Below, piece after piece: positions 1 through 64,000 of a stretch of DNA of 64,000 nucleotides. The position numbers and the translations under genes were made by a program. Source of the stretch: Candidatus Omnitrophota bacterium (lineage in GTDB: Bacteria > Omnitrophota > Gorgyraeia > Gygaellales > Profunditerraquicolaceae); the NCBI GenBank assembly GCA_022710715.1, contig JAKLGJ010000001.1, positions 170,041 to 234,040 on the forward strand. Reading direction: 5' to 3'. The number at the start of each line of letters is the position of its first letter. Within the stretch, counting starts at the first letter, position 1. The notes beneath the pieces are model-generated. The model was given only the letters and a program-made list of their open reading frames with translations. It searched no databases and was not told the origin of the DNA.

Positions 1-911
<911 letters not shown>

Positions 912-1082
912 TTTTTACTCACGTGAAGATTGGAAAGAGCAGTTTCGCTGAAAAGTCCGGTGCAAGCCGTAGACTGGCAGGGAAGCTGGAAACAATGCGG
1001 TATACTCAATCGCATTGGCTTGGCTATTTAAATTTTTTTTAAGCGAATCCGTTTTGCTATGGGTATCTTACATTAAAAATGC

Positions 1083-1156
1083 GGGCCCATAGCTCAGATG
1101 GTTAGAGCACAGCCCTGATAAGACTGGGGTCAGTGGTTCGAGTCCACTTGGGCCCA
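1083..1156 (+). tRNA. tRNA-Ile (anticodon GAT)
   Basis: Cloverleaf GGGCCCA/TGGGCCC acceptor, D arm AGCTCAGATGGTTAGAGC, anticodon loop CTGATAA, T loop GGTTCGAGTCC; no encoded CCA. Typical 16S-23S spacer tRNA. Confidence 0.9.
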
Positions 1157-1229
1157 TTAATTTGAGCATCCCGCTACTGCAACAAGTAGGATGAATGGCC
1201 CATACGGGACATACTGGCACAGATCTTTG

Positions 1230-1302
1230 GGGGGCGTAGCTCAGTTGGGAGAGCATCTGCTTTGCAAGCAGGGGGTCGCCAGTTCAACTCTGGTCGCCTC
1301 CA
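1230..1302 (+). tRNA. tRNA-Ala (anticodon TGC)
   Basis: Acceptor GGGGGCG/CGCCTCC with the G3:U70 Ala identity pair, U8-A9, D arm GCTCAGTTGGGAGAGC, anticodon loop CTTTGCAAG, discriminator A; no CCA encoded. Confidence 0.9.
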
Positions 1303-1948
1303 CTTATCCAACCAGATCCAGATGATTCGCTTATAAGCATAATTCACTCGTGTTTTCGGCTGTTTCCGGTATATCTTCATTCCGGGTACGGAAAACGCAT
1401 TATGCTCTTTGACAACTACAGAATTAAGAAGAACTACAATAGAACTGAGTTATCTCAATTGTTGGACAAGCTACTAAGGGTTTATGCACGGATGACTTGG
1501 TTAGGTGAGGCGACGAAGGACGCGGTAAGCAGCGATATGCTTCGGGGAGCCGCAAACAGGCTTTGATCCGGAGACTTCCGAATGGGGCAACCCTCTTGGA
1601 GTAAAATCCAAGAACTCTGCGCTGAATACATAGGCGTAGAAGAGCGAACCGGCCCAATTGAAACATCTAAGTAAGCCGAGGAAAAGAAATCGAATGAGAA
1701 TCCCCCAGTAGTGGCGAACGAAAAGGGACCAGCCTAAACTTTCGACACGCGAGTGCCGGGAGGGTTGTGGGACCTCGATATGGTAGTCAAAGGGATAGCG
1801 GAAGTGTCTGGAAAGACACGCCCAAGAGAGTGAAAGTCTCGTACGCGAAATTCTAATGACGCCTAGGGGTATCCCAAGTACCACGGGACACGGGAAATCC
1901 TGTGGGAATCTGGGCCGACCACGGTCTAAGGCTAAATACTACACCTAA

Positions 1949-1979
<31 letters not shown>

Positions 1980-3426
1980 TTGAAAAGAACCCCGGGAGGG
2001 GAGTGAAATAGAACCTAAAATCATAAACCTACAAAGCGGTAGGAGGCCTATACGCATCGCAAGGTGCGGATGGCTGACTGCGTACCTTTTGCATAATGGT
2101 CCGACGAGTTATTAGTTTCAAGCGAGTTTAAGTGAGTTGTGAAAGCATCTCACGAAGGCGTAGGGAAACCGAGTCCTAACCGGGCGACCATAGCTTGAGC
2201 TAATAGACCCGAAGCTGAGTGATCTATCCATGGCCAGAGGGAAGCCTCGCGAAAGCGAGGTGGACGTTCGAACCCTTCGGCGTTGAAAAACCGTGGGATG
2301 AGCTGTGGATTGGAGCGAAAGACTAAACAAACTCAGAAATTGCTGGTTCTCCCCGAAACAATTCTAGGGTTCGCCTTAGAACACTACGTCATAGGGGTAG
2401 AGTGCTGAATGGACTACGGGAGTCTACCGACTTGCCGGGTCCAACCAAACTCCGAATACTATGACGACTATTCTAGGAGTAAGACGACGGGGGCCAAGCT
2501 CCGTCGTCAAAAGGGAATCAGCCCAGATCGCCGGCTAAGGTCCCTAAGATTAGGCTAAGTTATAAAGGATGTGGATCCGCTCAGACAGCCAGGATGTTGG
2601 CTCAGAGGCAGCCATCATTTAAAGAGTGCGTAACAGCTCACTGGCCGAGCGAGTCTGCGCCTAAGATGAACGGGAATTAAGCCTAACACCGAAGCTGTGG
2701 GTGTACGGTGACTTCGGTCATCGTATGCGGTAGGGGAGCATTATCCAGTCGGTTGAAGCGGTACCGTGAGGAGCCGTGGACACTGGATAAGGGATTATGT
2801 CGGAATAAGTAGCGAAAATGTCTGCGAGAAACAGACACGCCGAAAGTCGAAGGTTTCCTGGGGAAGGTTAATCCACCTAGGGTTAGTCGTGCCTAAGCCG
2901 AGGCCAAATGGCGTAGGCGATGGATGAACTGTTAATATTCAGTTACTACCTTGTTGGCGTCATCACTTTTCATGTGACGCAGGAGGGATGGAGCTGCGCA
3001 GTGTTGGATGTCTGCGTTCTTGTGCGGGGAACCGCATGAGGGGAGCTTGAGGTTTCCGAGAGCGAAGTGCACTACTTCCATACTGCCAAGAAAAGCATGG
3101 GAAGGAGTTAACAGGGTACACGTACCGGAATCCGACACAGGTAGACCACCAGAATATGGTAAGGCGATCGAGATAACCCTCTTTAAGGAACTCTGCCAAA
3201 TAGCCGCGTAAGTTCGCAATAAGCGGTGCCCCGCCTCGTAAGGGGATGGGGTCACAGTAAAGTGGATCGGGTGACTGTTTAGCAAAAACACATCTCTCTG
3301 CAAACTCGAAAGAGGACGTATAGGGAGTGACACCTGCCCAGTGCTGGAAGGTTAAGGGAATCTGTTAGTGAGAGCAATCTTGCAAAGCGGTGAACCGAAG
3401 CCCCAGTAAACGGCGGCCGTAACTAT

Positions 3427-4102
3427 TGATTGACCGCAGTAGTTGTAAAATTTGGCTATATGCTGGGAAATCCTGTCAGGCCGGCAGTACGTCTGTCTTT
3501 AAGACGGAACGTGACAATCTGCCGGATAGGGACAATCAGCAGGAAAGACCTGAAGGAGGTCTCCGTGAAGATAGAAACAGGCTATTACTTAGCTGGTTTT
3601 GCGGATGGGGAAGGGAGTTTCAACATATCCTTTCGTCCGAGGCAAGACTATAAATCACCATGGAAAGTTTCTTTGTGTTTCAATATCTCTCAGAAAGATA
3701 AAGTTATTCTTGCATTGTATAAGCGCTATCTAGGCTGTGGAACATTGCGAGGCAGGCCTGATGGAGTCTGGTACTTTGAAGTGAATAATTTCGAATCGAT
3801 CAGAGAGAAAGTAATACCTTTTTTTAGAAGGTATCCATTTTTATCAGCTAAGAAAAAAAGAGATTTCGCAAAATTCTGCGAACTCGCGCGGTTGATTAAA
3901 AATGAGAATCACCTGACAAAAGAGGGGATTAAGAAAATACTTGAAATACGAAGAGATATGAATGATGGTGGCAAACGCAAGTATAGCGAGATGGAGATCT
4001 TAAGCAAGCTTCAGGAATCCTCAGAGACTATACGCCAAACTCCTGGTCAATCAGGAGATGATATAGTCCGGTCTTCCGGGAAACCGGAAGTTAACATGAA
4101 CG
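3427..4102 (+). mobile_element. Group I intron #1 in 23S, inserted after ...GTAACTAT (E. coli about L1917); carries a LAGLIDADG ORF
   Basis: Exon collinearity with E. coli breaks between GTAACTAT and AACGGTCC. The 5' exon ends in U and the intron ends in G. It contains the group I P7 strands (TCAGAGACTATACG at about 4020-4035, GATGATATAGTCC at 4060-4075) and a P9-like hairpin GGTCTTCCGGGAAACCGGAAG. Confidence 0.8.
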
Positions 4103-4113
4103 AACGGTCCTAA
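3565..4113 (+). CDS. LAGLIDADG homing endonuclease (single-motif, about 182 aa), intron-encoded; start probably GTG 3565 (the ORF frame is open from 3430)
   Basis: Motif YYLAGFADGEGSF (LAGLIDADG) near the N-terminus, preceded by SD AGGAGG 5 nt upstream of GTG. The reading frame runs through the intron P7/P9 core and 11 nt into the downstream exon (stop TAA at 4111-4113). Confidence 0.75.
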   Translation: MKIETGYYLAGFADGEGSFNISFRPRQDYKSPWKVSLCFNISQKDKVILALYKRYLGCGTLRGRPDGVWYFEVNNFESIREKVIPFFRRYPFLSAKKKRDFAKFCELARLIKNENHLTKEGIKKILEIRRDMNDGGKRKYSEMEILSKLQESSETIRQTPGQSGDDIVRSSGKPEVNMNERS

Positions 4114-4116
4114 GGT

Positions 4117-4308
4117 TAACGTAATAACGCTAGCCTGCTTGGTAGTAATACCAAAGAATAATTACCAACTATATCGGTGAAGTCCTCGGTTGTATAGAGG
4201 ATAATACCGAGGGAAGTCGTAAATGACCCCGTAGAGACTACACGTTGGCTCCTGCGTAAAGCAGGATGAAGATATAGTCCACGCCAATAGTAATATTGGA
4301 TTAACGTG
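4117..4308 (+). mobile_element. Group I intron #2 in 23S (ORF-less, 192 nt), inserted after ...CCTAAGGT (E. coli about L1931)
   Basis: Exon AACGGTCCTAAGGT (4103-4116) is followed by 192 nt absent from E. coli, then AGCGAAATTCCTTGT. The 5' exon ends in U and the intron ends in G. P7 strands CGTAGAGACTACACG and GATGAAGATATAGTCC are present. Confidence 0.7.
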
Positions 4309-4878
4309 AGCGAAATTCCTTGTGGGGTAAGTTCCCACGCGCACGAATGGTGTAACAACCTGATCGCTGTCTCAAAGAGGGACTCGGCGAAATTGTAGTG
4401 GCGGTGAAGATGCCGTCTACCCGCATCAAGACGAAAAGACCCCAGAACCTTTACTGCAGCCTACCATTGGGTTTTGGTTTAATTTGTGTAGCATAGGTGG
4501 GAGACTTTGAAGCCCGGGCGCTAGCTCGGGCAGAGTCGCAATGTGAAATACCACCCTGATTGGACTAAAATTCTAACCTTCCGACCTGAATCGGCCGGGG
4601 GGACAGTGATAGGCGGGCAGTTTGACTGGGGCGGTTCCCTTCTAAAAAGTAACAAAGGGGCCCAAAGGTTGGCTCAAGTCGGTCGGCAATCGACTTAGGA
4701 GTGTAAGCGCATAAGCCAGCTTGACTGCAAATCCGACAGGACGCGCAGGTACGAAAGTAGGGGCTAATGATCCGGTGGTGAAATGTGGAATTGCCATCGC
4801 TCAACGGATAATAGGTACTCTGGGGATAACAGGCTTATCGGGCTCGAGAGTTCACATCGACAGCCCGGTTTGGCACCT

Positions 4879-5297
4879 CAACATCATGGGGTGGTACGGG
4901 AGCAATCCTGTACATGCATTGGCTAATAACGGTGGAGTCTTCTCCCGGCGCACGCGCCGGGATTGATAATACCGTGGGAAGTCTGCAGAACATAAGCAGT
5001 TATTTCAGTGGTCTTTTCTCTTGGTGACAAAGTCTCAATCGATAGGTCTAATACTTTGATCTCGAATACATACACTAATGGATGGTTCAAAGTTATTAGG
5101 ATGTCTTTTGCTGTTCTTTGCTCATCATGAGAAAGCCATGTTCTGTATGACCCCGTAACGACTGATAGTACGGACGCACGATCCGAGCGTTATACGTACT
5201 TGAGATAGCAGAATGTGTTGCTATCATACGCCAACTCCGCTTACTGCAAACGGAAGAAGATATAGTCTAATCCCATCCGAAAGGATGGACAAGATTG
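4879..5297 (+). mobile_element. Group I intron #3 in 23S (ORF-less, 419 nt), inserted within GGCACCT^CGATGTCGGCTC (E. coli about L2499)
   Basis: Collinearity break inside the conserved peptidyl-transferase-centre sequence. The 5' exon ends in U (4878) and the intron ends in G (5297). The 3' core GAAGAAGATATAGTCTAATCCCATCCGAAAGGATGG (P7 plus P9 hairpin) lies just before the 3' splice site. The AT-rich interior has no intact ORF. Confidence 0.7.
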
Positions 5298-5365
5298 CGA
5301 TGTCGGCTCATCCTATCCTGGGGCTGGATAAGGTCCCAAGGGTCCGGCTGTTCGCCGGTTAAAAG

Positions 5366-5401
<36 letters not shown>

Positions 5402-6145
5402 AAATTGACCGTTGCTGTCTTTAAATCTGGCTATGTGCTGGAAAATCTGAGTATCTCATATTACTAATTGACGAAATAGTCTCTACATGATACTATGCAG
5501 TCGGGAGTGATAATATATGAGTGCAGATCACCAGCAGGAAAGGCCAAGCGGGATAGCATCATTCTATGTCAGTGGTTTTGTCGACGGAGAAGGCTGCTTT
5601 TCTATAACAATTCAGAAAAGTAAAAATGTGAAATTAGGGGTACAGGTTATTCCCGAGTTTCACGTCAGCCAACATCAACGCAGGACTGAAGTTCTTGAAG
5701 CAATCAAGGGTAAGTTTGGTTGTGGCTATATCAAAGCAAACAATCCGAATAACCCCAAAGATCTTACTTCAGTATACGTTGTTCGTAATTTAGCTGATCT
5801 TCGTGATAAAATCGTGCCGTTTTTTAAGAAATATCCTTTGTATTCGTCAAAGCAGCAGGACTTTGAGAAGTTTGCAAAAGTCGTGCATGCTATGAGTAAA
5901 AAGGACCATCTTGAAAAGAACGGTTTAAGCAGAATATTGAAACTATCATTCTCGATGAATGACAGCGGTAGGTATCGTAAACTGAAAATAGAAGATGTGC
6001 TGTCCAGTTTGGAATCCTCAGAGACTATACGCCAGAAGCTTGCTGTAAAGCAAGTTTAAGATATAGTCCGAACTGCATGGCGACATGCAGAGATTGGCAG
6101 AAATGCCCAATCCTTTTACATGACAATGTAGAAGTAACATAATTG
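5402..6145 (+). mobile_element. Group I intron #4 in 23S, inserted at CGTCGTGAGACAGT^TCGG (the I-CreI-type L2593 site); carries a LAGLIDADG ORF
   Basis: Break exactly at the classical L2593 homing site. The 5' exon ends in U (5401) and the intron ends in G (6145). Intron start AAATTGACCG resembles intron #1 start TGATTGACCG. P7 strands TCAGAGACTATACG (about 6018-6031) and TTTAAGATATAGTCC (6057-6071) are present. Confidence 0.8.
5517..6059 (+). CDS. LAGLIDADG homing endonuclease (single-motif, 180 aa), intron-encoded
   Basis: Motif FYVSGFVDGEGCF with ATG start and SD GGGAGTGA upstream. The C-terminal ...SSLESSETIRQ is encoded by the same 24-nt P7 core sequence as in intron #1. Size and architecture resemble I-CreI-family homodimeric enzymes. 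Confidence 0.8.
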   Translation: MSADHQQERPSGIASFYVSGFVDGEGCFSITIQKSKNVKLGVQVIPEFHVSQHQRRTEVLEAIKGKFGCGYIKANNPNNPKDLTSVYVVRNLADLRDKIVPFFKKYPLYSSKQQDFEKFAKVVHAMSKKDHLEKNGLSRILKLSFSMNDSGRYRKLKIEDVLSSLESSETIRQKLAVKQV

Positions 6146-6607
6146 TCGGTCTCTATCTGGTGTGGGCGTCAGGATATTTGAAGGGGAGTTCTCCTCAGTA
6201 CGAGAGGACCAGGAGAAGCGGACCTCCGGTGTTCCGGTTGTCTTGCCAAGGGCAAAGGCCGGGTAGCTATGTCCGTAAGAGATAAGCGCTGAAAGCATCT
6301 AAGTGCCAAACTCGCCCCAAGACTATATATCCCTGGGTCGCAAGACCCTGAAGGCACCTCGAAGACTACGAGGTTGATAGGCGCGGTGTGTAAGATCCGT
6401 AAGGATTTAAGCTAACGCGTACTAATTTGCCAATCGGCTTGTCCTTTAATTTTTTTAATTCAGGACTATTGTAGAACTTCTTAATTCTGTGGTTGTTGAA
6501 TTTCTCTAGACATGTTAATAGGGGAGACCGGAGCACTTTTGCACTTTCGCGCATCCGCGCTCAAGTGCAAAAAAGTTTCCTCTATTGTTTTGTCTAGAAA
6601 CACTTTT

Positions 6608-6723
6608 GGAGTGCCTTTGCCGCAAGGGTCACACCCGTTCCCATTCCGAATACGGTAGTTAAGCCTTGCTGGGCCGATGGTAGTGTATTCGTAAGGATAT
6701 GCTAGAGTAGGTCGGTGCTCCAT
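6608..6723 (+). rRNA. rrf: 5S rRNA
   Basis: GGAGTGCC...CCGTTCCCATTCCGAACACGG-like...GCCGATGGTAGTG...GAGTAGGTCGGTGCTCC. The termini are complementary and the length is about 116 nt. Confidence 0.85.
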
Positions 6724-6730
6724 TAATTTA

Positions 6731-6767
6731 AAAACCCCCGTGATACTATATGCGGGGGTTTTCTTTT
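6731..6767 (+). terminator. Rho-independent terminator after 5S (CCCCCG-loop-CGGGGG followed by TTTTCTTTT)
   Basis: 6-bp GC stem with an 11-nt loop and a U-tract, immediately after the rRNA operon. Confidence 0.6.
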
Positions 6768-6871
6768 AACGTGCCCCTGCTGATCCGCTAACCCTGATAC
6801 CGCAACGACCCGGGGGCATGAATTTCCGTTTAAGGCTGCGGAGACAAATATACAGCCTTATTTACATAGAC

Positions 6872-6905
6872 GCCCGTCAGGCGAAAGCCTGGCGGGCTTT
6901 TTGTT
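6872..6905 (+). terminator. Terminator hairpin GCCCGTCAGG-CGAAAG-CCTGGCGGGC followed by TTTTT (GNRA tetraloop); second copy at 12731
   Basis: 10-bp stem containing one U-G pair, GAAA loop and T5. An almost identical element with compensatory A/T swaps lies at 12731-12762. Confidence 0.55.
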
Positions 6906-7045
6906 TAAGCGGAAAACCTTTTCAAAAAATCCCGTTTTCTGACTTGAAAAACACCTTGAGTATGGTATAATTATCTAGAAATCAATCAAGGGTGCAGTGG
7001 GGAACCTTCTATGATGCTGGGTTCCCTTTTTTGTTTAGCATAGTA

Positions 7046-7086
7046 AAGCCACGGAATGTATTTAACATTGCCGTGGCTTTTTTTTA
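7046..7086 (+). terminator. Hairpin with U-tract (AAGCCACGG-16 nt palindromic loop-CCGTGGCTT followed by TTTTTTT), 27 nt upstream of the RBS of the 1294-aa gene
   Basis: 9-bp stem with T-run. Could be a third operon terminator or an attenuator in the leader of the downstream gene. Confidence 0.45.
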
Positions 7087-7112
7087 CGGCTCACCCGAAA
7101 AAAGGAGAGAAG

Positions 7113-10100
7113 ATGAAACGACTACCGCTATTCATTCTGATTATCTGCTTTTCGACCATTGCCTGGGCGCAGGATGCGGTCCAGACTACATCTTCAAAGA
7201 CCATTGCCGCCACCGGGACAACGGCTAAGAAAAAAACGATGAAAAAGGTCAAGGACGCGGTTAAATCCGGCCAGGTCAAGACAGAAGCGGCCGCTTCTAC
7301 CGACGAAGCGAATCAACCGCCGGCTCGTCCGGGAGACGAAGAAAAGGATCCCGCGGTCTGGGCGGCTTATTACAAAGCGTATATCGCCTGGATGAAAACA
7401 CTGGGAACGGCAGAACGCCGCGCGGCCTGGAAGAACTTGTCCCGGGACTTGCTGGACAGGGTGAATTCGCATCCGGAGACGATCGGTTCCGCTGCCATGC
7501 AGGCGGTATTCAGAGGATTGACCGCGGAATTCAAAGCCATGTTCGCCGCGGACCGCGCGTACGACAAGAAGTATGCTGCGGTGGTGAATAACCTGGTGGA
7601 TGCCGGGGTCAAGTTTATTAAGACTGCGTCGTATAAGGCGTTGAGCCAGACGGACAGCGAGAACTTTATCAGGAGTTTTACCGGATTGGCCGTGGAGACC
7701 GCCTGGCAAAGATCGAATAACAGCTGGAACGGGCATGCTGTTGCGCAGATAGCCGCATTCTACAATGGCCTGATCGATTCCGGTTCCGCCGCTACCAAGC
7801 CTTTTGCGTTCAATCAATTGATGCATCTTTTCCGCACCGTGCGCTGGAACTCCAAGGAAGGCAATCCGGAACTGGGCGACCAGCTCCTCAAGCAGGCATT
7901 GCAGGGCGTTGATTCAAAAACGCTGATCAATGGGTTCAGAACCCGGGCCGGCAATACTGCGCTTGCCGCCGATGAACGCGGGCAGGCCGCGTGTTCCTTA
8001 AGCAATATTCTTTACCATCAGAGCAGCCTGGAAACGGCTTTCGGCGTAAAGCTCACGGATACCCAGGTTGTAAATATTACCGGAGATGTGACCGATGTGC
8101 TCAAAGGCGTCAACAGTAACTCCATCGCAATCAGCGACGCCATGCGTAACAGCCTGTTGCATCTTGCCGGTTGCGCCATCAATCAGAGTATCAACAGGGG
8201 TGAGCAAACCGCAGATCACAACCGTTTGTTCCAGCACGCCTATTTTAAATTTGCGCAGGCATCGCTTCAGAAGAGCGGCAATGCCTCTCTGCAGGCTACT
8301 GCGATCAATATGCTTACTTCGATCCGCAATGCGGCAGCGAAAAAAGACGACGCGAAACTCGCCGCTACCTGTAAAAAACTGCTTCTGGGCGACGTCTCCG
8401 ACCTGGATGGGTTCCTGGACAAGGGACAGGAGGAGATGGGCACTACGAAAAGCGCGGATCATGCCGCCTGGCTGGCCAGGGCCCTGGCGAATATCGCCGC
8501 GTTGAATAAGGCAAGCAAAACAGGCGCGGTGACCGACGCCCAGATCAAAGACATGGTCGCTGCAATCAAGGATTGGATTTCTGTCGAGGATAATCTGGAC
8601 AACATGCGTTTGCGGTCATGGCAGGCGGAGCTGTACTCCGCATTGGCCGAGCTGGCAAAACAGATTTACAAGAAAGGCGAAGCTTTGGGAAGCGATGCCC
8701 AACTGAAGAAGGATTTTGAGCAGATCTTCTCGACTATCGTCGGATTACAGGATTCCAAGGTCAAGGAGCTGGCTGCCAAATATGTGACCAGCCTGGCCGC
8801 CGACCTGCGGGAGCAGGGATATGGCGCTTTTGCCAACCGGCTGGAGATCTCCCTCTGTCCGGATTCCGCTTCCCTGATGGCCAAAGCCTGGGCGTATTTC
8901 AACAAGAAGAATTATGCCGCAGCCAGGGCGTTCTGCGAAGAGACGATCAGCCGGTACACCGCGGAAGCGCTGAAACAACAGGCGTCGCTTAAAGATTATG
9001 CGCCGAAAGGTAAAGAATCGCTGTACTGGGCTTTGAATGACGTGGGCACCGCGCACTTCATCCTGGGTAAGATTTACCGGGCGCAGGGACAATCAGACCA
9101 GGCTAGAGAAGAATTCAAGACCGTGATCAATAAATACGGTTTTGCCCAGTGCTGGGATAAGCAGGGGTGGTGGTGGAAAGTCAAGGATGCGGCTAAGAAG
9201 GAACTGTCCAGCATGAATTCAGAACCGGTGACCATGCCGGTGATCCCGGGGACCGGCTCTACCGACGCCAACGGGAATATCACCATTACCTTCAAGTCGG
9301 GAACGCTGGATAAGAGTAATTTGAGCGAGTTCTGGGCCAAAGTGACCATAGACGGCAAGACCGAGTACTGGGATCTGGGTAAGGGCGCGATCTCCGAAGA
9401 CGGCAAATCCGTGACTCTGAAATTCGATCCCAAGTACGACGGCAAGACCATAGCCATGCAGTTCTACGGGTTCGACAACAAAGGTAAACAGACGGGATAC
9501 AGCAATGCGATCAAGGTGAAGGTAGAATCTGCGACCTCCCCGGTGACCATGCCGGTGATCCCGGGGACCGGCTCTACCGACGCCAACGGGAACCTCACCG
9601 TTACTTTCAAGTCGGGGACGCTGGATAAGAGCAGGTTGAGCGGGTTCTGGGCCAAAGTGACCATAGACGGCAAGACCGAGTACTGGGATCTGGGTAAGGG
9701 CGCGATCTCCGAAGACGGCAAGTCCGTGACCCTGAAATTCGATCCCAAGTACGACGGCAAGACCATTACCATGCAGTTCTATGGATTCGACAATTCCGGT
9801 AAGCAAACAGGATACAGTAATGCGATCAAGGTCACGGTGGATTCCGCGCTGTCGCCGGTGACCATGCCGGTGATCCCGGGGACCGGTTCTACCGACGCCA
9901 ACGGGAACCTCACCGTTACTTTCAAATCGGGAACGCTGGATAAGAGCAGGTTGAGCGGGTTCTGGGCCAAAGTGACCATAGACGGCAAGACCGAGTACTG
10001 GGATCTGGGTAAGGGCGCGATCTCCGAAGACGGCACCTCGATCTTTTTGAATCTCGATTCCAAATACGGCGGCAAGACCGTCACTATGCAATTCTACGGG

Positions 10101-10997
10101 TTCGACACCGAAGGTAAACAAACCGGTTTCAGTAATGCCATCGCAGTGAAAGTCGAGACATCGGGAACAGGAGGGTTTTCCGGATTTGGCCAGCCGGAGC
10201 GTATCGGAGCAGGGGGATACACTGAACTCGGCTATACCTATGACGACACCATTTATTATTATGAGGATTTGGCGAACGCCACAGATAAGAAAGTAGTGAT
10301 GCTGGGCGGCAGTGATTCCTGGGAACTGACCGGGCCTGACGGATCGAAACTTCAACTCAATCCGTGGTCTGTCATCATCGCCAAGGGCGGCAAGTCAGTG
10401 GCCGATGTCATCCGGAAAGTCGAAGACGAATATGTGATAACCGGGGACGTTCAGATCCTGAATTTCCAGAATGTCTATCATTTCGAACGGCAGGATGATT
10501 ATGTTTTCAGGCCTGAAAATCAGGAACTGTATTGCGATTCCTATTCTTTTTCATCCGGCGCCGGTGTCGGCCTGCAGACATTGCCCAGAGAGCCGTATTA
10601 TCATATCGGGACCCCTGAACCGCAAAAAGTTGAGAAGGTGGTTAAGCCCGGATATGATATTTCGGGTCTGCCGCAGAACAAGGTTGTCTATCCTTCTTTT
10701 GACCTGCTGGGCGGCGCAGGCGTGGAAAATGTCCGGGCATTCGGATTCGGCACAAGCAGGGGCGGTGGCGGCTGGTATGTCATCGGGCCGGACGGGATGG
10801 AAATAGATCTGGTTTCCGGCAGCCGGATGGTGTTCGCTGACAACCCGAAAAACGCGCTTGAGTTCGTTTCCGCAGGGAAATATCGCATAACGAAGCCGGT
10901 AACCGTGCTCATTATGCTGGACGGTAATTATCTGGATAAGTATACGATTACGCCGGACAGCAAGACATATTTGGAATATCGGGAGTATTACAAGTAG
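7113..10997 (+). CDS. Large secreted repeat protein (1294 aa): signal peptide, N-terminal alpha-helical/TPR-like region, 3 x 105-aa tandem beta-rich repeats, C-terminal domain; function unknown
   Basis: ATG 7113 with SD AAAAGGAGAGAAG and an N-terminal MKRLPLFILIICFSTIAWAQ signal peptide. The repeats PVTMPVIPGTGSTDANGN..TFKSGTLDKS...YGFDN.GKQTGYSNAIKV are seen in translation. The ORF caller's upstream start at 7056 was rejected. Confidence 0.75.
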   Translation: MKRLPLFILIICFSTIAWAQDAVQTTSSKTIAATGTTAKKKTMKKVKDAVKSGQVKTEAAASTDEANQPPARPGDEEKDPAVWAAYYKAYIAWMKTLGTAERRAAWKNLSRDLLDRVNSHPETIGSAAMQAVFRGLTAEFKAMFAADRAYDKKYAAVVNNLVDAGVKFIKTASYKALSQTDSENFIRSFTGLAVETAWQRSNNSWNGHAVAQIAAFYNGLIDSGSAATKPFAFNQLMHLFRTVRWNSKEGNPELGDQLLKQALQGVDSKTLINGFRTRAGNTALAADERGQAACSLSNILYHQSSLETAFGVKLTDTQVVNITGDVTDVLKGVNSNSIAISDAMRNSLLHLAGCAINQSINRGEQTADHNRLFQHAYFKFAQASLQKSGNASLQATAINMLTSIRNAAAKKDDAKLAATCKKLLLGDVSDLDGFLDKGQEEMGTTKSADHAAWLARALANIAALNKASKTGAVTDAQIKDMVAAIKDWISVEDNLDNMRLRSWQAELYSALAELAKQIYKKGEALGSDAQLKKDFEQIFSTIVGLQDSKVKELAAKYVTSLAADLREQGYGAFANRLEISLCPDSASLMAKAWAYFNKKNYAAARAFCEETISRYTAEALKQQASLKDYAPKGKESLYWALNDVGTAHFILGKIYRAQGQSDQAREEFKTVINKYGFAQCWDKQGWWWKVKDAAKKELSSMNSEPVTMPVIPGTGSTDANGNITITFKSGTLDKSNLSEFWAKVTIDGKTEYWDLGKGAISEDGKSVTLKFDPKYDGKTIAMQFYGFDNKGKQTGYSNAIKVKVESATSPVTMPVIPGTGSTDANGNLTVTFKSGTLDKSRLSGFWAKVTIDGKTEYWDLGKGAISEDGKSVTLKFDPKYDGKTITMQFYGFDNSGKQTGYSNAIKVTVDSALSPVTMPVIPGTGSTDANGNLTVTFKSGTLDKSRLSGFWAKVTIDGKTEYWDLGKGAISEDGTSIFLNLDSKYGGKTVTMQFYGFDTEGKQTGFSNAIAVKVETSGTGGFSGFGQPERIGAGGYTELGYTYDDTIYYYEDLANATDKKVVMLGGSDSWELTGPDGSKLQLNPWSVIIAKGGKSVADVIRKVEDEYVITGDVQILNFQNVYHFERQDDYVFRPENQELYCDSYSFSSGAGVGLQTLPREPYYHIGTPEPQKVEKVVKPGYDISGLPQNKVVYPSFDLLGGAGVENVRAFGFGTSRGGGGWYVIGPDGMEIDLVSGSRMVFADNPKNALEFVSAGKYRITKPVTVLIMLDGNYLDKYTITPDSKTYLEYREYYK
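9225..10169 (+). repeat. Three tandem 315-bp direct repeats inside the CDS (units 9225-9539, 9540-9854, 9855-about 10169); the first two are about 97 % identical, the third diverges in its 3' half
   Basis: Period measured from CCGGTGACCATGCCGG at 9225, 9540 and 9855. The antisense ORFs 9464-9772 and 9779-10084 give near-identical translations, confirming DNA identity. Confidence 0.9.
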
Positions 10998-11139
10998 GCG
11001 CCCGGTACGCAGGGAAGCTGTATCGTTTGCAATCGTTTTCAAAAGAACGCGCTGCGGCTCTTGAAAAAGCGCCGCAGGCGCGTATACTTGAAGCAGGTCA
11101 GTCGAAGTGCACAATCCGGGGCCGATTCAGGAGGGAGAC

Positions 11140-11871
11140 ATGTTCTCTTGCGTCGTGCCTTTTTTGTTAGCCGCAGTCTGTTTCTTCAGTAGTGTATCCG
11201 TTCTCTTCGCTTCCGACGCTATTCAACCGCCTATTGTCGCGCCCGTAATTCATCAGCAAAACGATGCTACTATGCCGCAGCGGGCCCGGCTATCCTTCAA
11301 ACCCGTTCATGCCGTATCGCTGGATCCGATCGAGCAGATTGAAGTCGAAGAAAAGAAGAAAGAGCAGAATGAAAAGCCGCGGTTCCAATTCGATCCCGCG
11401 TCCGATTTTTTCATCGACTTGACCGAGGCCGAAGTGTCGGCCATGTTTGCCCAGGCCAGCCAGCAGCTTAGTCAGCAGGCGCAGCAGATCGTGGATCCGG
11501 CTGCGCGCGTCCAGGCTCTGGCCAGCGTTCAAGCTGAAATTTCCAAGGCCGAAACACAGGTGAAAGTCGCCTGCACGCAGTTCAAACAACGAATGATCTC
11601 GCTTAATCAATCCTACAAGCAGCAGCTTAAAGCGGCCTGGGCGGAGATTGTCGATGCCAGGGATGTCGATGCTAAAGACCAGGCGGTTGCAGTGTACCAG
11701 CGATTGCAGGAGGAATACAGCAAAGAAGTGAGCGCTGTCAGGGCGGAGTTCGCAAAAACCATTCACGCTGCGGTCCAGGGATTTACCCAGGGCACTGCCC
11801 GATGCCGGCAGGAAATTCAGAATACAAGGGAGCAGGCGGCGCGTCAGGCGCACATAGCCGGTCATTTGTAA
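11140..11871 (+). CDS. Secreted hypothetical protein (signal peptide; Q/A-rich predicted coiled coil)
   Basis: MFSCVVPFLLAAVCFFSSVSVLFASDA signal peptide; remainder low complexity (QQLSQQAQQ...). Start chosen at the internal ATG 11140 of ORF 11107-11871. Confidence 0.55.
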   Translation: MFSCVVPFLLAAVCFFSSVSVLFASDAIQPPIVAPVIHQQNDATMPQRARLSFKPVHAVSLDPIEQIEVEEKKKEQNEKPRFQFDPASDFFIDLTEAEVSAMFAQASQQLSQQAQQIVDPAARVQALASVQAEISKAETQVKVACTQFKQRMISLNQSYKQQLKAAWAEIVDARDVDAKDQAVAVYQRLQEEYSKEVSAVRAEFAKTIHAAVQGFTQGTARCRQEIQNTREQAARQAHIAGHL

Positions 11872-11994
11872 CCGCCTGTTATTGATCTTGCGACTTGACA
11901 ATTAGCGAAATAGCTGGTATACTTAACTATGAATTGCCACGGACATGATGCAAATGAACATCATGTGTGTGGCTATTTTTTTTAGGGGGAAGGT

Positions 11995-12687
11995 ATGAAA
12001 ATCAGAATTGCAGTAGGGATGGTAGTTGGGATCATGGTGTTTGTTGTCGGCGGGGCGATTTCTACCGCGTCGGCTTACACGGTCACCTGTCCCGATGCCA
12101 GTTTTAACGGCACCGGCGTACAGAAGTATGTTCAACTCGGGGAGAGGTGGGATCTGAATCTCGGTGATCTGGAGATAGCGTATACCGTGGATATGTCCGC
12201 ATTGACTCCTTCGTCCCAGTCCACGGTGTGGACTTCAGTCGGAGTGGCTAAGACTTTGCCTGATGAACGGGCATGGTTGAGTTCGAGCGTGAACACTACC
12301 TATTACAAAAACATCATGGCCGGATGGAACGTCGATGAGCGCAGTCCGGATGCCGGGTCGTATCTGCGGGTTGCGGAAGCGAGCACTCCTTCGGTTTACG
12401 ATATCGTGTTGCATTTCAGCAAAACCGACGTTAGTAATACCGCGCTCATGACCGGCTACGTCAACGGTGAAAAGATAGCGGGAGATGTTGTTTTTACCGC
12501 GGATCTGGCGCAGCTGGGTTTCTTCTACGAATATTCGTCGTCGGCTACCGATCCGGTTCACGGCGCAGTGACCATTTCCAATGTCGTCGCTTCGGGCGAG
12601 CGTTCGGTTGTGCCGGAGCCTTCCAGCATGATGCTGCTGGGAAGCGGTTTGTGCGGCTTGCTCGGTTTGTTGCGCAAAAGAGCGTAA
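11995..12687 (+). CDS. PEP-CTERM sorting-domain protein (exosortase substrate), secreted
   Basis: N-terminal signal peptide MKIRIAVGMVVGIMVFVVGGAISTASA. The C-terminus VPEPSSMMLLGSGLCGLLGLLRKRA is the canonical PEP motif plus TM helix plus RKR. SD GGGGGAAGG upstream. Confidence 0.8.
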   Translation: MKIRIAVGMVVGIMVFVVGGAISTASAYTVTCPDASFNGTGVQKYVQLGERWDLNLGDLEIAYTVDMSALTPSSQSTVWTSVGVAKTLPDERAWLSSSVNTTYYKNIMAGWNVDERSPDAGSYLRVAEASTPSVYDIVLHFSKTDVSNTALMTGYVNGEKIAGDVVFTADLAQLGFFYEYSSSATDPVHGAVTISNVVASGERSVVPEPSSMMLLGSGLCGLLGLLRKRA

Positions 12688-12730
12688 GTTATTTACAGGT
12701 TAAGCATATTTTCTTGCAGCGCGTTTCTCT

Positions 12731-12762
12731 GCCCGTCTGGCGAAAGCCAGGCGGGCTTTTTA
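12731..12762 (+). terminator. Terminator hairpin GCCCGTCTGG-CGAAAG-CCAGGCGGGC followed by TTTTT (paralogue of the 6872 element)
   Basis: Same stem, loop and U-G wobble position as the 6872-6905 element with compensatory T/A exchange. Lies between the convergent PEP-CTERM gene and the response-regulator gene. Confidence 0.6.
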
Positions 12763-12796
12763 ATTCTCGAGAGCTGATGTCCGAAAGGAGAAGATG

Positions 12797-13156
12797 TTAA
12801 AGCGCGGTCAGCTTATTCAGCAGATCCTGTACGCCCACGGGTTTGATATATAAACCGTCTATGGGGATCTCCTGTTCAACCCGGCCGGCATCATAGGCGT
12901 GAGCGGTAACCACAAAGATCTTGGTTTGGGGGTATTTTTCTTTGATGATCCTGGCTGCGGCCAGTCCGTGCATACCTTTCATTACCAGGTCGAGCAGAAC
13001 GATGTCTGCCGGTTCTTTCTCGAGCAATTGTAATGCCTGTTCGGCGCTGTCTGCGATAGTTACCTGAAAACGGCGGAGAGAAAGATAGCGTTTAAGATAA
13101 TAGCCGACATCCGGCTCGTCGTCTACCAGCATGATTTTGGTTTGATTGGTAATCAT
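12797..13156 (-). CDS. Single-domain response regulator (CheY-like receiver)
   Basis: MITNQTKIMLVDDEP...DIVLLDLVMKGMHG...KIFVVTAH receiver-domain motifs (DD, D, T, K). Start at the internal ATG 13156 with SD AGGAGG (ORF frame open to 13222). Confidence 0.8.
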   Translation of the reverse strand: MITNQTKIMLVDDEPDVGYYLKRYLSLRRFQVTIADSAEQALQLLEKEPADIVLLDLVMKGMHGLAAARIIKEKYPQTKIFVVTAHAYDAGRVEQEIPIDGLYIKPVGVQDLLNKLTAL

Positions 13157-13351
13157 AACGCCCTCCTCTTTGAGAATACTGCAGCTCCGATCAAAGTATA
13201 GCATATTTTGACTTATTTTCAACTCAATGTTGAACTAATCGGCAAGCAATGCAGCAGCACAAATATATTGCTCTCCAGCCGGTTTGGCGTTACAATAATC
13301 ACATGTTTTATACGCAAGTGAGTACTGCGGTTAACGCAAGAGGTGGAAGGT

Positions 13352-13750
13352 ATGGCTGGTGCAAGGAAGAAGAAGGCAAAGAAACAAGCAGTAATCAAGA
13401 TCGATTGCCGGGAATGCAGTAAGAAGCCGACCTGCTGCCGGCGCGGCGCCTGGGCGGATATCGAGGAAGCAAAACGGATCGTACCTCTGGGGTTGAAAGG
13501 GGAGTTTTTCCAACTCGAGCGGGATGCGGATTTTCCTTCGGGTTTTCGCATCGGCACCAGTTATGAAGATGAACCCTGCACCTTTCTTGATCCCGACGGC
13601 CTGTGTTCGATCCATAAGATCGACTATAATCTGAAACCCAGGATTTGCCGCGAATTTCCCTATGAAAATAAGAAACTGTCTCCCTACGCCAGAATATTGT
13701 GCTCGTTATTCAAATCGAAGACGAAGAAAAGCGGTCAGTCCAGGAAATAG
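13352..13750 (+). CDS. YkgJ/UPF0153-type CxxCxxCC putative Fe-S or Zn cluster protein
   Basis: CRECSKKPTCC near the N-terminus plus additional conserved Cys (CTFLDPDGLCSIH, CREFPY). ATG 13352 with SD AGAGGTGGAAGG. Confidence 0.55.
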   Translation: MAGARKKKAKKQAVIKIDCRECSKKPTCCRRGAWADIEEAKRIVPLGLKGEFFQLERDADFPSGFRIGTSYEDEPCTFLDPDGLCSIHKIDYNLKPRICREFPYENKKLSPYARILCSLFKSKTKKSGQSRK

Positions 13751-13773
13751 TTCGTTAGCCGGGAGCATCTGTC

Positions 13774-14670
13774 GTGTTTCAGCGTACGTTAAGAAGGAAG
13801 ATCGGTGAGCTGTTGATTGAACGCGGGATAATTACTGCCGAACAGCTCGAACGCGCCCTGGAGGAGCAGCGGCACAAAGGCGGCTATATCAGCCAGCATC
13901 TGGTGGCTATGCAATTCGCCACCGAACTCGATATCGCGATCTGTCTTTCCAACCAGTACAATTTCGCTTATCTACCCCTCAACCATTACGCCATCCCGGC
14001 GGAGATCCTGACCACCATTCCTTTCAAATGGATCCGGCTCTATTCTCTTATTCCCATCGATAAAATCGGAAATTCCCTGACCGTGGCCATGGCCGATCCT
14101 TTGAACGAAGGGGTTATCCAGATGCTTCGCCAGATTACCGGCTGTGAGTTGAAAGTTTTCATCAGTACCTACGGCGAAATTAACGAAGCCATCGGTCGTT
14201 ATTTCAAGGATGAATTGTCCAGGGTCAAAGAGATCGTTCTCGCGGACATGAGTAAATTGACCGTGATCAATGAATTTATCCAGACCAAAGCGTATACAGG
14301 AGGGGAGCGCAGACAGTTTCTCCGGTTGAACGTGAAACTGATCTTCGAGTTTAATTTCTACGGCCAGTCCTTCCGATCCGAAACCCTCAATGTCAGTTTC
14401 GGGGGTATATGTTTTCTGTCGCCGGTTTCCATACCGGTGGATAATGATATCGTTTGTAAAGTCCATCTGTCCCCGGACCGCGCCGTTGATTGTATTATCA
14501 AAGTCATGAGGGTTCAAAGCCGCAGGTCTGAAGGAGAAGTGAGCGGTTTGTTTGAAATCGCCGGCGTTTTCGCTTTCATCAATGATGAGGAGAAAATGCA
14601 GATGGTCGAATTCTTGAAATCGCAACTGGCTTGCAATGGTGCCCGCACAACCGTCGAGGGAAAACAATGA
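13774..14670 (+). CDS. MshEN-like (T2SS-E N-terminal domain) + PilZ domain protein; predicted c-di-GMP receptor
   Basis: The N-terminus LLIERGIITAEQLERALEEQ...LVAMQFATELDIAICLSNQYNFAYLP is a GspE-N/MshEN-type fold. The C-terminus has PilZ signatures RRQFLRLNV and NVSFGGICF (RxxxR...D/NxSxxG). GTG start with SD GGGAG. Confidence 0.65.
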   Translation: MFQRTLRRKIGELLIERGIITAEQLERALEEQRHKGGYISQHLVAMQFATELDIAICLSNQYNFAYLPLNHYAIPAEILTTIPFKWIRLYSLIPIDKIGNSLTVAMADPLNEGVIQMLRQITGCELKVFISTYGEINEAIGRYFKDELSRVKEIVLADMSKLTVINEFIQTKAYTGGERRQFLRLNVKLIFEFNFYGQSFRSETLNVSFGGICFLSPVSIPVDNDIVCKVHLSPDRAVDCIIKVMRVQSRRSEGEVSGLFEIAGVFAFINDEEKMQMVEFLKSQLACNGARTTVEGKQ

Positions 14671-15350
14671 AAATACGCGTGAAGTCCGTCAAATGGATAC
14701 TGCTGGCGGCATATCTGTTGATCGTCACGGGATTCTTCGGCCTGGCCTTCAGCGGTAAACTTCCCGATGATAACCCGGTCTGCGACGTTTTTTACGGATT
14801 ACGGGGACACCTGTTCTGGACGTTGCTGATCCTTGTGCTGACGTTTGCATCGCAAGCGTTTTTTATCTGGACTCTGGGTACGGTTGATCTGTGCAAGCCG
14901 TTACGCCGGCGCCGGCTTATCGGACCGGCGGCGATGGCCGCGCTGATGTTGACCACGCTGGTCAGCGGTATCATCCTGGCACTGGCGGAATTTTTCGACT
15001 ATTATCCCAGGCACGGGGAAGTTCTGTTCTGGACCGTCCTGACGATTAACTGGTTGTTATGGAGCGTAGTATTCCTGCTGGCGTATAAAAATACGCCGCG
15101 TTTGAAGATTTTCTCGCAGTGGTTGACGGTTTTGCTGGCCGGAAGCCTGCTGGAATTGTTGATTACCATCCCGGCGCATATAGTGGTGAGCCGGCGTCCG
15201 GGGTGTTTCGCCGGAATGTATACCGGGCTGGGTATTGTGGCCGGGATACTGGTGATGTTCTGGGCATTCGGGCCGGGGATCATTTTCCTGTTCTTTTTTC
15301 AGAGAGCGACAGGTAATGCCGGTCAAAATAACACTAAGGGGGGGATGTAA
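14667..15350 (+). CDS. Polytopic inner-membrane protein (about 6 TM), unknown function
   Basis: Hydrophobic helices throughout. ATG 14667 overlaps the stop of the upstream gene (ATGA), and its own stop overlaps the pilin start (TAATG), suggesting translational coupling. Confidence 0.55.
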   Translation: MKIRVKSVKWILLAAYLLIVTGFFGLAFSGKLPDDNPVCDVFYGLRGHLFWTLLILVLTFASQAFFIWTLGTVDLCKPLRRRRLIGPAAMAALMLTTLVSGIILALAEFFDYYPRHGEVLFWTVLTINWLLWSVVFLLAYKNTPRLKIFSQWLTVLLAGSLLELLITIPAHIVVSRRPGCFAGMYTGLGIVAGILVMFWAFGPGIIFLFFFQRATGNAGQNNTKGGM

Positions 15351-15955
15351 TGAGGGTACGAGGGTTCACGCTGGTGGAGTTGATCGTGGTCATTGCAATC
15401 ATCGCTGTTCTGGCGGCGGTAATCGCGCCGCAGGCGTATCGGGCGGTTGAGAAGGCGAAGATCGCCAAGGCGCATACTGATTACAGGGCGATACATACCG
15501 CGACCTACGCATTGCACGGGGATACCGGCGATTGGCCGCACGGCGGGAATAGCCGGGAGAGGGTAATCTGGTCCGGCTTAATGCGGAACCCTCCTTTGTG
15601 GAATGCCGCAGGGACGCTTAACGTCCCCTATGGCGGATGGAATGGTCCCTATCTGGAGAAGTTCTCCGGAATGCATCCATGGGGAGGGATATATATGTTC
15701 TCGACTAATGCAAATTTCGGCCGTGGCACAGCAGGCGAGCTGGCTGTGGAATTCGAAAATATGTGTTTCCCCAACGGCGCGACTTCAAACTGCCCTGTTC
15801 CACTGTCGTCCCAGCTTATCATCGATCGCTCTCTTGATGATGGCGTCAATAATGTCGGAGAGGTGCAGCGGACATCCTGGAATGATCTGCATTGGGTGAT
15901 CATATGGGATAAATGCGCTCCCGGAGTTGTTGCCTGTGAGAACAGCAGTTCCTGA
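15350..15955 (+). CDS. Prepilin-type N-terminal cleavage/methylation domain protein (type IV pilin / pseudopilin-like) #1
   Basis: MRVRG|FTLVELIVVIAIIAVLAAVIAP: class III leader peptide with G-1, F+1, E+5 and a hydrophobic alpha-1 helix. Confidence 0.85.
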   Translation: MRVRGFTLVELIVVIAIIAVLAAVIAPQAYRAVEKAKIAKAHTDYRAIHTATYALHGDTGDWPHGGNSRERVIWSGLMRNPPLWNAAGTLNVPYGGWNGPYLEKFSGMHPWGGIYMFSTNANFGRGTAGELAVEFENMCFPNGATSNCPVPLSSQLIIDRSLDDGVNNVGEVQRTSWNDLHWVIIWDKCAPGVVACENSSS

Positions 15956-15966
15956 TAGTGTTTTTT

Positions 15967-15994
15967 GTTGACAGCTCTCTGTTTTGAGGTAAAA
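15967..15994 (+). promoter_or_regulatory. Sigma-70-like promoter TTGACA-16 nt-TAAAAT
   Basis: Near-consensus -35 and -10 boxes with a 16-nt spacer in the intergenic region after pilin #1. Positioned to drive the micro-ORF at 16096. Confidence 0.45.
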
Positions 15995-16095
15995 TACTCT
16001 ATGAAGGGGAGGGAGTATGCCGTTCAAGTAGCGCAGTAAAGAAGAGCAACTTTCAGATGATGAGGGTTGCTTTATTTTTTAAAAAGGTGGTGAGT

Positions 16096-16167
16096 ATGTC
16101 ATGTATGACCTGCGCGGCGCATAAAAAGAAAAAAGCCAAGCTGAAAACCAAAAAAAAGAAGAAGTAG
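16096..16167 (+). CDS. Putative micro-protein (23 aa) MSCMTCAAHKKKKAKLKTKKKKK: CxxC followed by a poly-Lys tail
   Basis: ATG with SD AGGTGG 6 nt upstream, a promoter 100 nt upstream and a strong terminator 90 nt downstream. Not in the 60-aa-minimum ORF track; speculative. Confidence 0.3.
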   Translation: MSCMTCAAHKKKKAKLKTKKKKK

Positions 16168-16258
16168 TTGTGATTCGCGGGTTCCTACCCTACCTCAGTT
16201 CTCGCAGGGGCGAACGTCTTTGCCTCTGCGAGGGCAGACCCGCGCCTGCGGCGCGGTA

Positions 16259-16289
16259 AAACTTATCACCTGGTGATAAGTTTTTTTTT
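16259..16289 (+). terminator. Rho-independent terminator AACTTATCACC-TGGTGATAAGTT followed by TTTTTTTTT
   Basis: Perfect 11-bp stem and a T9 tract. Confidence 0.6.
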
Positions 16290-16306
16290 GAACGAAAGGA
16301 AAAAAG

Positions 16307-16876
16307 ATGAGAAAAGGTTTTACGCTGGTGGAATTGATCGTGGTGATCGCGATCATCGCTATCCTGGCCGCGGTGATCGCGCCCAACGCTTTTAAGGCGA
16401 TCGAAAAAGCGAAACTAGCCAAGACCCAGCGGGATCTTAAGTCTATTAAGACCGCAGTGTCGGCTTTGTACGCCGACACCGGGAAATTTCCCAACGGGTG
16501 TCCTGCTTTCAGCTCTGCCAATCCCGAGGTTTATTTCAATCAGCCTCAAGCCGGGCTGGTGCGCCGGCCGACGGTGGGCGTGGTCGAAGCCCCTTCCTGT
16601 GAATGGAGACAGAGTGAAGTGAATGCCTGGGACGGTCCGTATCTGGAAAGTACCAACGTCCTGGATTTCTGGAAAACCGCGTATATGTTCGATCCGGATT
16701 ATGTCCCGTGCGGTACGACCGCCGGCAATTGCCCGGCTACTTCTTCACCGTACACTGAATGCCGGGCGGCTTGCGGCGGTGCTTTCAATTGCTATCCGCC
16801 TATGCTGGTCAGTTTTGGCCCGGATAAACTGGAATATACCTGCGACGATATCCTGGTCCAGTTGACCTTGAAATAA
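16307..16876 (+). CDS. Prepilin-type pilin/pseudopilin-like protein #2
   Basis: MRKG|FTLVELIVVIAIIAILAAVIAPNAF; SD GAAAGGAAAAAAG. Confidence 0.85.
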   Translation: MRKGFTLVELIVVIAIIAILAAVIAPNAFKAIEKAKLAKTQRDLKSIKTAVSALYADTGKFPNGCPAFSSANPEVYFNQPQAGLVRRPTVGVVEAPSCEWRQSEVNAWDGPYLESTNVLDFWKTAYMFDPDYVPCGTTAGNCPATSSPYTECRAACGGAFNCYPPMLVSFGPDKLEYTCDDILVQLTLK

Positions 16877-16888
16877 GAAAGGTTGCAG

Positions 16889-17440
16889 ATGATCGAAAAA
16901 GGTTTTACCCTGGTGGAATTGATCGTGGTGATCGCGATCATCGCTATCCTGGCCGCGGTGATCGCGCCCAACGCGTTCCGGGCCATCGAGAAGGCGAAAT
17001 GCGCTCAAGCCGTTAAAGACGCCAAGACCATTCGTACCGCTGCCGCCGAATACTATGCCGATACCGGACAGTGGCCGCCTGTTTACCGTTTAACCACCCC
17101 GATCAACCCTTTTCTGACCAACCCGCCGGTGACCGGATGGGCAGGGCCGTATCTGGACAAATGGAAGCCTCATCCGTGGTCAGGTCATATAGGGTGGGAT
17201 GCGACTCTTGATCTTGATGCGAACGGTAAAGCAGACGGCTGTGTCGTTTACGATGATGATCAGCCGGGGACAAGTGCTTCCAATAACGCAGGGAGGATTC
17301 CGCGCAAGTCCATGGAGAATATCGATCTGGTCCTGGATGACGGGAATCTTTCCCGTGGTATGGTCCAGGGAGACGGTCTGGGATTGCTTTCCGCGGCAGG
17401 TGAACTGGTGATCATGGTTATACATGATAACAATGGCTGA
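16889..17440 (+). CDS. Prepilin-type pilin/pseudopilin-like protein #3
   Basis: MIEKG|FTLVELIVVIAIIAILAAVIAPNAFRAIEKAK; SD AAGAAAGG. The ORF track starts at an upstream TTG 16883. Confidence 0.85.
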   Translation: MIEKGFTLVELIVVIAIIAILAAVIAPNAFRAIEKAKCAQAVKDAKTIRTAAAEYYADTGQWPPVYRLTTPINPFLTNPPVTGWAGPYLDKWKPHPWSGHIGWDATLDLDANGKADGCVVYDDDQPGTSASNNAGRIPRKSMENIDLVLDDGNLSRGMVQGDGLGLLSAAGELVIMVIHDNNG

Positions 17441-17459
17441 CGGCATTGCAGGAGGAAAG

Positions 17460-18011
17460 ATGAAACAAGGTTTTACCCTGGTGGAATTGATCGTGGTGAT
17501 CGCGATCATCGCTATCCTGGCCGCGGTGATCGCGCCCAACGCGTTCCGGGCCATCGAAAAAGCGAAAGTAGCCAAAGTGGAAACAGATCTTAAGACTTTC
17601 AAGACCGCCGCGCTGTCCTATTACTCGGATACCGGTCAGTGGCCGGTTGACGGCGCCACCTGGCTTACCGCTGAAGAGACCGCGATGTTCATCAGCGGCG
17701 CGGGGCAGCCGACAGGATGGGACGGTCCGTATCTGGAACGCTGGCCGGATCCGCCCTGGCATTGTAATTTCGTGTATGGCGGCGTGCCTATGGTCGGTAC
17801 GTATGATTGGGATCATTGGCCCACCTGCGCCGCCTGGGGTATGGGCGGCGGGGATACTACCGCTGTGGCTGCCAGTTGTATTCCGCGGACAGCCGCAACT
17901 ATGGTCGACCAGCATCAGGATGACGGGAATCTAGCGGGCGGCAGGGCGCGTTTCAACGCCGGTTATGCCGGAGGGTTCCTGAACGTGATTATTGTCGGCT
18001 GCGGCTCGTAG
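17460..18011 (+). CDS. Prepilin-type pilin/pseudopilin-like protein #4
   Basis: MKQG|FTLVELIVVIAIIAILAAVIAPNAFRAIEKAK; SD AGGAGGAAAG. The 95 bp after the start are essentially identical to gene #3. Confidence 0.85.
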   Translation: MKQGFTLVELIVVIAIIAILAAVIAPNAFRAIEKAKVAKVETDLKTFKTAALSYYSDTGQWPVDGATWLTAEETAMFISGAGQPTGWDGPYLERWPDPPWHCNFVYGGVPMVGTYDWDHWPTCAAWGMGGGDTTAVAASCIPRTAATMVDQHQDDGNLAGGRARFNAGYAGGFLNVIIVGCGS

Positions 18012-18527
18012 ATGGGCAACGCTATGATCAGGACTCTATGCGGTTTGCCGGTCAGTCTGGTTTTCTTTTGCGCGGTCTGCGCAGCAGCTGCGGAAGCGCC
18101 TTCCGGTCAGACAGTCACTGCCTCTACCGATAAAACCAGTTATTCTCTGAAAGAAACAATCAAAATCAGCCTGAAGAATAGCGGCGCAGAGAGCGTTTAT
18201 TCGGTTGCCGCCAGCGCGACACCGGCCTTCGCCATTATTAATTTCGAAAAAAACAAGAATCAGTGGGTCTGGGATGCCTTGCCGCTGCATTGCAACCGTC
18301 TGGAATGCGATACTCCCCATGACCTGCCGGTAGAGATCCAGGCAGGGAGCACCCGCACGTTCAGCTGGCAGCCGCGTGTTTATTCAAAACGCGGTTATCT
18401 TGATCCCGAACCGGGTTTATACCGGCTTACATTAATGTATCAGACGCGCAAAGGCTCCGAAGAAAAAGAGTGGACCTGGCGTACGGTCAAATCCAACGCA
18501 TTTACCCTTCACCAGGGAGGACGCTGA
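18012..18527 (+). CDS. Secreted hypothetical protein (signal peptide)
   Basis: MGNAMIRTLCGLPVSLVFFCAVCAAAAEA signal peptide; no recognisable domain. Confidence 0.5.
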   Translation: MGNAMIRTLCGLPVSLVFFCAVCAAAAEAPSGQTVTASTDKTSYSLKETIKISLKNSGAESVYSVAASATPAFAIINFEKNKNQWVWDALPLHCNRLECDTPHDLPVEIQAGSTRTFSWQPRVYSKRGYLDPEPGLYRLTLMYQTRKGSEEKEWTWRTVKSNAFTLHQGGR

Positions 18528-18949
18528 TGGACCAGAATGAGAGAATGCGGCTGCAGAAACTCTACGGCGAATTTTCCGACGATGGACTGATCGAAATGCT
18601 TAAGCAGGACAGCGCCGGTTATGAAGCGGGAGTGTACGATGTGCTCCTGGAAGAAGCGCGCCGGCGCAATATCCCGCAGGAGCAATTTCAGCCTTTGCCG
18701 CAACCGGCTGCAGCCCTCGAGCAGCCCGGGGGAGCGATGGAGCAGCCTGCGCAGGAAGGGCAATTCCGTTCATTTATGTCGGTGGAGACTGAAGAGGACC
18801 GGATGTTTGTGGAGGGGGTGTTTAGAGCGTCGCACATTCCCTATTATATCCAGGCGGATGCTTCCGGGCAGGGATTTCAGGTTATGGTGCAAGAGGGGTG
18901 GTTGAAACAAGCAGAGGAGCTGTTTCAGGATGAGGCACCCGGCGCTTGA
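18527..18949 (+). CDS. Hypothetical protein; C-terminal half resembles DUF2007-type small signal-transduction fold (weak)
   Basis: ATG 18527 overlaps the upstream stop (TGATGG). The ORF track starts at 18470. Confidence 0.4.
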   Translation: MDQNERMRLQKLYGEFSDDGLIEMLKQDSAGYEAGVYDVLLEEARRRNIPQEQFQPLPQPAAALEQPGGAMEQPAQEGQFRSFMSVETEEDRMFVEGVFRASHIPYYIQADASGQGFQVMVQEGWLKQAEELFQDEAPGA

Positions 18950-19117
18950 TAGGAATTGCGCCGGTGCTCCCTTGTGGTCGCACCCGGCGCGTAACAGGAG
19001 TTGCGCCGGTGCTCCCTTGTGGGCGCACCCGGCGCGGAATTGCCCCCAACGTCTTACCCCCAACGCGTTACACCCCGCGCTAATAGGAGTTGCGCGGGTG
19101 TTTTCCTTGTGGAAAAC
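18936..19117 (+). repeat. Tandem array of about 45-bp hairpin repeats (3.5 copies): CACCCGGCGC-13 nt loop-GCGCCGGTGCTCCCTTGTGG
   Basis: Units at 18936-18980, 18981-19025 and a partial at 19026, with a diverged fourth unit at about 19075-19117. Each unit has a 9-10-bp GC-rich inverted repeat. The first unit overlaps the stop codon of the upstream CDS. Confidence 0.8.
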
Positions 19118-19349
19118 AAAAAACCCAAGCGCATGCTTGGGAATTTTGTAGGTGATAGGCCTGGTAGCTCACGCTATCTGCAGAAAACCTCCTGTTGTCA
19201 CCTGCAATGAGATTTCGTTGTCCTGCTACATAAGAAGTATGGCATATTTTTTTTGAAATTTCAAGGGCCGGGAAAAATTTTTTTGATTGCCGGCCGCGGG
19301 GATATACACTAGAATACAATGAAGATCCTTAACTTTCAGGAGAGCGCTC

Positions 19350-20378
19350 ATGGGATTTGATTATATCAGGAAAATTCCTTCCGCAAACGAAGTCGTTGAA
19401 GAAATGCCTCTGTCCGCCGAACTGGCGGCGATCAAAAAAAAGCGGGATGAAGAAATCCGCGCCGTATTTGCCGGTCAGAGCGGGAAATGGCTGATCATTA
19501 TCGGTCCCTGTTCCGCGGATAACGAAGACGCGGTCTGCGAGTATGTCGGTCGCCTGGCGGGTTTACAGGAGAAGGTCAAAGAGAAGCTTATCCTGATCCC
19601 CAGGATCTATACCAATAAACCGCGCACTACCGGAGAAGGGTACAAAGGCATGATGCATCAGCCTGACCCGAATGAGGCGCCGAATATCGTGGAGGGGCTG
19701 AAAGCTTTGCGGCGCATGCATATCAGGATCTTGCGGGATTCTCACCTGACTGCCGCCGACGAGATGCTCTATCCGAGCAACTATCCCTACCTGGAAGATA
19801 TCTTGAGCTATGTGGCTATCGGCGCCCGATCGGTGGAAAATCAGCAGCACCGTCTGACGGTCAGCGGTCTGGATATACCGGTAGGGATGAAAAATCCCAC
19901 CAGCGGAGATCTGAACGTAATGTTCAATTCGGTACAGGCGGGACAAACCGCACACGTATTCATTTACCGCGGCTGGGAGGTTAAAACTACCGGCAATCCC
20001 CTGACGCATTGCATTCTGCGCGGAGCGGTCAATCATCACGGGCAGAATATTCCTAATTACCATTATGAAGATTTGATCCGCAGTAGCGAGATGTATTTGA
20101 AACGCGGGCTGGAGTTTCCCGCATTGATCATCGATACCAATCACGCCAACTCCGGCAAACAGTTCGACCAGCAACCCCGGATCGCCGTAGAGATCGTCGA
20201 GAGCATGAAGAATTCTCCGGTGTTGCGGAATATGGTCAAGGGATTGATGATCGAAAGCTACCTGGCGGAAGGCGCGCAGGATACGGATGGCCTGGTTTTC
20301 GGCAAGTCCATCACTGACCCTTGCCTGGGATGGGAAGCGTCGGAAAAACTCGTTTTGCATCTGGCAGATGCTCTGTGA
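19350..20378 (+). CDS. aroG: 3-deoxy-7-phosphoheptulonate (DAHP) synthase, class I (AroG/F/H type)
   Basis: IIGPCS, KPRTT, GARS, ILRG and IIDTNHANS motifs; SD AGGAGAG. The exact isozyme is not determinable. Confidence 0.85.
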   Translation: MGFDYIRKIPSANEVVEEMPLSAELAAIKKKRDEEIRAVFAGQSGKWLIIIGPCSADNEDAVCEYVGRLAGLQEKVKEKLILIPRIYTNKPRTTGEGYKGMMHQPDPNEAPNIVEGLKALRRMHIRILRDSHLTAADEMLYPSNYPYLEDILSYVAIGARSVENQQHRLTVSGLDIPVGMKNPTSGDLNVMFNSVQAGQTAHVFIYRGWEVKTTGNPLTHCILRGAVNHHGQNIPNYHYEDLIRSSEMYLKRGLEFPALIIDTNHANSGKQFDQQPRIAVEIVESMKNSPVLRNMVKGLMIESYLAEGAQDTDGLVFGKSITDPCLGWEASEKLVLHLADAL

Positions 20379-20387
20379 TGGAGAACT

Positions 20388-21740
20388 ATGAAAAAAGTTC
20401 CGCTGATCGTTTCTATCCTGCTGGCTGTCTGCGCGCGTCTCTATGCCGCACCGATAGAGCTTTTGCCCGCATTCTCTCCGGAAGACCGCGTTCTCGTTTT
20501 TGCGCCCCATCCCGATGACGAGAGTATCGGTACCGCCGGCGTTATCCAGCGTGCGCTCCAAGCCGGCGCGCGGGTGCATGTTGTCTGTTATACCAACGGC
20601 GACAATAACGAATTCGCCTTTATCGTCTATGAAAAGCGTTTGACCTTTCGCAAGGGTGAATTTCTGCACATGGGCGAGGTGCGGCGGCACGAAACCATCG
20701 CCGCCATGGACGTTCTGGGCGTGCACGGAAGCGGTGTCCGTTTCATGGGGTATCCCGATTACGGGACCATGGATATCCTGACTAAATACTGGGAGACCGA
20801 CAAACCGTTTCGCAGTATGCTCCCCCGGGTAACCAGGGTTTCTTATCCCGATGCGTTATCCGTAGGCGCGCCCTTTGTAGGCGAGAGTATCCTGCGGGAT
20901 GTCAAAACCGTGCTGCAGGCTTTCCGGCCGACAAAGATCTTTGTTTCCCATCCCGCCGATACCAACCGGGACCATCAGACGTTATATATCTTCCTCCGGG
21001 TGGCCCTGTGGGATCTGGGCGGCACCATTCCCGCACCGCAGGTGTTTCCTTATCTGATCCATGTGATCGGCTGGCCGGTGCCCAGAGGCAGCCATCCGGA
21101 ATTGCCGCTGAACCCTCCGGCTGATCTGGCGGAATCCACGTGGTTCACGCTGCCGCTGGACGCAGGCGAAGTGGCCGGCAAGGCTGTGGCCATAGCGTTA
21201 CATAAGAGCCAGATTGTCTATAATCCGCCGTACCTGTATACGTTCGCCCGCAGCAATGAGTTGTTTTCCGACGTCGACCCTCTGGAATTGAAGAAATCGT
21301 CGCCCGGCGGTGTCGATTGGCAGCACGTGGTCTGCCAGCGGGTCTCCCGTAAGCAAAAGAATACCGTATGCATCAATTCGAATGCGTTGTCATACGGGTT
21401 GGCGGATAACAGGCTTTTGATCAGGATGGAACTGCGCACCAGGCTGGATAAGAACCTGGGCACGCAGTTTTTGCTCCTGGGGTACAGTACTAAGGTTCCG
21501 TTTGCCCGGATGCCCAAGCTTGCCGTTACGATCGGGGTCATGGGCATGAAAATCAAGAATAAACGCCAGGTATTGTTTGTCCCCGATGCCCGTTACTGGT
21601 TCGAAGGGAATACTCTGATGATTTCCCTGCCCCTGGCCTGTCTGGGCAATCCCGATTATATTTTCGCCAGAGTCCGGAGGAACCTGGTTCGTCTGCCGCT
21701 CAACGTCTCTACGTGGCGAATCCTGGACATCAAACCCTAA
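20388..21740 (+). CDS. PIG-L/LmbE-family N-acetylglucosaminyl deacetylase with signal peptide and C-terminal extension
   Basis: FAPHPDDESIGTAG (HPDDE metal-binding motif) and HxxH later; N-terminal signal peptide. Confidence 0.7.
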   Translation: MKKVPLIVSILLAVCARLYAAPIELLPAFSPEDRVLVFAPHPDDESIGTAGVIQRALQAGARVHVVCYTNGDNNEFAFIVYEKRLTFRKGEFLHMGEVRRHETIAAMDVLGVHGSGVRFMGYPDYGTMDILTKYWETDKPFRSMLPRVTRVSYPDALSVGAPFVGESILRDVKTVLQAFRPTKIFVSHPADTNRDHQTLYIFLRVALWDLGGTIPAPQVFPYLIHVIGWPVPRGSHPELPLNPPADLAESTWFTLPLDAGEVAGKAVAIALHKSQIVYNPPYLYTFARSNELFSDVDPLELKKSSPGGVDWQHVVCQRVSRKQKNTVCINSNALSYGLADNRLLIRMELRTRLDKNLGTQFLLLGYSTKVPFARMPKLAVTIGVMGMKIKNKRQVLFVPDARYWFEGNTLMISLPLACLGNPDYIFARVRRNLVRLPLNVSTWRILDIKP

Positions 21741-22382
21741 ATGGATATCCGCATACGCGCATACCGTGTGACTGACCGTGATTCAGTGCGGGAGATTGCC
21801 TGGGCAACGGCTTTTCTCGGGGAACCCGGCGACGCGTTTTTCACCGATAAAGAACTGCTCTGTGATTTTCTCACCGGGTATTTCACCGATTACGAACCGC
21901 AGTCCTGTTTTGTGGCGGAAGCGCAGGGCAGGGTAGTGGGGTATATCATCGGCGCGCTCGACGCCGGGCGAGTGGATAGCGTATCCATGCGCGCAATCCT
22001 GCCGCGGCTGGTCGCGCGATTGCTCTGGCGCGGGGTATTCTGCCGCCGCAGGAACCGGAAGCTGCTTTTTCATCTCTTGAAGAGTTTTTTAAAAGGGGAG
22101 TTCTTCCTGCCGGCGTTCAACCGCGAGTATCCGGCTACTTTGCATATCAATATCGCGAGAGGATTCCGCGGTCAGGGAACGGGCGGCAGGCTGCTTTCGG
22201 TATTCTGCGACTATCTCAAGAGCCGGCGGTCGCCCGGGGTGCGGCTGGCTACCATGTCCGAAACTGCCCGGGAGTTTTTCAGCCACGCTGGTTTTGTCCT
22301 GCTGGCGACGCGCCCCCGCAGCTATTTCCGGTATCTGGGCCGGGATTTACGCGTTTACATTCTCGGCAAAACGCTGGTATAA
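21741..22382 (+). CDS. GNAT-family N-acetyltransferase
   Basis: VGYIIG...RGQGTGGRLL (GNAT motif A, Q/RxxGxG/A). Confidence 0.55.
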   Translation: MDIRIRAYRVTDRDSVREIAWATAFLGEPGDAFFTDKELLCDFLTGYFTDYEPQSCFVAEAQGRVVGYIIGALDAGRVDSVSMRAILPRLVARLLWRGVFCRRRNRKLLFHLLKSFLKGEFFLPAFNREYPATLHINIARGFRGQGTGGRLLSVFCDYLKSRRSPGVRLATMSETAREFFSHAGFVLLATRPRSYFRYLGRDLRVYILGKTLV

Positions 22383-22410
22383 GCCGTAAAAGTCCGCTAT
22401 AATAATTTTC

Positions 22411-24504
22411 ATGGAAAAGCCGCAGGATAGTTCCATTCGTTATATCAAAGGCATCGGTCCCAAGAGGGCGGAGCAATTCGGCGCGTACGGGATCCGGACT
22501 ATCGAAGACCTGCTTTATTATTTTCCCCGCCGTTATCAGGATCGTACGCACATTGTGGCGATCTTCCGGCTTGAGGAAGGATCGAGCCAGACAGTGAAAG
22601 CCCGGGTGGTTTCCAGCCGCGCCCGCCAGTCATTCCGCCGCCGCGGTTTTTCCATTGTGGAAACCATAGTCCAGGACGGCACCGGTTCATTGCACTGTGT
22701 CTGGTTCAACCAGCGGTATCTGAAGGATTATTTCAAACCCGGTCAAGAGCTTATTTTGTTCGGAAAGGTGGAGCGGTATGCCGGGCGATTGCAAATGGGC
22801 AATCCTGAATTCGAGCTGCTTGAATCGGGGGAAGACGAGGTCGTGTCCGCCGGCAGGTTTATCCCCATGTACACCATTCCGCCGGGAATGACGCAACGGT
22901 ATTTCAGGGGTTTGATGAAGCAGGCGCTGGATGCGTATGCCGGCAGGATGGCGGAGATCATGCCTTATGATATCCGGACCAGGAATAACCTGCTTAATCT
23001 GGCCAGGAGCCTGGTGAGCATTCATTTCCCGGAGGATCTGGACCGGCAGCAGGAAGCCTACCGCCGGCTATCCTTCGAAGAGTTCCTGCTTTTTCAGTTG
23101 CCGCTGGTTTTGCGTAAAGCCAGAAAGCAGGAGAAACCGGGGATCGCGCATCGGGTGGAAGGGAGCTTGCTGGAAACTTTTCTCTCCGGTCTGTCTTTTC
23201 ATCTGACCGCCAGCCAGCGCCAGGTGCTTCAGGAGATCAAGCAGGACATGGCTGCGCAGCATCCCATGCAGCGGTTGCTGCAGGGAGATGTGGGATCGGG
23301 AAAAACCGTGGTAGCCACTGCGGCCTGCGTTGTTGCGATACAGGGAGGGTATCAGGCGGCGTTCATGGTGCCTACCGAGATCCTGGCCCGGCAGCATTAT
23401 GACAAGATTATCCGGCAGTTTGCCTCTTTGCGCCAGCGCGGCAAGCCGGTGCGGGTGGAGGTTTTGACCAGCAGCGTATCCGCAAAAGAGAAACAGGCGG
23501 TCAGTGACGCCATCGAGGCCGGTACAGTGCATCTGGTGATCGGCACGCATGCGCTTTTGGACGAGACGCTGCGGTTCAAACGCCTGGGGTTGGTGGTGAT
23601 CGATGAGCAGCATAAGTTCGGCGTAGGGCAACGGGCGTTGCTGCCGCAGAAAGGTCCCAGCCCGGATGTGTTGATCATGACCGCCACGCCGATTCCCCGG
23701 ACGCTGGCGATAACATTGTACGGGGACATGGATAGTTCGGTGATCAACGAATTACCCCCGGGGCGCAGTCCGGTTACCACAATGCATTTCAGCCGGGATT
23801 TTAAATTCCAGGCCTATGAAATGGCTAAACAGCAGATCGCTCAAGGTAATCAGGTATACATCGTGTATCCGGTTATCGAAGAATCGTACGCTCTGGATAT
23901 TGACGGCGCCAAGAAGATGTATGAGGAGTTCAGAGAAGGTGAATTTCGCGGGTTCCGTCTCGGGTTGATCCACGGTAAACTCTCCCAGAAGGAGCAGGAA
24001 CAGATCATGAAGGGTTTTACCTCCGGGGAGATAGACCTGCTGGTATCCACCACTATCCTGGAGGTCGGTATCGATGTGCCTGATGCCACCTGCATGATTA
24101 TCGAGCATGCCGAACGGTTCGGTTTAAGCCAGCTGCATCAGCTGCGCGGCAGGGTGGGCAGGGGTACCAGGCAATCCATGTGTCTGTTGATCTCCGATAC
24201 GACAACCCCGGAATCTCAAGCCCGGGTGAAGGCGATGGTCGAACATTCCAGCGGGTTCGAGATTGCGCAAGAGGATCTGAAGATCCGCGGGCCGGGAGAG
24301 TTTTTCGGCCGGCGGCAGCATGGATTGACCGAGTTGCGCATCGGCAATCCTCTGACCCAGATGCACTTGTTGAAACGCGCCCGTGAAGAGGCGATCCGGC
24401 TGGTGAATGCCGATCCCGGGTTGCAGCAACGTCAGCATCTTTTATTGAAAGAACGGCTGGTGCAGCGTTTTCCCGAATACGAACGTTTAATGCTGGTGGG
24501 GTGA
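22411..24504 (+). CDS. recG: ATP-dependent DNA helicase RecG
   Basis: Wedge domain plus helicase motifs GDVGSGKT, DEQHKFG, TATPIPRT; 697 aa. Confidence 0.9.
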   Translation: MEKPQDSSIRYIKGIGPKRAEQFGAYGIRTIEDLLYYFPRRYQDRTHIVAIFRLEEGSSQTVKARVVSSRARQSFRRRGFSIVETIVQDGTGSLHCVWFNQRYLKDYFKPGQELILFGKVERYAGRLQMGNPEFELLESGEDEVVSAGRFIPMYTIPPGMTQRYFRGLMKQALDAYAGRMAEIMPYDIRTRNNLLNLARSLVSIHFPEDLDRQQEAYRRLSFEEFLLFQLPLVLRKARKQEKPGIAHRVEGSLLETFLSGLSFHLTASQRQVLQEIKQDMAAQHPMQRLLQGDVGSGKTVVATAACVVAIQGGYQAAFMVPTEILARQHYDKIIRQFASLRQRGKPVRVEVLTSSVSAKEKQAVSDAIEAGTVHLVIGTHALLDETLRFKRLGLVVIDEQHKFGVGQRALLPQKGPSPDVLIMTATPIPRTLAITLYGDMDSSVINELPPGRSPVTTMHFSRDFKFQAYEMAKQQIAQGNQVYIVYPVIEESYALDIDGAKKMYEEFREGEFRGFRLGLIHGKLSQKEQEQIMKGFTSGEIDLLVSTTILEVGIDVPDATCMIIEHAERFGLSQLHQLRGRVGRGTRQSMCLLISDTTTPESQARVKAMVEHSSGFEIAQEDLKIRGPGEFFGRRQHGLTELRIGNPLTQMHLLKRAREEAIRLVNADPGLQQRQHLLLKERLVQRFPEYERLMLVG

Positions 24505-24505
24505 T

Positions 24506-25093
24506 ATGCATATTATTACCGGGCAGTTCAAGGGTATGCCGCTGAAAGCGCCGAAAGCGATCAGGCCTTCCGAAGACAGGGTGCGTAAGGCTTTGTTTGA
24601 CATCCTGGGCGACTGTTCAGGTTTGGCTTTTCTCGAGCTTTTTGCCGGTTCCGGAGCAGTAGGTTTTGAGGCGCTTTCTCAAGGGGCAGAGGAAGTGGTT
24701 TTCGTGGAGCGTGAACGTGCGCATGCCCGGATGATCGAGCAAACGCTGCAGTCGCTGCGCCAGAGAGTATCCTTATCTGAAGGTAAAGTCATTGTTCTGT
24801 GCCGGGATTCCCTGGAAGCGATAGCGGATTTTGCCAGGGAAAAGCGCGCTTTTGACCTGATTTTCCTTGATCCGCCCTATTACCGGGAACTGGCAGAAAA
24901 AACCTTGCAAACCCTGCAAGAATATGATATATTACTTCCCTCCGGATATATCGTTGTCCAACATTTCAAGAAGGATGCAGTGCATCCTGCCTATGCTTTA
25001 GCAGGAAATAAGCAGGCAATAACGTTGTTTAAACAGGGAAAGTACGGTGATACCGTACTTTCCCTTTATCGGAAAGAAACGCAAGCTCTATGA
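24506..25093 (+). CDS. rsmD: 16S rRNA (guanine966-N2)-methyltransferase RsmD
   Basis: LELFAGSGAVGFEAL...FLDPPY. Confidence 0.85.
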   Translation: MHIITGQFKGMPLKAPKAIRPSEDRVRKALFDILGDCSGLAFLELFAGSGAVGFEALSQGAEEVVFVERERAHARMIEQTLQSLRQRVSLSEGKVIVLCRDSLEAIADFAREKRAFDLIFLDPPYYRELAEKTLQTLQEYDILLPSGYIVVQHFKKDAVHPAYALAGNKQAITLFKQGKYGDTVLSLYRKETQAL

Positions 25094-25569
25094 GCAGGAA
25101 AGCTATTTATCCAGGGACTTTCGATCCGGTCACCTTCGGGCATATTGACATCATCAAGCGGGCCCTGGAGATATTCCCTGAACTTATAGTGGCAGTCGCG
25201 CATAATCCCCAGAAGCACCCTTTGTTCTCGGTTGAAGAACGCGTGGAGATGCTGAAGAAGGCGACCGCTGGATTCAAGGGGGTCACGGTGAAGAGCTTTG
25301 ACGGTCTGGTCGTTGATTTTGCCCGGGCGAAAAAGATCAATGTACTGGTCCGGGGCGTGCGCATGCTTTCAGATTTCGAATACGAGTTCCAGATGGCGTT
25401 AACCAACCGTAAGCTTGCGCCTGATGTGGAAACGATCTTTCTTATGCCGCAGGAAACATTCAGCTACATCTCTTCGAAGCTGCTTAAAGAAGGCGCTGTG
25501 CTGGGCGCGCATCTGACTTCGTTTGTTCCGGCTTTTGTGGAAAAGGAACTCAAAAAGAAGTTATTATGA
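25090..25569 (+). CDS. coaD: Phosphopantetheine adenylyltransferase
   Basis: AIYPGTFDPVTFGHIDII (HxGH nucleotidyltransferase). Confidence 0.9.
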   Translation: MSRKAIYPGTFDPVTFGHIDIIKRALEIFPELIVAVAHNPQKHPLFSVEERVEMLKKATAGFKGVTVKSFDGLVVDFARAKKINVLVRGVRMLSDFEYEFQMALTNRKLAPDVETIFLMPQETFSYISSKLLKEGAVLGAHLTSFVPAFVEKELKKKLL

Positions 25570-25991
25570 AGATTAACATAGATCAGGTCAGGCCCGAAGG
25601 CCTGCATCTGGAAGAGGATATCTCTGCCGCGCAGCTGGATGTCGATACCCAGGAAGCGAAATTGGCCGGGGTACTGCGCGTAAGCGCCGATGTAACCAGG
25701 GTTGACGAAGTGGTCAGAGTAGCGTTACGTCTGCAGGGAGCTTTGACCTTTCTCTGCTGCCGCTGCCTGGAAGAATATCAGGTGGCCATTGACCGGACCC
25801 TGGAGCATAATTTTCCGGTTGAGCGTTCGCAGCATACGCTGGATATAACACAGGATATCCGGGACGATCTGATCCTGGAGTATCCCTTCAAGCCGTTGTG
25901 CAAGACTGATTGTAAAGGCATCTGTCCCCGTTGCGGAAACAACCGTAACCGGGGCGAATGCCGCTGTTCCACCAAAGAAAATACTAATTAG
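25566..25991 (+). CDS. yceD: YceD/DUF177 family protein (large-subunit ribosomal protein accumulation)
   Basis: C-terminal CKxDCKGICPRCGxNxN...C motif; conserved position upstream of rpmF-plsX. Confidence 0.75.
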   Translation: MKINIDQVRPEGLHLEEDISAAQLDVDTQEAKLAGVLRVSADVTRVDEVVRVALRLQGALTFLCCRCLEEYQVAIDRTLEHNFPVERSQHTLDITQDIRDDLILEYPFKPLCKTDCKGICPRCGNNRNRGECRCSTKENTN

Positions 25992-26009
25992 GTAAGAAAG
26001 GAGTTCCCA

Positions 26010-26210
26010 GTGCCACTACCAAAGAAACGACATTCCAAAACGCGCGGGAAACAACGCAGGACTCATTGGAAAGTTGCCACGCCCAGCCTTGTTCCTTGCC
26101 CGCAATGCAAACAGCCCAAATTGTCCCACCGTATCTGCCCGGTATGCGGTTATTATGGCGGCAAACAAGCCATGGAAATTGAAATTAAAGAGAAAAAGAA
26201 GAAAGCATAA
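26010..26210 (+). CDS. rpmF: 50S ribosomal protein L32 (bL32)
   Basis: MPLPKKRHSKTRGKQRR..CPQC...CPVCG; GTG start with SD AAGGAG. Confidence 0.9.
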   Translation: MPLPKKRHSKTRGKQRRTHWKVATPSLVPCPQCKQPKLSHRICPVCGYYGGKQAMEIEIKEKKKKA

Positions 26211-26228
26211 GCTTATTCACCGACACCT

Positions 26229-27266
26229 ATGAAGATTATCGTCGATGCGATGGGAGGCGATTATGCCCCGGATGTGGTGGTTGAGGGCGCGATCGCCGCA
26301 GTCAAGGAATACGGCGTAGAAATAATACTGGTGGGGGATGAGACCAAGGTCAACGCTTTGCTTAAAAAAGCGTCTTTTCACTCCCCGAAGATCAGCGTAT
26401 ATCCGTCTACCGAAGTGATCGAAATGCACGATTCTCCCGCGGTGAGCGTGCGCCGCAAACGGAATTCTTCGATCGTCGTGGGGTTGAAGCTGGTTAAAGA
26501 AGGCAAGGCAGACGCTTTTGTCAGCGCCGGGAATACCGGGGCTGCGGTCTGTGCCGCTACCCTGACGCTGGGCCTGTTGCCCGGCGTGGGGCGTCCGGGT
26601 ATCGCTACGGTCATGCCCAGCCTCAAAGGTTGTTTTCTGGTCATCGACGTCGGCGCAAATATCGATCCCAAACCGATCCATATGCTGCAATACGGGATTA
26701 TGGCGCACATCTATTGCGTGGATATTCTCAATAAGCCTAATCCTTCGGTGGGATTGCTCAATGTCGGGGAAGAGGAGAGCAAGGGTACGGATTTCCTCAA
26801 GGAATCCTACGAGCTGCTTTCCAAAAGCCATCTGAATTTCATCGGTAATGTAGAAGGAAAGCATCTGTTTTCCGGCGAGTGCGATATTATCATCTGTGAC
26901 GGTTTCGTGGGTAATGTCACCCTGAAGGTCACCGAATCCCTTGCGGAAGCCATGCAGACGTTCCTTAAACGGCATATTTTAAGCAGTCCGCTGGGCATCC
27001 TCGGCGCCTTGATGCTTAAACCCAGTTTCAGGCGTTTCAAGAAAGAAATAGATTACTCCGAATACGGCGGAGCTCCTTTGCTGGGCGTCAACGGGGTCAC
27101 GATCATCGGACACGGCCGCTCCAACGCTTACGCTATCAAGAACGCCATCAGAGTCGCCAGGAAAGAAGTGGAGCATAAATTTATCGAGAAACTTCTGACG
27201 GCGATCGAAGCGGAAAAAGCCGGAGCTCCTGCAAACAACGGGGATATAGACCGGTCGAGCAACTGA
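26229..27266 (+). CDS. plsX: Phosphate acyltransferase PlsX
   Basis: MKIIVDAMGGDYAP... full-length homology pattern. Confidence 0.9.
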   Translation: MKIIVDAMGGDYAPDVVVEGAIAAVKEYGVEIILVGDETKVNALLKKASFHSPKISVYPSTEVIEMHDSPAVSVRRKRNSSIVVGLKLVKEGKADAFVSAGNTGAAVCAATLTLGLLPGVGRPGIATVMPSLKGCFLVIDVGANIDPKPIHMLQYGIMAHIYCVDILNKPNPSVGLLNVGEEESKGTDFLKESYELLSKSHLNFIGNVEGKHLFSGECDIIICDGFVGNVTLKVTESLAEAMQTFLKRHILSSPLGILGALMLKPSFRRFKKEIDYSEYGGAPLLGVNGVTIIGHGRSNAYAIKNAIRVARKEVEHKFIEKLLTAIEAEKAGAPANNGDIDRSSN

Positions 27267-27291
27267 TTTTTTAATTACAAGGCAGGATACT

Positions 27292-28269
27292 ATGAAGAAA
27301 GTCGGTATTATCGGAGTGGGTGAATATCTGCCGGAGAAGATCCTGACCAACGCCGATCTGGAAAAAATGGTTGAGACTTCCGACGAGTGGATCACTACCC
27401 GCACCGGGATAAAAGAACGTCATATCGCGGCAAAAACCGAGGCTACCAGCGATCTGGCGACCAGGGCCGCCAGAGAGGCGCTCAAAGATGCGGACCTTAA
27501 GGCTGAAGATATCGATTTGATCATCGTGGCGACCGTTACTCCGGATATGCAGCTTCCGGCTACCGCCTGTTTTGTCCAGGCGAACCTGGGCGCGAAAAAA
27601 GCGATGTGTTTTGATGTTTCCGCCGCCTGCGCCGGGTTTATCTATGCCATGACTGTCGCGCACCAGTTCATTGCCCGGGGCACCTGTAAAAACGCTTTGA
27701 TCATCGGCGCGGAAAAACTTTCGTCCATTACCGATTGGCAGGACCGCAGCACCTGCGTTTTGTTCGGCGACGGCGCCGGCGCGGTCGTGCTGGGTGAAGT
27801 CAAGTCCGGCGGTATCCTCTCGACGTATCTGGGCAGCGACGGGCATCTGACCGGGTTGTTGAATGTTCCGGCCGGCGGTTCGCGTCAGCCTTTTTCCAAA
27901 GAGGTGATGGAAAAACGGCAGAATTTCATCAAGATGGAAGGCAACGAGGTTTTCAAGATCGCGGTGATGAGTATGGCTGAAGCCGGCCAGATCGCTTTGA
28001 AAAAAGCCGATCTGAAATGCCAGGACGTAAACTGGATCATCCCGCATCAGGCTAATCTGCGCATTATCAATGCCGTGAGCAAACGCCTGGGGTTTGCCAA
28101 TGCCCAGGTATATCTTAATATAGAAAAGTGCGGCAATATGTCTTCGGCGTCCACTGCTACCGCTCTGGTAGAAGCCGTCAAAGCGGACAAGATCAAGAAG
28201 GGTGAAGTTGTCATGCTGGTGGCGTTCGGCGCGGGCCTGGTATGGGGCTCGGTCATTATCAAGTGGTAG
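27292..28269 (+). CDS. fabH: 3-oxoacyl-ACP synthase III
   Basis: Active-site context SAACAGF, HQANxRI, GNMSSAS. Confidence 0.9.
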   Translation: MKKVGIIGVGEYLPEKILTNADLEKMVETSDEWITTRTGIKERHIAAKTEATSDLATRAAREALKDADLKAEDIDLIIVATVTPDMQLPATACFVQANLGAKKAMCFDVSAACAGFIYAMTVAHQFIARGTCKNALIIGAEKLSSITDWQDRSTCVLFGDGAGAVVLGEVKSGGILSTYLGSDGHLTGLLNVPAGGSRQPFSKEVMEKRQNFIKMEGNEVFKIAVMSMAEAGQIALKKADLKCQDVNWIIPHQANLRIINAVSKRLGFANAQVYLNIEKCGNMSSASTATALVEAVKADKIKKGEVVMLVAFGAGLVWGSVIIKW

Positions 28270-28280
28270 GCGGAAACAAC

Positions 28281-29198
28281 ATGGAAAGAATCGCTTTTTT
28301 GTTCGCCGGACAGGGCTCGCAATCTGTGGGCATGGGAAAAGACCTGTATGAGTCTTTTCCGGCCAGCAAGGCAGTTTTTGATACGGCCTGCGCGGTGCTG
28401 GGATTTGATATCAGGCAGCTTTGTTTTGAGGGGCCGCTGGACAAGCTGAAACCCACGGTTATTTCCCAGCCGGCGATCGTCACCACCACTATCGCCGCAT
28501 TTGAAGCCTGTAAGAGCGCACGTGCCCTGACGCCGTCTTTCGGGGCGGGATTGAGCCTGGGTGAATACACCGCGTTGATTGCCGCCGGCGCATTGAGCCT
28601 GGAAGACGGCATCAAACTGGTGAAACGCCGCGGTGAGATCATGGAAGCGGCGGCCAGGAAACGGCCGGGGAAAATGGCGGCGATTATTGACCTGCCTTTG
28701 GAGAAGATCCGGGAGATCTGCCGGAAATCCGGCGCTGCGGTGGCGAACTTAAATTGTCCCGGACAGGTGATTATCTCCGGAACGCCGGAATCGGTGGATA
28801 CGGCTAAAGCGCAGTGCCAGGCCGCAGGCGCAAAACGGGTCCTGGAACTGGAAGTCAGCGGCGGATTTCACTCGCCCCTGATGTTTGAGGCTTCCGGGGA
28901 ACTCAAAAATGAGCTGGAAGCGATGCATATGTCTGCGCCGCGATTTCCCATTGTCAGCAATTACGGCGCGGCAGCCGAGACCAGGACGGCGGAGATCAAA
29001 CAGAACCTGGTTTACCAGATGTACTCCGAAGTACGCTGGGAGGAGTCGGTGCGTTCTATGCTGGCCCAGGGCGTGACTACATTCTACGAGTTCGGGCCGG
29101 GAAGAGTTTTAAAAGGCCTGATGCGTAAGATCGATGCCGACGCGCAGGTGGTAACCATAGAGAAGAAGGACGATATCCTGAAGCTTGCGGCAGGTTAA
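28281..29198 (+). CDS. fabD: Malonyl-CoA:ACP transacylase
   Basis: MERIAFLFAGQGSQ...GLSLGEYTAL (GxSxG). ATG 28281 directly follows the fabH stop. Confidence 0.9.
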   Translation: MERIAFLFAGQGSQSVGMGKDLYESFPASKAVFDTACAVLGFDIRQLCFEGPLDKLKPTVISQPAIVTTTIAAFEACKSARALTPSFGAGLSLGEYTALIAAGALSLEDGIKLVKRRGEIMEAAARKRPGKMAAIIDLPLEKIREICRKSGAAVANLNCPGQVIISGTPESVDTAKAQCQAAGAKRVLELEVSGGFHSPLMFEASGELKNELEAMHMSAPRFPIVSNYGAAAETRTAEIKQNLVYQMYSEVRWEESVRSMLAQGVTTFYEFGPGRVLKGLMRKIDADAQVVTIEKKDDILKLAAG

Positions 29199-29213
29199 AC
29201 GGAGGTTGGAAGA

Positions 29214-29957
29214 ATGAGATTGGAAGGAAAAGTGGCGTTGGTTACGGGGGGGGCGCGGGGGATCGGTCGCGAGATAGCGCTTGCCTTTGCCCGCGAAGGC
29301 GCGGATCTGGTCATCTGGGATGTGAATCCGCAGGAAAGCGAGAAAACCTGTAAAGACATAGAATCTTTAGGCAGGAAAACCCTTTCAGACCAGATAGATG
29401 TGACAGATTATGCGAAGGTCGAAGAGGGTATCAATAAAATTCTTGACAAATTAGGGAAGATTGATATATTAGTAAACAATGCAGGGATTACCAAGGATAA
29501 TCTCCTGCTGCGCATGAGCCAGCAGGAGTGGGACGCGGTAATCAATGTCAATCTCAAGGGCACGTTTAACTGTACCAAGGCGGTTTTTCGCCCCTTGAGC
29601 AAACTGCGCTACGGCAAGATAATCAATATCGCTTCGATCATTGGCATTATCGGTAATTACGGACAGGCAAATTACGCTGCTTCCAAAGCGGGGATTATCG
29701 CGCTGACTAAAACAGCGGCCAAGGAACTTGCTTCCCGCAATGTGAACGTCAATGCTATCGCTCCGGGGTTTATCCAGACCGAGATGACCGCCAAACTTCC
29801 GGAAGAGGTAAAGAAGAAGATGCTCGAGGCTATTCCCATGGCGAAACTGGGAACGCCTCAAGATGTTGCGAACGCCTGTTTATTTCTGGCTTCGAACGAA
29901 TCTGATTATATCACCGGCCAGACAATCGTCGTGGACGGTGGCATGGTAATGGTCTAA
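29214..29957 (+). CDS. fabG: 3-oxoacyl-ACP reductase
   Basis: TGGARGIG...NNAGI...YxxxK short-chain dehydrogenase signature. Confidence 0.9.
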   Translation: MRLEGKVALVTGGARGIGREIALAFAREGADLVIWDVNPQESEKTCKDIESLGRKTLSDQIDVTDYAKVEEGINKILDKLGKIDILVNNAGITKDNLLLRMSQQEWDAVINVNLKGTFNCTKAVFRPLSKLRYGKIINIASIIGIIGNYGQANYAASKAGIIALTKTAAKELASRNVNVNAIAPGFIQTEMTAKLPEEVKKKMLEAIPMAKLGTPQDVANACLFLASNESDYITGQTIVVDGGMVMV

Positions 29958-30029
29958 AAGAGTTAGTTATAACTACCCCGCCTGGTTGGGATTACCATTC
30001 AGGTGAGGGCAATTCAAGGAGGAACGAGC

Positions 30030-30269
30030 ATGGCAGTTGAAGAGAAGGTTAAATCCATAATCGCAGAGCAACTTGGTGTTAAGCTCGAAGAAGTCACTCC
30101 TGAGGCATCTTTTGTCGATGATCTCGGTGCGGATTCTCTGGATACCGTTGAATTGGTTATGGCATTCGAAGAAGAGTTCGGTATTGAGATTCCGGATGAA
30201 GACGCGGAAAAGATCACCAAAGTAGGGGATGCGGTTAAATATATAGAGGAAAAAACCGCCAATAAGTAG
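30030..30269 (+). CDS. acpP: Acyl carrier protein
   Basis: [21 protein letters not shown] (phosphopantetheine Ser in DSL). Confidence 0.9.
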
Positions 30270-30355
30270 TCAGGATAAGATAGATGAAAGCGACCCCCCT
30301 TCATTTGCCAGGCAAATAAAGGGGGGTACGTTTTAATATACTACGGGCATACGCT

Positions 30356-31597
30356 ATGGATAGACGTGTAGTGGTGACAGGATTAGGAGTGATCGGCCCT
30401 CTGGGCAACGATGTGCCTTCTACCTGGAAGGCTTTACAGGAAGGGAAATCCGGAGTCGGGCCTTTAACTACCTTTGATGTTTCCTCCTACGAAGCCCGTA
30501 TAGCCGCGGAAGTCAAAGGATTCGATCCGACACTGTACAATATCGATAAAAAAGAAGCCCGGCGGCTGGAGAAATTCATCCAGTACGCGCTGGCCGGGAC
30601 CTATCAGGCGATCAAAGACTCCGGCCTGGACCTGGAAAAAGTGGATAAAGAGCGGGTCGGGGTGATCGTCGGCTCGGGTATCGGCAGCCTGCGCATTATC
30701 GAAGAGCAACATAAGATTTTGCTGGAAAAAGGACCGTCGCGGGTCACGCCGTTTCTCATTCCCATGCTTATCGTCAATGAAGCTGCGGGCAAGATCGCCA
30801 TCGATTACGGTTTTTACGGCCCGAATACCTGCGTGACTACTGCGTGCGCTTCAGGAAGCCATGCCATCGGGGACGCTTTCCGGGTCATTCAGCGCGGTGA
30901 CGCGGATGTAATGATCACCGGCGGAACGGAAAGCGCGATCACCACTATGGGCATCGCCGGTTTCTGCGCTTTAAAGGCGTTATCTTTGCGTAACGATGAG
31001 CCGACCAAAGCCAGCCGTCCGTTCGATAGAAACAGAGATGGATTTGTGATGGGAGAAGGCTCCGGTATCGTGGTCATGGAATCGCTTGAGTATGCCCAGA
31101 AACGCGGAGCGAAGATCTACGCGGAAATGATCGGTTTCGGCCAGTCCTGCGATGCCTATCACATTACCGCTCCCGACCCGGCCGGGTACGGGGCTTCTTT
31201 AGCCATGAAGTGGGCTTTACGGGACGGTCGGTTGAATCCGCAGGACGTCCAGTATATCAACGCTCACGGGACGTCCACCAAGCTCAACGATAAGGTGGAA
31301 ACCGAAGGGATCAAGAAAGCCCTGGGAGACCATGCCAGGAAAGTAATGATCAGCTCCACTAAATCCATGACCGGACATTTGCTGGGCGCGGCAGGCGGGT
31401 TGGAATTCGTTATTGCCTGTCTGGCGGTCAAGGAAGACATCATCCCGCCGACCATAAATTACGATGTGCCTGATCCGGAATGCGACCTGGATTATGTCCC
31501 CAATACCGCGCGTAAATGCCCGGTTTCCGTGGCCATGTCCAATTCGCTGGGTTTCGGCGGACATAACGCCACGCTGGTGGTCAAGAAATTTAAATAA
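30356..31597 (+). CDS. fabF: 3-oxoacyl-ACP synthase II
   Basis: Cys-His-His KAS II catalytic context ([23 protein letters not shown]). Confidence 0.9.
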
Positions 31598-31632
31598 ACG
31601 CAAGGCATTCCTGCCTGATCGCACACTATCAT

Positions 31633-32928
31633 ATGGGATATACACTCGCGCAAAAAATTCTGCTGGCACACAGCGACAGCCCCACCGTTAATCCGGGCGA
31701 TTTCATCGAAGCCCGGGTGGATATCGCTCTGGGTAACGATATTACCGCGCCTCTGGCCATTGAGGAGTTCAAGAAGGCGGGGTTCAGCACGGTATTCGAC
31801 AGGACGAAAATCGTGCTGGTGCCCGATCATTTCGCTCCGGCCAAGGATCAGAAGAGCGCCAATCAGTGTAAAGTTCTGGAACAGTTTGCCGGCGAGCAGA
31901 AGATCAAGAATTATTTCGAAGTCGGCTGCATGGGCATCGAGCACGCGCTGCTGCCGGAGCAGGCGATCGTGCTGCCGGGTTATCTGATCATCGGCGCGGA
32001 TTCGCATACCTGTACCTACGGGGCCCTGGGCGCGTATTCCACCGGCGTGGGTTCGACCGATCTGGCCCGGGCTTTTGTGGACGGCAAGGTCTGGTTGAAG
32101 GTCCCGGAGAATATTAAATTCGTATTCAAGGGGAAGCTTAAGAAATGGGTCGGCGGCAAAGATCTCATCCTGCATACCATCGGACAGATCGGCGTGGACG
32201 GCGCTTTGTACGCCGCCATGGAGTTCTGCGGTCCGGTGATCGAGCGTTTGTCCATGGATGACCGGTTTTCCATGTCTAATATGGCTATCGAAGCCGGCGG
32301 CAGGGCGGGGCTTATCGCTGCCGATGAGACGACCTGGGAGTATGTCGGCCAGGCGCTTAAGACTGCTGGGTCGAAATGCTCGCTCGCCGCGTTAAAGAAA
32401 AAGAATCAGCCGCTGTATTCGGATAAAGACGCGCAGTACGCGAAAGTTCACGAATGGGATATCAGCGATCTGGAGCCGGTGGTTTCCTGCCCGCATCTGC
32501 CCAGCAACGTCAAACCGGCCAGTGAACTGGGTACCATTAAGCTTGATCAGGTGGTGATCGGTTCCTGCACGAACGGCAGGATTTCCGATCTGCGCATCGC
32601 CGCCAGAATAGTGAAAGGCAGAAAAGTCAAAGCCGGGCTGCGCTTGATCGTCATTCCGGCAACCCAGAAGATCTACCGGGAAGCGATCGCCGAAGGGCTG
32701 ACCGAGATTTTTGTCCGGGCCGGAGGCGTGGTGTCTACGCCCACCTGCGGTCCGTGTCTGGGCGGCCATGTCGGCATCCTGACCGAAGGCGAATCCTGTC
32801 TGGCCACGACCAACCGGAATTTCATCGGTAGGATGGGGTCGCCGAAATCGTTTGTCTATCTGTCCAACCCGGCAGTAGCCGCCGCTTCGGCGATAACCGG
32901 CAGGATCACTCACCCGGGAGCGCTATGA
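31633..32928 (+). CDS. leuC: 3-isopropylmalate dehydratase large subunit (aconitase-family, short archaeal-type LeuC)
   Basis: [10 protein letters not shown]...GSCTNGR...aconitase Fe-S Cys ligands; followed by leuD and leuB. Confidence 0.8.
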
Positions 32929-33410
32929 TCATCAAAGGCACCGTGCATAAACTGGGGGATGATATAAACACCGACGACATCATTGCCGCCAAGTACCTGG
33001 TGTCCACCGACGCCAAAGAGCTGGGCAAGCATTGCATGGAGTCGGTCAATTTTGATTTCGTCAGCAGGGTCAAAGAAGGCGACATTATCGTTGCCGGGAA
33101 AAATTTCGGCTGCGGATCGTCGCGCGAACACGCGCCTCTGGCGATAAAGGGCTGCGGTATCCGCGCGGTGCTGGCCAGGAGCTTCGCGGCGATATTTTTC
33201 CGCAATGCAATCAATATCGGGTTGCCTTTTCTGGCGTCCGATGATATCGACAAGATCGCCGACGGAGATCAGCTGGAGATCGATCTGTCCAGCGGCGTGA
33301 TCAGGAACCTGACCAGGAAGCAGACTTATAAGACCCAGGCGTTTCCGCCGTTTTTGCAGACGCTGGTGCAAAAAGGCGGACTGATGAATTATATCAAGCA
33401 GAAAAAGTGA
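32925..33410 (+). CDS. leuD: 3-isopropylmalate dehydratase small subunit
   Basis: [14 protein letters not shown] swivel-domain motif. Confidence 0.8.
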
Positions 33411-33487
33411 CACCGACTTAAAAAGTTGCACGCCCGACGCAGATCGGTAGTGCGTCGGCGTTGCCTCTGTAGGCAAGGAGACTCGCT

Positions 33488-34537
33488 ATGTATAAGATCG
33501 CGGTGATACCCGGCGACGGCACCGGCCCGGAAGTTGTAGCCGAAGGGATGAAAGTCCTGGAAGCCGCCGGCAGGAAATTCGGGTTCAAGTATGAGGCCAC
33601 CACTTTTGATTTCGGGGGCGCGCGGTTTTTAAAGACCGGCAAGACCCTGGATGAAGGCGATATCGCGGAGTTGAGGAAGTATTCGGCGATTTTTTTAGGC
33701 GCTATCGGCCATCCGGACGTCAAACCCGGCATCCTGGAAACGGGGATATTGCTCAAACTGCGGTTTTCCCTCGATCAGTATATTAACCTGCGTCCGGTGA
33801 AGCTGTATAATCCGGCTTTCTGCCCGCTCAAGGATAAGAAGCCCGAAGATATCGATTTTGTGGTGGTGCGCGAGAATTCCGAAGGCCTCTATAAGGGCAT
33901 GGGCGAATTCAAAGACAAAGGGACCAAAGACGAGGTCGCCCTGCAGATCTCTTACAATACCCGCAAGGGCGTGGAACGCTGTATCCGTTACGCGTTCGAC
34001 TATTGCCGCAAGCGCAACAAGCGCAAGAAGCTGACGTTATGCGGAAAGACCAATGTCCTGACCTATGCGTTCGACCTCTGGGAACGGACCTTCTACGAAG
34101 TGGCCAAAGAATATCCGGATATCACCACCGACTACGCGCACGTTGACGCGACGACGATGTGGTTTGTGAAGAATCCGGAATGGTTCGACGTGATCGTCAC
34201 CGATAATCTGTTCGGGGATATCATTACCGATCTGGGCGCGATGATCCAGGGGGGAATGGGTATCGCCGCGGGCGGCAACATCAATCCGCAGGGCGTTTCC
34301 ATGTTCGAGCCCATCGGCGGAAGCGCGCCGAAATATACCGGAAAGAACGTGATCAATCCGCTGGCGGCGATCTGCGCGGCCGGGATGATGCTCGGGAATC
34401 TGGGTGAGACCCGGGCGGCACAGGCGATCGAACGGACGGTGATCGATATCACCGCCACAAAACTGAAGTCGCTGGCTGCGGGGAAGATGGGGTATTCCAC
34501 GCAGGAGATCGGCGACCTGGTGGTCAAGGGGCTCTAA
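33488..34537 (+). CDS. leuB: 3-isopropylmalate dehydrogenase
   Basis: MYKIAVIPGDGTGPEV...NLFGDIITD. Confidence 0.85.
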   Translation: MYKIAVIPGDGTGPEVVAEGMKVLEAAGRKFGFKYEATTFDFGGARFLKTGKTLDEGDIAELRKYSAIFLGAIGHPDVKPGILETGILLKLRFSLDQYINLRPVKLYNPAFCPLKDKKPEDIDFVVVRENSEGLYKGMGEFKDKGTKDEVALQISYNTRKGVERCIRYAFDYCRKRNKRKKLTLCGKTNVLTYAFDLWERTFYEVAKEYPDITTDYAHVDATTMWFVKNPEWFDVIVTDNLFGDIITDLGAMIQGGMGIAAGGNINPQGVSMFEPIGGSAPKYTGKNVINPLAAICAAGMMLGNLGETRAAQAIERTVIDITATKLKSLAAGKMGYSTQEIGDLVVKGL

Positions 34538-34540
34538 CCT

Positions 34541-34897
34541 ATGGTGCCAAAACCGTATTTTATTCTTTTTTCCGTTGCCATGAGTCTGGGCGCCGCGGTT
34601 GTCCTGCTAACCGGGGGATTTTTCATTGACGGTCTGCGCAGGGTGTTCAGGCAATACCGCCTGGCGCGGGGGTATGAAAAAGAGGGGAACTGGCGGGCAG
34701 CCTGTTACTATTACGCACTGGTGGCGCTCAACAGCGAGCATTTCTGCGAAAGCTGCGCCACGCGGGTGAAAACCCTGTGGAAACAGTACGGGCCGTTCGA
34801 TTACGGCGACATCAAAGCGCAACTGTTGCGCAGCCCCAAGTACGCGCAGGGCTGCATACAGACCGTGGCGGAGATCGATAAACTGGTAACGCATTAA
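34541..34897 (+). CDS. Hypothetical protein with N-terminal TM helix
   Basis: ORF with hydrophobic N-terminus; no recognisable domain. Confidence 0.35.
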   Translation: MVPKPYFILFSVAMSLGAAVVLLTGGFFIDGLRRVFRQYRLARGYEKEGNWRAACYYYALVALNSEHFCESCATRVKTLWKQYGPFDYGDIKAQLLRSPKYAQGCIQTVAEIDKLVTH

Positions 34898-34939
34898 CGG
34901 CCTGTCTGAAGGCAGGAATAGAAGAGGAGTTATAAGCAG

Positions 34940-35965
34940 ATGAAAAAATTCAATGTGGCGGTGGTGGGCGCGGGCGCGGTAGGCATCGAAATGCTGCGCT
35001 CTTTGAAGAAACTGAATTTCCCCGTCAATGAGTTGCGCGTGCTGGCGCGTTCGTCGCGGGCGATGGAAGTCGACGGCGATATCTATCAGGTCAAAGCCAT
35101 AGCTCCCGAGGAATTCGACGGGATCGATATCGCGCTTTTCGCCGGGACCGAAGGCGAAAAGGGCGCGGCTGTCAGCTTCGCTCCGGAAGCGGTGAAACGC
35201 GGCGCGGTGGTTATCGATAACGGCGCGGATTTTCGCATGGCGCCTGACGTTCCGCTGGTCGTTCCGGAGGTCAATGCCAGGGACATCAAAAAACACAAGG
35301 GGATCATCGCCAATCCCAATTGTTCGACCATACAGATGGTTGTGGCTTTGAATCCCATCTATAAGAAAGTCGGGATCAAGCGGGTGATCGTCACCACTTT
35401 GCAGGCTTCTTCCGGCGCGGGGAAAGCCGCGGTCGATCAGTTGAAGGAAGAACTGAAGCAGATCGCCGCTTCGGATTACCAGAACGTGCACGCCGCCGTG
35501 GCCAACAAGGCCATGCCGCAGCAACTGGCTTATAACGTCTTTCCGCAGATCGGGGGGTTTGCGGATTTCGATTATACTTCCGAAGAATGGAAGCTGGTCA
35601 AAGAAACCCACAAGATCATCGGCGATAAAAAGATCAAACTGTCCGCGACCACAGTGCGCGTTCCCGTGCGCACCGGCCATTCCGAGTCGGTGTATATCGA
35701 AACCGGAAAACCCATCGAGCCGGAGAAAGTCAAGGCGCTGTTAAGGAAGTCTCCCGGTATTATCGTTATCGATGATCCGAAGCAGGGTTTGTATCCCATG
35801 CCCAAGGACGTCGAAGGCAAAGGCGAGACTTTTGTCGGGCGTATCCGTAAAGATCCTTTTGTCAAAAACGGCCTCTGGCTGTGGGTTGTCGCGGATAACC
35901 TGCTTAAGGGCGCCGCCTATAATGCCGTTCAGATCGCTGAAGAAGTGATCAAACTCAAGAAATAG
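34940..35965 (+). CDS. asd: Aspartate-semialdehyde dehydrogenase
   Basis: VVGAGAVG...NPNCSTIQMVVAL (active-site Cys). Confidence 0.9.
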   Translation: MKKFNVAVVGAGAVGIEMLRSLKKLNFPVNELRVLARSSRAMEVDGDIYQVKAIAPEEFDGIDIALFAGTEGEKGAAVSFAPEAVKRGAVVIDNGADFRMAPDVPLVVPEVNARDIKKHKGIIANPNCSTIQMVVALNPIYKKVGIKRVIVTTLQASSGAGKAAVDQLKEELKQIAASDYQNVHAAVANKAMPQQLAYNVFPQIGGFADFDYTSEEWKLVKETHKIIGDKKIKLSATTVRVPVRTGHSESVYIETGKPIEPEKVKALLRKSPGIIVIDDPKQGLYPMPKDVEGKGETFVGRIRKDPFVKNGLWLWVVADNLLKGAAYNAVQIAEEVIKLKK

Positions 35966-35975
35966 GCGCGCGGGT

Positions 35976-36731
35976 ATGCGTAACATCCGGCTGACCCTTC
36001 AATATGACGGGACCGCATATCAGGGGTGGCAGCGGCAAAAGACTTCCCGCCGGACCCTGGAAGAAGTGCTTACCCGGGTGATCAAAGAAACTATCGGCGA
36101 AAAAGTGCGTTTGAATGCGGCCAGCCGCACCGACGCCGGTGTGCATGCCCGGGCCCAGATCGTGAATTTCAAGACGCAGACAAACATCCCCCCGGGGAAC
36201 CTGCGGCTTGCCTTGAATGCGCGCCTGCCCGATGATATTCGCGTTACGAACGTCCGCGACGTCCCCCTGGAGTTCCACAGCCGCTACCACGCGGTTTCCA
36301 AAACATACCGTTATACTATCCTTAACCGCCGTTATCACGATGTTTTCCAGCAGCGCTACGTATATCAGTATTGGCTGGCGCGCCTCGATATTCCGGCTAT
36401 GCGCAGGGCCGCGCGATTGCTGGTGGGCAAACACGACTTTTTCTCGTTCAAACGCACCGACGCCCGGCAGATCTCGACGGTGCGCACGCTCACGCGTATC
36501 GCCATTTCGCGCAGGGGCGATTTTATCCATATCGACTTTACCGGCCAGGGGTTTCTTTACAATATGGTCAGGAATATCGTGGGTACACTGATAGAGATCG
36601 GCAGGGGAAAGATGGACGTGCAGGAGATCCGCAGCATCCTCTGCGCCAGGAACCGGAAAGCCGCCGGGCCGACTGCTCCGGCCTGCGGTTTATGCCTGGT
36701 ACACATTCGCCATAAACATGCCGCGAAATAA
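35976..36731 (+). CDS. truA: tRNA pseudouridine(38-40) synthase
   Basis: LQYDGTAYQGWQRQ...RTDAGVHA (catalytic Asp). Confidence 0.9.
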   Translation: MRNIRLTLQYDGTAYQGWQRQKTSRRTLEEVLTRVIKETIGEKVRLNAASRTDAGVHARAQIVNFKTQTNIPPGNLRLALNARLPDDIRVTNVRDVPLEFHSRYHAVSKTYRYTILNRRYHDVFQQRYVYQYWLARLDIPAMRRAARLLVGKHDFFSFKRTDARQISTVRTLTRIAISRRGDFIHIDFTGQGFLYNMVRNIVGTLIEIGRGKMDVQEIRSILCARNRKAAGPTAPACGLCLVHIRHKHAAK

Positions 36732-38235
36732 CGCCGAACAGATCCACTGGGATTTTCTCTCGCTGCTCGTGCTGGCCGCCTGCGCGGTTTTGCAGATTGT
36801 CCGCTGGCCGATGTTCCCGCAGTTCATGGACACTTTTTACCACCTGCACACGGCCTGGGGGTTTAACCTGGCCGGCGGTTACAGCATCTGGGATTTCTGG
36901 CAGTACGCGCCGGTCGGCCGTTCGCATATCTACCCGCCGTTTTTCCATATCGTGCTTGCGCTGATCCTTAAAACCGGCATGCCGCAGATCATCCTGGCCA
37001 AGCTCCTGGAAGTAACGCTGCCGATCATCCTTCTGGCGTCGGTCTGGCGTTTTTGCCGGAAGCGCTTCGGCGACGATTTCGCTTTCTGGACGGCGATAGC
37101 CTTTGTTTCGTCATTCGGATTCTTCTCTGCGCTGGCGAATCATTTGCCGTCGACGTTAGCTTTTATTCTCGGGACGCTGGCGGTAGAAAGGATGTGGCGC
37201 CGGGACGTCCTGCGCGCCGCGCTGCTGCTGGGAATGATTTTCTATACCCATATCGGCATGGCCTGGTTCTGGGCGCTGGTCATGGTTTCCTGGGGCGCAG
37301 TTGAAAAAAAGTCCCGCCGGCATACTTTGCTTGCGGTCGCGCTGGCGCTGGTTATGGCTGCGCCGTTCTTGTTCACGCAGGCGGCGGGTTTAGAGCATAT
37401 TGCCCGCATGGGATACAAGCTTAACGAAAGTCTGGCCCTGCAGCTTAAACCGTTCAATATTCTGCTGGCAGTGCCCGGTCTTATCCTGGCCATACGGCGT
37501 AAAGAGTACCGTTTTTTTCTCTGCGTGCTTATGGCCAGCCTGGTGTTCCTGCCGTATCCGTTCCGGTTGGTCAGCGCTGAAGGGTTCTTTGCGATTATCC
37601 TCTTGAACGCAGTGGCGCTGCGCGCGGCCTGGCAGAAATGCTCCTCGCCCCGGGCCGGTAGAGCGGTTTTGACCTGCGCGGTGTGCGGATTGGCGGTGCT
37701 TTCGCCGACCATCGCCCGGACGCCTCCGGTGCACGGTCAGAAGACCTACTGGAAAATGGAGTGGTTCGATTCCGCGCCGGCCGGCACGCTCCTCGCCAAA
37801 GGGCAGCAGCTCTGGATGCCGCAGCAGTACGTTGAGGCGGCGCAGGTCATCCGGCAGAATACCGGCTCCCGGGATATCCTGGTCTCCAGCCTGGATATGT
37901 TCGGAGTGATCCTGGCGGTTGTTTCCGGCAGGCCGACGGCCAACGCGTTGCTTCCGGAAGTCAAGGCCAGTCGCCGGTTCGATTCTCTGGCCGTATCCCG
38001 GATGATCGTAATCCCCAAAGACGAAGATGCAGGGGTGGTGGAGAGCGCGATCAGAGAGTATAATCTCGAAAAGATCGGCGAGAACAAATTTTTCCTCTTT
38101 TTGCTCAACCCTTCGGCGCAAGGGAGCATGCTCGTACGCCGGGCAACCGTCGGCTGGCCGGTGATACTGTTTTGCCTGGGGATATGGGCAGTCTTGCTGC
38201 TGGTATCCATTTCGCTTGAGTTTTCCGGGGAATAG
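36718..38235 (+). CDS. Large polytopic membrane protein with periplasmic domain (possibly GT-C-fold glycosyltransferase-like); function unknown
   Basis: More than 10 predicted TM helices with a hydrophilic segment about 340-470 aa; no firm motif. Confidence 0.4.
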   Translation: MPRNNAEQIHWDFLSLLVLAACAVLQIVRWPMFPQFMDTFYHLHTAWGFNLAGGYSIWDFWQYAPVGRSHIYPPFFHIVLALILKTGMPQIILAKLLEVTLPIILLASVWRFCRKRFGDDFAFWTAIAFVSSFGFFSALANHLPSTLAFILGTLAVERMWRRDVLRAALLLGMIFYTHIGMAWFWALVMVSWGAVEKKSRRHTLLAVALALVMAAPFLFTQAAGLEHIARMGYKLNESLALQLKPFNILLAVPGLILAIRRKEYRFFLCVLMASLVFLPYPFRLVSAEGFFAIILLNAVALRAAWQKCSSPRAGRAVLTCAVCGLAVLSPTIARTPPVHGQKTYWKMEWFDSAPAGTLLAKGQQLWMPQQYVEAAQVIRQNTGSRDILVSSLDMFGVILAVVSGRPTANALLPEVKASRRFDSLAVSRMIVIPKDEDAGVVESAIREYNLEKIGENKFFLFLLNPSAQGSMLVRRATVGWPVILFCLGIWAVLLLVSISLEFSGE

Positions 38236-38249
38236 CTTATAATAGGCGT

Positions 38250-38876
38250 ATGTTCAAACTGGGATCGTTTCAGGATTATCTGTTGACCTTTATCGCCATT
38301 TTCGTGGCGGTGGACGCGCTGGGCAATATCCCGTTGTTTATCTCCCTGGTAGAGGGGATGACCAGGAAGCAGCGTCGTAAAACCGTTACCGATTCAGTGG
38401 CAACCGCGACCATCGTAGCGATGATCTTTGTTCTGGTCGGAGAATGGGTTTTTACCTTTATCGGTATCACCATCCCCGATTTCCAGATTGCCGGCGGCCT
38501 GCTGCTTTTTATCCTCTCCATGCGCTTGCTTTTTCCCTCGGCGGCCAAATCGATTTTTACCGATGGCCGCGACCACGAGATCGGGGTATTCCCTTTAGGC
38601 ACTCCTTTGATCACCGGACCGGCGGTGTTGACCACGACGCTGATGATGGTGCACGGGTATGGTTTCACGCCGACCTTCGTTTCGCTGGTGTTGAATATGG
38701 CCATCGTCTGGCTCTGTCTGGCCCAGGCCGATTTTTTCATGCGTATCATCGGTCCGGGCGGCTTGCGCGCCCTGGCCAAGATCATGTATATCCTGCTGGC
38801 TTCCATCGGCATCATGATGATCCGCAAAGGCGGGTTTGCGGTCATCCAGACCTATCTCCCTGTAGCTAAACCATGA
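38250..38876 (+). CDS. marC: MarC-family (UPF0056) integral membrane protein
   Basis: N-terminal FIAIFVAVDALGNIPLFISL signature with a multi-TM profile. Confidence 0.7.
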   Translation: MFKLGSFQDYLLTFIAIFVAVDALGNIPLFISLVEGMTRKQRRKTVTDSVATATIVAMIFVLVGEWVFTFIGITIPDFQIAGGLLLFILSMRLLFPSAAKSIFTDGRDHEIGVFPLGTPLITGPAVLTTTLMMVHGYGFTPTFVSLVLNMAIVWLCLAQADFFMRIIGPGGLRALAKIMYILLASIGIMMIRKGGFAVIQTYLPVAKP

Positions 38877-40108
38877 ATCCAACTTCACAGAATGTTTTAA
38901 CCTTTATCATGGCCGGCGGTAAAGGCGAACGCCTTTGGCCGTTGACCAAAGACCGCACCAAGCCGGCAGTGCCGTTCGGCGGCATCTATCGTATCGTCGA
39001 TTTTTCCTTGAGCAACTGCATCAACTCCGGTCTGCGCAGGGTCTATGTGCTGACCCAGTATAAGTCCGCTTCTTTGCAGCGGCATATCCGTTTAGGCTGG
39101 AACATCCTTTCCTCGGAATTAAACGAGTTTATCGAGCCTCTGCCGGCGCAGCAGCGTATAGGAGAGACCTGGTACCTGGGCACTGCCGACGCCATCTATC
39201 AGAACCTGAACACCCTGGAAATGGATCCGCCGGAAGACGTATTGATCCTGGCCGGCGATCATGTTTACAAGATGAATTATTCCTACCTCATCGAGGGGCA
39301 CCGTAATTCCGGAGCGGATGTCACCCTGGGCGTGGTGGAAGTGGATAAATCCTTATCCGCCCAGTTCGGGGTGGCGGAGATCGAAGAGGACGGCACAGTC
39401 AAAGATTTCAAGGAAAAGCCGCAGCATCCGAAGACCATCCCGGGCAAGCCGGACAAGATCCTGGCTTCCATGGGTATTTATGTTTTCAAGATGGACAAGC
39501 TCATCGAGAAGCTGGTGGAAGACGCTCATGACGAAACATCCGCCCATGATTTTGGCAAAAATATCATTCCCCGGATGGTCAAGGAAGGCTATAGCGTGCA
39601 ATCGTACAACTTCATAGACGAGAATAAGAAGAGCGCGCAGTACTGGCGGGATATCGGCACCATCGACGCCTATTATGAGGCGAACATGGACCTGGTGCAG
39701 GTGGAGCCGGTATTCAACCTGTACGATCGGGATTGGCCGGTGCGCACCTATCAGGAACAGTTCCCTCCGGCCAAAACGGTTTTTGCCGGCGAAGAGATCA
39801 CCGGCAGGGTCGGTTTAGCCGTAGATTCGATGGTTTGCGGCGGTTGTATCATCTCCGGCGGCCAGGTCAAGCGTTCTATCCTTGCCCCGAATGTCCGGGT
39901 TAACAGTTTCTCCCAGGTGACCGATTCCATCCTGATGGAAGGAGTGGATATCGGCCGCCATGCCAAGATCCGCCGGACGATTATCGATAAGGGAGTGAAT
40001 ATTCCCGCGGGTATGGTCATCGGGTACGATGCCAATGAAGACAAAAAACGTTTTTATGTCAGCGAATCCGGGTTGGTGGTAGTGGCTAAACATACCGAGA
40101 TAACATAG
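38873..40108 (+). CDS. glgC: Glucose-1-phosphate adenylyltransferase
   Basis: MAGGKGERLWPLTKDRTKPAVPFGG...left-handed beta-helix C-terminus. Confidence 0.85.
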   Translation: MNPTSQNVLTFIMAGGKGERLWPLTKDRTKPAVPFGGIYRIVDFSLSNCINSGLRRVYVLTQYKSASLQRHIRLGWNILSSELNEFIEPLPAQQRIGETWYLGTADAIYQNLNTLEMDPPEDVLILAGDHVYKMNYSYLIEGHRNSGADVTLGVVEVDKSLSAQFGVAEIEEDGTVKDFKEKPQHPKTIPGKPDKILASMGIYVFKMDKLIEKLVEDAHDETSAHDFGKNIIPRMVKEGYSVQSYNFIDENKKSAQYWRDIGTIDAYYEANMDLVQVEPVFNLYDRDWPVRTYQEQFPPAKTVFAGEEITGRVGLAVDSMVCGGCIISGGQVKRSILAPNVRVNSFSQVTDSILMEGVDIGRHAKIRRTIIDKGVNIPAGMVIGYDANEDKKRFYVSESGLVVVAKHTEIT

Positions 40109-40120
40109 GAGAGCAAGCGC

Positions 40121-40570
40121 ATGCTACGTAAAGCCAGAGTTTCCGATATCAAGCAGATTCAGGAGTTGATCAACGCTTTTGCCCGGCAGGATCTGATGCT
40201 GCCCCGTTCCCTTAATGAGTTGTACGAAGGGATACGCGATTTCTGGGTTGCGCAGGAGCGGGGCAAGATCATCGGCTGCTGCGCTTTGCATATTTCCTGG
40301 GCGGATCTGGCGGAGATCAAATCCCTGGCAGTGAGGAAGGAACAACAGAAGAAGGGCATCGGACAGGAACTGGTCCAGGCCTGTCTGCAGGAAGCTATGG
40401 CTCTGGGCGCCAGGAAAGTGTTTGTGCTGACCTATAAACCCGCGTATTTCCAGGCTTTCGGCTTTAAGAAGGTTCAGCATGACGATTTGCCGCATAAAGT
40501 CTGGGCAGAGTGCATCAACTGCCCCAAGTTCCCCAACTGCCAGGAAATCGCCCTATTAAAAACCTTGTAA
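40121..40570 (+). CDS. GNAT-family N-acetyltransferase (ArgA C-terminal-domain-like)
   Basis: IIGCCALH...QQKKGIGQELV (motif A). Confidence 0.6.
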   Translation: MLRKARVSDIKQIQELINAFARQDLMLPRSLNELYEGIRDFWVAQERGKIIGCCALHISWADLAEIKSLAVRKEQQKKGIGQELVQACLQEAMALGARKVFVLTYKPAYFQAFGFKKVQHDDLPHKVWAECINCPKFPNCQEIALLKTL

Positions 40571-40626
40571 AAAGCCCGAATTCGTGTATAATGATTTAGA
40601 TTTTTAACCCCAAACTGGAGGTTTCA

Positions 40627-41781
40627 ATGCTGAATTACCTGTTGACTGATGAACAAAAGATGATCAAGGATCTGGCGCATAAGATTGCCGAAGAGAAGAT
40701 CCGGCCGGTAGCAGCCAAATACGACAAAACAGAGGAATTTCCCTGGGAGGTGATCAAGGTTATCGCCGCTTCGGACCTTTTCGGCCTGTTTATTCCCGAA
40801 GAATACGGCGGCATGAGCGTCAACGTGATGAATCTTTGTCTGGCCACCGAAGAGCTTTCCCGCGCCTGCGGCGGCATTGCCGTTTGCTACGCGGCTTCTG
40901 CTCTGGGAACGTTCCCGATCGTTCTGTTCGGTAACGATGCGCAGAAGAAGAAATATCTGCCGGATCTGGCCAAAGGTAAGAAACTCGCGGCATTCGGTTT
41001 GACCGAGCCTGAAGCCGGTTCTGACGCGGGTTCGATCAAGACTACCGCCAGGAAAGAGGGCAACTATTACATTCTTAACGGTACCAAGCATTTCATCACC
41101 AACGGCGGCGATGCCGAAACCTATACCGTCGTGGCCATGACCGACAAGAATAAAGGCGCCCGCGGAGCTTCCGCTTTTATCGTGGAAAAGGGCACCAAGG
41201 GATTTACCTTCGGCAAGAAAGAAGATAAGCTCGGGATCCGGGCTTCCTCGACCATGGAGCTGGTTTTCAACGATTGCAAGGTTCCCGCGGAGAATTTGCT
41301 GGCCAAAGAAGGCATGGGATTCATTGTGACCATGCGCACGTTCGATATGTCCCGGCCCGGGGTTGCCGCCCAAGCTCTGGGTATCGCGCAGGGGGCTCTG
41401 GAGTTGGCGGTCAAATACAGCCGTCAGCGTCATCAATTCGGCAAACCCATTTCCAGCTTCCAGGGAATCCAGTGGATGTTCGCGGATATGGCTACAGAGA
41501 TCGAAGCGGCCCGCGCGCTGGTCTATTCCTGCGCCCGCGCCGTTGACGCCGGAGAGAAAGATATAGGGGCAGCTTCAGCTATGGCCAAACTCTTTGCTTC
41601 CGATGTGTCCTTCAAGGTCTGCGATATGGCCCTGCAGATCCACGGCGGCTACGGCTATATGAAAGATTATCCCATCGAAAAATATCTGCGCGACGCCAAG
41701 ATCACCCAGATTTACGAAGGCACCAACCAGATTCAGCGTAATATCATCGGCCTTCAGATGATCAAGGATTTAGCGAAGTAA
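40627..41781 (+). CDS. Acyl-CoA dehydrogenase (short/medium-chain, butyryl-CoA dehydrogenase-like)
   Basis: FAD and substrate-binding motifs; catalytic Glu near the C-terminus (YEGTNQIQ). Confidence 0.85.
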   Translation: MLNYLLTDEQKMIKDLAHKIAEEKIRPVAAKYDKTEEFPWEVIKVIAASDLFGLFIPEEYGGMSVNVMNLCLATEELSRACGGIAVCYAASALGTFPIVLFGNDAQKKKYLPDLAKGKKLAAFGLTEPEAGSDAGSIKTTARKEGNYYILNGTKHFITNGGDAETYTVVAMTDKNKGARGASAFIVEKGTKGFTFGKKEDKLGIRASSTMELVFNDCKVPAENLLAKEGMGFIVTMRTFDMSRPGVAAQALGIAQGALELAVKYSRQRHQFGKPISSFQGIQWMFADMATEIEAARALVYSCARAVDAGEKDIGAASAMAKLFASDVSFKVCDMALQIHGGYGYMKDYPIEKYLRDAKITQIYEGTNQIQRNIIGLQMIKDLAK

Positions 41782-41802
41782 ACGCTACAAAAGGATCGGT
41801 CT

Positions 41803-42600
41803 ATGAACATAATCGTCTGCATCAAACAGGTTCCGGAAACCACCGAGGTCAGGATCAATCCCGAGACCAACACCCTGATCCGCGACGGGGTCAAATCCAT
41901 CGTTAACCCGTTCGATATGTACGCTATCGAAGAAGGCGTCCGGCTGAAGGAACGCTTCGGCGGCAAGGTTGTTGTGGTCACCATGGGGCCGCCGCAGGCG
42001 GAAGCTGCCCTGCGTGAAGCCATCTCCATGGGCTGCGATGAAGGCATCCTCATCACCGACCGCGCTTTTGCCGGAGGCGATACCTGGGCGACCAGTTATA
42101 CTTTATGCCATGCCATCAAGAAGATCGCCCAAGAGTTCGGAGCATTTGACGCGATCCTCTGCGGCAAGCAGGCTTCGGACGGCGACACCGCACAGGTCGG
42201 GCCCGGCATTTCCTCCTGGCTGGACCTGCCGCAGGTGACCTATGTGAAGAAGATCGAGGAGATCAAGGATAATCGCGCCCGCGTGGAACGCATGACCGAG
42301 GAAGGATTTGATATCGTCGAGACTCCGTTACCGGCGTTGATGACCGTGGTTAAGGAGATCAACGAGCCGCGTATCCCGTCTTTAAAAGGGATGATGCGTT
42401 CCAAGTCCGCCAAGATCATTTCCTGGACGGCCAGGGATATCGGGGTGGAAGCCAAAGATGTCGGTTTGTCCGGTTCCCGCACCCAGGTGGTCAAGATCTT
42501 CACTCCTCCGGTGCGCAAGGGCGGAGAGATGCTTGAGGGGGAGACGGCGGACAAAGTGAACAAACTTGTGGAGTTAGTGAAAGGTGAGGTTACCGGCTAA
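41803..42600 (+). CDS. etfB: Electron transfer flavoprotein beta subunit
   Basis: MNIIVCIKQVPET...VNPFDMYAIEEGVRLKE. Confidence 0.85.
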   Translation: MNIIVCIKQVPETTEVRINPETNTLIRDGVKSIVNPFDMYAIEEGVRLKERFGGKVVVVTMGPPQAEAALREAISMGCDEGILITDRAFAGGDTWATSYTLCHAIKKIAQEFGAFDAILCGKQASDGDTAQVGPGISSWLDLPQVTYVKKIEEIKDNRARVERMTEEGFDIVETPLPALMTVVKEINEPRIPSLKGMMRSKSAKIISWTARDIGVEAKDVGLSGSRTQVVKIFTPPVRKGGEMLEGETADKVNKLVELVKGEVTG

Positions 42601-43802
42601 TGGGAATACAGATAATTCAAGATAAATGCGTGGGATGCTCTTTGTGCGTGAAGGCCTGTCCTTTTGCGGCCATCACCATGACCAATAAGAAAGCGGTTAT
42701 CGATCTGAATAAATGCACGCTCTGCGGCGCCTGTCCTCCCACGTGCAAATTCAAGGCTATCCTGCTGGAGAAACCTGTTGCTGCGGCAGAGAAAAAAGAT
42801 CTTTCGGGTTACAAGGATGTCTGGGTGTTCGCCGAGCAGAAGAAAGGCAAAGTGCAGTCTGTGGCTTTTGAGTTGATCGGAAAGGCCCGCGAACTTGCTG
42901 GCAAAGTCGGGTCGAAGGTGGCCGCGGTGCTTATCGGCAGCAACATGGAGATGGCTGCCCAGGAATTGCTGTGCTGCGGAGCGGATATCGTCTATCTGGT
43001 CGACGCGCCGCAACTGGCCAATTATCAGGATGAACCGTATACCACCATCCTGGTCAAGCTGATCAAGAAATATAAGCCCGAGATCGTGCTCTGCGGCGCC
43101 ACCTTTATCGGCCGTTCGCTGATTTCCCGGGTTGCGATCAAGATTGACGCCGGTCTGACCGCGGATTGCACCGGTCTGGATATCGATCCGGATAAGAAAC
43201 TGCTTTTGCAGACCCGTCCGGCATTCGGCGGAAATATCATGGCTACGATCATCACTCCCAACCATCGTCCGCAAATGGCTACGGTCCGGCATAAAGTATT
43301 CGCGCAACCGGCGCTGGATAAGAGCCGAAAAGGCAAGATTGTCAAAGAAACGTTCCCGCCGGAGGATCTGAAATCGCGGACCACGCTCCTGGACATCGTC
43401 GAAGAGGTCGAGGGGCTGGTGAATATCGCGGAAGCGGATATCATCGTTTCCGGCGGACGCGCCCTGGGCAACCACGAGAATTTCAAGATGCTCGAAGAAC
43501 TGGCCCAGGTGCTCGGCGGAGCGGTGGGTTCGTCCCGCGCCGCGGTTGACGCCGGCTGGATGGCGTATTCGCATCAGGTGGGGCAGACCGGCAGGACGGT
43601 CGCGCCGAAGCTGTATATCGCCTGCGGTATTTCCGGGCAGATCCAGCATCTGGTCGGGATGCAGTCATCGAAAATCATTATCGCGATCAATAAAGATCCG
43701 GATGCTCCGATTTTCAAGATTGCCACCTACGGTATTGTAGGCGATGTCTTCGAAGTAGTTCCCGCTCTCACTAAAGCCTTCAAAAAAGCCCTGAACAAAT
43801 AG
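42600..43802 (+). CDS. etfA: Electron transfer flavoprotein alpha subunit with N-terminal 2x[4Fe-4S] ferredoxin domain
   Basis: N-terminal [12 protein letters not shown]...[11 protein letters not shown], then the EtfA body ([11 protein letters not shown]-binding C-terminus). Confidence 0.85.
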
Positions 43803-43956
43803 TTATCCACAGGGAGTCCCGGAAGAGCTGTGGATAACTCCTGGTAGAGTTTGTTGAAATATGTTAAAGATTGCACAAAGAAGCCATTGTATGGCTTCTT
43901 TTGTTTTATTCATGACCATATTGATTGAGCATGTTAATTTATGTTAAAATTTTCCT

Positions 43957-43990
43957 TGACAGAGTGTCAAATTATTTTATAATAATGAGC
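43957..43990 (+). promoter_or_regulatory. Promoter candidate TTGACA-GAG-TGTCAA...TATAAT; -35 embedded in a 15-bp perfect palindrome
   Basis: TTGACAGAGTGTCAA at 43957-43971 and a -10 TATAAT about 16 nt downstream, immediately before the HTH gene start at 43985. Confidence 0.4.
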
Positions 43991-44167
43991 ATGAACATTC
44001 AGGAATTGCTCACTATCGACGATTTATCCGCTTATTTACAAGTAAGCCGCAGGACTATTTATGAGTGGCTAAAGCACAATAAGATACCCGCTTTGAAGCT
44101 GGTGGGGCAGTGGCGTTTTCAAAAAGACAAAATCGATTTATGGATTCAACAGCAAACTCACGGATAA
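43985..44167 (+). CDS. Small helix-turn-helix DNA-binding protein (excisionase/MerR-superfamily HTH_17-like), 60 aa
   Basis: LLTIDDLSAYLQVSRRTIYEWLKHNKIPALKLVGQWRF is a typical excisionase-family HTH. The ORF track starts at an upstream TTG 43925. Confidence 0.6.
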   Translation: MSMNIQELLTIDDLSAYLQVSRRTIYEWLKHNKIPALKLVGQWRFQKDKIDLWIQQQTHG

Positions 44168-44185
44168 TTTGCCTAAGGAGGGCGC

Positions 44186-47100
44186 ATGTATTTTAAAAAA
44201 CTCGAGATCGTCGGTTTCAAATCCTTCATGGAGAAGACGGCGCTGAATTTTGAGCCGGGTATCACCGCAGTCGTCGGCCCTAACGGTTGCGGCAAGAGCA
44301 ACATTTTCGATTCCATCCGCTGGGTGCTGGGCGAACAATCGGCGAAGTCCCTGCGCGGTACGGCCATGGAGGACGTTATCTTCAACGGTACGGACACCAA
44401 ACCTGCGCTGGGCATGGCGGAAGTAAGCCTGTCGTTCGACAATAGCGCGAAGTTCTTTCCGGTTGACGGCGATGAAGTGACGATCACCCGCCGGCTCTTC
44501 CGTTCCGGCGAAAGCGAATATCTGCTTAATCGCGCGCAGGTGCGTCTCAAGGATATTCAGGATATACTGCTGGGCACCGGCATCGGCGCGGAGAGTTATT
44601 CCATTATCGCCCAGGGGAAGATCGATCTGGTGTTGAGTTCCAAGCCCGAGGAGCGACGCGCCGTATTTGATGAAGCCTCCGGCATCACCAAATACAAGGC
44701 CCAGAAACGCGAAGCCCTGCGCCGGCTCGAGGAAACCGATAACAATCTGCTGCGCATCAACGATATCATTACCGAGGTGAAGCGTTCCATCGGTTATCTG
44801 GAACGTCAGGCCAATAAGGCCCGCCGTTACCAGGTCGTTTTTGAAGACTTGAAAAAGAAAGAGATCCAGCTGGCGGTTATCCAGAAGAACGCGCTGGTTT
44901 CGGAAAAGCAAAAGTTCATCATCGGGATGGATAATCTCAAGTCTGAAGAAGAGGCTTTGCACCGGAAGATCCAGGAGCAGGAATCATCCCTCAATCAGCG
45001 TAACGAAGAGCTGCGCTCATTCGAAGAAAAGCTGAACCAGGTCAAGGCCGATATCGTCAATCTGGAAAATCTCATACAGCGCAATACCCAGCATATACAG
45101 TTCAATCATGAGCGGATCAAGGAGCTGGAGGGATCAAAGAAATACGTGGAGGGACAGATCCTGCAGACCCGGGAACGCCTGGTCCAGGACCAGGAGAAAT
45201 TAAGCCGGCTCCAGGAGGAACAGCAGTATATCCGCCGCAACATAGACGAGAAGACGGTGGCTTTACAGCAGAGCGAGAGCGAGTTACACGCGCTGGTGGA
45301 GTCGATCAGGGCCGCCACCGAGAGCATCGCTCATGCCAAGAAAACCATCCTCGACGTGGTAACCCGGGTGGCCCAGCGCAAGAACGAATTCACCGATCTG
45401 ACCTCAAAGCATCAGGTGTTGTTATCGCGCAAAAAGAGACTGGAGCTGGAAAAAGCCAAAGTCTTCGACGAGAAATCCCAGTTTGAAGTCAACCTGCATC
45501 AGCTGGCTGCGGACCTGCTGCAGTTGGAGAGCGAATTCCAGCAGACCGGCCAGAAGCTTTCGGCCACAAAAGAAGAGAGCGACCGGGTGAACAAAGATCT
45601 CGCGGAATTGAACGCGCAGTTGAGCGAAGAAGAACGCCGCCTGATGTCCTTGCAGTCGCAGAAAGAATTCCTGGAGCGGTTGCGTAACCAATACGAAGAT
45701 ATCACCGAATCGATGAATGCGCGGATTCACCTGGATAAGCTGCCCAGCGAGAAGATCACCGGCCTGGTGGTCAAGATCAATCAGCATCCCGAGCTTCCCG
45801 CGGATATGACCGGCCAGAACGTGCAGGATTTCCAGTTCCTCGGCGAAGCCAAACCGATAGATCTAAGCGCGGAGCTGGTGGCGGAGAAGATCAAGAAAGT
45901 CGAAGAGCAGATCGCGGTCCTGAAATTCAATAAGGCGACCAAGGAGCAGCATCTCCAGGAACTGTCCGCGGGGATCAGCGGTCTGACCGACCAGCTGCAG
46001 GCGCAGGAAGTGGCTTTGTCCAACAAGCGCACCGTGCATCATACGGTGGTCGAGCAGTTCAATAAGATCAGCGAAGAGGAGCAGATCATTCTGCTGGAGC
46101 TGTCCGAAGTGGAGAGCGAATTAAAGACGCAGGAAGATAATCTGCAGATGACTCAACGGCAGATCGCCGACCTGGAGCAGGAGCATCGCAATCTGGAAAC
46201 GTCCATTCATGACGCCCAGGAAAGTATCAATGCCAATGCGAAAGTCAAGGAACAGGTCCTGGTAGCGGTTGCGCAAGTTAAAACCGAACTGGACAATCTC
46301 AACAAGCGCATGGCTGCGGAAGAAGCCGACATACAGTCTCTGGCGGACGCCTGCCGGCAGGATGAGGCGGAAATTGCGGATATGGAAGAGCGTCTGAAAG
46401 ATACCAGCCGGAAACAGGAAGCGCTGGCAACGGAGATCGCCGATCTGGAAGCCCGTACCGTCGGCACCCGGCAGGAGATCAGCGAGAAATCCGCACAGTT
46501 CGACGCCGGGCAGGAGGAATACCGGCAGTTGTCCGCGGCGCTGGAGGCGGTCACCAGGGCTATCGATGAGGAAAGAAAGACGTACGATACGCTCAAGGAT
46601 AAATTATACGAAATGCAGATGCAGGAGAAGGACCTGGACTTCAAGTATCAGAGCATCAAGCAGCGTTTGATGCAGTCGTATAAGATCGATCTGGACAGTT
46701 CGGTTCCGCTGGATGTTCTCGCTCCGGCTCCCGTTGTTGCGGCGTCCGCGCCCGCCGAAGCCGCTCCGGCGCAGATTGAACCTGCTCCGGTTGAATCCAC
46801 TCCGGTTGAACCCGCGCCGACCGGCGAAGTGCCGCCGGCGCCGGATATCCTGGCGCAAACCCTGGCCCTTGATCCGCAGATGCTCTCGGACGAGATACAG
46901 CGCTTGCGCGAGAAAGTTTCTTCCTACGGAACGGTCAACCTGGTGGCGATCGAAGAATACGATGAGCTGAAGAAACGCTACGATTTCCTCACCCAGCAGC
47001 AAAACGACCTGCTTACCGGAAAGACGGCGTTGACCGACGCCATTCAAAAGATCAACCGCACTACCCGCAAGATGTTCATGGAGACGTTCGAAAAGGTGCG

Positions 47101-47569
47101 CGAAGAATTCCGCAATTATTTCCGCCTGTTGTTCAACGGCGGCGACGCGCAGGTGTATTTGATCGACGAGAACGATCCTCTGGAGACCGGGATCGAGATC
47201 ATCTGTCGTCCTCCGGGGAAGAAGCTGCAGAACGTGCTTTTGCTTTCCGGCGGCGAGAAATCCATGTCCGCTATCGCGCTGATATTCGCCATCTTCAAAG
47301 TGAAGCCCGCGCCGTTCTGCATCCTTGACGAGATCGACGCAGCGCTCGATGAAGCGAACGTCGACCGGTTCGGCAGGATGCTGCAGGATTTCTCCCAGAC
47401 TTCGCAATTCATCGTCATCACCCACAACAAGCGCACCATCTCCAATGCGGACGTGATGTACGGCATCACCATGCAGGAGTCGGGAGTGTCCAAGATCGTA
47501 TCGGTTAAGTTTTCGGATCGCAAACAGCAGGAGCCGCAGCAGCAGGCTGAAGCGGCGGTGGCAGCTTAG
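44186..47569 (+). CDS. smc: Chromosome segregation protein SMC
   Basis: Walker A GPNGCGKSN at the N-terminus, long coiled coils, hinge, and C-terminal LSGGEKS signature plus Walker B ILDEIDAALD. Confidence 0.9.
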   Translation: MYFKKLEIVGFKSFMEKTALNFEPGITAVVGPNGCGKSNIFDSIRWVLGEQSAKSLRGTAMEDVIFNGTDTKPALGMAEVSLSFDNSAKFFPVDGDEVTITRRLFRSGESEYLLNRAQVRLKDIQDILLGTGIGAESYSIIAQGKIDLVLSSKPEERRAVFDEASGITKYKAQKREALRRLEETDNNLLRINDIITEVKRSIGYLERQANKARRYQVVFEDLKKKEIQLAVIQKNALVSEKQKFIIGMDNLKSEEEALHRKIQEQESSLNQRNEELRSFEEKLNQVKADIVNLENLIQRNTQHIQFNHERIKELEGSKKYVEGQILQTRERLVQDQEKLSRLQEEQQYIRRNIDEKTVALQQSESELHALVESIRAATESIAHAKKTILDVVTRVAQRKNEFTDLTSKHQVLLSRKKRLELEKAKVFDEKSQFEVNLHQLAADLLQLESEFQQTGQKLSATKEESDRVNKDLAELNAQLSEEERRLMSLQSQKEFLERLRNQYEDITESMNARIHLDKLPSEKITGLVVKINQHPELPADMTGQNVQDFQFLGEAKPIDLSAELVAEKIKKVEEQIAVLKFNKATKEQHLQELSAGISGLTDQLQAQEVALSNKRTVHHTVVEQFNKISEEEQIILLELSEVESELKTQEDNLQMTQRQIADLEQEHRNLETSIHDAQESINANAKVKEQVLVAVAQVKTELDNLNKRMAAEEADIQSLADACRQDEAEIADMEERLKDTSRKQEALATEIADLEARTVGTRQEISEKSAQFDAGQEEYRQLSAALEAVTRAIDEERKTYDTLKDKLYEMQMQEKDLDFKYQSIKQRLMQSYKIDLDSSVPLDVLAPAPVVAASAPAEAAPAQIEPAPVESTPVEPAPTGEVPPAPDILAQTLALDPQMLSDEIQRLREKVSSYGTVNLVAIEEYDELKKRYDFLTQQQNDLLTGKTALTDAIQKINRTTRKMFMETFEKVREEFRNYFRLLFNGGDAQVYLIDENDPLETGIEIICRPPGKKLQNVLLLSGGEKSMSAIALIFAIFKVKPAPFCILDEIDAALDEANVDRFGRMLQDFSQTSQFIVITHNKRTISNADVMYGITMQESGVSKIVSVKFSDRKQQEPQQQAEAAVAA

Positions 47570-47604
47570 GCGGATTAAAGGTAGGGAGAGGAACACATCC
47601 CGGA

Positions 47605-47648
47605 ACAAACGGGGATGCTTTTCACAAGCATCCCCGTTATCTTTTAAC
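47605..47648. terminator. Bidirectional rho-independent terminator between convergent smc and GGDEF genes
   Basis: ACGGGGATGCTT-TTCAC-AAGCATCCCCGT with T-runs on both sides. Confidence 0.55.
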
Positions 47649-47675
47649 CGGCTCCCGCGCGGGAAATGCAGCGGG

Positions 47676-48857
47676 TTATCCGCAGGTCTGGTTTTTGCCT
47701 TTTTGTTTCGCTTCGTAGAGGGCTTTATCCGCGTAGGCGATCAATTCCGCCGGGCTGGCGCCGTTTTCGGGAAAGGTAGCCAGGCCCAGACTGACGCTTA
47801 AGGTTTTGCCGGCGAATTCCTCTTTTTTGAAGAAAGTCTGTTTGAGCACGTTCTCCCGGAAGCGTTCGGCGATATGATAGGCTTCTTTTTTGTCGGTATA
47901 GGGCAGGATGATCGCGAATTCTTCTCCGCCGTAACGGCAGACGTAATCCATTTTGCGCGACTGGTTCTTCAACAGGATGGCGATTTCTTTCAAGATCCGG
48001 TCGCCCTGCTGGTGTCCCAGCGTATCGTTGTACAGTTTGAAATCGTCAATATCCACCATGATCAGGCTTAAAGGATTCGATACCGCGCGGGCGCGTTCGA
48101 GTTCCACTCCCAGTAAATACTGGAAGTAACCGTGATTCCAGAGTTCGGTCAATGAATCCAGATGCGCCCGGATGACCGTTTTTTCGTATAACTGCGAATT
48201 TTCGATAGCCAGACCGGCCTGGTTGGCCAGCATGATCAGCATGCGCAGGTCGTCTTTGCTGATGGGTTTTTTAGTGATGAAGTTGTCGGCAACGATGATG
48301 CCGTTGACTTTATCCTTGGCTTTGAGCGGCACGATGACCAGTTCTTCCGCTTTGAGCATCTTGATGATGGGATCGTGATTGTAGTTCTGGATGGTTTCCC
48401 GGGTCAAGTGCAGGGGCATGCCTTCCAGCCCGACCAGAGAGAAGAGGTTGTCTTTCTGTTCTTCCAGGGAGATCTTGAAACGCTGCACCTGGCGGTTGAA
48501 CCCGGATTCTTCCATGTGGCGGGAGACCTTATAAGCGTTGATGAGGTCGTCCATGTCCATTTTTTCCTGTTCCACATATTTCCAGACCCGGTTTGCTTCA
48601 TCGCCGGTTTCAGGGCCGATGGCCATCTTTCCTTCAACGATGTTCTCCTTATCGTTGACCAGAAAAAGCATGGCACGGTTGAACCCCAGGCCCATATGCG
48701 CAGTAACCCCGGTGAGGATGATATACAGGATCTCATCCAGTTTAAGGGTGGTGCGCATGGCATTGGAGATCTCATACAGGATGGCGAGCTCGGATTTTGT
48801 GCGTTCGAGCTCTTGTTTGATGCTGGAAAGGTCTTCCATACCCTTAAAATGTAGCAT
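47676..48857 (-). CDS. GAF-domain diguanylate cyclase (GGDEF)
   Basis: C-terminal RYGGEEF with surrounding GGDEF-domain motifs; N-terminal GAF-like domain. Confidence 0.85.
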   Translation of the reverse strand: MLHFKGMEDLSSIKQELERTKSELAILYEISNAMRTTLKLDEILYIILTGVTAHMGLGFNRAMLFLVNDKENIVEGKMAIGPETGDEANRVWKYVEQEKMDMDDLINAYKVSRHMEESGFNRQVQRFKISLEEQKDNLFSLVGLEGMPLHLTRETIQNYNHDPIIKMLKAEELVIVPLKAKDKVNGIIVADNFITKKPISKDDLRMLIMLANQAGLAIENSQLYEKTVIRAHLDSLTELWNHGYFQYLLGVELERARAVSNPLSLIMVDIDDFKLYNDTLGHQQGDRILKEIAILLKNQSRKMDYVCRYGGEEFAIILPYTDKKEAYHIAERFRENVLKQTFFKKEEFAGKTLSVSLGLATFPENGASPAELIAYADKALYEAKQKGKNQTCG

Positions 48858-49053
48858 ATTTCTCCTGCAGTGTCAACCTTTTGCGTGTGGCCTGAAAAAA
48901 AACCGGTTAGATTTCGCCTGCCGGAGCGTCTATTAAAACAGGCGGGAGTTTGACCGTCGTTTATCCATGGATTGTGTTTGACAGAGAGGAGGTGGTGGGA
49001 TATAATAATTGTCTGCATTCGCTCACTTTTTAGAGTCCACAATGGAGGAAACC

Positions 49054-50112
49054 ATGTCAGTTGAGAAGAAAGACGCTAAAGACGTAAAGGAAACCAAAGA
49101 GGTAAAAGAGAGCAAGGAAACCGGCGGCGGTTCAGAGCGACAGAAAGCCCTGGAGCTGGCGCTGGCGCATATCGAGAAGCAGTTCGGCAAAGGTTCGATC
49201 ATGAAGCTGGGGGGGAAAGTTAAAGTGGACGTGGATGTGATCCCCAGCGGTTCGATCACGCTGGATTACGCTCTCGGTGTGGGCGGTTTCCCCCGCGGCA
49301 GGGTGATCGAGATCTTCGGGCCGGAAGCGTCGGGTAAAACCACGCTGACGTTGACCGCGATACGCGAGATCCAGAAAAAAGGCGGCGTGGCCGCGTTTAT
49401 CGATGCGGAACACGCGTTCGATCCTACCTATGCCAAGAAGATCGGGCTCAACCTGGACGATCTGCTGATTTCCCAGCCGGATACCGGCGAACAGGCTCTG
49501 GAGATCGCGGAAACCCTGGTGCGTTCTAACGCGGTAGATCTGATCGTGATCGATTCCGTCGCGGCTTTGACTCCGCGCGCCGAGATCGAAGGCGAGATGG
49601 GCGATTCGCACGTCGGTTTGCAGGCGCGGTTGATGTCTCAAGCGCTGCGTAAACTGACCGGCGCGATCAGCAAATCGCGCTCCAGCATTATTTTCATCAA
49701 CCAGTTGCGAGAGAAGATCGGGATCATGTTCGGTAATCCCGAAACCACTCCCGGCGGCCGGGCGTTGAAATTCTACGCTTCGGTGCGGCTGGACGTGCGC
49801 CGCATCGCTTCTCTGAAGAACGGGGAAGAGGTTATCGGCGGACATGTGCGGGTGAAAGTGGTCAAGAACAAGGTCGCGCCGCCGTTCCGTCAGGCGGAAT
49901 TCGATATTCTGCATGACGAGGGCATCAGCAAGGCCGGTAGCGTGGTCGACGCCGGCGTCAATCTGGAAGTGTTGCAGAAATCCGGCACCTGGATCGCTTT
50001 TAACGGCGAGAAGATCGGTCAGGGCCGCGATGCCGCGATCAAGACGTTGAAGGAGAAACCGAAGCTTCAGGATGACATCGAAAAAGAGATCCGCAAGAAA
50101 TTCAGCGTGTAA
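49054..50112 (+). CDS. recA: Recombinase RecA (with a K/E-rich N-terminal extension of about 25 aa)
   Basis: [19 protein letters not shown], Walker [11 protein letters not shown]1/L2 loops. SD GGAGGA upstream of ATG 49054; the ORF track starts at 49009. Confidence 0.9.
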
Positions 50113-50145
50113 GGATTAACCTGTGCGCATAAAGGAGAGGAGACT

Positions 50146-51657
50146 ATGAAACTCAAAACCTTTCTGGTAGGAAGCAGCGTGTTGATGTTTGGCGTATGCA
50201 TCGGTCTGGTCGTGTCCTTGAAAATGAGCGCGGTCACCACAGCGCAGAGCCAGTCCGTCAAGACGGCAGCGATTGCCGCCGGATCCGTCAACGGGTTCGA
50301 TATGGAAGATGCGGTGATCAACGTGGCGGAAACCACCGGTAAGGCCGTGGTTTCCATTACCGCCGAGCATATTACCAAAGTCGGCGGCAGGCAGTTTACC
50401 TACCGCGGGCCCAGCGGCGAGCAGGAAGAATTGTTCCGGCGTTTCTTTGACGAGTTCTTCGGCGAGATGCCGGAACGCGAATACCGGCAGGTCGGCGTGG
50501 GTTCCGGGGTGATCATCGATTCGCAGGGTTTCATCCTGACCAACCAGCACGTCGTTGCCGGCGCAGATAAACTTTCGGTGACGTTGCCTGACGGCAGGCA
50601 GTTCACCGCGGAATTGAAAGGGCAGGACGCGCGGTCAGACCTGGCGGTGATCAAGATAAACGCCAGGAATCTGCCGGTTGCTCAACTGGGTGATTCCGAT
50701 ACGCTGCGTATCGGCCAGTGGGTGATCGCCATCGGCAATCCTTTCGGCATATCCGTGCAGAATGCCGAGCCGACCGTGACCACCGGAGTGGTCAGCGCTT
50801 TGCATCGCACCCTGGGGCGGACCCTGGGCCGCGGCCGGGATTATAACGATTTGATCCAGACCGACGCCGCGATCAATCCGGGCAATTCCGGAGGGCCGCT
50901 GGTCAATCTGAAAGGGGAGATTATCGGGATCAACGTGGCGATATTTTCCACTTCCGGCGGTTATCAGGGCGTGGGTTTTGCTATTCCCGCCAACAGTGCC
51001 AAGCGGATTGTCGGGGCGCTTCTGGCGGGGAAGAAAGTCCAGTATGGCTGGCTGGGCGTGACCATCCAGGAACTCAATGACGATATGGCCGGGTATTTCG
51101 GTCTTAAGGATAAGCTGGGCGTCCTGGTCGCCAATGTGGTCAAGGACGGTCCGGCAGCCAGATCCGGGATCAAGGCCAGCGATGTGATCGTTTCATTCGA
51201 CGGCAAACCGACCGCGGACGTTAAAGCGCTCTTGAGCATCGTCGGGCAGGCGGAAGTCGGCAGGAAAGTCAAAGTCCAGTTGATCCGCGATAAGAAGCCG
51301 ATGACCCTGGAGGTCGAAGTAGGGCAGCGGCCCGATGACGTGGAAGGGGAAAATATCGAACAGGCTCCCGCCGCGCCGGCTCCCAATTGGCGCGGGATCA
51401 AAGCGGAAGACCTGTCCGCGCAGACTATGCAGCGGTTCGAAATCCAGGAAAAGACCGCCGGTGTCATTGTGACGGAAGTCGAGACCCGCAGTCCTGCGGA
51501 TGAAGCGGGCATCCTTCCCGGCGATATTATTGTCGAGGTTAACCGTCAGCCCGTCGGGTCCATGGATGATTATCGTAAAATCACCAAAAGCGCGCGCGGC
51601 GACGTGTTAGTCCGGACAGAGCGGGGTTTCTTCCTTGTCAAAGAAAGCAGCCAGTAA
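50146..51657 (+). CDS. htrA: Periplasmic serine endoprotease DegP/HtrA family (trypsin domain + 2 PDZ)
   Basis: Signal/TM N-terminus, catalytic triad context (TNQHVV, D, GNSGGPL), two PDZ domains. Confidence 0.85.
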   Translation: MKLKTFLVGSSVLMFGVCIGLVVSLKMSAVTTAQSQSVKTAAIAAGSVNGFDMEDAVINVAETTGKAVVSITAEHITKVGGRQFTYRGPSGEQEELFRRFFDEFFGEMPEREYRQVGVGSGVIIDSQGFILTNQHVVAGADKLSVTLPDGRQFTAELKGQDARSDLAVIKINARNLPVAQLGDSDTLRIGQWVIAIGNPFGISVQNAEPTVTTGVVSALHRTLGRTLGRGRDYNDLIQTDAAINPGNSGGPLVNLKGEIIGINVAIFSTSGGYQGVGFAIPANSAKRIVGALLAGKKVQYGWLGVTIQELNDDMAGYFGLKDKLGVLVANVVKDGPAARSGIKASDVIVSFDGKPTADVKALLSIVGQAEVGRKVKVQLIRDKKPMTLEVEVGQRPDDVEGENIEQAPAAPAPNWRGIKAEDLSAQTMQRFEIQEKTAGVIVTEVETRSPADEAGILPGDIIVEVNRQPVGSMDDYRKITKSARGDVLVRTERGFFLVKESSQ

Positions 51658-52135
51658 TCTTTCCCGGGAGGATACGCTCGCGGCCAGGGAGTACGCTTTT
51701 CTGCTCTTGAAATTCAGGCCGCGCACCGAACACGAACTGGTCGTGCGCTTGCGCAAAAAGAAGTTCAGCGAAGCGCTTATCCAGGAAACCATCGTTTTTT
51801 TGAAAGAGAAGAAGTTTATTGACGACGCCTTATTTGCCTCTTCGTGGCTGGAAAGCCGGCTGCGTAAACCCTACGGCTTGCGCCGGGTGACCCGGGAATT
51901 GCAGGTTAAAGGGATCAAGGCAAACCTCATTGCCAGCTCCGTTGATAACATTAAAGAAAACTATCAAGAAGACAAGATTGTCCGCGAACTCGCCGAGCAG
52001 AAACTCGCATCTCTGCGGGGCCTGGAGCCGCGCGCGGTAAAACAGCGGCTTTACGGTTATCTGGTCCGCCGGGGATTCTCCAGCGACGTGATCGTGGATA
52101 TCGTCAACCAAGTGATCAAAGATGATGACAGCTGA
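51635..52135 (+). CDS. recX: Regulatory protein RecX (start uncertain; TTG at 51635)
   Basis: AFLLLKFRPRTEHELVVRLRKKKFSEALIQETIVFLKEKKFIDDALFA three-repeat RecX architecture. Confidence 0.7.
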   Translation: MSKKAASNLSREDTLAAREYAFLLLKFRPRTEHELVVRLRKKKFSEALIQETIVFLKEKKFIDDALFASSWLESRLRKPYGLRRVTRELQVKGIKANLIASSVDNIKENYQEDKIVRELAEQKLASLRGLEPRAVKQRLYGYLVRRGFSSDVIVDIVNQVIKDDDS

Positions 52136-54743
52136 TTCAATACGCGAAAGTTACCTGCAGTTTTTCAAGTCCAAAGGCCATAAGATCGTAGAGAGCGATT
52201 CTCTGGTTCCCAAGGAAGACCCCACGGTTTTGTTTACCCCTGCCGGGATGAACCAGTTCAAGAAACAGTTCCTGGGCGTGATCACGGATTTCACCCGCGC
52301 TACCAGTTCGCAGCGCTGCTTGCGCACCGACGACCTGGATAAAGTGGGTAAGACCGACTGCCATCATACGTATTTCGAGATGCTGGGGAATTTCTCCTTC
52401 GGGGATTATTTCAAGAAAGAGGCGATTGCCTGGGCCTGGGAATTCCTCACGGAAGTCCTCAAGATCAGCCCGGAAAAACTCTGGGTTTCGGTATATCTCG
52501 ACGATGACGAAGCCTACACCATCTGGAAGAACGAGATCAAGATCCCGGAGCGCAAGATCGTGCGCCTGGGCGATCATGACAATTTCTGGCCGGCGGACGC
52601 CAAGCAGAACGGCCCGAACGGTCCCTGCGGCCCCTGCTCGGAGATTTTTTTCGACCTGGGCCCGACAGTCGGTTGCGGCAATGCGGATTGCAATCCCGGA
52701 TGCAGTTGCAGCCGGTTTATCGAGGTCTGGAACCTGGTCTTTACCCAGTTCAACCGCAAGGACGGCGGGGTCCTGGAACCGCTGCCGCAGAAGAACATCG
52801 ACACCGGCATGGGGCTGGAGCGGATCACCGCGGTGATGCAGGGGGTCAGGAGCAATTTTCAGACTGATTTGTTCCTGCCGATCATCAAGGAGATACAGGC
52901 GCATGCCGTACCGAGTGCAGGATCGAATCAGGATTATTACGCGATTGCCGATCATCTGCGTGCCGTAGTTTTTTCCATCTACGACGGCGTGCTGCCCTCG
53001 AATGAGTCCCGCGGCTACGTGATCAGGAAGCTGATCCGTAAAAGCGTGTTGCATCTACGTGCGCTGGGTATCAAGAAAGCCTTTTTTTACAAGCTCGTGC
53101 CGGTATTGGCCGAGGTAATGAAGCAACCCAATCCCGATCTCGTTCGGCACAGGGAGAACATTTCGGACATGATTCTTTCGGAGGAAAATAATTTCATTCA
53201 GATTTTGGACTCCAGCGAATCCCTGCTGGAAGGCGAATTTGGAGGTCCCCGTGAGCAGCAGCTATTAACGCCTGAAGAAACGGGAATGAAAGCCTTCAAA
53301 TTATATGATACTCACGGTCTGCCTTTGATCATTATCCAGAAATGGCTTCAAGACAGGCATATCGGTTTTTCGCAGCAAACTTTTGATGCTGAAATGAACC
53401 TGCAGAAAGAGCGCTCCAAGTCCCAGAGCGCGATGCAGGGAGATGTCTTCAGCCTGAAAGAAGCGCAGCTCAAAAACGTTGCCGCCACGGCGTTCGTAGG
53501 GTACGATACTACCGAAGCGGAAATCGAGATCATCAAGATACTCAAAGACGGCCGGGAAGTCGAAGAGATCAAAGCCGGCGATGAGGCGAAGCTGATTTTA
53601 AATAAATCTTCTTTCTACGCCGAATCCGGCGGGCAGGTCGGGGATACCGGAGTGATCGCCGCCTGCAACGGTGTATTTGAAGTGACCGACACCCAGAAAT
53701 TCGAGAAAGTCATTTTACATATCGGAAAGGTCAAAGAAGGCAGTATCAAGGTCTATAATAACGGCAAGGCCAAAGTCGATGCCCCGCGCCGCCTGTCGAT
53801 CGACAGGAACCATACTGCCACCCATTTGCTGCAGGCAGCCTTGCGCCGGGTTTTGGGCGCGCATATCCAGCAGCAGGGTTCATCGGTTACCGCCGAAGGG
53901 TTCAGATTCGATTTTACGCATTTCAAAGATATCAAAAAAGATGAGCTTGACCGGATCGAGGAACTGGTCAACGGTTTTGTCATCGCCAATCATCCGGTGC
54001 GCAAGAAAGAGATGTCTCTGTCGGAGGCGAAAGCGGCGGGCGCGCTGGCATTCTTCGCCGAGAAATACGAAGATAACGTGCGGGTGGTCACTGTGGAAGG
54101 CGTTTCCCAGGAACTCTGCGGCGGCACGCATCTGGATAGCACCGGTTCGATCGGCTTGTTCATGATCGCCGGCGAGAGTTCAGTGGCCAGCGGCGTGCGC
54201 AGGATCGAAGCCTGCACCGGAACGGCGGCCTACCGCCTGGTCAAGGAGCAGGAGAGTGTGCTCTCCGCGGTCAGCCAGTCGCTCAAGGCGCCTGCGGACA
54301 AGGTCCCGGCGGAACTGGAGAAAAAGCTCAAATATATCAAGGATCTGGAAAAACAAGTCAGCGCCCAAAGGGTCAGCGCCGTGGCTGCCAGCGTGGACGG
54401 ATGGATCAAAGAAGCCGAGGAGATTAAGGGAGTCAAGGTAATCTGCCAGTTAATCAAAGACGCGGACATGGATCTTTTGCGTAAAGTTTCTGACCTGCTG
54501 CGTCAGAAGCAGCCGGCAGCGGTATTCTGTCTGGGAGCCGGCAAAGAGGGATCGGCCGCATTGGTCGTTGCCACCGGAGCGCATCTGGATGCTTCTGCTT
54601 TGGTAAAGCAGTTGGCGGCGGAGATAGGCGGCAGCGGCGGGGGGAGAAAAGATTTTGCTCAAGCCGGCGGGACCAGGCCGGAACAGCTGGACCGGGCTTT
54701 TGAGATGTTCAAACAATCAGTCGGTCAAGCATTAAGGAAGTAG
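52122..54743 (+). CDS. alaS: Alanine--tRNA ligase
   Basis: Class II aaRS motifs with the editing domain (HxxxH...CxxxH) and C-terminal DHHA1-like region; 873 aa. Confidence 0.9.
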   Translation: MMTADSIRESYLQFFKSKGHKIVESDSLVPKEDPTVLFTPAGMNQFKKQFLGVITDFTRATSSQRCLRTDDLDKVGKTDCHHTYFEMLGNFSFGDYFKKEAIAWAWEFLTEVLKISPEKLWVSVYLDDDEAYTIWKNEIKIPERKIVRLGDHDNFWPADAKQNGPNGPCGPCSEIFFDLGPTVGCGNADCNPGCSCSRFIEVWNLVFTQFNRKDGGVLEPLPQKNIDTGMGLERITAVMQGVRSNFQTDLFLPIIKEIQAHAVPSAGSNQDYYAIADHLRAVVFSIYDGVLPSNESRGYVIRKLIRKSVLHLRALGIKKAFFYKLVPVLAEVMKQPNPDLVRHRENISDMILSEENNFIQILDSSESLLEGEFGGPREQQLLTPEETGMKAFKLYDTHGLPLIIIQKWLQDRHIGFSQQTFDAEMNLQKERSKSQSAMQGDVFSLKEAQLKNVAATAFVGYDTTEAEIEIIKILKDGREVEEIKAGDEAKLILNKSSFYAESGGQVGDTGVIAACNGVFEVTDTQKFEKVILHIGKVKEGSIKVYNNGKAKVDAPRRLSIDRNHTATHLLQAALRRVLGAHIQQQGSSVTAEGFRFDFTHFKDIKKDELDRIEELVNGFVIANHPVRKKEMSLSEAKAAGALAFFAEKYEDNVRVVTVEGVSQELCGGTHLDSTGSIGLFMIAGESSVASGVRRIEACTGTAAYRLVKEQESVLSAVSQSLKAPADKVPAELEKKLKYIKDLEKQVSAQRVSAVAASVDGWIKEAEEIKGVKVICQLIKDADMDLLRKVSDLLRQKQPAAVFCLGAGKEGSAALVVATGAHLDASALVKQLAAEIGGSGGGRKDFAQAGGTRPEQLDRAFEMFKQSVGQALRK

Positions 54744-54747
54744 AGAG

Positions 54748-55974
54748 ATGAAGATCATTTTATCCAGCAGCATCAGGCTGCAGCACATTTATTCCCGGGG
54801 GATCGGACCTTCTCATCGCGTCGAGGACCGGGTCAAGCAGATACTCAACGATGTCCGGCAGCTGGGTGATGACGCGGTGCTCAAGTATACCCGTAAGTTC
54901 GACGGCGTCAAAATGACTCCCCGCCAGCTCAAAGTATCGGAGATCGAGATCAGCGGCGCGTATCAGAATATCACGCCGAATTTCGTCTCCAGTCTGAAAG
55001 TGATTATCAATAACGTCACCCGTTTTTATCAGCGCACCCTGAAAAAATCCTGGCGGCTCAAAGGACAGGACGGGCTGGTCCTGGGAGAGAACTATCACCC
55101 CATCGACAGCGTGGGCGTGTATATTCCCGCCGGAACAGCGCCGCTGGTTTCTACGGTGTACATGACCGTGCTGCCGGCAAAGATCGCCGGGGTCAAGAAG
55201 ATCGTTCTGATCAGCCCGCCGAACAAAATGGGACTGATCAATCCGCATATCCTGGTCATCGCCGATTTGTTGAAAGTGGACGAGATTTACCGGGTCGGAG
55301 GCGCGCAGGGCATCGGGGCTCTGGCCTACGGCACCAAGATCATCCCGAAGGTCGACAAGATCGTCGGACCGGGGAATATGTACGTTTCCGAGGCCAAACG
55401 CCAGGTTTTCGGCGTGGTGGATATCGACATGATCGCCGGGCCGACGGAACTGGTGGTCATCGCCAACCGGTTCAGCAATCCGGAGTATATCATCGCCGAC
55501 CTCAAGGCCCAGGGCGAACATGCCGGCGGCCTGGCCATATTGATCACTAATTCCAAAAAGCTCGCCCGGCAGATCAAGTCGCAGGTGTCCAGCGTTAACG
55601 GTTCGATCATCGTGACCAAGAATCTCGATGAGGCCGTGGATATCTCCAATAAGATCGCGCCTGAACATCTGGAAATCCTGGTGAACAACCCGCAGCGGCT
55701 GCTCAAGGGGATCCGTAACGCCGGCGCGGTATTCCTGGGACCGTACAGTCCGACTGCGGTGGGCGATTATGTCGCCGGCCCCAGCCATGTGCTGCCCACC
55801 AACGGCACGGCGCGGTTCTTCTCCGGGCTGTCGGTATGCGATTTCATCAAGAGCAATCATATCATCGGGTATTCCCGCAAGGCTCTGGAAAATGTCCGCG
55901 AGCCTCTGGAAAAAATAGCCGGGATCGAGGGGTTGTGCCAGCACCTGGAATCGGTCAAAGTACGGTTTAAATAA
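54748..55974 (+). CDS. hisD: Histidinol dehydrogenase
   Basis: Full-length HisD pattern (AGPSE, HLE..). Confidence 0.85.
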   Translation: MKIILSSSIRLQHIYSRGIGPSHRVEDRVKQILNDVRQLGDDAVLKYTRKFDGVKMTPRQLKVSEIEISGAYQNITPNFVSSLKVIINNVTRFYQRTLKKSWRLKGQDGLVLGENYHPIDSVGVYIPAGTAPLVSTVYMTVLPAKIAGVKKIVLISPPNKMGLINPHILVIADLLKVDEIYRVGGAQGIGALAYGTKIIPKVDKIVGPGNMYVSEAKRQVFGVVDIDMIAGPTELVVIANRFSNPEYIIADLKAQGEHAGGLAILITNSKKLARQIKSQVSSVNGSIIVTKNLDEAVDISNKIAPEHLEILVNNPQRLLKGIRNAGAVFLGPYSPTAVGDYVAGPSHVLPTNGTARFFSGLSVCDFIKSNHIIGYSRKALENVREPLEKIAGIEGLCQHLESVKVRFK

Positions 55975-55985
55975 CGGAGAGAAGG

Positions 55986-56597
55986 ATGAAAAAAAGGACT
56001 GCTGCGGTCAAGCGCGCCACCCGGGAAACGGATATCACCGTCAAACTGAACGTCGACGGAAGCGGAAAATCCAGGATCAAGACCGGCATCGGTTTCCTGG
56101 ATCATATGCTCGAGCTTTTTGCTTTCTGGGGATTCTTCGATCTGGAGATCTCTACCGGCACATGCGACCTGAAAGTGGATATCCATCACACCAACGAGGA
56201 TATCGGCATTGTTCTGGGCCAGGCTTTCAAGAAGGCGCTGGGAGACAAAAAAGGGATCCGGCGTTTCGGCTTTGCCGGCGTGCCGATGGAAGAGGTGGTG
56301 GGCAAGGCCGTCCTGGATATCAACGGCCGGGGATTCCTGGATATCAAAACTACCGGCATTCCCGTCGGCAGGATTATTCCTTCGGAAGGGTACCGGTTCG
56401 AATACGCCGAACATTTCTTCGACGGATTGGCCAAGCATCTGGGAATGAATTTGAATATCCGGATAGAGAACGCCAACCGGGATCTGCACGCGGCCCTGGA
56501 GCCGGTTTTCAAAGCGCTGGGTCTGGCTCTGGACCAGGCCACGCAGATCGACCCGCGCCGCAAAGGCGTGCCGTCTACCAAAGGCGTGATCGATTAA
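55986..56597 (+). CDS. hisB: Imidazoleglycerol-phosphate dehydratase
   Basis: TRETDITVKLNVDGSG...GIGFLDHML...HHTNED. Confidence 0.9.
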   Translation: MKKRTAAVKRATRETDITVKLNVDGSGKSRIKTGIGFLDHMLELFAFWGFFDLEISTGTCDLKVDIHHTNEDIGIVLGQAFKKALGDKKGIRRFGFAGVPMEEVVGKAVLDINGRGFLDIKTTGIPVGRIIPSEGYRFEYAEHFFDGLAKHLGMNLNIRIENANRDLHAALEPVFKALGLALDQATQIDPRRKGVPSTKGVID

Positions 56598-56600
56598 ACT

Positions 56601-57218
56601 ATGAGCAGGATCGCTATCGTTGATTACGGGATGGGCAATATCCACAGCGTGCGCAAGGCATTGGAAGCGCAGGGCGGCGATATCTTTGTCAGCAACGATC
56701 CGGCCCTGATCGCGCAAGCCGACAAGGTGGTATTGCCCGGCGTGGGCGCTTTCGGCGACGCGATGGAGGAGCTGGAACGCCAGAATCTGGTTTCCGTGCT
56801 GATCGAGCATATCCTGGCCGGGAAAGTATTCCTGGGGATCTGCCTGGGCATGCATCTGCTTTTTGACTCCAGCGAGGAATCTCTGGGCGTCAAAGGACTG
56901 GGCATTCTCAAAGGGCAGGTAAAGAAATTCGATCCGCGGCACAACCTGAAAGTTCCGCACATGGGCTGGAATCAGATCAAGCTGCGCAAGCCCGAGTGCC
57001 CGCTGTTCAAGACGCTGCCGCAGCATCCCGCGGTGTATTTCTGCCATTCGTTCTATCCCGAGGTCAGGGACAGGGAGATCATCGCCGCCTCGACGGAATA
57101 CGGCACGGACTTCGCTTCGATCATCTGGCGCGGCAATGTTTTCGCCATGCAGTTTCACCCGGAAAAAAGCCAGGGCGTGGGTTTGAAGATCGTAGAGAAT
57201 TTTGTGAAGATGCTCTAG
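56601..57218 (+). CDS. hisH: Imidazole glycerol phosphate synthase, glutamine amidotransferase subunit
   Basis: IAIVDYGMGNIHSV...GICLGMH...HPEKS (Cys-His-Glu triad). Confidence 0.9.
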   Translation: MSRIAIVDYGMGNIHSVRKALEAQGGDIFVSNDPALIAQADKVVLPGVGAFGDAMEELERQNLVSVLIEHILAGKVFLGICLGMHLLFDSSEESLGVKGLGILKGQVKKFDPRHNLKVPHMGWNQIKLRKPECPLFKTLPQHPAVYFCHSFYPEVRDREIIAASTEYGTDFASIIWRGNVFAMQFHPEKSQGVGLKIVENFVKML

Positions 57219-57226
57219 GGGTACGT

Positions 57227-57946
57227 ATGCTGATCATACCGGCCATAGACCTTAAAGACGGAAAAGTGGTGCGGCTCTATCAGGGCAGGAGCGACGAGCG
57301 GGTATATTCCGACGACGCTGCGGCAGTGGCTAAAGAGTGGCAGCGCCAGGGCGCGCAGATGCTGCATGTGGTCGATCTGGACGGAGCTTTTTCCGGCTCC
57401 CCGAAAAATCTGTCCGCTTTGACGCAGATCCTGCGCGCAGTTACCATTCCGGTGGAATTCGGCGGCGGGGTGCGGGACAAACAGACCATACTTAATTTGT
57501 TCGCCGCCGGCGTGCACCGGGTCGTGTTAGGGACCAGGGCGGTCCAGGACCGGGCGTTCCTGCAGGACGTGTTCTCGCAGTTCAGGGAACGGGTGATCGT
57601 GAGTATCGACGCCAAACACGGGATGGTGCTGATCGAGGGATGGCAAAAGGAAAGCCCCGGCATCCCGGCGGATACGTTTGCGCTGCAATTACGGGCCATG
57701 GGGTTCCGGGAAGTGATCTATACCGATACGCTTAAGGATGGGGCGTTGAGCGGGCCGAACCTGCCGGCACTGGCGGATCTGGCTTTGAAGACCGGGTTGC
57801 AGGTTATCGCTTCGGGCGGGATCTCGGCGTTGGCGGATCTGGATAAACTCAAGAAAATGGAAAAATCCGGGGTTATCGGAGTTATAATCGGCAAAGCGTT
57901 GTATGAGGGTAAGTTTACCGTGCAGCAAGCATTGGAACACTCGTAA
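57227..57946 (+). CDS. hisA: ProFAR isomerase HisA
   Basis: MLIIPAIDLKDGKVVRL...TDTLKDG. The ORF track starts at 56996 inside hisH; the correct ATG is 57227. Confidence 0.85.
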   Translation: MLIIPAIDLKDGKVVRLYQGRSDERVYSDDAAAVAKEWQRQGAQMLHVVDLDGAFSGSPKNLSALTQILRAVTIPVEFGGGVRDKQTILNLFAAGVHRVVLGTRAVQDRAFLQDVFSQFRERVIVSIDAKHGMVLIEGWQKESPGIPADTFALQLRAMGFREVIYTDTLKDGALSGPNLPALADLALKTGLQVIASGGISALADLDKLKKMEKSGVIGVIIGKALYEGKFTVQQALEHS

Positions 57947-57960
57947 AAGGAGGAATACGA

Positions 57961-58394
57961 TGGTTCATAAGTACCTGGGACTGGGGGCAAGCGGGTTGGT
58001 GTGTCTTTTTCTTTTGGCCGGTTGTGCCACTACTTCCAATCAGCGGTCGGAGAACGAATCGTTGCGTAATCAGGTGACGACTCTTGAACAGCAACTGCAG
58101 CAGAAAGACGCCGAGATCGATAGTTTACGCAAAGCGTTAAGCAAGACCACGGAAGAGAAATTCGATGCCATGCGCGGCGAGAGAGCCGGCGGTTCCATGG
58201 CGGTTCCGTCGGTTAAACAGATCCAGACGGCTTTGAAGAACGCCGGTTATGATCCGGGTGCTGCCGACGGCCGCATGGGTAAGAACACCCGGACGGCGAT
58301 CAGGCAATTCCAGAAAGACAACGGTTTAACCTCCGACGGAAAAGTGGGGCGCAAAACCTGGTCTTTGCTCGAGCCGTATCTTAACAAAGAATAA
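57961..58394 (+). CDS. Lipoprotein with coiled-coil and C-terminal peptidoglycan-binding (PG_binding_1-like) domain
   Basis: Lipobox LLAGC (Cys+1), then [26 protein letters not shown], then [39 protein letters not shown]. Confidence 0.65.
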
Positions 58395-58401
58395 GGGTCC
58401 G

Positions 58402-59187
58402 ATGCTTTCCAAACGCATTATTCCATGTCTGGATATCAAGGAAGGCCGGGTAGTCAAAGGGGTGCAATTCCTCGGGCTGCGCGACGCCGGCGATCCGGTG
58501 GAAGTGGCCAAAGCCTATGACGCCCAGCAGGCGGATGAACTCGTTTTTCTGGATATTACCGCCAGTTACGAGAATCGCAAGACCCTGATCGAACTGGTGG
58601 AGCGTATCGCCCAGAATATTTTTATGCCGTTTACGGTGGGAGGGGGAATCAGCGACGTGCAGGATATCCGCAATCTTTTGAATGCCGGAGCGGATAAAGT
58701 GTCCATCAATACCGCCGCGGTCAAATACCCCGAACTGATCACCGAGGCGGCTACGAAATTCGGCAGTCAGTGTATCGTGGTGGCAATCGACGCCAAACGC
58801 GTGCAGACCGACGCCGTGCGCCATCCGGGCTGGCAGGTCTATATCCATGGCGGCAGGACGCCTACGGAGCTGGATGCCGTGGAGTGGGCTCGGCAGGCCG
58901 CGCAGCTGGGCGCCGGGGAGATCCTGCTGACCAGTATGGATTGTGACGGGACGAAAGACGGCTACGATACCGGGTTGACCAAAGCGGTTTCGGATGCGGT
59001 GACCATTCCGGTGATCGCGTCGGGAGGCGCGGGCAAGCTCGAACATTTTTACGATGTATTGACGCACGCCGGCGCAGACGCGGCGCTGGCAGCGTCTTTG
59101 TTCCATTACGCGGAATTAACCGTGCCGCAGGTAAAAGAATTCCTTCAACACAAAGGAGTAGCCATTCGCTATGAAAAGAAAGCCTGA
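58402..59187 (+). CDS. hisF: Imidazole glycerol phosphate synthase, cyclase subunit
   Basis: [16 protein letters not shown]...VGGGI...ASGGAG. Confidence 0.9.
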
Positions 59188-59506
59188 AATAAACATCAAA
59201 ACCTTGAAATTCGACAAGAACGGGTTGATCCCGGCGATCATCCAGGATTACAAAGATAATGAGGTCCTGATGGTTGCCTATATGAACCTGGAGTCTTTAC
59301 GTCGCACCATCAAACTCGGCAAGGCCTGTTACTGGTCGCGTTCCCGACAGGAATACTGGGTGAAAGGCGAGACGTCGGGACATTTCCAGTTCGTCAAATC
59401 CGTTGCCTATGATTGCGATCTGGACGCGTTATTGATCAAAGTGCGCCAGGTCGGAGTCGCCTGTCATACGGGCAACCGCAGTTGTTTCTACCGGAGGCTG
59501 GTGTAA
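59171..59506 (+). CDS. hisI: Phosphoribosyl-AMP cyclohydrolase
   Basis: GLIPAIIQD...MVAYMN...YWSRSR...CDxD...CH. Confidence 0.85.
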
Positions 59507-59511
59507 CCAGT

Positions 59512-60996
59512 ATGATCACTCCTTCGCTGAAAGCGTTCCTGGCGCTTTCCCGGAAGTCCACGGTCATTCCGGTGTATAAAGAGATCAGCGCGGATCTGGA
59601 TACGCCGGTTTCCTGTTTTCTGAAACTGGCGCCGCAGCGGTATATGTTCCTGCTCGAATCGGTGGAAGGGCAGGAGAAGATTGCCCGCTATTCTTTTCTG
59701 GGCAGCGGTTCTTCTCTGGTGCTCAAGTCCAAGGGGAGGACTATCGAGCGCATCGAGGGAAACCGCAGCCGCAGGTTCGTCACTGCCACTGATCCGCTGG
59801 ACGAGATCAAGAAGTGCATGGCGGATTTCCGTCCGGCGCAGATCAAGGGGTTGCCGCGGTTCTTCGGCGGTTTTGTGGGGTATGTGGGGTATGATTTTGT
59901 CCGGTTCGTGGAAAAAATCCCGGATAAGAACCCGGATGATCTTCGTCTGCCGGATATGGTATTCATGCTTACCGACACCATACTGGTGTTCGATCATGTC
60001 AACCATACCCTGAAGGTGATCAATAATGTCCTGCTGCCCGCAGCGTCGTCAAAACTGACCCGCAAACAGAAAGAGCGTCTGTATACCCGGGCCGTCAACA
60101 CGATTGACGGTATTCTCCGACAGCTCCAGCGGCCGTTAGCGTCCAGGCCGGCGGAACCGTCCGCCCAGGCTGGCGGCATAGAGATAACTTCTAATGTTGA
60201 AAAATCGGAATTTTGTGGTATAGTTAATAAAGCTAAAAAATTCATCAGAAAAGGCGATATTATTCAGGTTGTACCCTCTCAACGGTTTAAAGCCAGGATC
60301 AAAAAGGGCGCTTTTGACGTTTACCGCAGCTTGAGAAGCCTGAATCCCTCGCCGTACATGTTCTTTTTAAAACTCGACGCGCTTACCCTGGTGGGCGCTT
60401 CCCCGGAATTGCTGGTGCGTTGCGAGGACGGCCAGGTGCGTACCCGGCCGATCGCCGGAACGCGCAGGCGCGGGAAGACCGAAGAAGAAGATCTCAAGCT
60501 GGAGCAGGAACTGCGGGCTGACGAAAAAGAGAAAGCAGAGCACCTGATGCTGGTAGATCTGGGCAGGAATGATATCGGCCGGGTGAGTAAGACCGGTTCG
60601 GTCAAAGTGCAGAATTTCATGAGCGTCGAGCGCTACTCGCACGTGATGCATCTGGTCAGCGATGTGGTAGGCGTGCTGGACCGCAGATTCGACAGTTTCG
60701 ACGTGCTGCGGGCGTGTTTTCCCGCCGGCACGGTCTCCGGGAGTCCGAAAGTCCGGGCGATGGAGATCATCGATGAACTGGAGAACGTGCGGCGCGGTCC
60801 GTATGCCGGCTGCGTGGGGTATATCAGTTTCGCCCGCGCGATGGATACCTGTATCACCATCCGGACCATTGTGATAAAAGACAATACCGCTTATATTCAG
60901 GCAGGCGCGGGCATTGTCGCTGATTCAGTTCCCGCAAAAGAATACGCTGAAACAGTCAATAAAGCGAAGGCCTTAATGGAGGCCCTTACACGTTAG
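59512..60996 (+). CDS. trpE: Anthranilate synthase component I (TrpE; aminodeoxychorismate synthase PabB not excluded)
   Basis: VIPVYKEISADLDTP...chorismate-binding C-terminal domain (GAGIVADS, PKxRAMEII). Confidence 0.75.
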   Translation: MITPSLKAFLALSRKSTVIPVYKEISADLDTPVSCFLKLAPQRYMFLLESVEGQEKIARYSFLGSGSSLVLKSKGRTIERIEGNRSRRFVTATDPLDEIKKCMADFRPAQIKGLPRFFGGFVGYVGYDFVRFVEKIPDKNPDDLRLPDMVFMLTDTILVFDHVNHTLKVINNVLLPAASSKLTRKQKERLYTRAVNTIDGILRQLQRPLASRPAEPSAQAGGIEITSNVEKSEFCGIVNKAKKFIRKGDIIQVVPSQRFKARIKKGAFDVYRSLRSLNPSPYMFFLKLDALTLVGASPELLVRCEDGQVRTRPIAGTRRRGKTEEEDLKLEQELRADEKEKAEHLMLVDLGRNDIGRVSKTGSVKVQNFMSVERYSHVMHLVSDVVGVLDRRFDSFDVLRACFPAGTVSGSPKVRAMEIIDELENVRRGPYAGCVGYISFARAMDTCITIRTIVIKDNTAYIQAGAGIVADSVPAKEYAETVNKAKALMEALTR

Positions 60997-61057
60997 AACC
61001 AATCACAGCGATGGAGTGACCTGACTCTATCCCAAGACAAGCAGAAGGAGTAGGATT

Positions 61058-61342
61058 ATGGCAGTTAGAATACGGTTACGCAGAATCGGAAAAAATCCCA
61101 AGAACAAGCCGCATTTCCGCATCAGTGTGTTCGATGAACGCACCACCCGCGACGGAAAATTCATCGAGGAGATCGGTTTTTATAACCCGGTTTCCAAACA
61201 GGCGCGCGTGGACAAAGCGCGGTATGAACACTGGCGCAAGATGGGCGCATTGCCGACGCTGGCAGTGGTCAGGGTCATGAAAAAAGCGGAGATGGTCGTT
61301 ACCAAGGAGCTGACTAATGCCGCCGCAGACAACGCAAGTTAA
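61058..61342 (+). CDS. rpsP: 30S ribosomal protein S16 (bS16)
   Basis: MAVRIRLRRIGKNPKNKPHFRI... Confidence 0.9.
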   Translation: MAVRIRLRRIGKNPKNKPHFRISVFDERTTRDGKFIEEIGFYNPVSKQARVDKARYEHWRKMGALPTLAVVRVMKKAEMVVTKELTNAAADNAS

Positions 61343-61622
61343 CCCGATCTTCTTTATTTCCCAGTTCGCGCTGATCATCGGTATTTTTTATTTTATCGTG
61401 ATCAGGCCGCAGAAACAGGAACAGAAGAAACACCAGGCGATGATCAAGGGGTTGCAAAAGAACGATGAGGTCGTGACCACCGGCGGGATACACGGGACGA
61501 TCGTCAATGTCAAAGAGCAGACCGTGGTGATCCGGGTGGACGATAACGTAAAGATCGAACTGGAAAAGAACTGTGTGGGCATTGTGAAGAAACAGCAATC
61601 CGCTAACGAAGGAAAACAATAA
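61317..61622 (+). CDS. yajC: Preprotein translocase subunit YajC
   Basis: Single TM followed by the conserved GGIHGTIVNV...VVIRVDDNVKIE motif. Confidence 0.8.
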   Translation: MPPQTTQVNPIFFISQFALIIGIFYFIVIRPQKQEQKKHQAMIKGLQKNDEVVTTGGIHGTIVNVKEQTVVIRVDDNVKIELEKNCVGIVKKQQSANEGKQ

Positions 61623-63838
61623 TGGATAAAAAACTCTCATTGAAACTTCTGCTTATCGCCGCTGTCGCGGGGTTGTGCGTATTTTCCGCTTTTCCGCTTG
61701 ACCAGAAGATCAAGCTGGGGCTGGATTTGAAAGGCGGGATGCACCTGTTGCTCAAGGTCGATACGTCCGGACTTTCCGGCAAGGCCAAAGACGATGCCGC
61801 CGACCGCGCCATCGAAGTCATTCGCAACCGCATCGACCAGTTCGGCGTGCGCGAGCCTTCGATTCAGAAGCAGGGTAACGATGAGATCGTGATTCAGTTG
61901 CCGGGGGTGACTGACCGCGAGCGCGCGATCGATCTTATAGGAAAGACCGCGATGCTGGAATTCAAGCTGGTGCTTAACGACGCCGAGAAGGTCAAGCAGG
62001 CGGTGGAAGGCAAGCCGGTCGAAGGATACGATTTGAAATATCTGGATGAGACCCGGGAACCTATCCTGGTGGAGAGTAAGGCCGTGCTTACCGGCGACGC
62101 TTTGACCGATGCCCGCGTGGGTTTCAGCTCGCAGCGTTTCGGCGAGCCTGAAGTTCTGCTGCAGTTCAGCGGCGAAGGCGCCAAGAAATTCGCCGAGATC
62201 ACCGCGGCGAATGTCGGCAGGCGATTGGCGATCGTGCTTGACGGCAAGGTGCAGTCCGCGCCGAATATCCGCGAGCCGATTCCTTCCGGCGAGGCGCAGA
62301 TTTCCGGCAGCTTTACCACCGATCAGGCGCAGGATCTGGCTTTGGTTCTGCGCGTCGGCGCTTTGCCTGCGCCCATGCGCATAGAAGAGGAGCGCACCAT
62401 CGGCCCGCTGCTCGGTCAGGATTCGATCAGCAAGGGCGTGAAAGCCAGCGTGGTGGGGATCTGTCTGGTATTTGTGGCCATGGCGGTGTATTATCTTTTT
62501 GCCGGCATAGTCTCCAATATCGCGTTGCTGTTGAACCTGCTGATCATCCTGGGCGGATTGGGCGGAATACTGCCGTGGCTGTTCCCGGGAATTTCCGCAA
62601 CGCTGACCTTGCCCGGCATCGCGGGTATCGCGTTGTCCCTGGGTATGGCGGTGGACGCCAACGTGCTGATCAACGAGCGTATCCGCGAAGAAATTACCGC
62701 GGGCAGGACGTTGCGCACGGCGATCGCCAACGGATATGACAAAGCTTTTACCGCGATATTTGATTCCAACCTGACCACGCTGATCGCGGCATTTCTGCTT
62801 TTTCAGTTCGGCACCGGCCCGATCCGCGGTTTCGCGGTCACCCTGACCATCGGTTTGATCAGCAGCATGTTCACCGCGATCGTGGTTACCCGCGCTATCT
62901 TCGAATTCCTGCTGGAGCGGAATCTGCTCAAATCGTTGCCGATGCTGCAGTTGATCAAGCCGACCAAACTTGATTTTATCGGCAAGCGCTATTTCTTCTA
63001 TGCGGTCTCTTTAATTGTCATCGGCACCGGGATGTTCTCATTTTTCAAACAGGGGGCCAAAGCTTTCGGCATCGATTTCGCCGGAGGCCAACTGCAGGAA
63101 TATAGTTTTAAAGAAGCGATAGACGCAGAAAAAGTGCGCGCTTCCCTGGGAAAATTGGGGTTGGCGGATGTTTCGCTGCAGCAGTTCAGCGATAATCCTA
63201 AAATCGTGCTTATTCGCACCGCCGAAGATAAGAACAAAGAGATCACCGAACAACTCAAGAAGGATTTTTCGGATCAGGATGTGCAGGTGCTCAAGATCGA
63301 GCGCGTGGGTCCGGTGGCGGGAAAGCATCTTAAGGGTAAGGCGGTCAAAGCGTTGATCTGGTCGCTGATCGGTATCCTGATCTACGTGGGATTCCGTTTT
63401 AAACACGTGAATTTCGCAGTTGCCGGCGTTTTGGCGTTGTTCCATGACGTGCTGGTGGCCCTGGGCGCGTTGGCGCTTACCGGCAGGCAGATCGATCTGC
63501 TTTCGGTCACTGCGTTTTTGACCATTGCCGGTTTCTCCATCAACGATACCATCGTTATCTATGACCGGGTACGCGAAAACAGCAGGTTGATGCGCAAAAC
63601 CACTCTGTTCGATCTGATCAACTTGAGCGTTAACCAGACGTTGGCCAGGACTTTGTTGACCTCGGGGATCACGCTTTTGACTGTCGTGGCGATCTTGTTC
63701 TACGGCGGAGAGGTGCTGGGTAATTTTGCTTTCACCCTGCTGGTCGGGTTCATCTCGGGTATTTATTCAACCGTGTACATTGCCTCGCCGCTGGTGCTGG
63801 CCTTTGCCAGCAAAAAAGAAGCCGCCGGCTCCGCCTAA
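61622..63838 (+). CDS. secDF: Fused protein-export membrane protein SecD-SecF
   Basis: SecD periplasmic head plus 6 TM, then the SecF 6-TM module (738 aa) with conserved DANVLINERIRE and DTIVIYDRVRE motifs in each half. Confidence 0.85.
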   Translation: MDKKLSLKLLLIAAVAGLCVFSAFPLDQKIKLGLDLKGGMHLLLKVDTSGLSGKAKDDAADRAIEVIRNRIDQFGVREPSIQKQGNDEIVIQLPGVTDRERAIDLIGKTAMLEFKLVLNDAEKVKQAVEGKPVEGYDLKYLDETREPILVESKAVLTGDALTDARVGFSSQRFGEPEVLLQFSGEGAKKFAEITAANVGRRLAIVLDGKVQSAPNIREPIPSGEAQISGSFTTDQAQDLALVLRVGALPAPMRIEEERTIGPLLGQDSISKGVKASVVGICLVFVAMAVYYLFAGIVSNIALLLNLLIILGGLGGILPWLFPGISATLTLPGIAGIALSLGMAVDANVLINERIREEITAGRTLRTAIANGYDKAFTAIFDSNLTTLIAAFLLFQFGTGPIRGFAVTLTIGLISSMFTAIVVTRAIFEFLLERNLLKSLPMLQLIKPTKLDFIGKRYFFYAVSLIVIGTGMFSFFKQGAKAFGIDFAGGQLQEYSFKEAIDAEKVRASLGKLGLADVSLQQFSDNPKIVLIRTAEDKNKEITEQLKKDFSDQDVQVLKIERVGPVAGKHLKGKAVKALIWSLIGILIYVGFRFKHVNFAVAGVLALFHDVLVALGALALTGRQIDLLSVTAFLTIAGFSINDTIVIYDRVRENSRLMRKTTLFDLINLSVNQTLARTLLTSGITLLTVVAILFYGGEVLGNFAFTLLVGFISGIYSTVYIASPLVLAFASKKEAAGSA

Positions 63839-63958
63839 GGCAGACGCTTTCCCCAAGTCTTACTGCTGCAACATTTTACAAAGATATTCCGTCCGGTGGT
63901 GCCGGACGGAATATCTTTGTATCTTTATATATCACAGGGGTTTAGGGAAAGCGTCTGC
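63839..63958. repeat. Nested inverted repeats: outer 14-bp arms GGCAGACGCTTTCCC / GGGAAAGCGTCTGC flanking about 90 bp that contain an 18-bp perfect inner palindrome AAAGATATTCCGTCCGG-tggt-GCCGGACGGAATATCTTT
   Basis: Read directly from the sequence; begins 1 nt after the secDF stop. Confidence 0.7.
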
Positions 63959-64000
63959 TATGTTCAAGGCGAGCAAGATATATGTCGGGCAAACTATACC

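Follow-up and report, generated by a model that had tools for sequence, protein, structure and literature searches.

Group I introns that jointly occupy the 23S rRNA sites L1917 and L1931 have been described in Synechococcus sp. C9 (Haugen et al. 2007, PMC1995217) and in the plastid rrl gene of Navicula vanseea, a diatom (PMC11019260). Both systems share with the locus presented here the same intron pair around the same 14-nt exon, a further intron in domain V, and an L1917 intron carrying a single-motif LAGLIDADG endonuclease. They differ from it in that both of their introns possess endonuclease genes, measure 650-750 nt and are described without P2 and with a complex P5, whereas the L1931 intron of our locus is ORF-less and 192 nt long and combines a P2 hairpin with a simple P5. 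The comparison with the canonical L1931 lineage of Thermotoga, Synechococcus, Simkania and chloroplasts is similar: the insertion point after U1931 is shared, whereas the LAGLIDADG gene of that lineage has no counterpart in our intron (no plus-strand ORF of at least 50 aa within 4117-4308), and the lack of P2 and the complex P5 described for it (PMC1995217) contrast with the covarying P2 and simple P5 found here.

Introns without an ORF have likewise been recorded in the 23S genes of CPR/Patescibacteria, for which the available portion of one survey catalogues 222 group I introns of this kind and many genes with multiple insertions (PMC11270868). The insertion sites listed in that portion (1917, 1931, 1952, 2593 and 2604) have members in common with our locus; the hosts are CPR, whereas ours is an Omnitrophota metagenome-assembled genome, and the introns are listed there with no mini-intron family analysed for structure or covariation. 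[quoted passage not shown] 2007, cited in PMC11270868 and PMC10136302), and from phage Twort orf142, with 23 nt (PMC10136302); the exon at our locus has 14 nt. Exon skipping has been observed in the Coxiella and Twort systems, and the pair described here raises the same question of skipping versus inclusion.

The window, that is, the whole 64-kb stretch of DNA analysed, begins with an rrn operon of bacterial type that takes up its first 6.7 kb (Table 1). It derives from a 1.62-Mb JGI metagenome contig, and three proteins encoded downstream of the operon are identical to proteins listed at NCBI under Candidatus Omnitrophota bacterium. The 23S gene is split by four introns, at E. coli positions 1917, 1931, 2500 and 2604, and the first two are referred to below as intron 1 and intron 2. 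When run on 3300-6400 alone, the Rfam bacterial LSU model aligned throughout the gene with large insertions, placing one of 677 nt directly after ...GUAACUAU and one of 193 nt inside ACGGUCCUA..GG, on either side of ACGGUCCUA. The boundaries are unambiguous by eye: the 5′ exon ...AACTAT (RNA AACUAU) stops at 3426, which is U1917, and the exon sequence restarts at 4309 with AGCGAAATTCC (RNA AGCGAAAUUCC). The intervening micro-exon comprises the 3′ strand of helix 69 plus downstream bases. The LSU alignment closes exactly over intron 2, so that its excision restores an uninterrupted, conserved 23S sequence. A preliminary description of the locus had proposed that introns fill both the L1917 and the L1931 site and leave a 14-nt exon in between, and the two LSU insertions bear this out. 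The arrangement is no twintron, since neither intron interrupts the other and the two lie side by side around 14 nt of genuine exon. An assembly artefact at the junction is likewise ruled out, because the Logan contig L124 (SRR4244739), an independent assembly, is an exact substring of the window at 3397-4427, and contig L125 (SRR5007146) is identical to the window across the entire intron pair.

Table 1. Features of the rrn operon and of the intron pair, in window coordinates (a slash within a sequence marks the splice site; strand given where recorded)
Feature	Position	Strand	Remarks
16S rRNA gene	1-907		5′ end missing
tRNA genes, two, 16S-23S spacer	1083-1156, 1230-1302		anticodons by eye: GAU (Ile), UGC (Ala)
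23S rRNA gene	start 1464
Intron 1, L1917	3427-4102	+	676 nt, LAGLIDADG gene, terminal G4102
Intron 1 guide region	3432-3444	+	read from sequence
Intron 1 homing endonuclease gene	3565-4113	+	182 aa, single LAGLIDADG_1 domain
Micro-exon AACGGTCCTAAGGT (RNA AACGGUCCUAAGGU)	4103-4116	+	14 nt; E. coli 23S 1918-1931 (LSU alignment, sequence)
Intron 2, L1931	4117-4308	+	192 nt, ORF-less, terminal G
P1, core of helix	4113-4118 / 4131-4136		AGGU/UA with UAGCCU, U4116·G4133 at splice site
P1, pairs			A4113-U4136, G4114-C4135, G4115-C4134, U4116·G4133, U4117-A4132, A4118-U4131, C4120-G4129, G4121-C4128
Internal guide sequence CGCUAGCCU	4128-4136	+	P1 with AGGU/UA.CG 4113-4121 (Rfam alignment)
P10	4128-4131 / 4309-4312		CGCU can pair with 3′ exon AGCG (sequence)
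P2	4138-4144 / 4149-4156	+	hairpin, GUAA tetraloop 4145-4148
P3	4165-4169 / 4244-4248	+
P4	4174-4178 / 4206-4210	+
P5	4182-4187 / 4197-4202	+	simple 6-bp hairpin
P6	4211-4218 / 4225-4230	+
P7	4236-4240 / 4275-4279	+	3′ strand UAGUC
P8	4250-4255 / 4261-4266	+	hairpin; J8/7 between P8 and P7 3′ strand
P9.0	4281-4283 / 4305-4307	+	encloses P9
P9	4284-4289 / 4294-4299	+	hairpin, GUAA loop
Omega-G	4308	+	intron 2 terminal base
First 3′ exon bases AGCG	4309-4312	+	23S 1932-1935; P10 partner of 4128-4131; invariant in 7 type-A relatives
Intron after U2500	4879-5297		419 nt, no ORF
Intron after U2604	5402-6145		744 nt, LAGLIDADG ORF 5517-6059
5S rRNA gene	6607-6723

Most likely, intron 2 is a group I intron at 23S position 1931 that lacks an ORF and acts autonomously; it belongs to a family of mini-introns, 184-205 nt in length, that is widespread in the rRNA genes of uncultured bacteria. 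It matches the Rfam family Intron_gpI (RF00028) at 4107-4300 with 58.6 bits over model positions 1-253 (gathering score 50; E = 2.7e-12, computed for the whole 64-kb window), and it alone among the four introns exceeds the gathering score; the group I matches of the other three are sub-threshold because ORFs or extra helices interrupt them. The preliminary description, which spoke of an ORF-less 192-nt group I ribozyme that keeps both P7 strands and ends in G, is confirmed on these counts, and the strings it had quoted for P7, at 4230-4244 and 4265-4280, contain the two strands.

Folding 4117-4308 alone and in context, as had been suggested, gave minimum free energy (MFE) z-scores of -3.6 and -3.8 and succeeded in part: the single-sequence MFE structure recovers P1 and P4-P9, with P1 present in both the MFE and the centroid folds in context, and mis-pairs P2 with P3. 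MFE folding cannot represent the P3/P7 pseudoknot and RNAalifold likewise misses P3, for which reason a hand-drawn structure was scored against relatives. These were collected by two routes. Homologues of the neighbouring intron-1 endonuclease led to loci L126-L130 (endonuclease 87-90% identical), which carry a 194-196-nt L1931 intron clearly homologous to intron 2, and to locus L131 (88% identical), which carries a different, 728-nt L1931 intron with a LAGLIDADG gene of its own. A metagenome scan with the 22-nt core motif CCCCGTAGAGACTACACGTTGG returned at least 120 loci; blastn of intron 2 against 120 genome loci gave weak core matches alone. Among the matches listed, the two routes together yielded 17 distinct mini-introns of 184-205 nt, which fall into two types: type A, with the guide sequence of the window, CGCTAGCCT (7 sequences), and type B, which joins the same core to another P1/P2 module (10 sequences). 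The earlier remark that intron 2 lies at about the lower size limit of group I introns is roughly right, and yet its size is not special, since introns of 184, 185 and 186 nt occur among the relatives listed and 192 nt is not the family minimum.

Across the alignment of the 17 mini-introns, 98.9% of cells are paired in the hand-drawn P3-P9.0 structure including the P3/P7 pseudoknot, in agreement with the P3-P7 core that the preliminary description had expected. The covariation score is 0.172, against 0.017-0.041 when the partners are slid by 1-3 columns (31-41% paired), and none of 500 shuffles reached the observed score. Changes on both sides affect seven pairs, in P5, P6, P8 and P9.0, three pairs of P8 having compensatory changes. 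Pairing is complete (100%) in P3, P4, P6, P7 and P8, with P7 invariant; P1, P3, P4, P7 and P9 vary little or not at all in the family and so fit the fold without testing it, and the stretch from the P6 3′ strand to the P3 3′ strand is conserved by construction, because some of the sequences were collected with the 22-nt motif. Within the seven type-A introns, all eight P1 pairs are intact in 7/7, and P2 has compensatory changes in 4 of its 8 pairs with 96% of cells paired. P9.0 covaries as well: the window has ACG/CGU, whereas relatives have AUG/CAU or AUA/UAU. As this helix matters just for the choice of the 3′ splice site, its covariation points to selection for splicing in these elements. 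The two ends of intron 2 share a 7-nt repeat, TTAACGT (4116-4122 and 4301-4307), whose possible role as a signal was rejected, because the 3′ end in relatives reads AACATG with a compensating change in P9.0.

The core is not confined to L1931. The matches listed for the 22-nt motif include introns near L1951 and, in greatest number, introns located towards the 3′ end of 16S genes; introns with and without ORFs are represented. The presence of the motif at several rRNA sites indicates that the scaffold is widespread. The layout recalls that of the Azoarcus pre-tRNA-Ile intron, a subgroup IC3 intron of ~205 nt: it has P2, a simple P5, P6, P8 and P9, GNRA loops on P2 and P9, no large peripheral domains and a similar size. 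It differs in residing in a tRNA anticodon loop and in its J8/7 and P7 sequences; the likeness noted here concerns the general layout and the GNRA loops. In intron 2, loops L2 and L9 probably dock on invariant CC:GG pairs of P8 and P5, contacts that would replace large peripheral domains. Canonical short L1931 introns from the genome scan described below (L070, 251 nt; L005, 252 nt, among others) have a guide, TAAC...GCTAGCCT, a P7 and a J8/7 nearly the same as those of intron 2, whereas they lack P2 and have extended P5 and P9, in contrast to its P2 hairpin and unextended helices; blastn similarity outside the core is negligible.

Intron 1 is a separate element. Its Intron_gpI match scores 34 bits and covers the 3′ half. 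P1 is formed by GUAGUU (3439-3444) with the 5′ exon AACUAU (3421-3426), placing U3426·G3439 at the junction, and GACCG (3432-3436) can form P10 with CGGUC of the micro-exon (4105-4109); the guide motifs GTAGTT and GACC are conserved in L1917 introns at many other loci. The endonuclease gene has a GTG start with GAAGGAGG just 5′ of it, and its TAA stop (4111-4113) falls within the micro-exon. Its product matches Pfam PF00961 and the half-domains of I-PanMI, I-SmaMI and I-OnuI (E ~1e-43 to 1e-39), and has 4351 homologues at E <= 1e-5, including proteins of Ca. Velamenicoccus archaeovorus and other Omnitrophota. The endonuclease in the L1917 intron of Ca. Velamenicoccus is 81% identical to that of intron 1, and this intron is spliced in vivo (PMC13153191).

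We also asked how common the arrangement is in genomes, taking one genome per species and searching for the micro-exon followed by any base except A. Twin introns were parsed by regular expressions, because BLAST-based insertion mapping misses a 14-nt exon and merges the two. At least 75 matches were judged to be genuine 23S genes, and in 69 of these both boundaries of the L1931 intron lay within the sequence retrieved. Among these listed matches, L1931 introns are 204 to 822 nt long, and L1917 is occupied too in 15 of the 69 bounded L1931-intron genomes (22%), which come from Proteobacteria, Actinomycetota, Acidobacteriota, Nitrospirota, Gemmatimonadota and a Coxiella endosymbiont. Of the loci listed in the unbiased motif scan that have a mini-intron at L1931, roughly half have L1917 occupied too, so some linkage with the neighbour is possible, through hitch-hiking or a shared intron-rich lineage. 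The arrangement and the mini-intron kind thus recur in many other bacteria and are an already known phenomenon; being recurrent and documented, they make this locus an addition to a known kind and not a new one.

The self-splicing activity of intron 2, the order of splicing and the mode of spread are predictions made from sequence. Its guide would pair with the last four exon bases, AGGU, with the U·G wobble at the splice site, and later with AGCG of the 3′ exon in P10. The compact core of P2, P3-P8, P9 and P9.0 would bind guanosine in P7, and two transesterifications would remove the intron and restore the helix 69/70 rRNA sequence. The intron at L1917, 14 nt upstream, would act as an element in its own right, each ribozyme reading its own half of the micro-exon: P10 of intron 1 takes bases 3-7 and P1 of intron 2 takes bases 11-14, with no overlap. 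Given these separate halves and the introns' own guide sequences, the two are expected to splice independently. The difference between their P1/P10 elements would also favour inclusion of the exon over skipping; in engineered tandem Tetrahymena introns, differing P1/P10 elements suppress exon skipping (PMC10136302).

Independence is the point on which the preliminary description fares worst. It had argued that splicing must be coordinated through the shared micro-exon, a claim at odds with guide pairings that use separate parts of it (4105-4109 and 4113-4116), and it had raised cooperation between the introns or a degenerate intron 2 leaning on its neighbour. We consider it very improbable that intron 2 cannot fold or splice by itself and needs intron 1 as an RNA partner, or that both form one composite ribozyme. 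Such a reading draws on the 14-nt gap, on guide pairings that claim almost the entire micro-exon, on the very small size of intron 2, and on tandem introns around short exons in phage Twort, Coxiella and engineered Tetrahymena, where a joint ribozyme and exon skipping are possible (PMC10136302). Against this, the core helices, P9.0 and omega-G of intron 2 are all present and kept by compensatory change, the P1/P10 guides of the two introns are unrelated, and skipping would remove part of helix 69 from the rRNA. The distribution of the family points the same way: mini-introns occur at L1931 with L1917 empty (locus L186 of type A; L138/L216 and L246 of type B), the solo copy at L138 scoring 56.5 bits, above the Rfam threshold, and that at L186 44.4 bits, under it; others lie beside an ORF-less L1911 intron with a 20-nt exon between (L132, L179, L230). 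Because the family is found in these settings, degeneracy or neighbour dependence of intron 2 is not supported by the sequences, and we reject it. A true group I intron that needs a protein in vivo, with the intron-1 LAGLIDADG protein as maturase or a host factor, is improbable to a lesser degree. Some LAGLIDADG proteins have maturase activity (PMC11270868), minimal cores without peripheral domains often need help (PMC2813881), and an endonuclease-encoding L1917 intron frequently accompanies mini-introns; a very small core without peripheral domains such as this one might need a protein cofactor. The solo copies at L138, L216, L246 and L186, which lack an adjacent endonuclease gene, speak against such a requirement, and stabilisation by RNA only is suggested by the conserved GNRA loops L2 and L9, taken together with CC:GG pairs that do not vary in P8 and P5. 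Short unclassified insertions are common in the rRNA genes of uncultured bacteria, as stated in PMC11270868, which might recommend an rRNA expansion specific to the lineage or an intervening sequence processed by RNase III. We give this reading almost no credence, since it is contradicted by the above-threshold group I match, the LSU alignment, the U·G pair at the 5′ junction, the terminal G, the P3/P7 pseudoknot and the covarying P9.0, and position 1931 is a classic group I site in a universally conserved, functionally critical stretch; the same signatures speak against the variable 23S helix that the preliminary description had named as a refuting outcome. An autonomous intron 2 therefore remains the preferred reading.

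How the autonomous intron 2 is maintained is a separate matter. Having no endonuclease, it would persist mainly by vertical descent, and it would probably move by endonucleases acting in trans or by co-conversion during homing of the neighbour 14 bp away. Between the window and loci L126, L129 and L238, identity is 95% in the exons, 83-85% in intron 1 and 88% in intron 2, values that fit a pair inherited vertically in this lineage of Omnitrophota. A tentative and rather unlikely alternative treats the pair as one composite mobile unit, in which cleavage of an empty allele by the intron-1 endonuclease leads to co-conversion of intron 2, this being its chief means of spread. Co-conversion tracts in group I homing are normally well over 14 bp, so the spacing lies well inside them and co-conversion of intron 2 during L1917 homing is plausible in itself. 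I-OnuI-type half-domains bind ~22 bp as a dimer, so for an endonuclease of this likeness the L1931 site at +14 should sit just outside the target. An L1917 intron is also present in the 22% of listed L1931-intron genomes given above (a count of L1931-intron genomes alone), and close relatives (L126-L130 and L238) hold the same pair. Yet near-identical intron-1 ends stand beside a type-A intron at L126, a type-B intron at L244 and an endonuclease-encoding L1931 intron at L131, so that the partners reassort; solo mini-introns exist with L1917 empty, and the intron identities follow the host exons as vertical descent predicts. A bolder proposal, which we regard as speculative and doubtful, is that the 184-205-nt L1931 mini-introns are the smallest complete natural self-splicing group I ribozymes, below the ~205-nt Azoarcus intron, that as parasites of a parasite they exploit the L1917 endonuclease through co-conversion, and that 14 bp is about the closest spacing that spares both ~22-bp endonuclease targets.

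The significance of the locus is modest, as it reveals no new kind of element and no new mechanism. It provides a clean, independently assembled case of dense group I intron packing in the most conserved part of the bacterial 23S rRNA, with four introns in a gene that may be essential and present in a single copy. The 14-nt exon offers a natural setting in which to test whether an exon is included or skipped, and the covariation-supported family of 184-205 nt could be used as a small model ribozyme for group I introns.

The endonuclease ORF of the L1917 intron (3565-4113 in the window sequence) crosses the 3′ splice site and ends on a TAA at 4111-4113, within the 14-nt micro-exon (UCC UAA) that separates this intron from the L1931 intron. 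Because the stop lies only in the micro-exon, the excised L1917 intron RNA would carry no in-frame stop codon, and, judging from the sequence, such a stop would be supplied only by the unspliced precursor. In the close relatives L126-L130, unlike in the window, the endonuclease stops 8 nt upstream of the exon, owing to one additional T (GTTTAAC versus GTTAAC in the window). The window endonuclease and many of its homologues are 182 aa long.

A further tandem arrangement is present in three metagenome 23S genes (L132, L179 and L230). An ORF-less group I-like intron is inserted after U1911 (GGCCGT/...AACGTG/AACTAT, slashes marking junctions), approximately 330 nt upstream of the L1931 mini-intron, and is followed by a 20-nt exon and then by that mini-intron, which is of type B, with a P1/P2 module other than the window's. 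Both insertion sites are located within or adjoining helix 69.

The L1931 mini-introns of two loci (L144 and L205), as well as the upstream L1917 intron of a third (L183), seemingly end in A rather than G (...AATATA/AGCG; ...CAATA/AACGG), and from these sequences the three introns may be devoid of the canonical omega-G. The lack of a canonical omega-G has reportedly been described for one Coxiella intron. In the window, TTAACGT occurs at both ends of the L1931 intron (4116-4122 and 4301-4307). We rejected this repeat as a meaningful feature; it looks coincidental, since the mini-introns of relatives end in AACATG with a compensating change in P9.0.

Two additional insertions and an ORF were located downstream in the 23S gene of the window.

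Downstream 23S insertions of the window and the ORF of the fourth intron
Feature	Coordinates	Site	Length	Details
Third 23S insertion	4879-5297	after U2500	419 nt	terminal G, no ORF
Fourth 23S intron	5402-6145	after U2604	744 nt	43.6 bits against Rfam group I
LAGLIDADG ORF of fourth intron	5517-6059		180 aa	

The group I match of the third insertion is weak (27.4 bits) and confined to the segment with J8/7, P7 and P9. The 5′ end of the fourth intron (AAATTGACCGTTGCTGTC...TGGCTATGTGCTGG) is similar to that of the L1917 intron. An additional group I intron of approximately 197 nt (2581-2777, 59.7 bits) was observed in the L186 contig, downstream of a solo type-A mini-intron in the same 23S gene.

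Among the metagenome matches listed (L133-L251), most copies of the 22-nt core motif CCCCGTAGAGACTACACGTTGG lie within introns that interrupt the 16S rRNA gene in its 3′ portion, and the motif is also present near 23S L1951. The introns measure roughly 180-1300 nt. Several rRNA sites therefore share one near-identical catalytic core.

Follow-up and report, generated by a model that had tools for sequence, protein, structure and literature searches.

Probably old rather than recent: a putative binding or adhesion protein of an Omnitrophota bacterium with a mosaic array of Ig-like repeats

What does a gene with three closely similar tandem repeats encode in an uncultured bacterium, and do the repeats record a recent event? 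We asked this of a gene within a 64,000-nt stretch (the window) of a Candidatus Omnitrophota contig. Members of the Omnitrophota are uncultured, mostly ultra-small and suspected of a life on other cells; hardly any of the proteins they export are annotated. Taken alone, three Ig-like repeats in a secreted protein are unremarkable, and the product described here belongs to a common class of bacterial surface or envelope proteins. The features of the locus are as follows.

6944..6971, +: sigma-70-like promoter candidate, TTGAAA-16-TGgTATAAT (consensus match only)
6999..7085, +: 5' leader with two hairpin and T-run elements, 6999-7032 and 7048-7085 (sequence reading)
7113..10997, +: coding sequence of the exported modular protein, 1294 aa plus stop (open reading frame list, translation, NCBI, relative)
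7113..7169, +: Sec signal peptide, aa 1-19, cut between AWA and QD, without lipobox (translation inspected)
7170..7337, +: low-complexity K/T/A-rich linker, aa 20-75 (translation)
7338..8864, +: 'Nhel', HEAT/ARM-like alpha-solenoid (AlphaFold2 and Foldseek)
8865..9224, +: 'TPRmod', TPR-like module of 120 aa with a beta-hairpin at its end, CWDKQGWWWKV (Pfam, model)
9225..9539, +: repeat unit 1 (U1), aa 705-809, Ig/FN3-like beta-sandwich (Tandem Repeats Finder, alignment, model)
9540..9854, +: repeat unit 2 (U2), aa 810-914 (Tandem Repeats Finder, alignment)
9855..10169, +: repeat unit 3 (U3), aa 915-1019, 3' part diverged (Tandem Repeats Finder, alignment)
10170..10994, +: C-terminal Gly/Tyr-rich domain, aa 1020-1294 (self-alignment, BLASTP)
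11140..11871, +: neighbouring gene, 243-aa exported Q-rich protein, probably coiled-coil (context)
11995..12687, +: neighbouring gene, PEP-CTERM (exosortase-sorted) protein (PF07589, TIGR02595)
12731..12761, +: intrinsic terminator at the end of the three-gene block (sequence)

The open reading frame spans 7056-10997 (+), and translation likely starts at the ATG at 7113, where GGAG lies 6-9 nt upstream; the same start is shared by the NCBI entry (HOW42573.1, an identical protein assigned there to 'Candidatus Omnitrophota bacterium') and by the 95%-identical relative, L001. The promoter candidate matches the consensus at 11 of 12 positions and has an extended -10 element, and the leader RNA is predicted to fold at -43.6 kcal/mol (z = -3.0). 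From the second leader hairpin to the ATG, L001 is ~99% identical to the window, and upstream of ~7026 it is unrelated. As the first-pass annotation had it, the 1294-aa protein carries a signal peptide (MKRLPLFILIICFSTIAWA followed by QD), with which its homologs start too. Inspection of the translation revealed no lipobox ([LVI][ASTVI][GAS]C) at the end of this peptide, and the sole Cys (LIIC) has Ile at position -1; the protein likewise contains no PEP-CTERM/exosortase feature (PF07589 or TIGR02595), LPXTG or C-terminal hydrophobic segment, its C-terminus (...TYLEYREYYK) being hydrophilic. With no recognizable anchoring or sorting signal, the protein could remain periplasmic or be released. 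Pfam and NCBIfam searches detected no catalytic domain anywhere in it. The linker is the site of variable inserts in homologs.

Folds could be assigned to two of the three regions of the protein. The N-terminal region, previously described as helical and TPR-like, was modelled by AlphaFold2 (pLDDT 95.1, pTM 0.91) as all-alpha with a terminal hairpin, comprising 31 helices of at least four residues, ~28 of which form Nhel, which opens with a conserved PPxRPxD..DPxxW..YY motif. Nhel falls into the HEAT/ARM alpha-solenoid fold class, understood as stacked antiparallel helix pairs in an elongated superhelix. Its top Foldseek matches have E values of 5e-5 to 1e-3, but TM-scores of just 0.2-0.3; they include importin-beta and other karyopherins, the A subunit of PP2A and designed repeat proteins, and none of the top 50 is an enzyme fold. 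At the sequence level, Nhel matches no Pfam family, HEAT and Arm included, and no PDB entry. The adjoining TPRmod is helical in the model, with strands at model residues 604-614. When aa 585-704 were scored alone, four profiles of the 34-residue helix-turn-helix TPR motif exceeded their Pfam gathering cutoffs, each over two stretches: TPR_6 (39.0 bits, cutoff 26.3), TPR_2 (36.1, 27), TPR_8 (34.4, 25.7) and TPR_1 (29.6, 27.8). Similar to CpoB/YbgF (TIGR02795; PDB 6g5s, 2xev), TPRmod is a ~120-aa TPR-motif module in an exported protein. However, TIGR02795 scores 17.7 bits, over profile positions 39-70 only, against a cutoff of 90.1, and a profile search of the PDB aligned one TPR motif each of CpoB (E = 0.0028) and YbgF (E = 0.1); unlike CpoB, TPRmod bears the signature YWALNDVGT and an AQCWDxxGWxW beta-hairpin and has no Tol-Pal context. 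Among the best 150 of 600 significant cluster representatives, TPRmod is present in 126, either as one copy or as an array of no more than 6, and Nhel in 19 of the best 150. The solenoid and TPR core mostly ends without repeats, as in the homologs L005, L007 and L009.

Tandem Repeats Finder recovered a 315-bp period (2.9 copies, 9225-10142, 89% matches, no indels, score 1430), and the three in-frame units align without gaps, at the same positions as in the first-pass annotation. The beta-sandwich or Ig-like character proposed there is upheld by the AlphaFold2 model of the unit, built from a 54-sequence alignment (pLDDT 96.1, pTM 0.87, 7 strands). Of the PDB entries searched with Foldseek, 51 match this model at E <= 1e-3, led by FN3 and Ig-V domains (probability 1.0, E ~2e-4, TMq 0.5-0.6, 10-18% identity), so that the unit falls within the Ig/FN3-like fold class, understood as a seven-stranded two-sheet sandwich of ~100 residues superposable on FN3/Ig. 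Assignment to the Pfam families suggested earlier did not hold: the whole protein scores 20.9 bits against Big_1 (PF02369; gathering cutoff 34.9), neither Big_2 nor fn3 matches, BIg21 reaches 16.5 bits (cutoff 27.4), and none of the 54 aligned family units hits a Pfam Ig-like family at E <= 0.01. Elsewhere, the unit builds arrays of 2-16 copies in further secreted proteins of Omnitrophota, each with a signal peptide at its start; in P0019 and P0034, three units follow GH26 (+CBM30-like) domains. The repeat is a mobile extracellular module.

By sequence comparison, the C-terminal domain appears to be the sole unique part of the protein. Its reported Gly-richness is real (35/275 residues), and it consists of two diverged copies (~10197-10523 and ~10632-10964) that share W-x-[LV]-x-GPDG, with a Smith-Waterman score of 61 versus 30.2 +/- 5.2 for shuffles (0/2000 reach 61) and a BLASTP E of 0.003. 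No Pfam, NCBIfam or PDB match was found for this domain, which is restricted to four close relatives among the matches listed; it is a lineage-specific pair of beta-rich orphan subdomains.

The units themselves form a mosaic. U1 and U2, said to be separated by a handful of substitutions, differ at 32 nt and 9 aa (~10%), whereas between U2 and U3 there are 3 differences in positions 1-181 and 46 in positions 182-315, consistent with the divergence noted for the 3' part of unit 3. Positions 105-181, a 77-bp core, are 100% identical in all three units, and the tails (positions 251-315) differ by 26-40%, including 12-14 of 22 third codon positions (55-64%). Because these third-position differences far exceed the 10% seen between the two strains, the array should be older than the strain split, at odds with the 'recent in-gene amplification' that drew attention to the gene. 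The near-identity of the 5' two-thirds of the units is best read as gene conversion, and the apparent recent amplification is better explained by old duplication and gene conversion with some assembly ambiguity; together, the sequences point to an old array kept homogeneous by conversion. Such an array would evolve by unequal crossing-over and gene conversion among units, which would keep the core identical and yield alleles of one, two and three units. Copy number does vary as anticipated, with two units in the syntenic ortholog L018 and one in L001, judging throughout from short-read metagenome assemblies. The single unit of L001 is a chimera of U1 (1-250) and U3 (251-315), which does not support its being the ancestral state; the allele, located in a very fragmented MAG, could stem from a deletion or from collapse during assembly, and a collapse would leave precisely this form.

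Could the three-unit array itself be an artefact of assembly, that is, of expansion, collapse or mis-phasing of the repeat? In L002 and L003, from the same strain, 26 positions depart from the window, every one of them within the array (9722-9932), the 3' part of unit 2 being replaced by unit-1 sequence, so that the order is a1b1/a2b1/a2b3 rather than the a1b1/a2b2/a3b3 of the window. Outside the array, L003 shows zero differences over 15.6 kb, the pattern to be expected if two similar de Bruijn graph loops were merged, and the contig of the one-unit relative is just 3.7 kb long. Nevertheless, every unit has private substitutions and a distinct tail, which neither collapse nor expansion can make, all four assemblies of the strain (4/4) agree on three units, and the unit is, by its model, a real domain that folds well, and it occurs widely in arrays of other proteins. 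We regard an artefact as highly improbable; only the order and phasing of the array may differ, and the true copy number may be higher.

The gene is located downstream of an rRNA operon, between this operon and a T2SS/T4P-like cluster that includes T2SSF, MshEN-PilZ and four pseudopilin genes. Comparison with related loci from Omnitrophota MAGs revealed that the locus is mosaic between related genomes and that the gene varies unusually much. The L018 allele has neither the TPR module nor the C-terminal domain, L008 carries a different C-terminal extension, and the two are ~90% identical over the first ~330 aa and ~40% thereafter; the L018 repeat unit is 83% identical to those of the window, but the solenoids are just 34% identical. 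Three recurrent blocks without Pfam models of their own, namely, the solenoid, the Trp-rich-hairpin TPR module and the Ig-like unit, gain folds and boundaries and are seen to be shuffled at a syntenic variable locus. The locus would be prone to recombination, with different solenoids and C-terminal cassettes in related genomes, a pattern typically seen where exposed proteins meet other cells, phages or polymers. Going further, the drop from ~90% to ~40% and the contrast between unit and solenoid might be taken to mean that the site downstream of the rRNA operon is a dedicated diversification locus of these Omnitrophota, fed by recombination between co-occurring populations, a doubtful proposition at present. 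Solenoids and C-terminal cassettes (an MgtE_N-like helical extension, the GPDG orphan double domain or Ig-like arrays that differ in length) would then be swapped in behind a conserved exported N-terminal segment, and the protein would determine specificity towards hosts, prey or phages, much as polymorphic adhesins or tail fibres with swapped cassettes do.

As to function, we give about an even chance (roughly 0.5) to binding or adhesion by a modular protein that has no catalytic role, is exported by Sec and carries a variable stalk of Ig-like domains. From the N- to the C-terminus, the protein comprises the signal peptide, a flexible linker, a solenoid of ~510 aa, a 120-aa TPR-like cap, a three-domain stalk and the C-terminal pair. 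The most likely mechanism would be that of bacterial Ig-repeat (BIg) surface proteins. Ligands would be bound at the two ends, by the solenoid/TPR platform and by the C-terminal head, and the Ig-like array would be a rigid spacer whose length determines how far the protein reaches. We infer the spacer role, adhesion and export beyond the periplasm; an adhesin or matrix role is plausible, and a ligand-binding C-terminal 'head' is a guess. If attachment is indeed the role, the alleles would mark host or substrate specificity. HEAT/TPR platforms, however, are equally typical of periplasmic scaffolds.

The protein might be a periplasmic scaffold or assembly factor of the adjacent type II secretion/type IV pilus-like apparatus, its HEAT/TPR platform docking machinery subunits and its Ig-like domains spanning the periplasm. 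Such a role, which we consider possible although somewhat unlikely, would fit a signal peptide without a surface-sorting signal, the location of the gene between T2SSF and the MshEN-PilZ/pseudopilin genes in both the window and L018, the fact that such TPR modules also make up small proteins (150-190 aa) with a signal peptide, as periplasmic TPR proteins typically are, the weak single-motif likeness to CpoB/YbgF and the Campylobacter periplasmic flagellar scaffold as the 4th-ranked Foldseek match. Yet TM-scores against all solved scaffolds are low (0.14-0.29), and machinery parts are normally conserved, whereas the syntenic alleles differ radically in their solenoid and C-terminal modules. Furthermore, the L005, L007 and L009 homologs are not beside such clusters, and the repeat is common to secreted GH26 enzymes and fibre-like proteins of 8-16 units.

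Another alternative is an accessory protein that binds carbohydrates and serves to capture or degrade polysaccharides, with the Ig-like units or the C-terminal domain acting as carbohydrate-binding modules. Ig-like linkers of glycoside hydrolases are usually spacers rather than binders, the units resemble generic FN3/Ig and not CBM folds, the fold of the solenoid is not that of (alpha/alpha)6 barrel enzymes, and the 1294-aa protein has no CAZy-type or CBM Pfam match. We find this role rather improbable, despite the position of the repeat after GH26 (+CBM30-like) domains in P0019 and P0034, the glycosyltransferase and exosortase near the L009 paralogs, and the combination of attachment with carbohydrate degradation described for secreted Omnitrophota giants (bioRxiv 10.1101/2023.11.21.568195).

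Known systems offer partial parallels. In BIg surface proteins, such as invasin/intimin (Big_1) and the giant adhesins SiiE and BapA, a stalk of tandem ~100-aa beta-sandwiches separates functional ends. The present protein shares export, such a stalk, a unit number that varies among alleles and relatives, and a sub-threshold Big_1 signal, but no unit reaches a Pfam Ig-like family, there is no beta-barrel anchor, T1SS signal or LysM, and its N-terminal half is an alpha-solenoid, absent from those adhesins. Repeat-variable surface proteins of Gram-positive bacteria (alpha C/Rib, Esp and Bap types) possess near-identical tandem repeats. Here too, in-frame units are homogenized at the DNA level, copy number appears to be recombination-driven, and L001 has a chimeric deletion-type allele, unless collapsed in assembly; unlike in those proteins, there are just three units, no LPXTG, a different phylum and envelope, and homogenization is partial, from the fully identical core to tails near third-position saturation. 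Giant proteins of Omnitrophota reportedly attain about 40,000 aa. With these giants, which run to tens of thousands of residues, the protein shares the phylum, a poorly annotated multidomain secreted architecture, TPR/HEAT content, nearby T2SS/pilin-like genes and a proposed adhesion role, but at 1294 aa it is far smaller and it lacks enzymatic domains (West-Roberts et al., bioRxiv 10.1101/2023.11.21.568195; Seymour et al., PMC10066038). Large secreted Omnitrophota proteins beside T2SS-like loci have been linked to adhesion or predation (bioRxiv 10.1101/2023.11.21.568195; PMC10066038). The archaeovorin type is a giant gene that follows a T2SS-like locus and encodes numerous domains for attachment and enzymatic activity (bioRxiv 10.1101/2023.11.21.568195); size and domain content exclude the present protein from it, although the T2SS/pilin-like adjacency is present.

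The two downstream genes, previously combined with this gene into a single surface or matrix locus, are not conserved partners: both are absent at the syntenic L018 and beside the homologs in L005, L007, L008 and L009. In the window, each has its own promoter-like site (11061-11088 for the Q-rich gene and 11895-11923 for the PEP-CTERM gene), and the product of 11995-12687 scores above the cutoffs of both PF07589 (30.2 bits) and TIGR02595 (22.4 bits). The terminator that closes the block is a near-identical copy of the one at 6872-6902.

The 1294-aa protein encoded at 7113-10997 (+) belongs to a familiar class, the secreted multidomain proteins with Ig-like tandem repeats, and its component domain families have no database models of their own. 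We consider it to be an exported, non-catalytic binding protein, with attachment to other cells, matrix or polymer as its most probable role. Interactions would take place at the HEAT/TPR platform and at the C-terminal double domain, and the three Ig-like domains between these would act as a spacer of variable length. This reading agrees with the lack of an enzyme signal, the extracellular company of the repeat, the allelic mosaicism of the locus and published views on secreted proteins of Omnitrophota that adjoin T2SS-like loci (bioRxiv 10.1101/2023.11.21.568195; PMC10066038).

The reading frame is open from 7056 to 10997, and the ATG at 7113, with GGAG 6-9 nt upstream, yields 1294 aa starting with a classical Sec signal peptide (MKRLPLFILIICFSTIAWA ahead of QD). 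The same start was chosen by NCBI annotators and is found in the 95%-identical relative (protein P0002, locus L001). We discarded the alternative JGI start at 7056 (1313 aa), given that it lies within a leader hairpin, lacks an RBS and is located 5' of the signal peptide. The 5' end of the window is an rRNA operon (3' part of 16S, tRNA-Ile, tRNA-Ala, intron-interrupted 23S and 5S at 6607-6723), followed by the elements listed below.

Elements between the rRNA operon and the gene
6872-6902: strong terminator, 3' of the rRNA operon
6944-6971: promoter-like site, between the terminator and the structured leader
6999-7032 and 7048-7085: two hairpin + T-run elements of the 5' leader, between the promoter-like site and the RBS

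The leader hairpins may function as an attenuator, or they may be an upstream terminator that has been conserved. From ~7026 to the ATG, the window and L001 (155-242) are ~99% identical; further upstream, L001 is unrelated, and ~7026 marks the synteny breakpoint between the two. The 23S rRNA gene (1464-6445, ~5 kb) is interrupted by group I introns at 4107-4300 and 5866-6090, with a possible third at 5084-5289; LAGLIDADG homing-endonuclease ORFs (3430-4113 and 5517-6059) accompany two of the introns. The terminator hairpin at 6872-6902 has a counterpart at 12731-12761 (31 nt each, 94% identity, one compensatory pair differing), and the two exactly bracket a three-gene block encoding the repeat protein, a Q-rich protein and a PEP-CTERM protein; the pair could stem from reuse of one terminator, or it could mark where a block was inserted.

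A word-indexed homolog search with the full protein retrieved no sequences beyond those of the strain and a single 95% relative, and the repeat profile returned two fragments only. With aa 1020-1294 as the query, the same search returned nothing, missing even the parent protein that the full-length query had retrieved, so that its sub-region negatives are uninformative on absence. The resulting impression of an orphan protein was overturned when 1.84 billion cluster representatives were searched exhaustively with HMMER, the one-unit relative serving as the query: 600 proteins were recovered at E <= 1e-3. The four regions of the protein were mapped onto the best 150 of these 600 matches.

Modules of the protein and their occurrence among the best 150 of 600 HMMER matches
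aa ~76-584, HEAT/ARM-like alpha-solenoid: 19, mostly followed by the TPR-like module
aa 585-704, 120-aa TPR-like module: 126, occurring singly in signal-peptide proteins of 150-190 aa or as arrays with six copies at most
aa 705-1019, repeat units: 21, in arrays of 2-16
aa 1020-1294, C-terminal domain: 4, close relatives only

No further copies of the four modules were found elsewhere in the 64-kb window. In three related loci (L005, L007 and both paralogs of L009), the solenoid-TPR core is terminated by a stop codon right after the TPR-like module, indicating that the window gene is a fusion variant in which this core is joined to an Ig-like stalk and an orphan head. These solenoid-core homologs (L005 7173-9893, L007 6966-9899, and L009 4065-6386 and 7272-9887, the latter two in tandem) carry variable N-terminal inserts with repeated 'C/AGG..xYYDxxGNLIG' motifs of the YYDxxGN type, reminiscent of YD repeats and not present in the window protein. 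Some relatives, encoded by complete genes on long contigs, consist of a signal peptide and repeat units only; P0005, on a 123-kb contig, has 16 units, and three further array loci (L014, L016 and L017) have 8-9. The 16-unit gene (L011 5989-11856) is separated by a single stop codon from an ORF with three more units; this stop may reflect a recent nonsense mutation or a sequencing error, or it may be subject to programmed read-through. Identity among units of the same protein ranges from 30% to 94%, so that old and recent duplications exist side by side across the family. Two proteins, P0019 and P0034, carry three units C-terminal to GH26 glycoside-hydrolase and CBM30-like regions. The presence of units both in all-repeat proteins and behind GH26 regions suggests that the repeat is a general-purpose extracellular spacer module.

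The Ig-like, beta-sandwich nature of the unit proposed in the first-pass annotation is supported by structure prediction: AlphaFold2, run with a 54-unit alignment, produced a seven-stranded beta-sandwich (pLDDT 96.1, pTM 0.87), for which Foldseek found 51 PDB matches at E <= 1e-3, with FN3 and Ig-V domains on top. At TM 0.5-0.6 and 10-18% identity, these matches indicate an Ig/FN3-like fold without a close solved relative. The known Ig-like profile match looked for in the units did not materialize: none of the 54 units matched Ig-like Pfam models at E <= 0.01, and Big_1 reached 20.9 bits with the whole protein, below its 34.9 cutoff. At the sequence level, the unit falls outside every Pfam family. 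Profile searches of the PDB with the repeat and solenoid alignments gave chance-level matches only.

The helical, TPR-like character of the N-terminal region was likewise supported. The AlphaFold2 model of aa 76-704, built from a 21-sequence alignment, comprises 31 helices of at least four residues (pLDDT 95.1, pTM 0.91) and ends in a beta-hairpin formed by CWDKQGWWWKV. Its Foldseek matches, at low TM (0.2-0.3), are alpha-solenoid scaffolds only, including importin-beta, karyopherins, the PP2A A subunit, designed repeat proteins and a periplasmic flagellar scaffold; no enzyme fold is among the top 50. Because the model matches solenoid scaffolds alone, an enzymatic role of these helices, as in an (alpha/alpha)-barrel lyase or hydrolase, was rejected. 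Scored alone, the TPR-like module exceeds the Pfam thresholds of TPR_6, TPR_2, TPR_8 and TPR_1, and it has a conserved signature of its own (S..L..KAW, YWALNDVGT, AQCWDPxGWFWK). Its likeness to CpoB/YbgF is confined to one motif, and its score is far below the cutoff of that family.

The C-terminal domain is Gly-rich, as originally described (35 Gly and 23 Tyr among 275 residues), and consists of two diverged ~110-residue copies with a common W-x-[LV]-x-GPDG motif. The local alignment score of the copies is 61 versus 30.2 +/- 5.2 for shuffled sequences, with none of 2000 shuffles as high (BLASTP E = 0.003). Neither the domain nor its halves matched Pfam, NCBIfam or PDB sequences even at E <= 1. 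A T9SS-type or other C-terminal sorting domain was rejected since there is neither a profile match nor a hydrophobic tail.

Tandem Repeats Finder reported a single array (9225-10142, period 315, 2.9 copies, 89% matches, no indels, score 1430), and the same ORF, start and three gap-free 315-bp units were recovered as in the first-pass annotation.

Tandem units and pairwise differences (positions within the unit)
9225-9539 (+), U1; 9540-9854 (+), U2; 9855-10169 (+), U3
U1 vs U2: 32 nt (9 aa); 9 at positions 1-181, 23 at 182-315
U1 vs U3: 50 nt (21 aa); 10 at positions 1-181, 40 at 182-315
U2 vs U3: 49 nt (18 aa); 3 at positions 1-181, 46 at 182-315

The claimed near-identity of U1 and U2 has to be relaxed to these 32 nt, and the divergence of the 3' part of U3 stands. 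The mosaic pattern is strong: all three units agree at every one of positions 105-181, and the last 65 nt diverge by 26-40%, with 12-14 of 22 third codon positions differing. Between the window and L001 (95% aa identity), 5.0% of nucleotides and 10% of third positions differ over the N-terminal 2.1 kb. Since the unit tails diverge more than these orthologs, they are much older than the lineage split; the unit cores, by contrast, are younger. Old tails combined with young cores are the signature of an old array partly homogenised through gene conversion and unequal exchange, rather than of the recent in-gene amplification initially suggested.

The gene of this strain is available from four assemblies, namely, the window, L004 (JGI 3300010429), L003 (ENA ERZ761563) and L002 (GCA_035390565.1), all with three units. 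Over the gene, L004 and the window are identical, and a single mismatch separates them in 21 kb. L002 and L003 differ from the window at 26 positions, all within 9722-9932, and L003 shows no differences over 15.6 kb outside the array. With a and b denoting the 5' and 3' parts of a unit, their array reads a1b1, a2b1, a2b3: U2 has the 3' part of U1, and U3 has the 5' part of U2. This pattern matches the merging of two similar de Bruijn-graph loops around an invariant core and is therefore interpreted as ambiguous phasing and not as proof of biological variation. The extra unit-specific variants in the window could not be created by artefact, which makes it the better-resolved array. The unit order in these assemblies is tentative, and the true copy number may exceed three.

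The single unit of P0002/L001 resembles U1 at positions 1-250 (8 differences) and U3 at 251-315 (2 differences). It might have arisen by unequal crossover between U1 and U3 or, equally, by assembly collapse; the source is a 3.7-kb contig of a very fragmented MAG, GCA_025490955.1. Two units are present in L018, a syntenic ortholog from a further genome, and copy number is therefore variable in the family. The proposed variability of copy number thus holds at the family level, and within the species of the window it is only suggested. An exact search of metagenome contigs with the invariant 38-nt repeat core gave no matches, the collection evidently lacking the source samples.

Of all the findings, it is the variable rrn-adjacent locus that may merit further work. 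In both L008 and L018, an rRNA operon lies upstream of the homolog, with the LAGLIDADG intron layout of the window retained in L008. L018 nt 1-571 match window 6161-6735 at 82%, and a downstream MshEN-PilZ gene in L018 is 70% identical to window 13795-14203. Judging from this synteny, the two genes are positional orthologs of the window gene.

Architectures of the syntenic alleles
Window: signal peptide, short linker, solenoid, TPR-like module, three units, C-terminal domain
L008: signal peptide, 300-aa insert, solenoid, TPR-like module, 355-aa helical extension
L018: signal peptide, L008-type insert, different solenoid, two units, stop; no TPR-like module or C-terminal domain

Over the first 1.7 kb, DNA identity between L018 and L008 is 93-99%, and their proteins are ~90% identical to residue ~330 and ~40% thereafter, which points to a recombination breakpoint inside the gene. 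Within L018 1-5850 and L008 6183-8026, the high DNA identity runs from the 5S region to codon ~330. A serine recombinase is encoded downstream of the L008 homolog. The first unit of L018 is 80% (nt) and 83% (aa) identical to U1/U2 of the window, whereas the solenoids share only 34% identity. Such mosaicism among syntenic alleles indicates recombinational exchange of modules and is expected of exposed, interaction-determining proteins.

As the main alternative, the protein could serve the adjacent secretion/pilus system as a scaffold in the periplasm, which would be in keeping with its TPR/HEAT content and lack of a sorting signal. However, extreme allelic variation argues against such a role, as does the fact that the association with secretion/pilus genes is not conserved in other genomes. 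An accessory role in carbohydrate binding and a pure assembly artefact are both regarded as less likely. The view of a surface/adhesin or matrix locus that includes the Q-rich (11140-11871) and PEP-CTERM (11995-12687) genes was not upheld, as both are missing from L018 and the other homolog loci. A separate promoter-like site accompanies each of the two in the window; their products are neighbours, not demonstrated partners. An exosortase gene is located ~4 kb from the L009 paralogs.

Downstream in the window (13774-18011) is a T2SS/T4P-like set. It includes an MshEN+PilZ protein of the c-di-GMP-binding type, lacking an ATPase domain, together with four paralogous pseudopilins, whose genes have repeats of 110-126 nt in common at their 5' ends. 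On the full contig, a T2SSF gene is present on the other side of the rRNA operon.

Follow-up and report, generated by a model that had tools for sequence, protein, structure and literature searches.

Gene content of the locus

Within the window, the whole stretch of 64,000 nucleotides that was analysed, a group of signalling, membrane and pilin-like genes lies between positions 12797 and 18011. A stand-alone response-regulator receiver of 119 aa (12797-13156, minus strand; Response_reg 4.2e-20, without an output domain) is divergent from the plus-strand genes beside it. These encode a CxxCxxCC (YkgJ-type) Cys-rich protein of 132 aa (13352-13750; PF03692 33.5 bits, cutoff 23), a 298-aa MshEN-PilZ protein with a GTG start (13774-14670), which is predicted from its sequence to be a soluble c-di-GMP receptor, a 227-aa membrane protein with six hydrophobic helices (6-TM protein, 14667-15350; hydropathy and AF2 model) and four tandem prepilins. 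A preliminary description of this DNA had listed and placed all of these genes correctly. The next gene, coding for a 171-aa secreted protein (18012-18527, plus strand), lies outside the pilin block, and with it the conserved synteny resumes.

Pfam annotation of the called genes from 7056 to 64000 found T2SSE, T2SSF, secretin and peptidase A24 all absent, so that the window holds no platform protein and, in agreement with the earlier statement, no assembly ATPase, secretin or prepilin peptidase. The remaining genes of this interval are housekeeping genes. A GAF-GGDEF diguanylate cyclase, also reported before in the same 64-kb window, is real (47676-48839, minus strand; Pfam GAF and GGDEF, intact RYGGEEF). 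It is a possible source of c-di-GMP, 33 kb from the receptor. In a deep clade (L024-L030, L101-L103) its orthologues (49-51% identity) are found at 6-8 kb from MshEN-PilZ, and this proximity of cyclase and receptor is part of block synteny.

The MshEN-PilZ receptor

The receptor opens with an MshEN_N c-di-GMP motif region of 53 residues (9-61; 13798-13956, plus strand; NF053729 54.3 bits, cutoff 38), and MshEN PF05157 matches residues 64-149 (4.4e-17, 62.3 bits against a cutoff of 23.1). The PilZ domain occupies residues 178-280 (14305-14613, plus strand; PF07238 6e-9, 36.6 bits, cutoff 22.5), with RRQFLR at residue 179 and NVSFGG at residue 206 as its RRxxxR and NxSxxG motifs. The C-terminal domain is thus a canonical PilZ domain, having RxxxR, [D/N]xSxxG and a six-stranded beta-barrel. 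Across the family RRxxxR is present in 109/109 members and [DN]xSxxG in 103/109. The earlier assignment of an MshEN and a canonical PilZ domain is therefore confirmed by domain HMMs (PF05157, PF07238) and motifs, and structural modelling recovers both folds. The AlphaFold2 model (pLDDT 82) was compared by Foldseek with known structures; it aligns with VcMshEN 5HTL at TM 0.85 and rmsd 2.1 Å, and with the PilZ domains 4XRN/4RT0 at TM about 0.8. In the model the N-terminal half has the MshEN fold, a four-helix MshEN_N followed by an alpha/beta MshEN_C. The PilZ half is also paired with the PilZ domains of Alg44, PA and YcgR.

The published MshEN motif (Wang et al. 2016) consists of two 24-residue elements, RLGxxhhxxGhhxxxxLxxxLxxQ, separated by a 5-residue spacer. 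The spacing in the receptor is exact, residues 9-32 being motif I, 33-37 the spacer and 38-61 motif II. The same two-subdomain fold, 24+5+24 spacing and identical numbering are found in the MshEN domains of MshE, PilB and PilF (5HTL, 5ZFR, 5TSG, 8PDK). Motif I agrees with the published relaxed motif through K9, G11, G18, L25, L29 and Q32. Motif II retains L/I54, L58 and Q61, but unlike MshE/PilB/PilF it carries Y38, S40 and Q47 in place of R38, G40 and G47 (motif positions 1, 3 and 10). Motif I fits in 17/109 family members and motif II in 1/109. The family has a signature of its own in motif II, GGYxSQHL, which may mean an altered second guanine site. The roles of the motif residues are taken from PMC5013675.

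By profile search against the PDB, the N-terminal half of the receptor is nearest to PilB N-termini (9e-29, with VcMshE 5HTL at 2e-16). TIGR02538 matches at 1.9e-18 through model positions 1-155 only, and residues 7-155 match the NfrB model NF008411; the PilB score is far above those of NfrB or GspE. The receptor itself was considered as an assembly ATPase (PilB, MshE, GspE) and rejected, having no PF00437 match and ending after the PilZ domain.

The 6-TM protein, the prepilins and their leader

The stop codon of the receptor overlaps the start of the 6-TM gene (ATGA), and the 6-TM stop overlaps the start of pilin 1 (TAATG). The 6-TM protein belongs to an uncharacterised family and scores above cutoff with none of the Pfam or NCBIfam models. 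Its 85 homologues, in Omnitrophota, Elusimicrobia and Planctomycetota, are likewise without a Pfam domain. Identification as a known transporter or pilus platform (T2SSF/PilC) was tried and rejected, since its AF2 model (pLDDT 84) matched no fold in the PDB at E ≤ 0.001 either. In three other genomes the contexts of this family are unrelated and hold neither pilins nor PilZ. The link from 6-TM to pilin 1 is retained only in two close relatives, L114 and L115 (76-92%).

All four prepilins are on the plus strand and carry the site G/FTLVELIVVIAIIA (the slash marks cleavage), with N_methyl above cutoff in each. Prepilin 1 has 201 aa and the leader MRVRG/F (15350-15955; N_methyl 1.9e-7; TIGR01710 54 bits), and is GspG-like. 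Prepilin 2, also GspG-like, has 189 aa, 8 Cys and the leader MRKG/F (16307-16876; N_methyl 8e-8; T2SSG 25.7 bits, cutoff 21). Prepilin 3 has 183 aa and the leader MIEKG/F (16889-17440; N_methyl 3e-7; TIGR01710 53.7 bits). Prepilin 4, of 183 aa, starts at an ATG behind AGGAGG, has the leader MKQG/F (17460-18011; T2SSG 33.1 bits, cutoff 21) and is the most GspG-like of the four, at 69 bits to TIGR01710. Each of them shows the features of a type IV pilin-like protein with a class III signal peptide: a leader that is short and basic, G at -1, F at +1, E at +5 and a hydrophobic alpha1-N. As paralogues they are mutually 41-45% identical. They were rejected as GspG equivalogs, the TIGR01710 scores of 54-69 bits falling below the cutoff of 88.85 in 4/4, with no gsp genes in the window. 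They resemble GspG and the orphan GspG-like arrays of Omnitrophota and the PVC group in the short leader and G/FTLVE cleavage/methylation site, and share with GspG the 'GW.GPYL...PW' core. Unlike GspG (about 140 aa), they are 180-200 aa long, and GspE/F/D and Pil genes are not nearby.

The interval between pilins 1 and 2 forms a structured leader of 351 bp (15956-16306, plus strand), conserved in L114 at 91% identity; the last 130 nt differ by one base. Consensus scans place in it a promoter-like site (15968-15995), a hairpin with a T-run (16043-16073) and three further hairpins, the last one terminator-like (16258-16284). It also contains a 36-codon called gene (16057-16167), which encloses a 23-codon Cys/Lys-rich ORF. 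The RNA fold z-score is -4.0, and no Rfam family matches at E ≤ 1 except a chance-level CrcZ match. Translational coupling had been proposed for the 6-TM gene and all four pilins; it agrees with the overlaps between receptor, 6-TM and pilin 1, but not with the position of pilins 2-4 behind this leader and its promoter-like site.

Gene neighbourhood in related genomes

The MshEN-PilZ family comprises 197 uncharacterised representatives at E ≤ 1e-30, and all proteins of about 300 aa with this architecture are from Omnitrophota. For comparison of neighbourhoods, 102 related loci were collapsed to 71 non-redundant lineages. Most of the related contigs are short, so a gene missing from the flank at hand counts for less than one missing from a full 10 kb. 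Not one neighbour gene is kept throughout the 71 lineages, and the commonest neighbour family reaches at most 7 of 32 clustered loci (31 relatives and the window). The neighbours in relatives are GH94, chorismate synthase, HisG, RpoD, SNase, Cpn10 and similar. In the first 30 Omnitrophota genome loci there was no prepilin motif and no tblastn match for the 6-TM protein or the pilins. The 6-TM gene stands beside the receptor in 0 of the other 70 lineages, and among 70 metagenome loci prepilin-like genes lie within 10 kb of the receptor only in L048, L091 and L096.

The usual synteny runs from YkgJ to DAHP synthase-RecG-RsmD-CoaD-YceD-PlsX-FabH. The nearest relatives with downstream sequence (53-59% identity) retain YkgJ, DAHP synthase, the 171-aa gene and RecG, and have neither the 6-TM gene nor pilins. 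The comparison downstream of the receptor covered relatives at up to 61% identity. A YkgJ orthologue (50-69% identity) directly adjoins MshEN-PilZ in L001, L002, L009, L048 and L071, where it lies downstream; in the window it is upstream. Orthologues of the 171-aa protein (37-45%) adjoin DAHP synthase in L001, L003, L004, L044-L046 and L051, where the pilins are absent. The receiver is not conserved beside MshEN-PilZ in relatives, with weak 26-27% matches in L001 and L048 only. The pilins, in turn, are found without the receptor. Orthologues of prepilin 4 (P0209, P0208; 62-63%) belong to orphan pilin arrays, and the orthologous arrays in L042 and L043 are orphans among housekeeping genes, without MshEN-PilZ. 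MshEN-PilZ is thus a phylum-wide stand-alone gene of Omnitrophota, which the pilin array adjoins only in this lineage.

Type IV pilus (T4P)-related genes occur within 10 kb of MshEN-PilZ in 4/43 lineages for which 5 kb or more of flank is available, the window counted, which could be a real enrichment. Outside the window they are found in L091/L096, L021 and L048, in differing arrangements. The L091/L096 order is PilMN-PilO-PilQ-PilB-PilC-4 pilins-PilZ-MshEN-PilZ, a complete T4aP cluster with the receptor at its end. In L021 a split PilB lies 2-4 kb downstream of an MshEN-PilZ pair.

Comparison with known systems

MshEN is already known outside secretion ATPases, in NfrB (glycosyltransferase-MshEN), REC-MshEN and stand-alone MshEN proteins (PMC5013675, PMC8669469). 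Detached MshEN as such is therefore not new (PMC5013675). Of the MshEN-PilZ fusion no description was found in the open-access literature, in agreement with the preliminary description. Like those proteins, the receptor uses MshEN as a portable c-di-GMP sensor. The partner in NfrB or REC-MshEN is an enzyme or a receiver; here it is a second c-di-GMP domain, with no output domain. In contrast to MshE, PilB and PilF, PilZ takes the place of the ATPase domain after MshEN.

Like YcgR, MotI/DgrA, MrkH and VCA0042, which act by binding a motor or DNA, the receptor is small and soluble, with an accessory domain followed by a C-terminal canonical PilZ barrel; MotI 5VX6 and YcgR 5Y6F are among its Foldseek matches. 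The accessory domain of the YcgR type is a PilZN/YcgR_N barrel sharing one c-di-GMP dimer with PilZ, whereas that of the receptor is a helical MshEN with a potential binding site of its own. In Xanthomonas citri, a complex of PilB, PilZ and FimX (7LKM) regulates the type IV pilus motor via the PilB N-domain and a PilZ-fold protein (PMC8389850). There, too, an MshEN-type N-domain is paired with a PilZ fold, and the receptor model also matches the PilB(N)-PilZ complex (Foldseek, E about 1e-7). The X. citri proteins are separate polypeptides and are fused in the receptor; X. citri PilZ binds no c-di-GMP and its PilB N-domain lacks binding motifs, while the PilZ motifs of the receptor are canonical.

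Interpretation and proposed mechanism

The best explanation, to which we give a probability of roughly 0.55, is a conserved soluble receptor, possibly targeting the T4P motor, beside a lineage-specific insert of a 6-TM gene and orphan pilins. The locus would join two histories: a phylum-wide receptor at its usual synteny, and directly behind it a lineage-specific block of 3.3 kb. The block holds the 6-TM gene and, in tandem duplication, those of the four GspG-like prepilins, as one of the orphan pilin arrays that other Omnitrophota also have. We infer that it arrived by insertion and not by repeated loss. The receptor, 6-TM and pilin 1 are probably co-transcribed, as we also infer, and translationally coupled in this lineage. 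Pilins 2-4 lie behind the conserved structured leader, which has a promoter-like site of its own. The pilins would need a prepilin peptidase for processing and, for assembly, a type IVa pilus or T2SS-like machine, all encoded outside the window.

The PilZ domain is likely to bind c-di-GMP, for example from the GAF-GGDEF cyclase. The MshEN domain may bind it as well, though the altered second half-site makes this uncertain. The receptor would then act via protein contacts, most likely with PilB, PilM or PilC of the type IV pilus motor or platform. This target is supported by the PilB-like N-terminal half, the Foldseek match to 7LKM, the L091/L096 cluster and the split PilB of L021, and most Omnitrophota encode type IVa pili (PMC10066038). 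Its PilB-like N-domain could dock on the motor or platform, or compete with PilB; binding of PilZ to a PilB N-domain has precedent (PMC8389850).

One alternative is a single functional unit of sensor, 6-TM protein and all four pilins, in which the 6-TM protein perhaps anchors the sensor and the sensor gates delivery or assembly of these pilins by a machine elsewhere. The overlapping stop and start codons speak for such a unit, since they imply that the receptor and at least pilin 1 are expressed together here, and this feature counts against the insert reading. The 6-TM-to-pilin 1 link and leader kept in L114 and L115, and the T4aP cluster of L091/L096, where the receptor gene directly follows those of the pilins and of a small PilZ protein, point the same way. 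The cassette is, however, absent in every other sampled lineage, including the nearest relatives with the same flanking synteny; members of the 6-TM family without pilins or PilZ nearby, pilin orthologues without receptor, and the separate leader and promoter-like site of pilins 2-4 also argue against it, and we consider a dedicated unit improbable. Receptor, 6-TM and pilins are not linked as one set in relatives and therefore do not form a conserved pilin-control module; the preliminary description, which proposed a candidate module, had itself named such a lack of conservation as a refutation. Its softer idea of a soluble sensor that communicates with a pilus machine encoded elsewhere stays plausible, given the PilB-like N-half and the L091/L096 cluster.

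In another alternative the adjacency would be functionally meaningless: the family would control a non-pilus process such as envelope or glycan metabolism or housekeeping, and the pilins would have landed in a variable spot. The receptor neighbours do vary by clade and are mostly housekeeping, no two close relatives share the same interval from receptor to DAHP synthase, the gene directly 3' of the receptor codes for a GH94 glycan phosphorylase in 6 lineages, and MshEN also controls glycosyltransferases such as NfrB (PMC8669469), whose model NF008411 the receptor matches. This is doubtful, as the N-half is far closer to PilB than to NfrB or GspE, three other lineages (L091/L096, L021 and L048) have T4P-related genes nearby, and contact between PilZ and the PilB N-domain is already documented (PMC8389850).

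The preferred reading of a conserved receptor beside an insert leaves room for a bolder view of the family, which we offer tentatively. MshEN-PilZ might be a phylum-wide two-site sensor that docks on, or competes for, the T4aP motor or platform and so sets pilus extension. Such a protein might unite two sites in one small molecule, an MshEN-type one of high affinity and a PilZ one of lower affinity, and might act like a PilB N-domain in free-standing form. If this were true, the fusion would serve as a 'Rosetta stone' of the PilB(N)-PilZ contact described in Xanthomonas, and the receptor would set pilus extension, and hence host attachment, in ultra-small, probably host-dependent bacteria.

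Genes of the Locus

The gene set given for this locus in the preliminary description is real, as the ORF scan, Pfam, NCBIfam, and the stored gene calls of the source, a 1.62-Mb JGI metagenome contig, jointly support it. A single-domain receiver (12797-13156, minus strand; Response_reg, 4e-20) is followed on the plus strand by a CxxCxxCC protein of the YkgJ type (13352-13750) and by the 298-aa predicted c-di-GMP receptor (13774-14670). The proposed union of an MshEN domain (PF05157, 4.4e-17) and a PilZ domain (PF07238, 6e-9) in this receptor is supported for both halves, and the protein reaches 54.3 bits against the NCBIfam 53-residue c-di-GMP motif model (cutoff 38). Next on the same strand come the 6-TM protein (14667-15350), a 227-aa membrane protein of six hydrophobic helices to which no family could be assigned, and prepilins 1 to 4 (15350-15955, 16307-16876, 16889-17440, and 17460-18011). 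Each prepilin has a GspG-like core and a G/F cleavage site, reading G/FTLVE in all four, and their pairwise identity is 41-45%. The receptor stop overlaps the 6-TM start as ATGA, and the 6-TM stop overlaps the pilin 1 start as TAATG; because of these overlaps, the three genes are probably co-expressed in this organism.

Between 7056 and the window's end, the Pfam-annotated genes concern fatty-acid, leucine, and histidine biosynthesis, RecA, AlaRS, SecDF, and similar functions. No pilus ATPase, platform protein, secretin, or prepilin peptidase is found among these called genes, which bears out the absence of assembly genes noted earlier. The GAF-GGDEF cyclase is likewise a genuine gene (47676-48839, minus strand), with RYGGEEF in its translation, lying 33 kb from the receptor. 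With the gene set, the overlaps, the missing assembly genes, and the cyclase all verified, the original observation is confirmed.

The mature forms of three of the four pilins (15350-18011) contain 10-12% Phe/Trp/Tyr, with aromatic-free gaps of less than 40 residues, a range used by some authors to flag "conductive" pilins; at about 180 aa, however, they are far longer than known e-pilins. Directly upstream of the locus (11995-12687) is a 230-aa protein with a PEP-CTERM anchor (PF07589, 4e-7), and before it a secreted protein of 1313 aa (7056-10997) in which a unit of about 105 aa (SPVTMPVIPGTGSTDANGN...) recurs in three nearly identical tandem copies, and which gives faint TPR matches. The 23S rRNA gene (1464-4947) exceeds the model length by about 560 nt, and contains a LAGLIDADG endonuclease ORF (3430-4113, 9e-21) preceding a group I intron core (RF00028, 58.6 bits; 4107-4300). 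The 23S-5S spacer is unusually long, 1.66 kb with the 5S at 6607-6723, and holds a second LAGLIDADG ORF (5517-6059, 4e-28).

The Leader between Pilin 1 and Pilin 2

In the 351-bp gap between pilin 1 and pilin 2 (15956-16306), one site matches the sigma-70 consensus promoter at 11/12 positions, and there are several hairpins accompanied by T-runs. The corresponding leader of a close relative (L114, 1125-1485) shows 91% identity, and the final 130 nt, which form three hairpins, the last being a terminator-like stem with T9, differ by a single loop base. The leader also encodes a conserved 23-codon ORF, MSCMTCAAHKKKKAKLKTKKKKK, the peptide of which has only two of its 23 residues altered. The leader, for which Rfam has no matching family, could function as an attenuator, yield a small RNA, or encode a small protein. 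Rfam was also run over 12600-19400 (gathering score and E<=1) for a c-di-GMP riboswitch or any other described RNA, and only a chance-level CrcZ match appeared.

Fold and Predicted Ligand of the Receptor

When a 109-member receptor profile is compared with the PDB, PilB N-terminal domains rank first (Geobacter PilB, 9e-29), followed by Thermus PilF, Myxococcus PilB, and VcMshE (5HTL, 2e-16). The AlphaFold2 model (pLDDT 82), in which linker residues 160-180 are disordered, agrees with both domain assignments, superposing on 5HTL with a TM of 0.85 and, through its C-terminal half, on c-di-GMP-bound PilZ domains with a TM of about 0.8. Another structural match is 7LKM, the PilB(N)-PilZ complex of X. 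citri.

The receptor and VcMshE share the same residue numbering, so the published residue roles (PMC5013675) can be transferred. Motif I is intact (K9-I10-G11, G18, L25, L29, Q32), the spacer between the motifs has five residues, and motif II retains I39, I54, L58, and Q61. Motif II differs from that of VcMshE in having Y38 for Arg38, S40 for Gly40, and Q47 for Gly47. Across the family, Y38, S40, and G36 are nearly invariant and G37 is invariant, giving the signature GGYxSQHL. In VcMshE, the guanine is contacted by the Gly11/Gly40 backbone amide, and binding is abolished by G11I (PMC5013675). The MshEN half, where Ser40 may affect this contact, could plausibly bind c-di-GMP. The PilZ half carries RRxxxR in 109 of 109 family members and [DN]xSxxG in 103, and with its motifs conserved family-wide, this half is likely to bind c-di-GMP.

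Breadth of the Receptor Family

Among 1.84 billion representatives, searched exhaustively with a profile, 197 proteins belong to the family at E<=1e-30, and every named homologue comes from a Candidatus Omnitrophota metagenome-assembled genome. Longer proteins, of 370-1030 aa, also end in the MshEN-PilZ tandem, behind N-terminal regions that are unannotated or coiled-coil. Five longer homologues carry it (P0342, P0343, P0365, P0385, and P0392), and the two with a source name, P0342 and P0343, are from Omnitrophota. Outside the tandem, these proteins are without a Pfam domain or are coiled-coil-like; in P0392 the tandem is N-terminal instead, with an added DUF7305/adhesin-like region. Some genomes have tandem copies of the receptor gene (L021, L027). 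The 197 proteins, the longer proteins, and the tandem copies together mark MshEN-PilZ, at the level of sequence, as a characteristic building block of Omnitrophota c-di-GMP signalling. No paper naming such a fusion was found in the open-access literature.

Conservation of the Gene Order

Related loci were collected from species-representative genomes (32) and metagenomes (70), with up to 10 kb on each side; two Paenibacillus MshEN-only matches were left out, and L035 was added from a contig look-up. With the window, they form 71 lineages at 85% identity, of which 43 have at least 5 kb of flank. The 6-TM protein and pilins of the window find no tblastn match in any related locus, and a permissive scan detects the prepilin motif only in L048, L091, and L096. 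All-against-all clustering of neighbouring ORFs reveals no partner family of the receptor in more than 7 of the 32 loci clustered (31 relatives and the window); recurrent neighbours include GH94, chorismate synthase, HisG, RpoD, a nuclease, Cpn10, and small PilZ proteins. GH94 is the commonest immediate neighbour (6 lineages), an 887-aa glycan phosphorylase gene lying directly downstream in one clade (L015-L019, L028, L084, L088), sometimes with a small PilZ gene in between.

The closest relatives with downstream sequence (L001-L004, L035, L044-L048, L051; 53-59% identity) keep the surrounding genes. A 171-aa protein and DAHP synthase recur among them, followed in L035 by RecG, RsmD, CoaD, YceD, L32, PlsX, and FabH. 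The stretch from receptor to DAHP synthase varies, and no pilins lie within it in any close relative examined. YkgJ adjoins the receptor in five loci, but on the opposite side to that in the window. The response regulator, considered as a linked partner, has only weak, non-orthologous matches in L001 and L048. The GAF-GGDEF cyclase lies 6-8 kb from the receptor in one deep clade, but this is block synteny with RpoD and others.

The 6-TM family comprises 85 homologues without a Pfam domain, the named members being Elusimicrobia, Planctomycetota, and Phycisphaerae. No known family or fold was found for the window's protein (Pfam, NCBIfam, and a PDB fold search with a confident model), and its homologues in three other genomes stand in unrelated contexts. 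The overlapping 6-TM-to-pilin 1 arrangement is repeated only in two short contigs of very close relatives, L114 and L115, whose 6-TM proteins share 92% and 76% identity with that of the window. Orthologues of pilin 4 (62-63% identity) occur in a three-pilin array and a single-gene locus, both among housekeeping genes, and neither locus has an ATPase or receptor nearby.

The preliminary description had proposed the cassette as a candidate pilin-control module, and had named a lack of conservation in relatives as an outcome that would refute this. The tblastn search, the neighbour clustering, the synteny of the close relatives, and the contexts of the 6-TM and pilin 4 homologues show that it is not conserved in relatives. 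The gene order is a lineage-specific juxtaposition of a conserved stand-alone receptor gene and a 6-TM and orphan-pilin block, which would have been inserted behind it. The striking order should not be used to claim a new conserved pilin-control system.

A Type IV Pilus as a Possible Target

A complete type IVa pilus cluster ends with the receptor gene in L091 (metagenome contig Ga0247841_10008345) and in the related L096. In L091 (57-10879), PilM/N (as a PilMN fusion) comes first, and then PilO, a PilP-like gene, and the secretin; next are PilB, whose double MshEN motif is fully canonical, PilC, and the four pilins, and last come a PilZ protein of 131 aa and MshEN-PilZ. L021 has its tandem MshEN-PilZ pair 2-4 kb upstream of a split PilB (12534-14268), consisting of a 377-aa ATPase-only T2SSE protein and, directly after it, a stand-alone MshEN protein of 195 aa in which the MshEN_N-like helices are duplicated. 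L048 has minor-pilin-like genes 4-8 kb downstream of the receptor. Pilus-related genes near the receptor thus occur in 4 of 43 lineages, including the window, a raw count that may or may not exceed chance.

A Xanthomonas PilZ protein is known to bind the PilB N-domain (PMC8389850), and most Omnitrophota genomes have type IVa pilus genes (PMC10066038). Given this precedent, these pili, and the PilB-like N-domain of the receptor, we infer that a type IV pilus is still its most likely target.

Significance

A small protein of PilZ and MshEN only, present phylum-wide in Omnitrophota, has apparently gone unstudied. It could reveal how one protein senses two concentration ranges of one messenger, and how an MshEN domain acts apart from the ATPase. 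Omnitrophota are uncultured nanobacteria, and their type IVa pili are thought to serve host attachment. If a c-di-GMP switch acts on these pili, the receptor would offer a handle on the lifestyle of the phylum.
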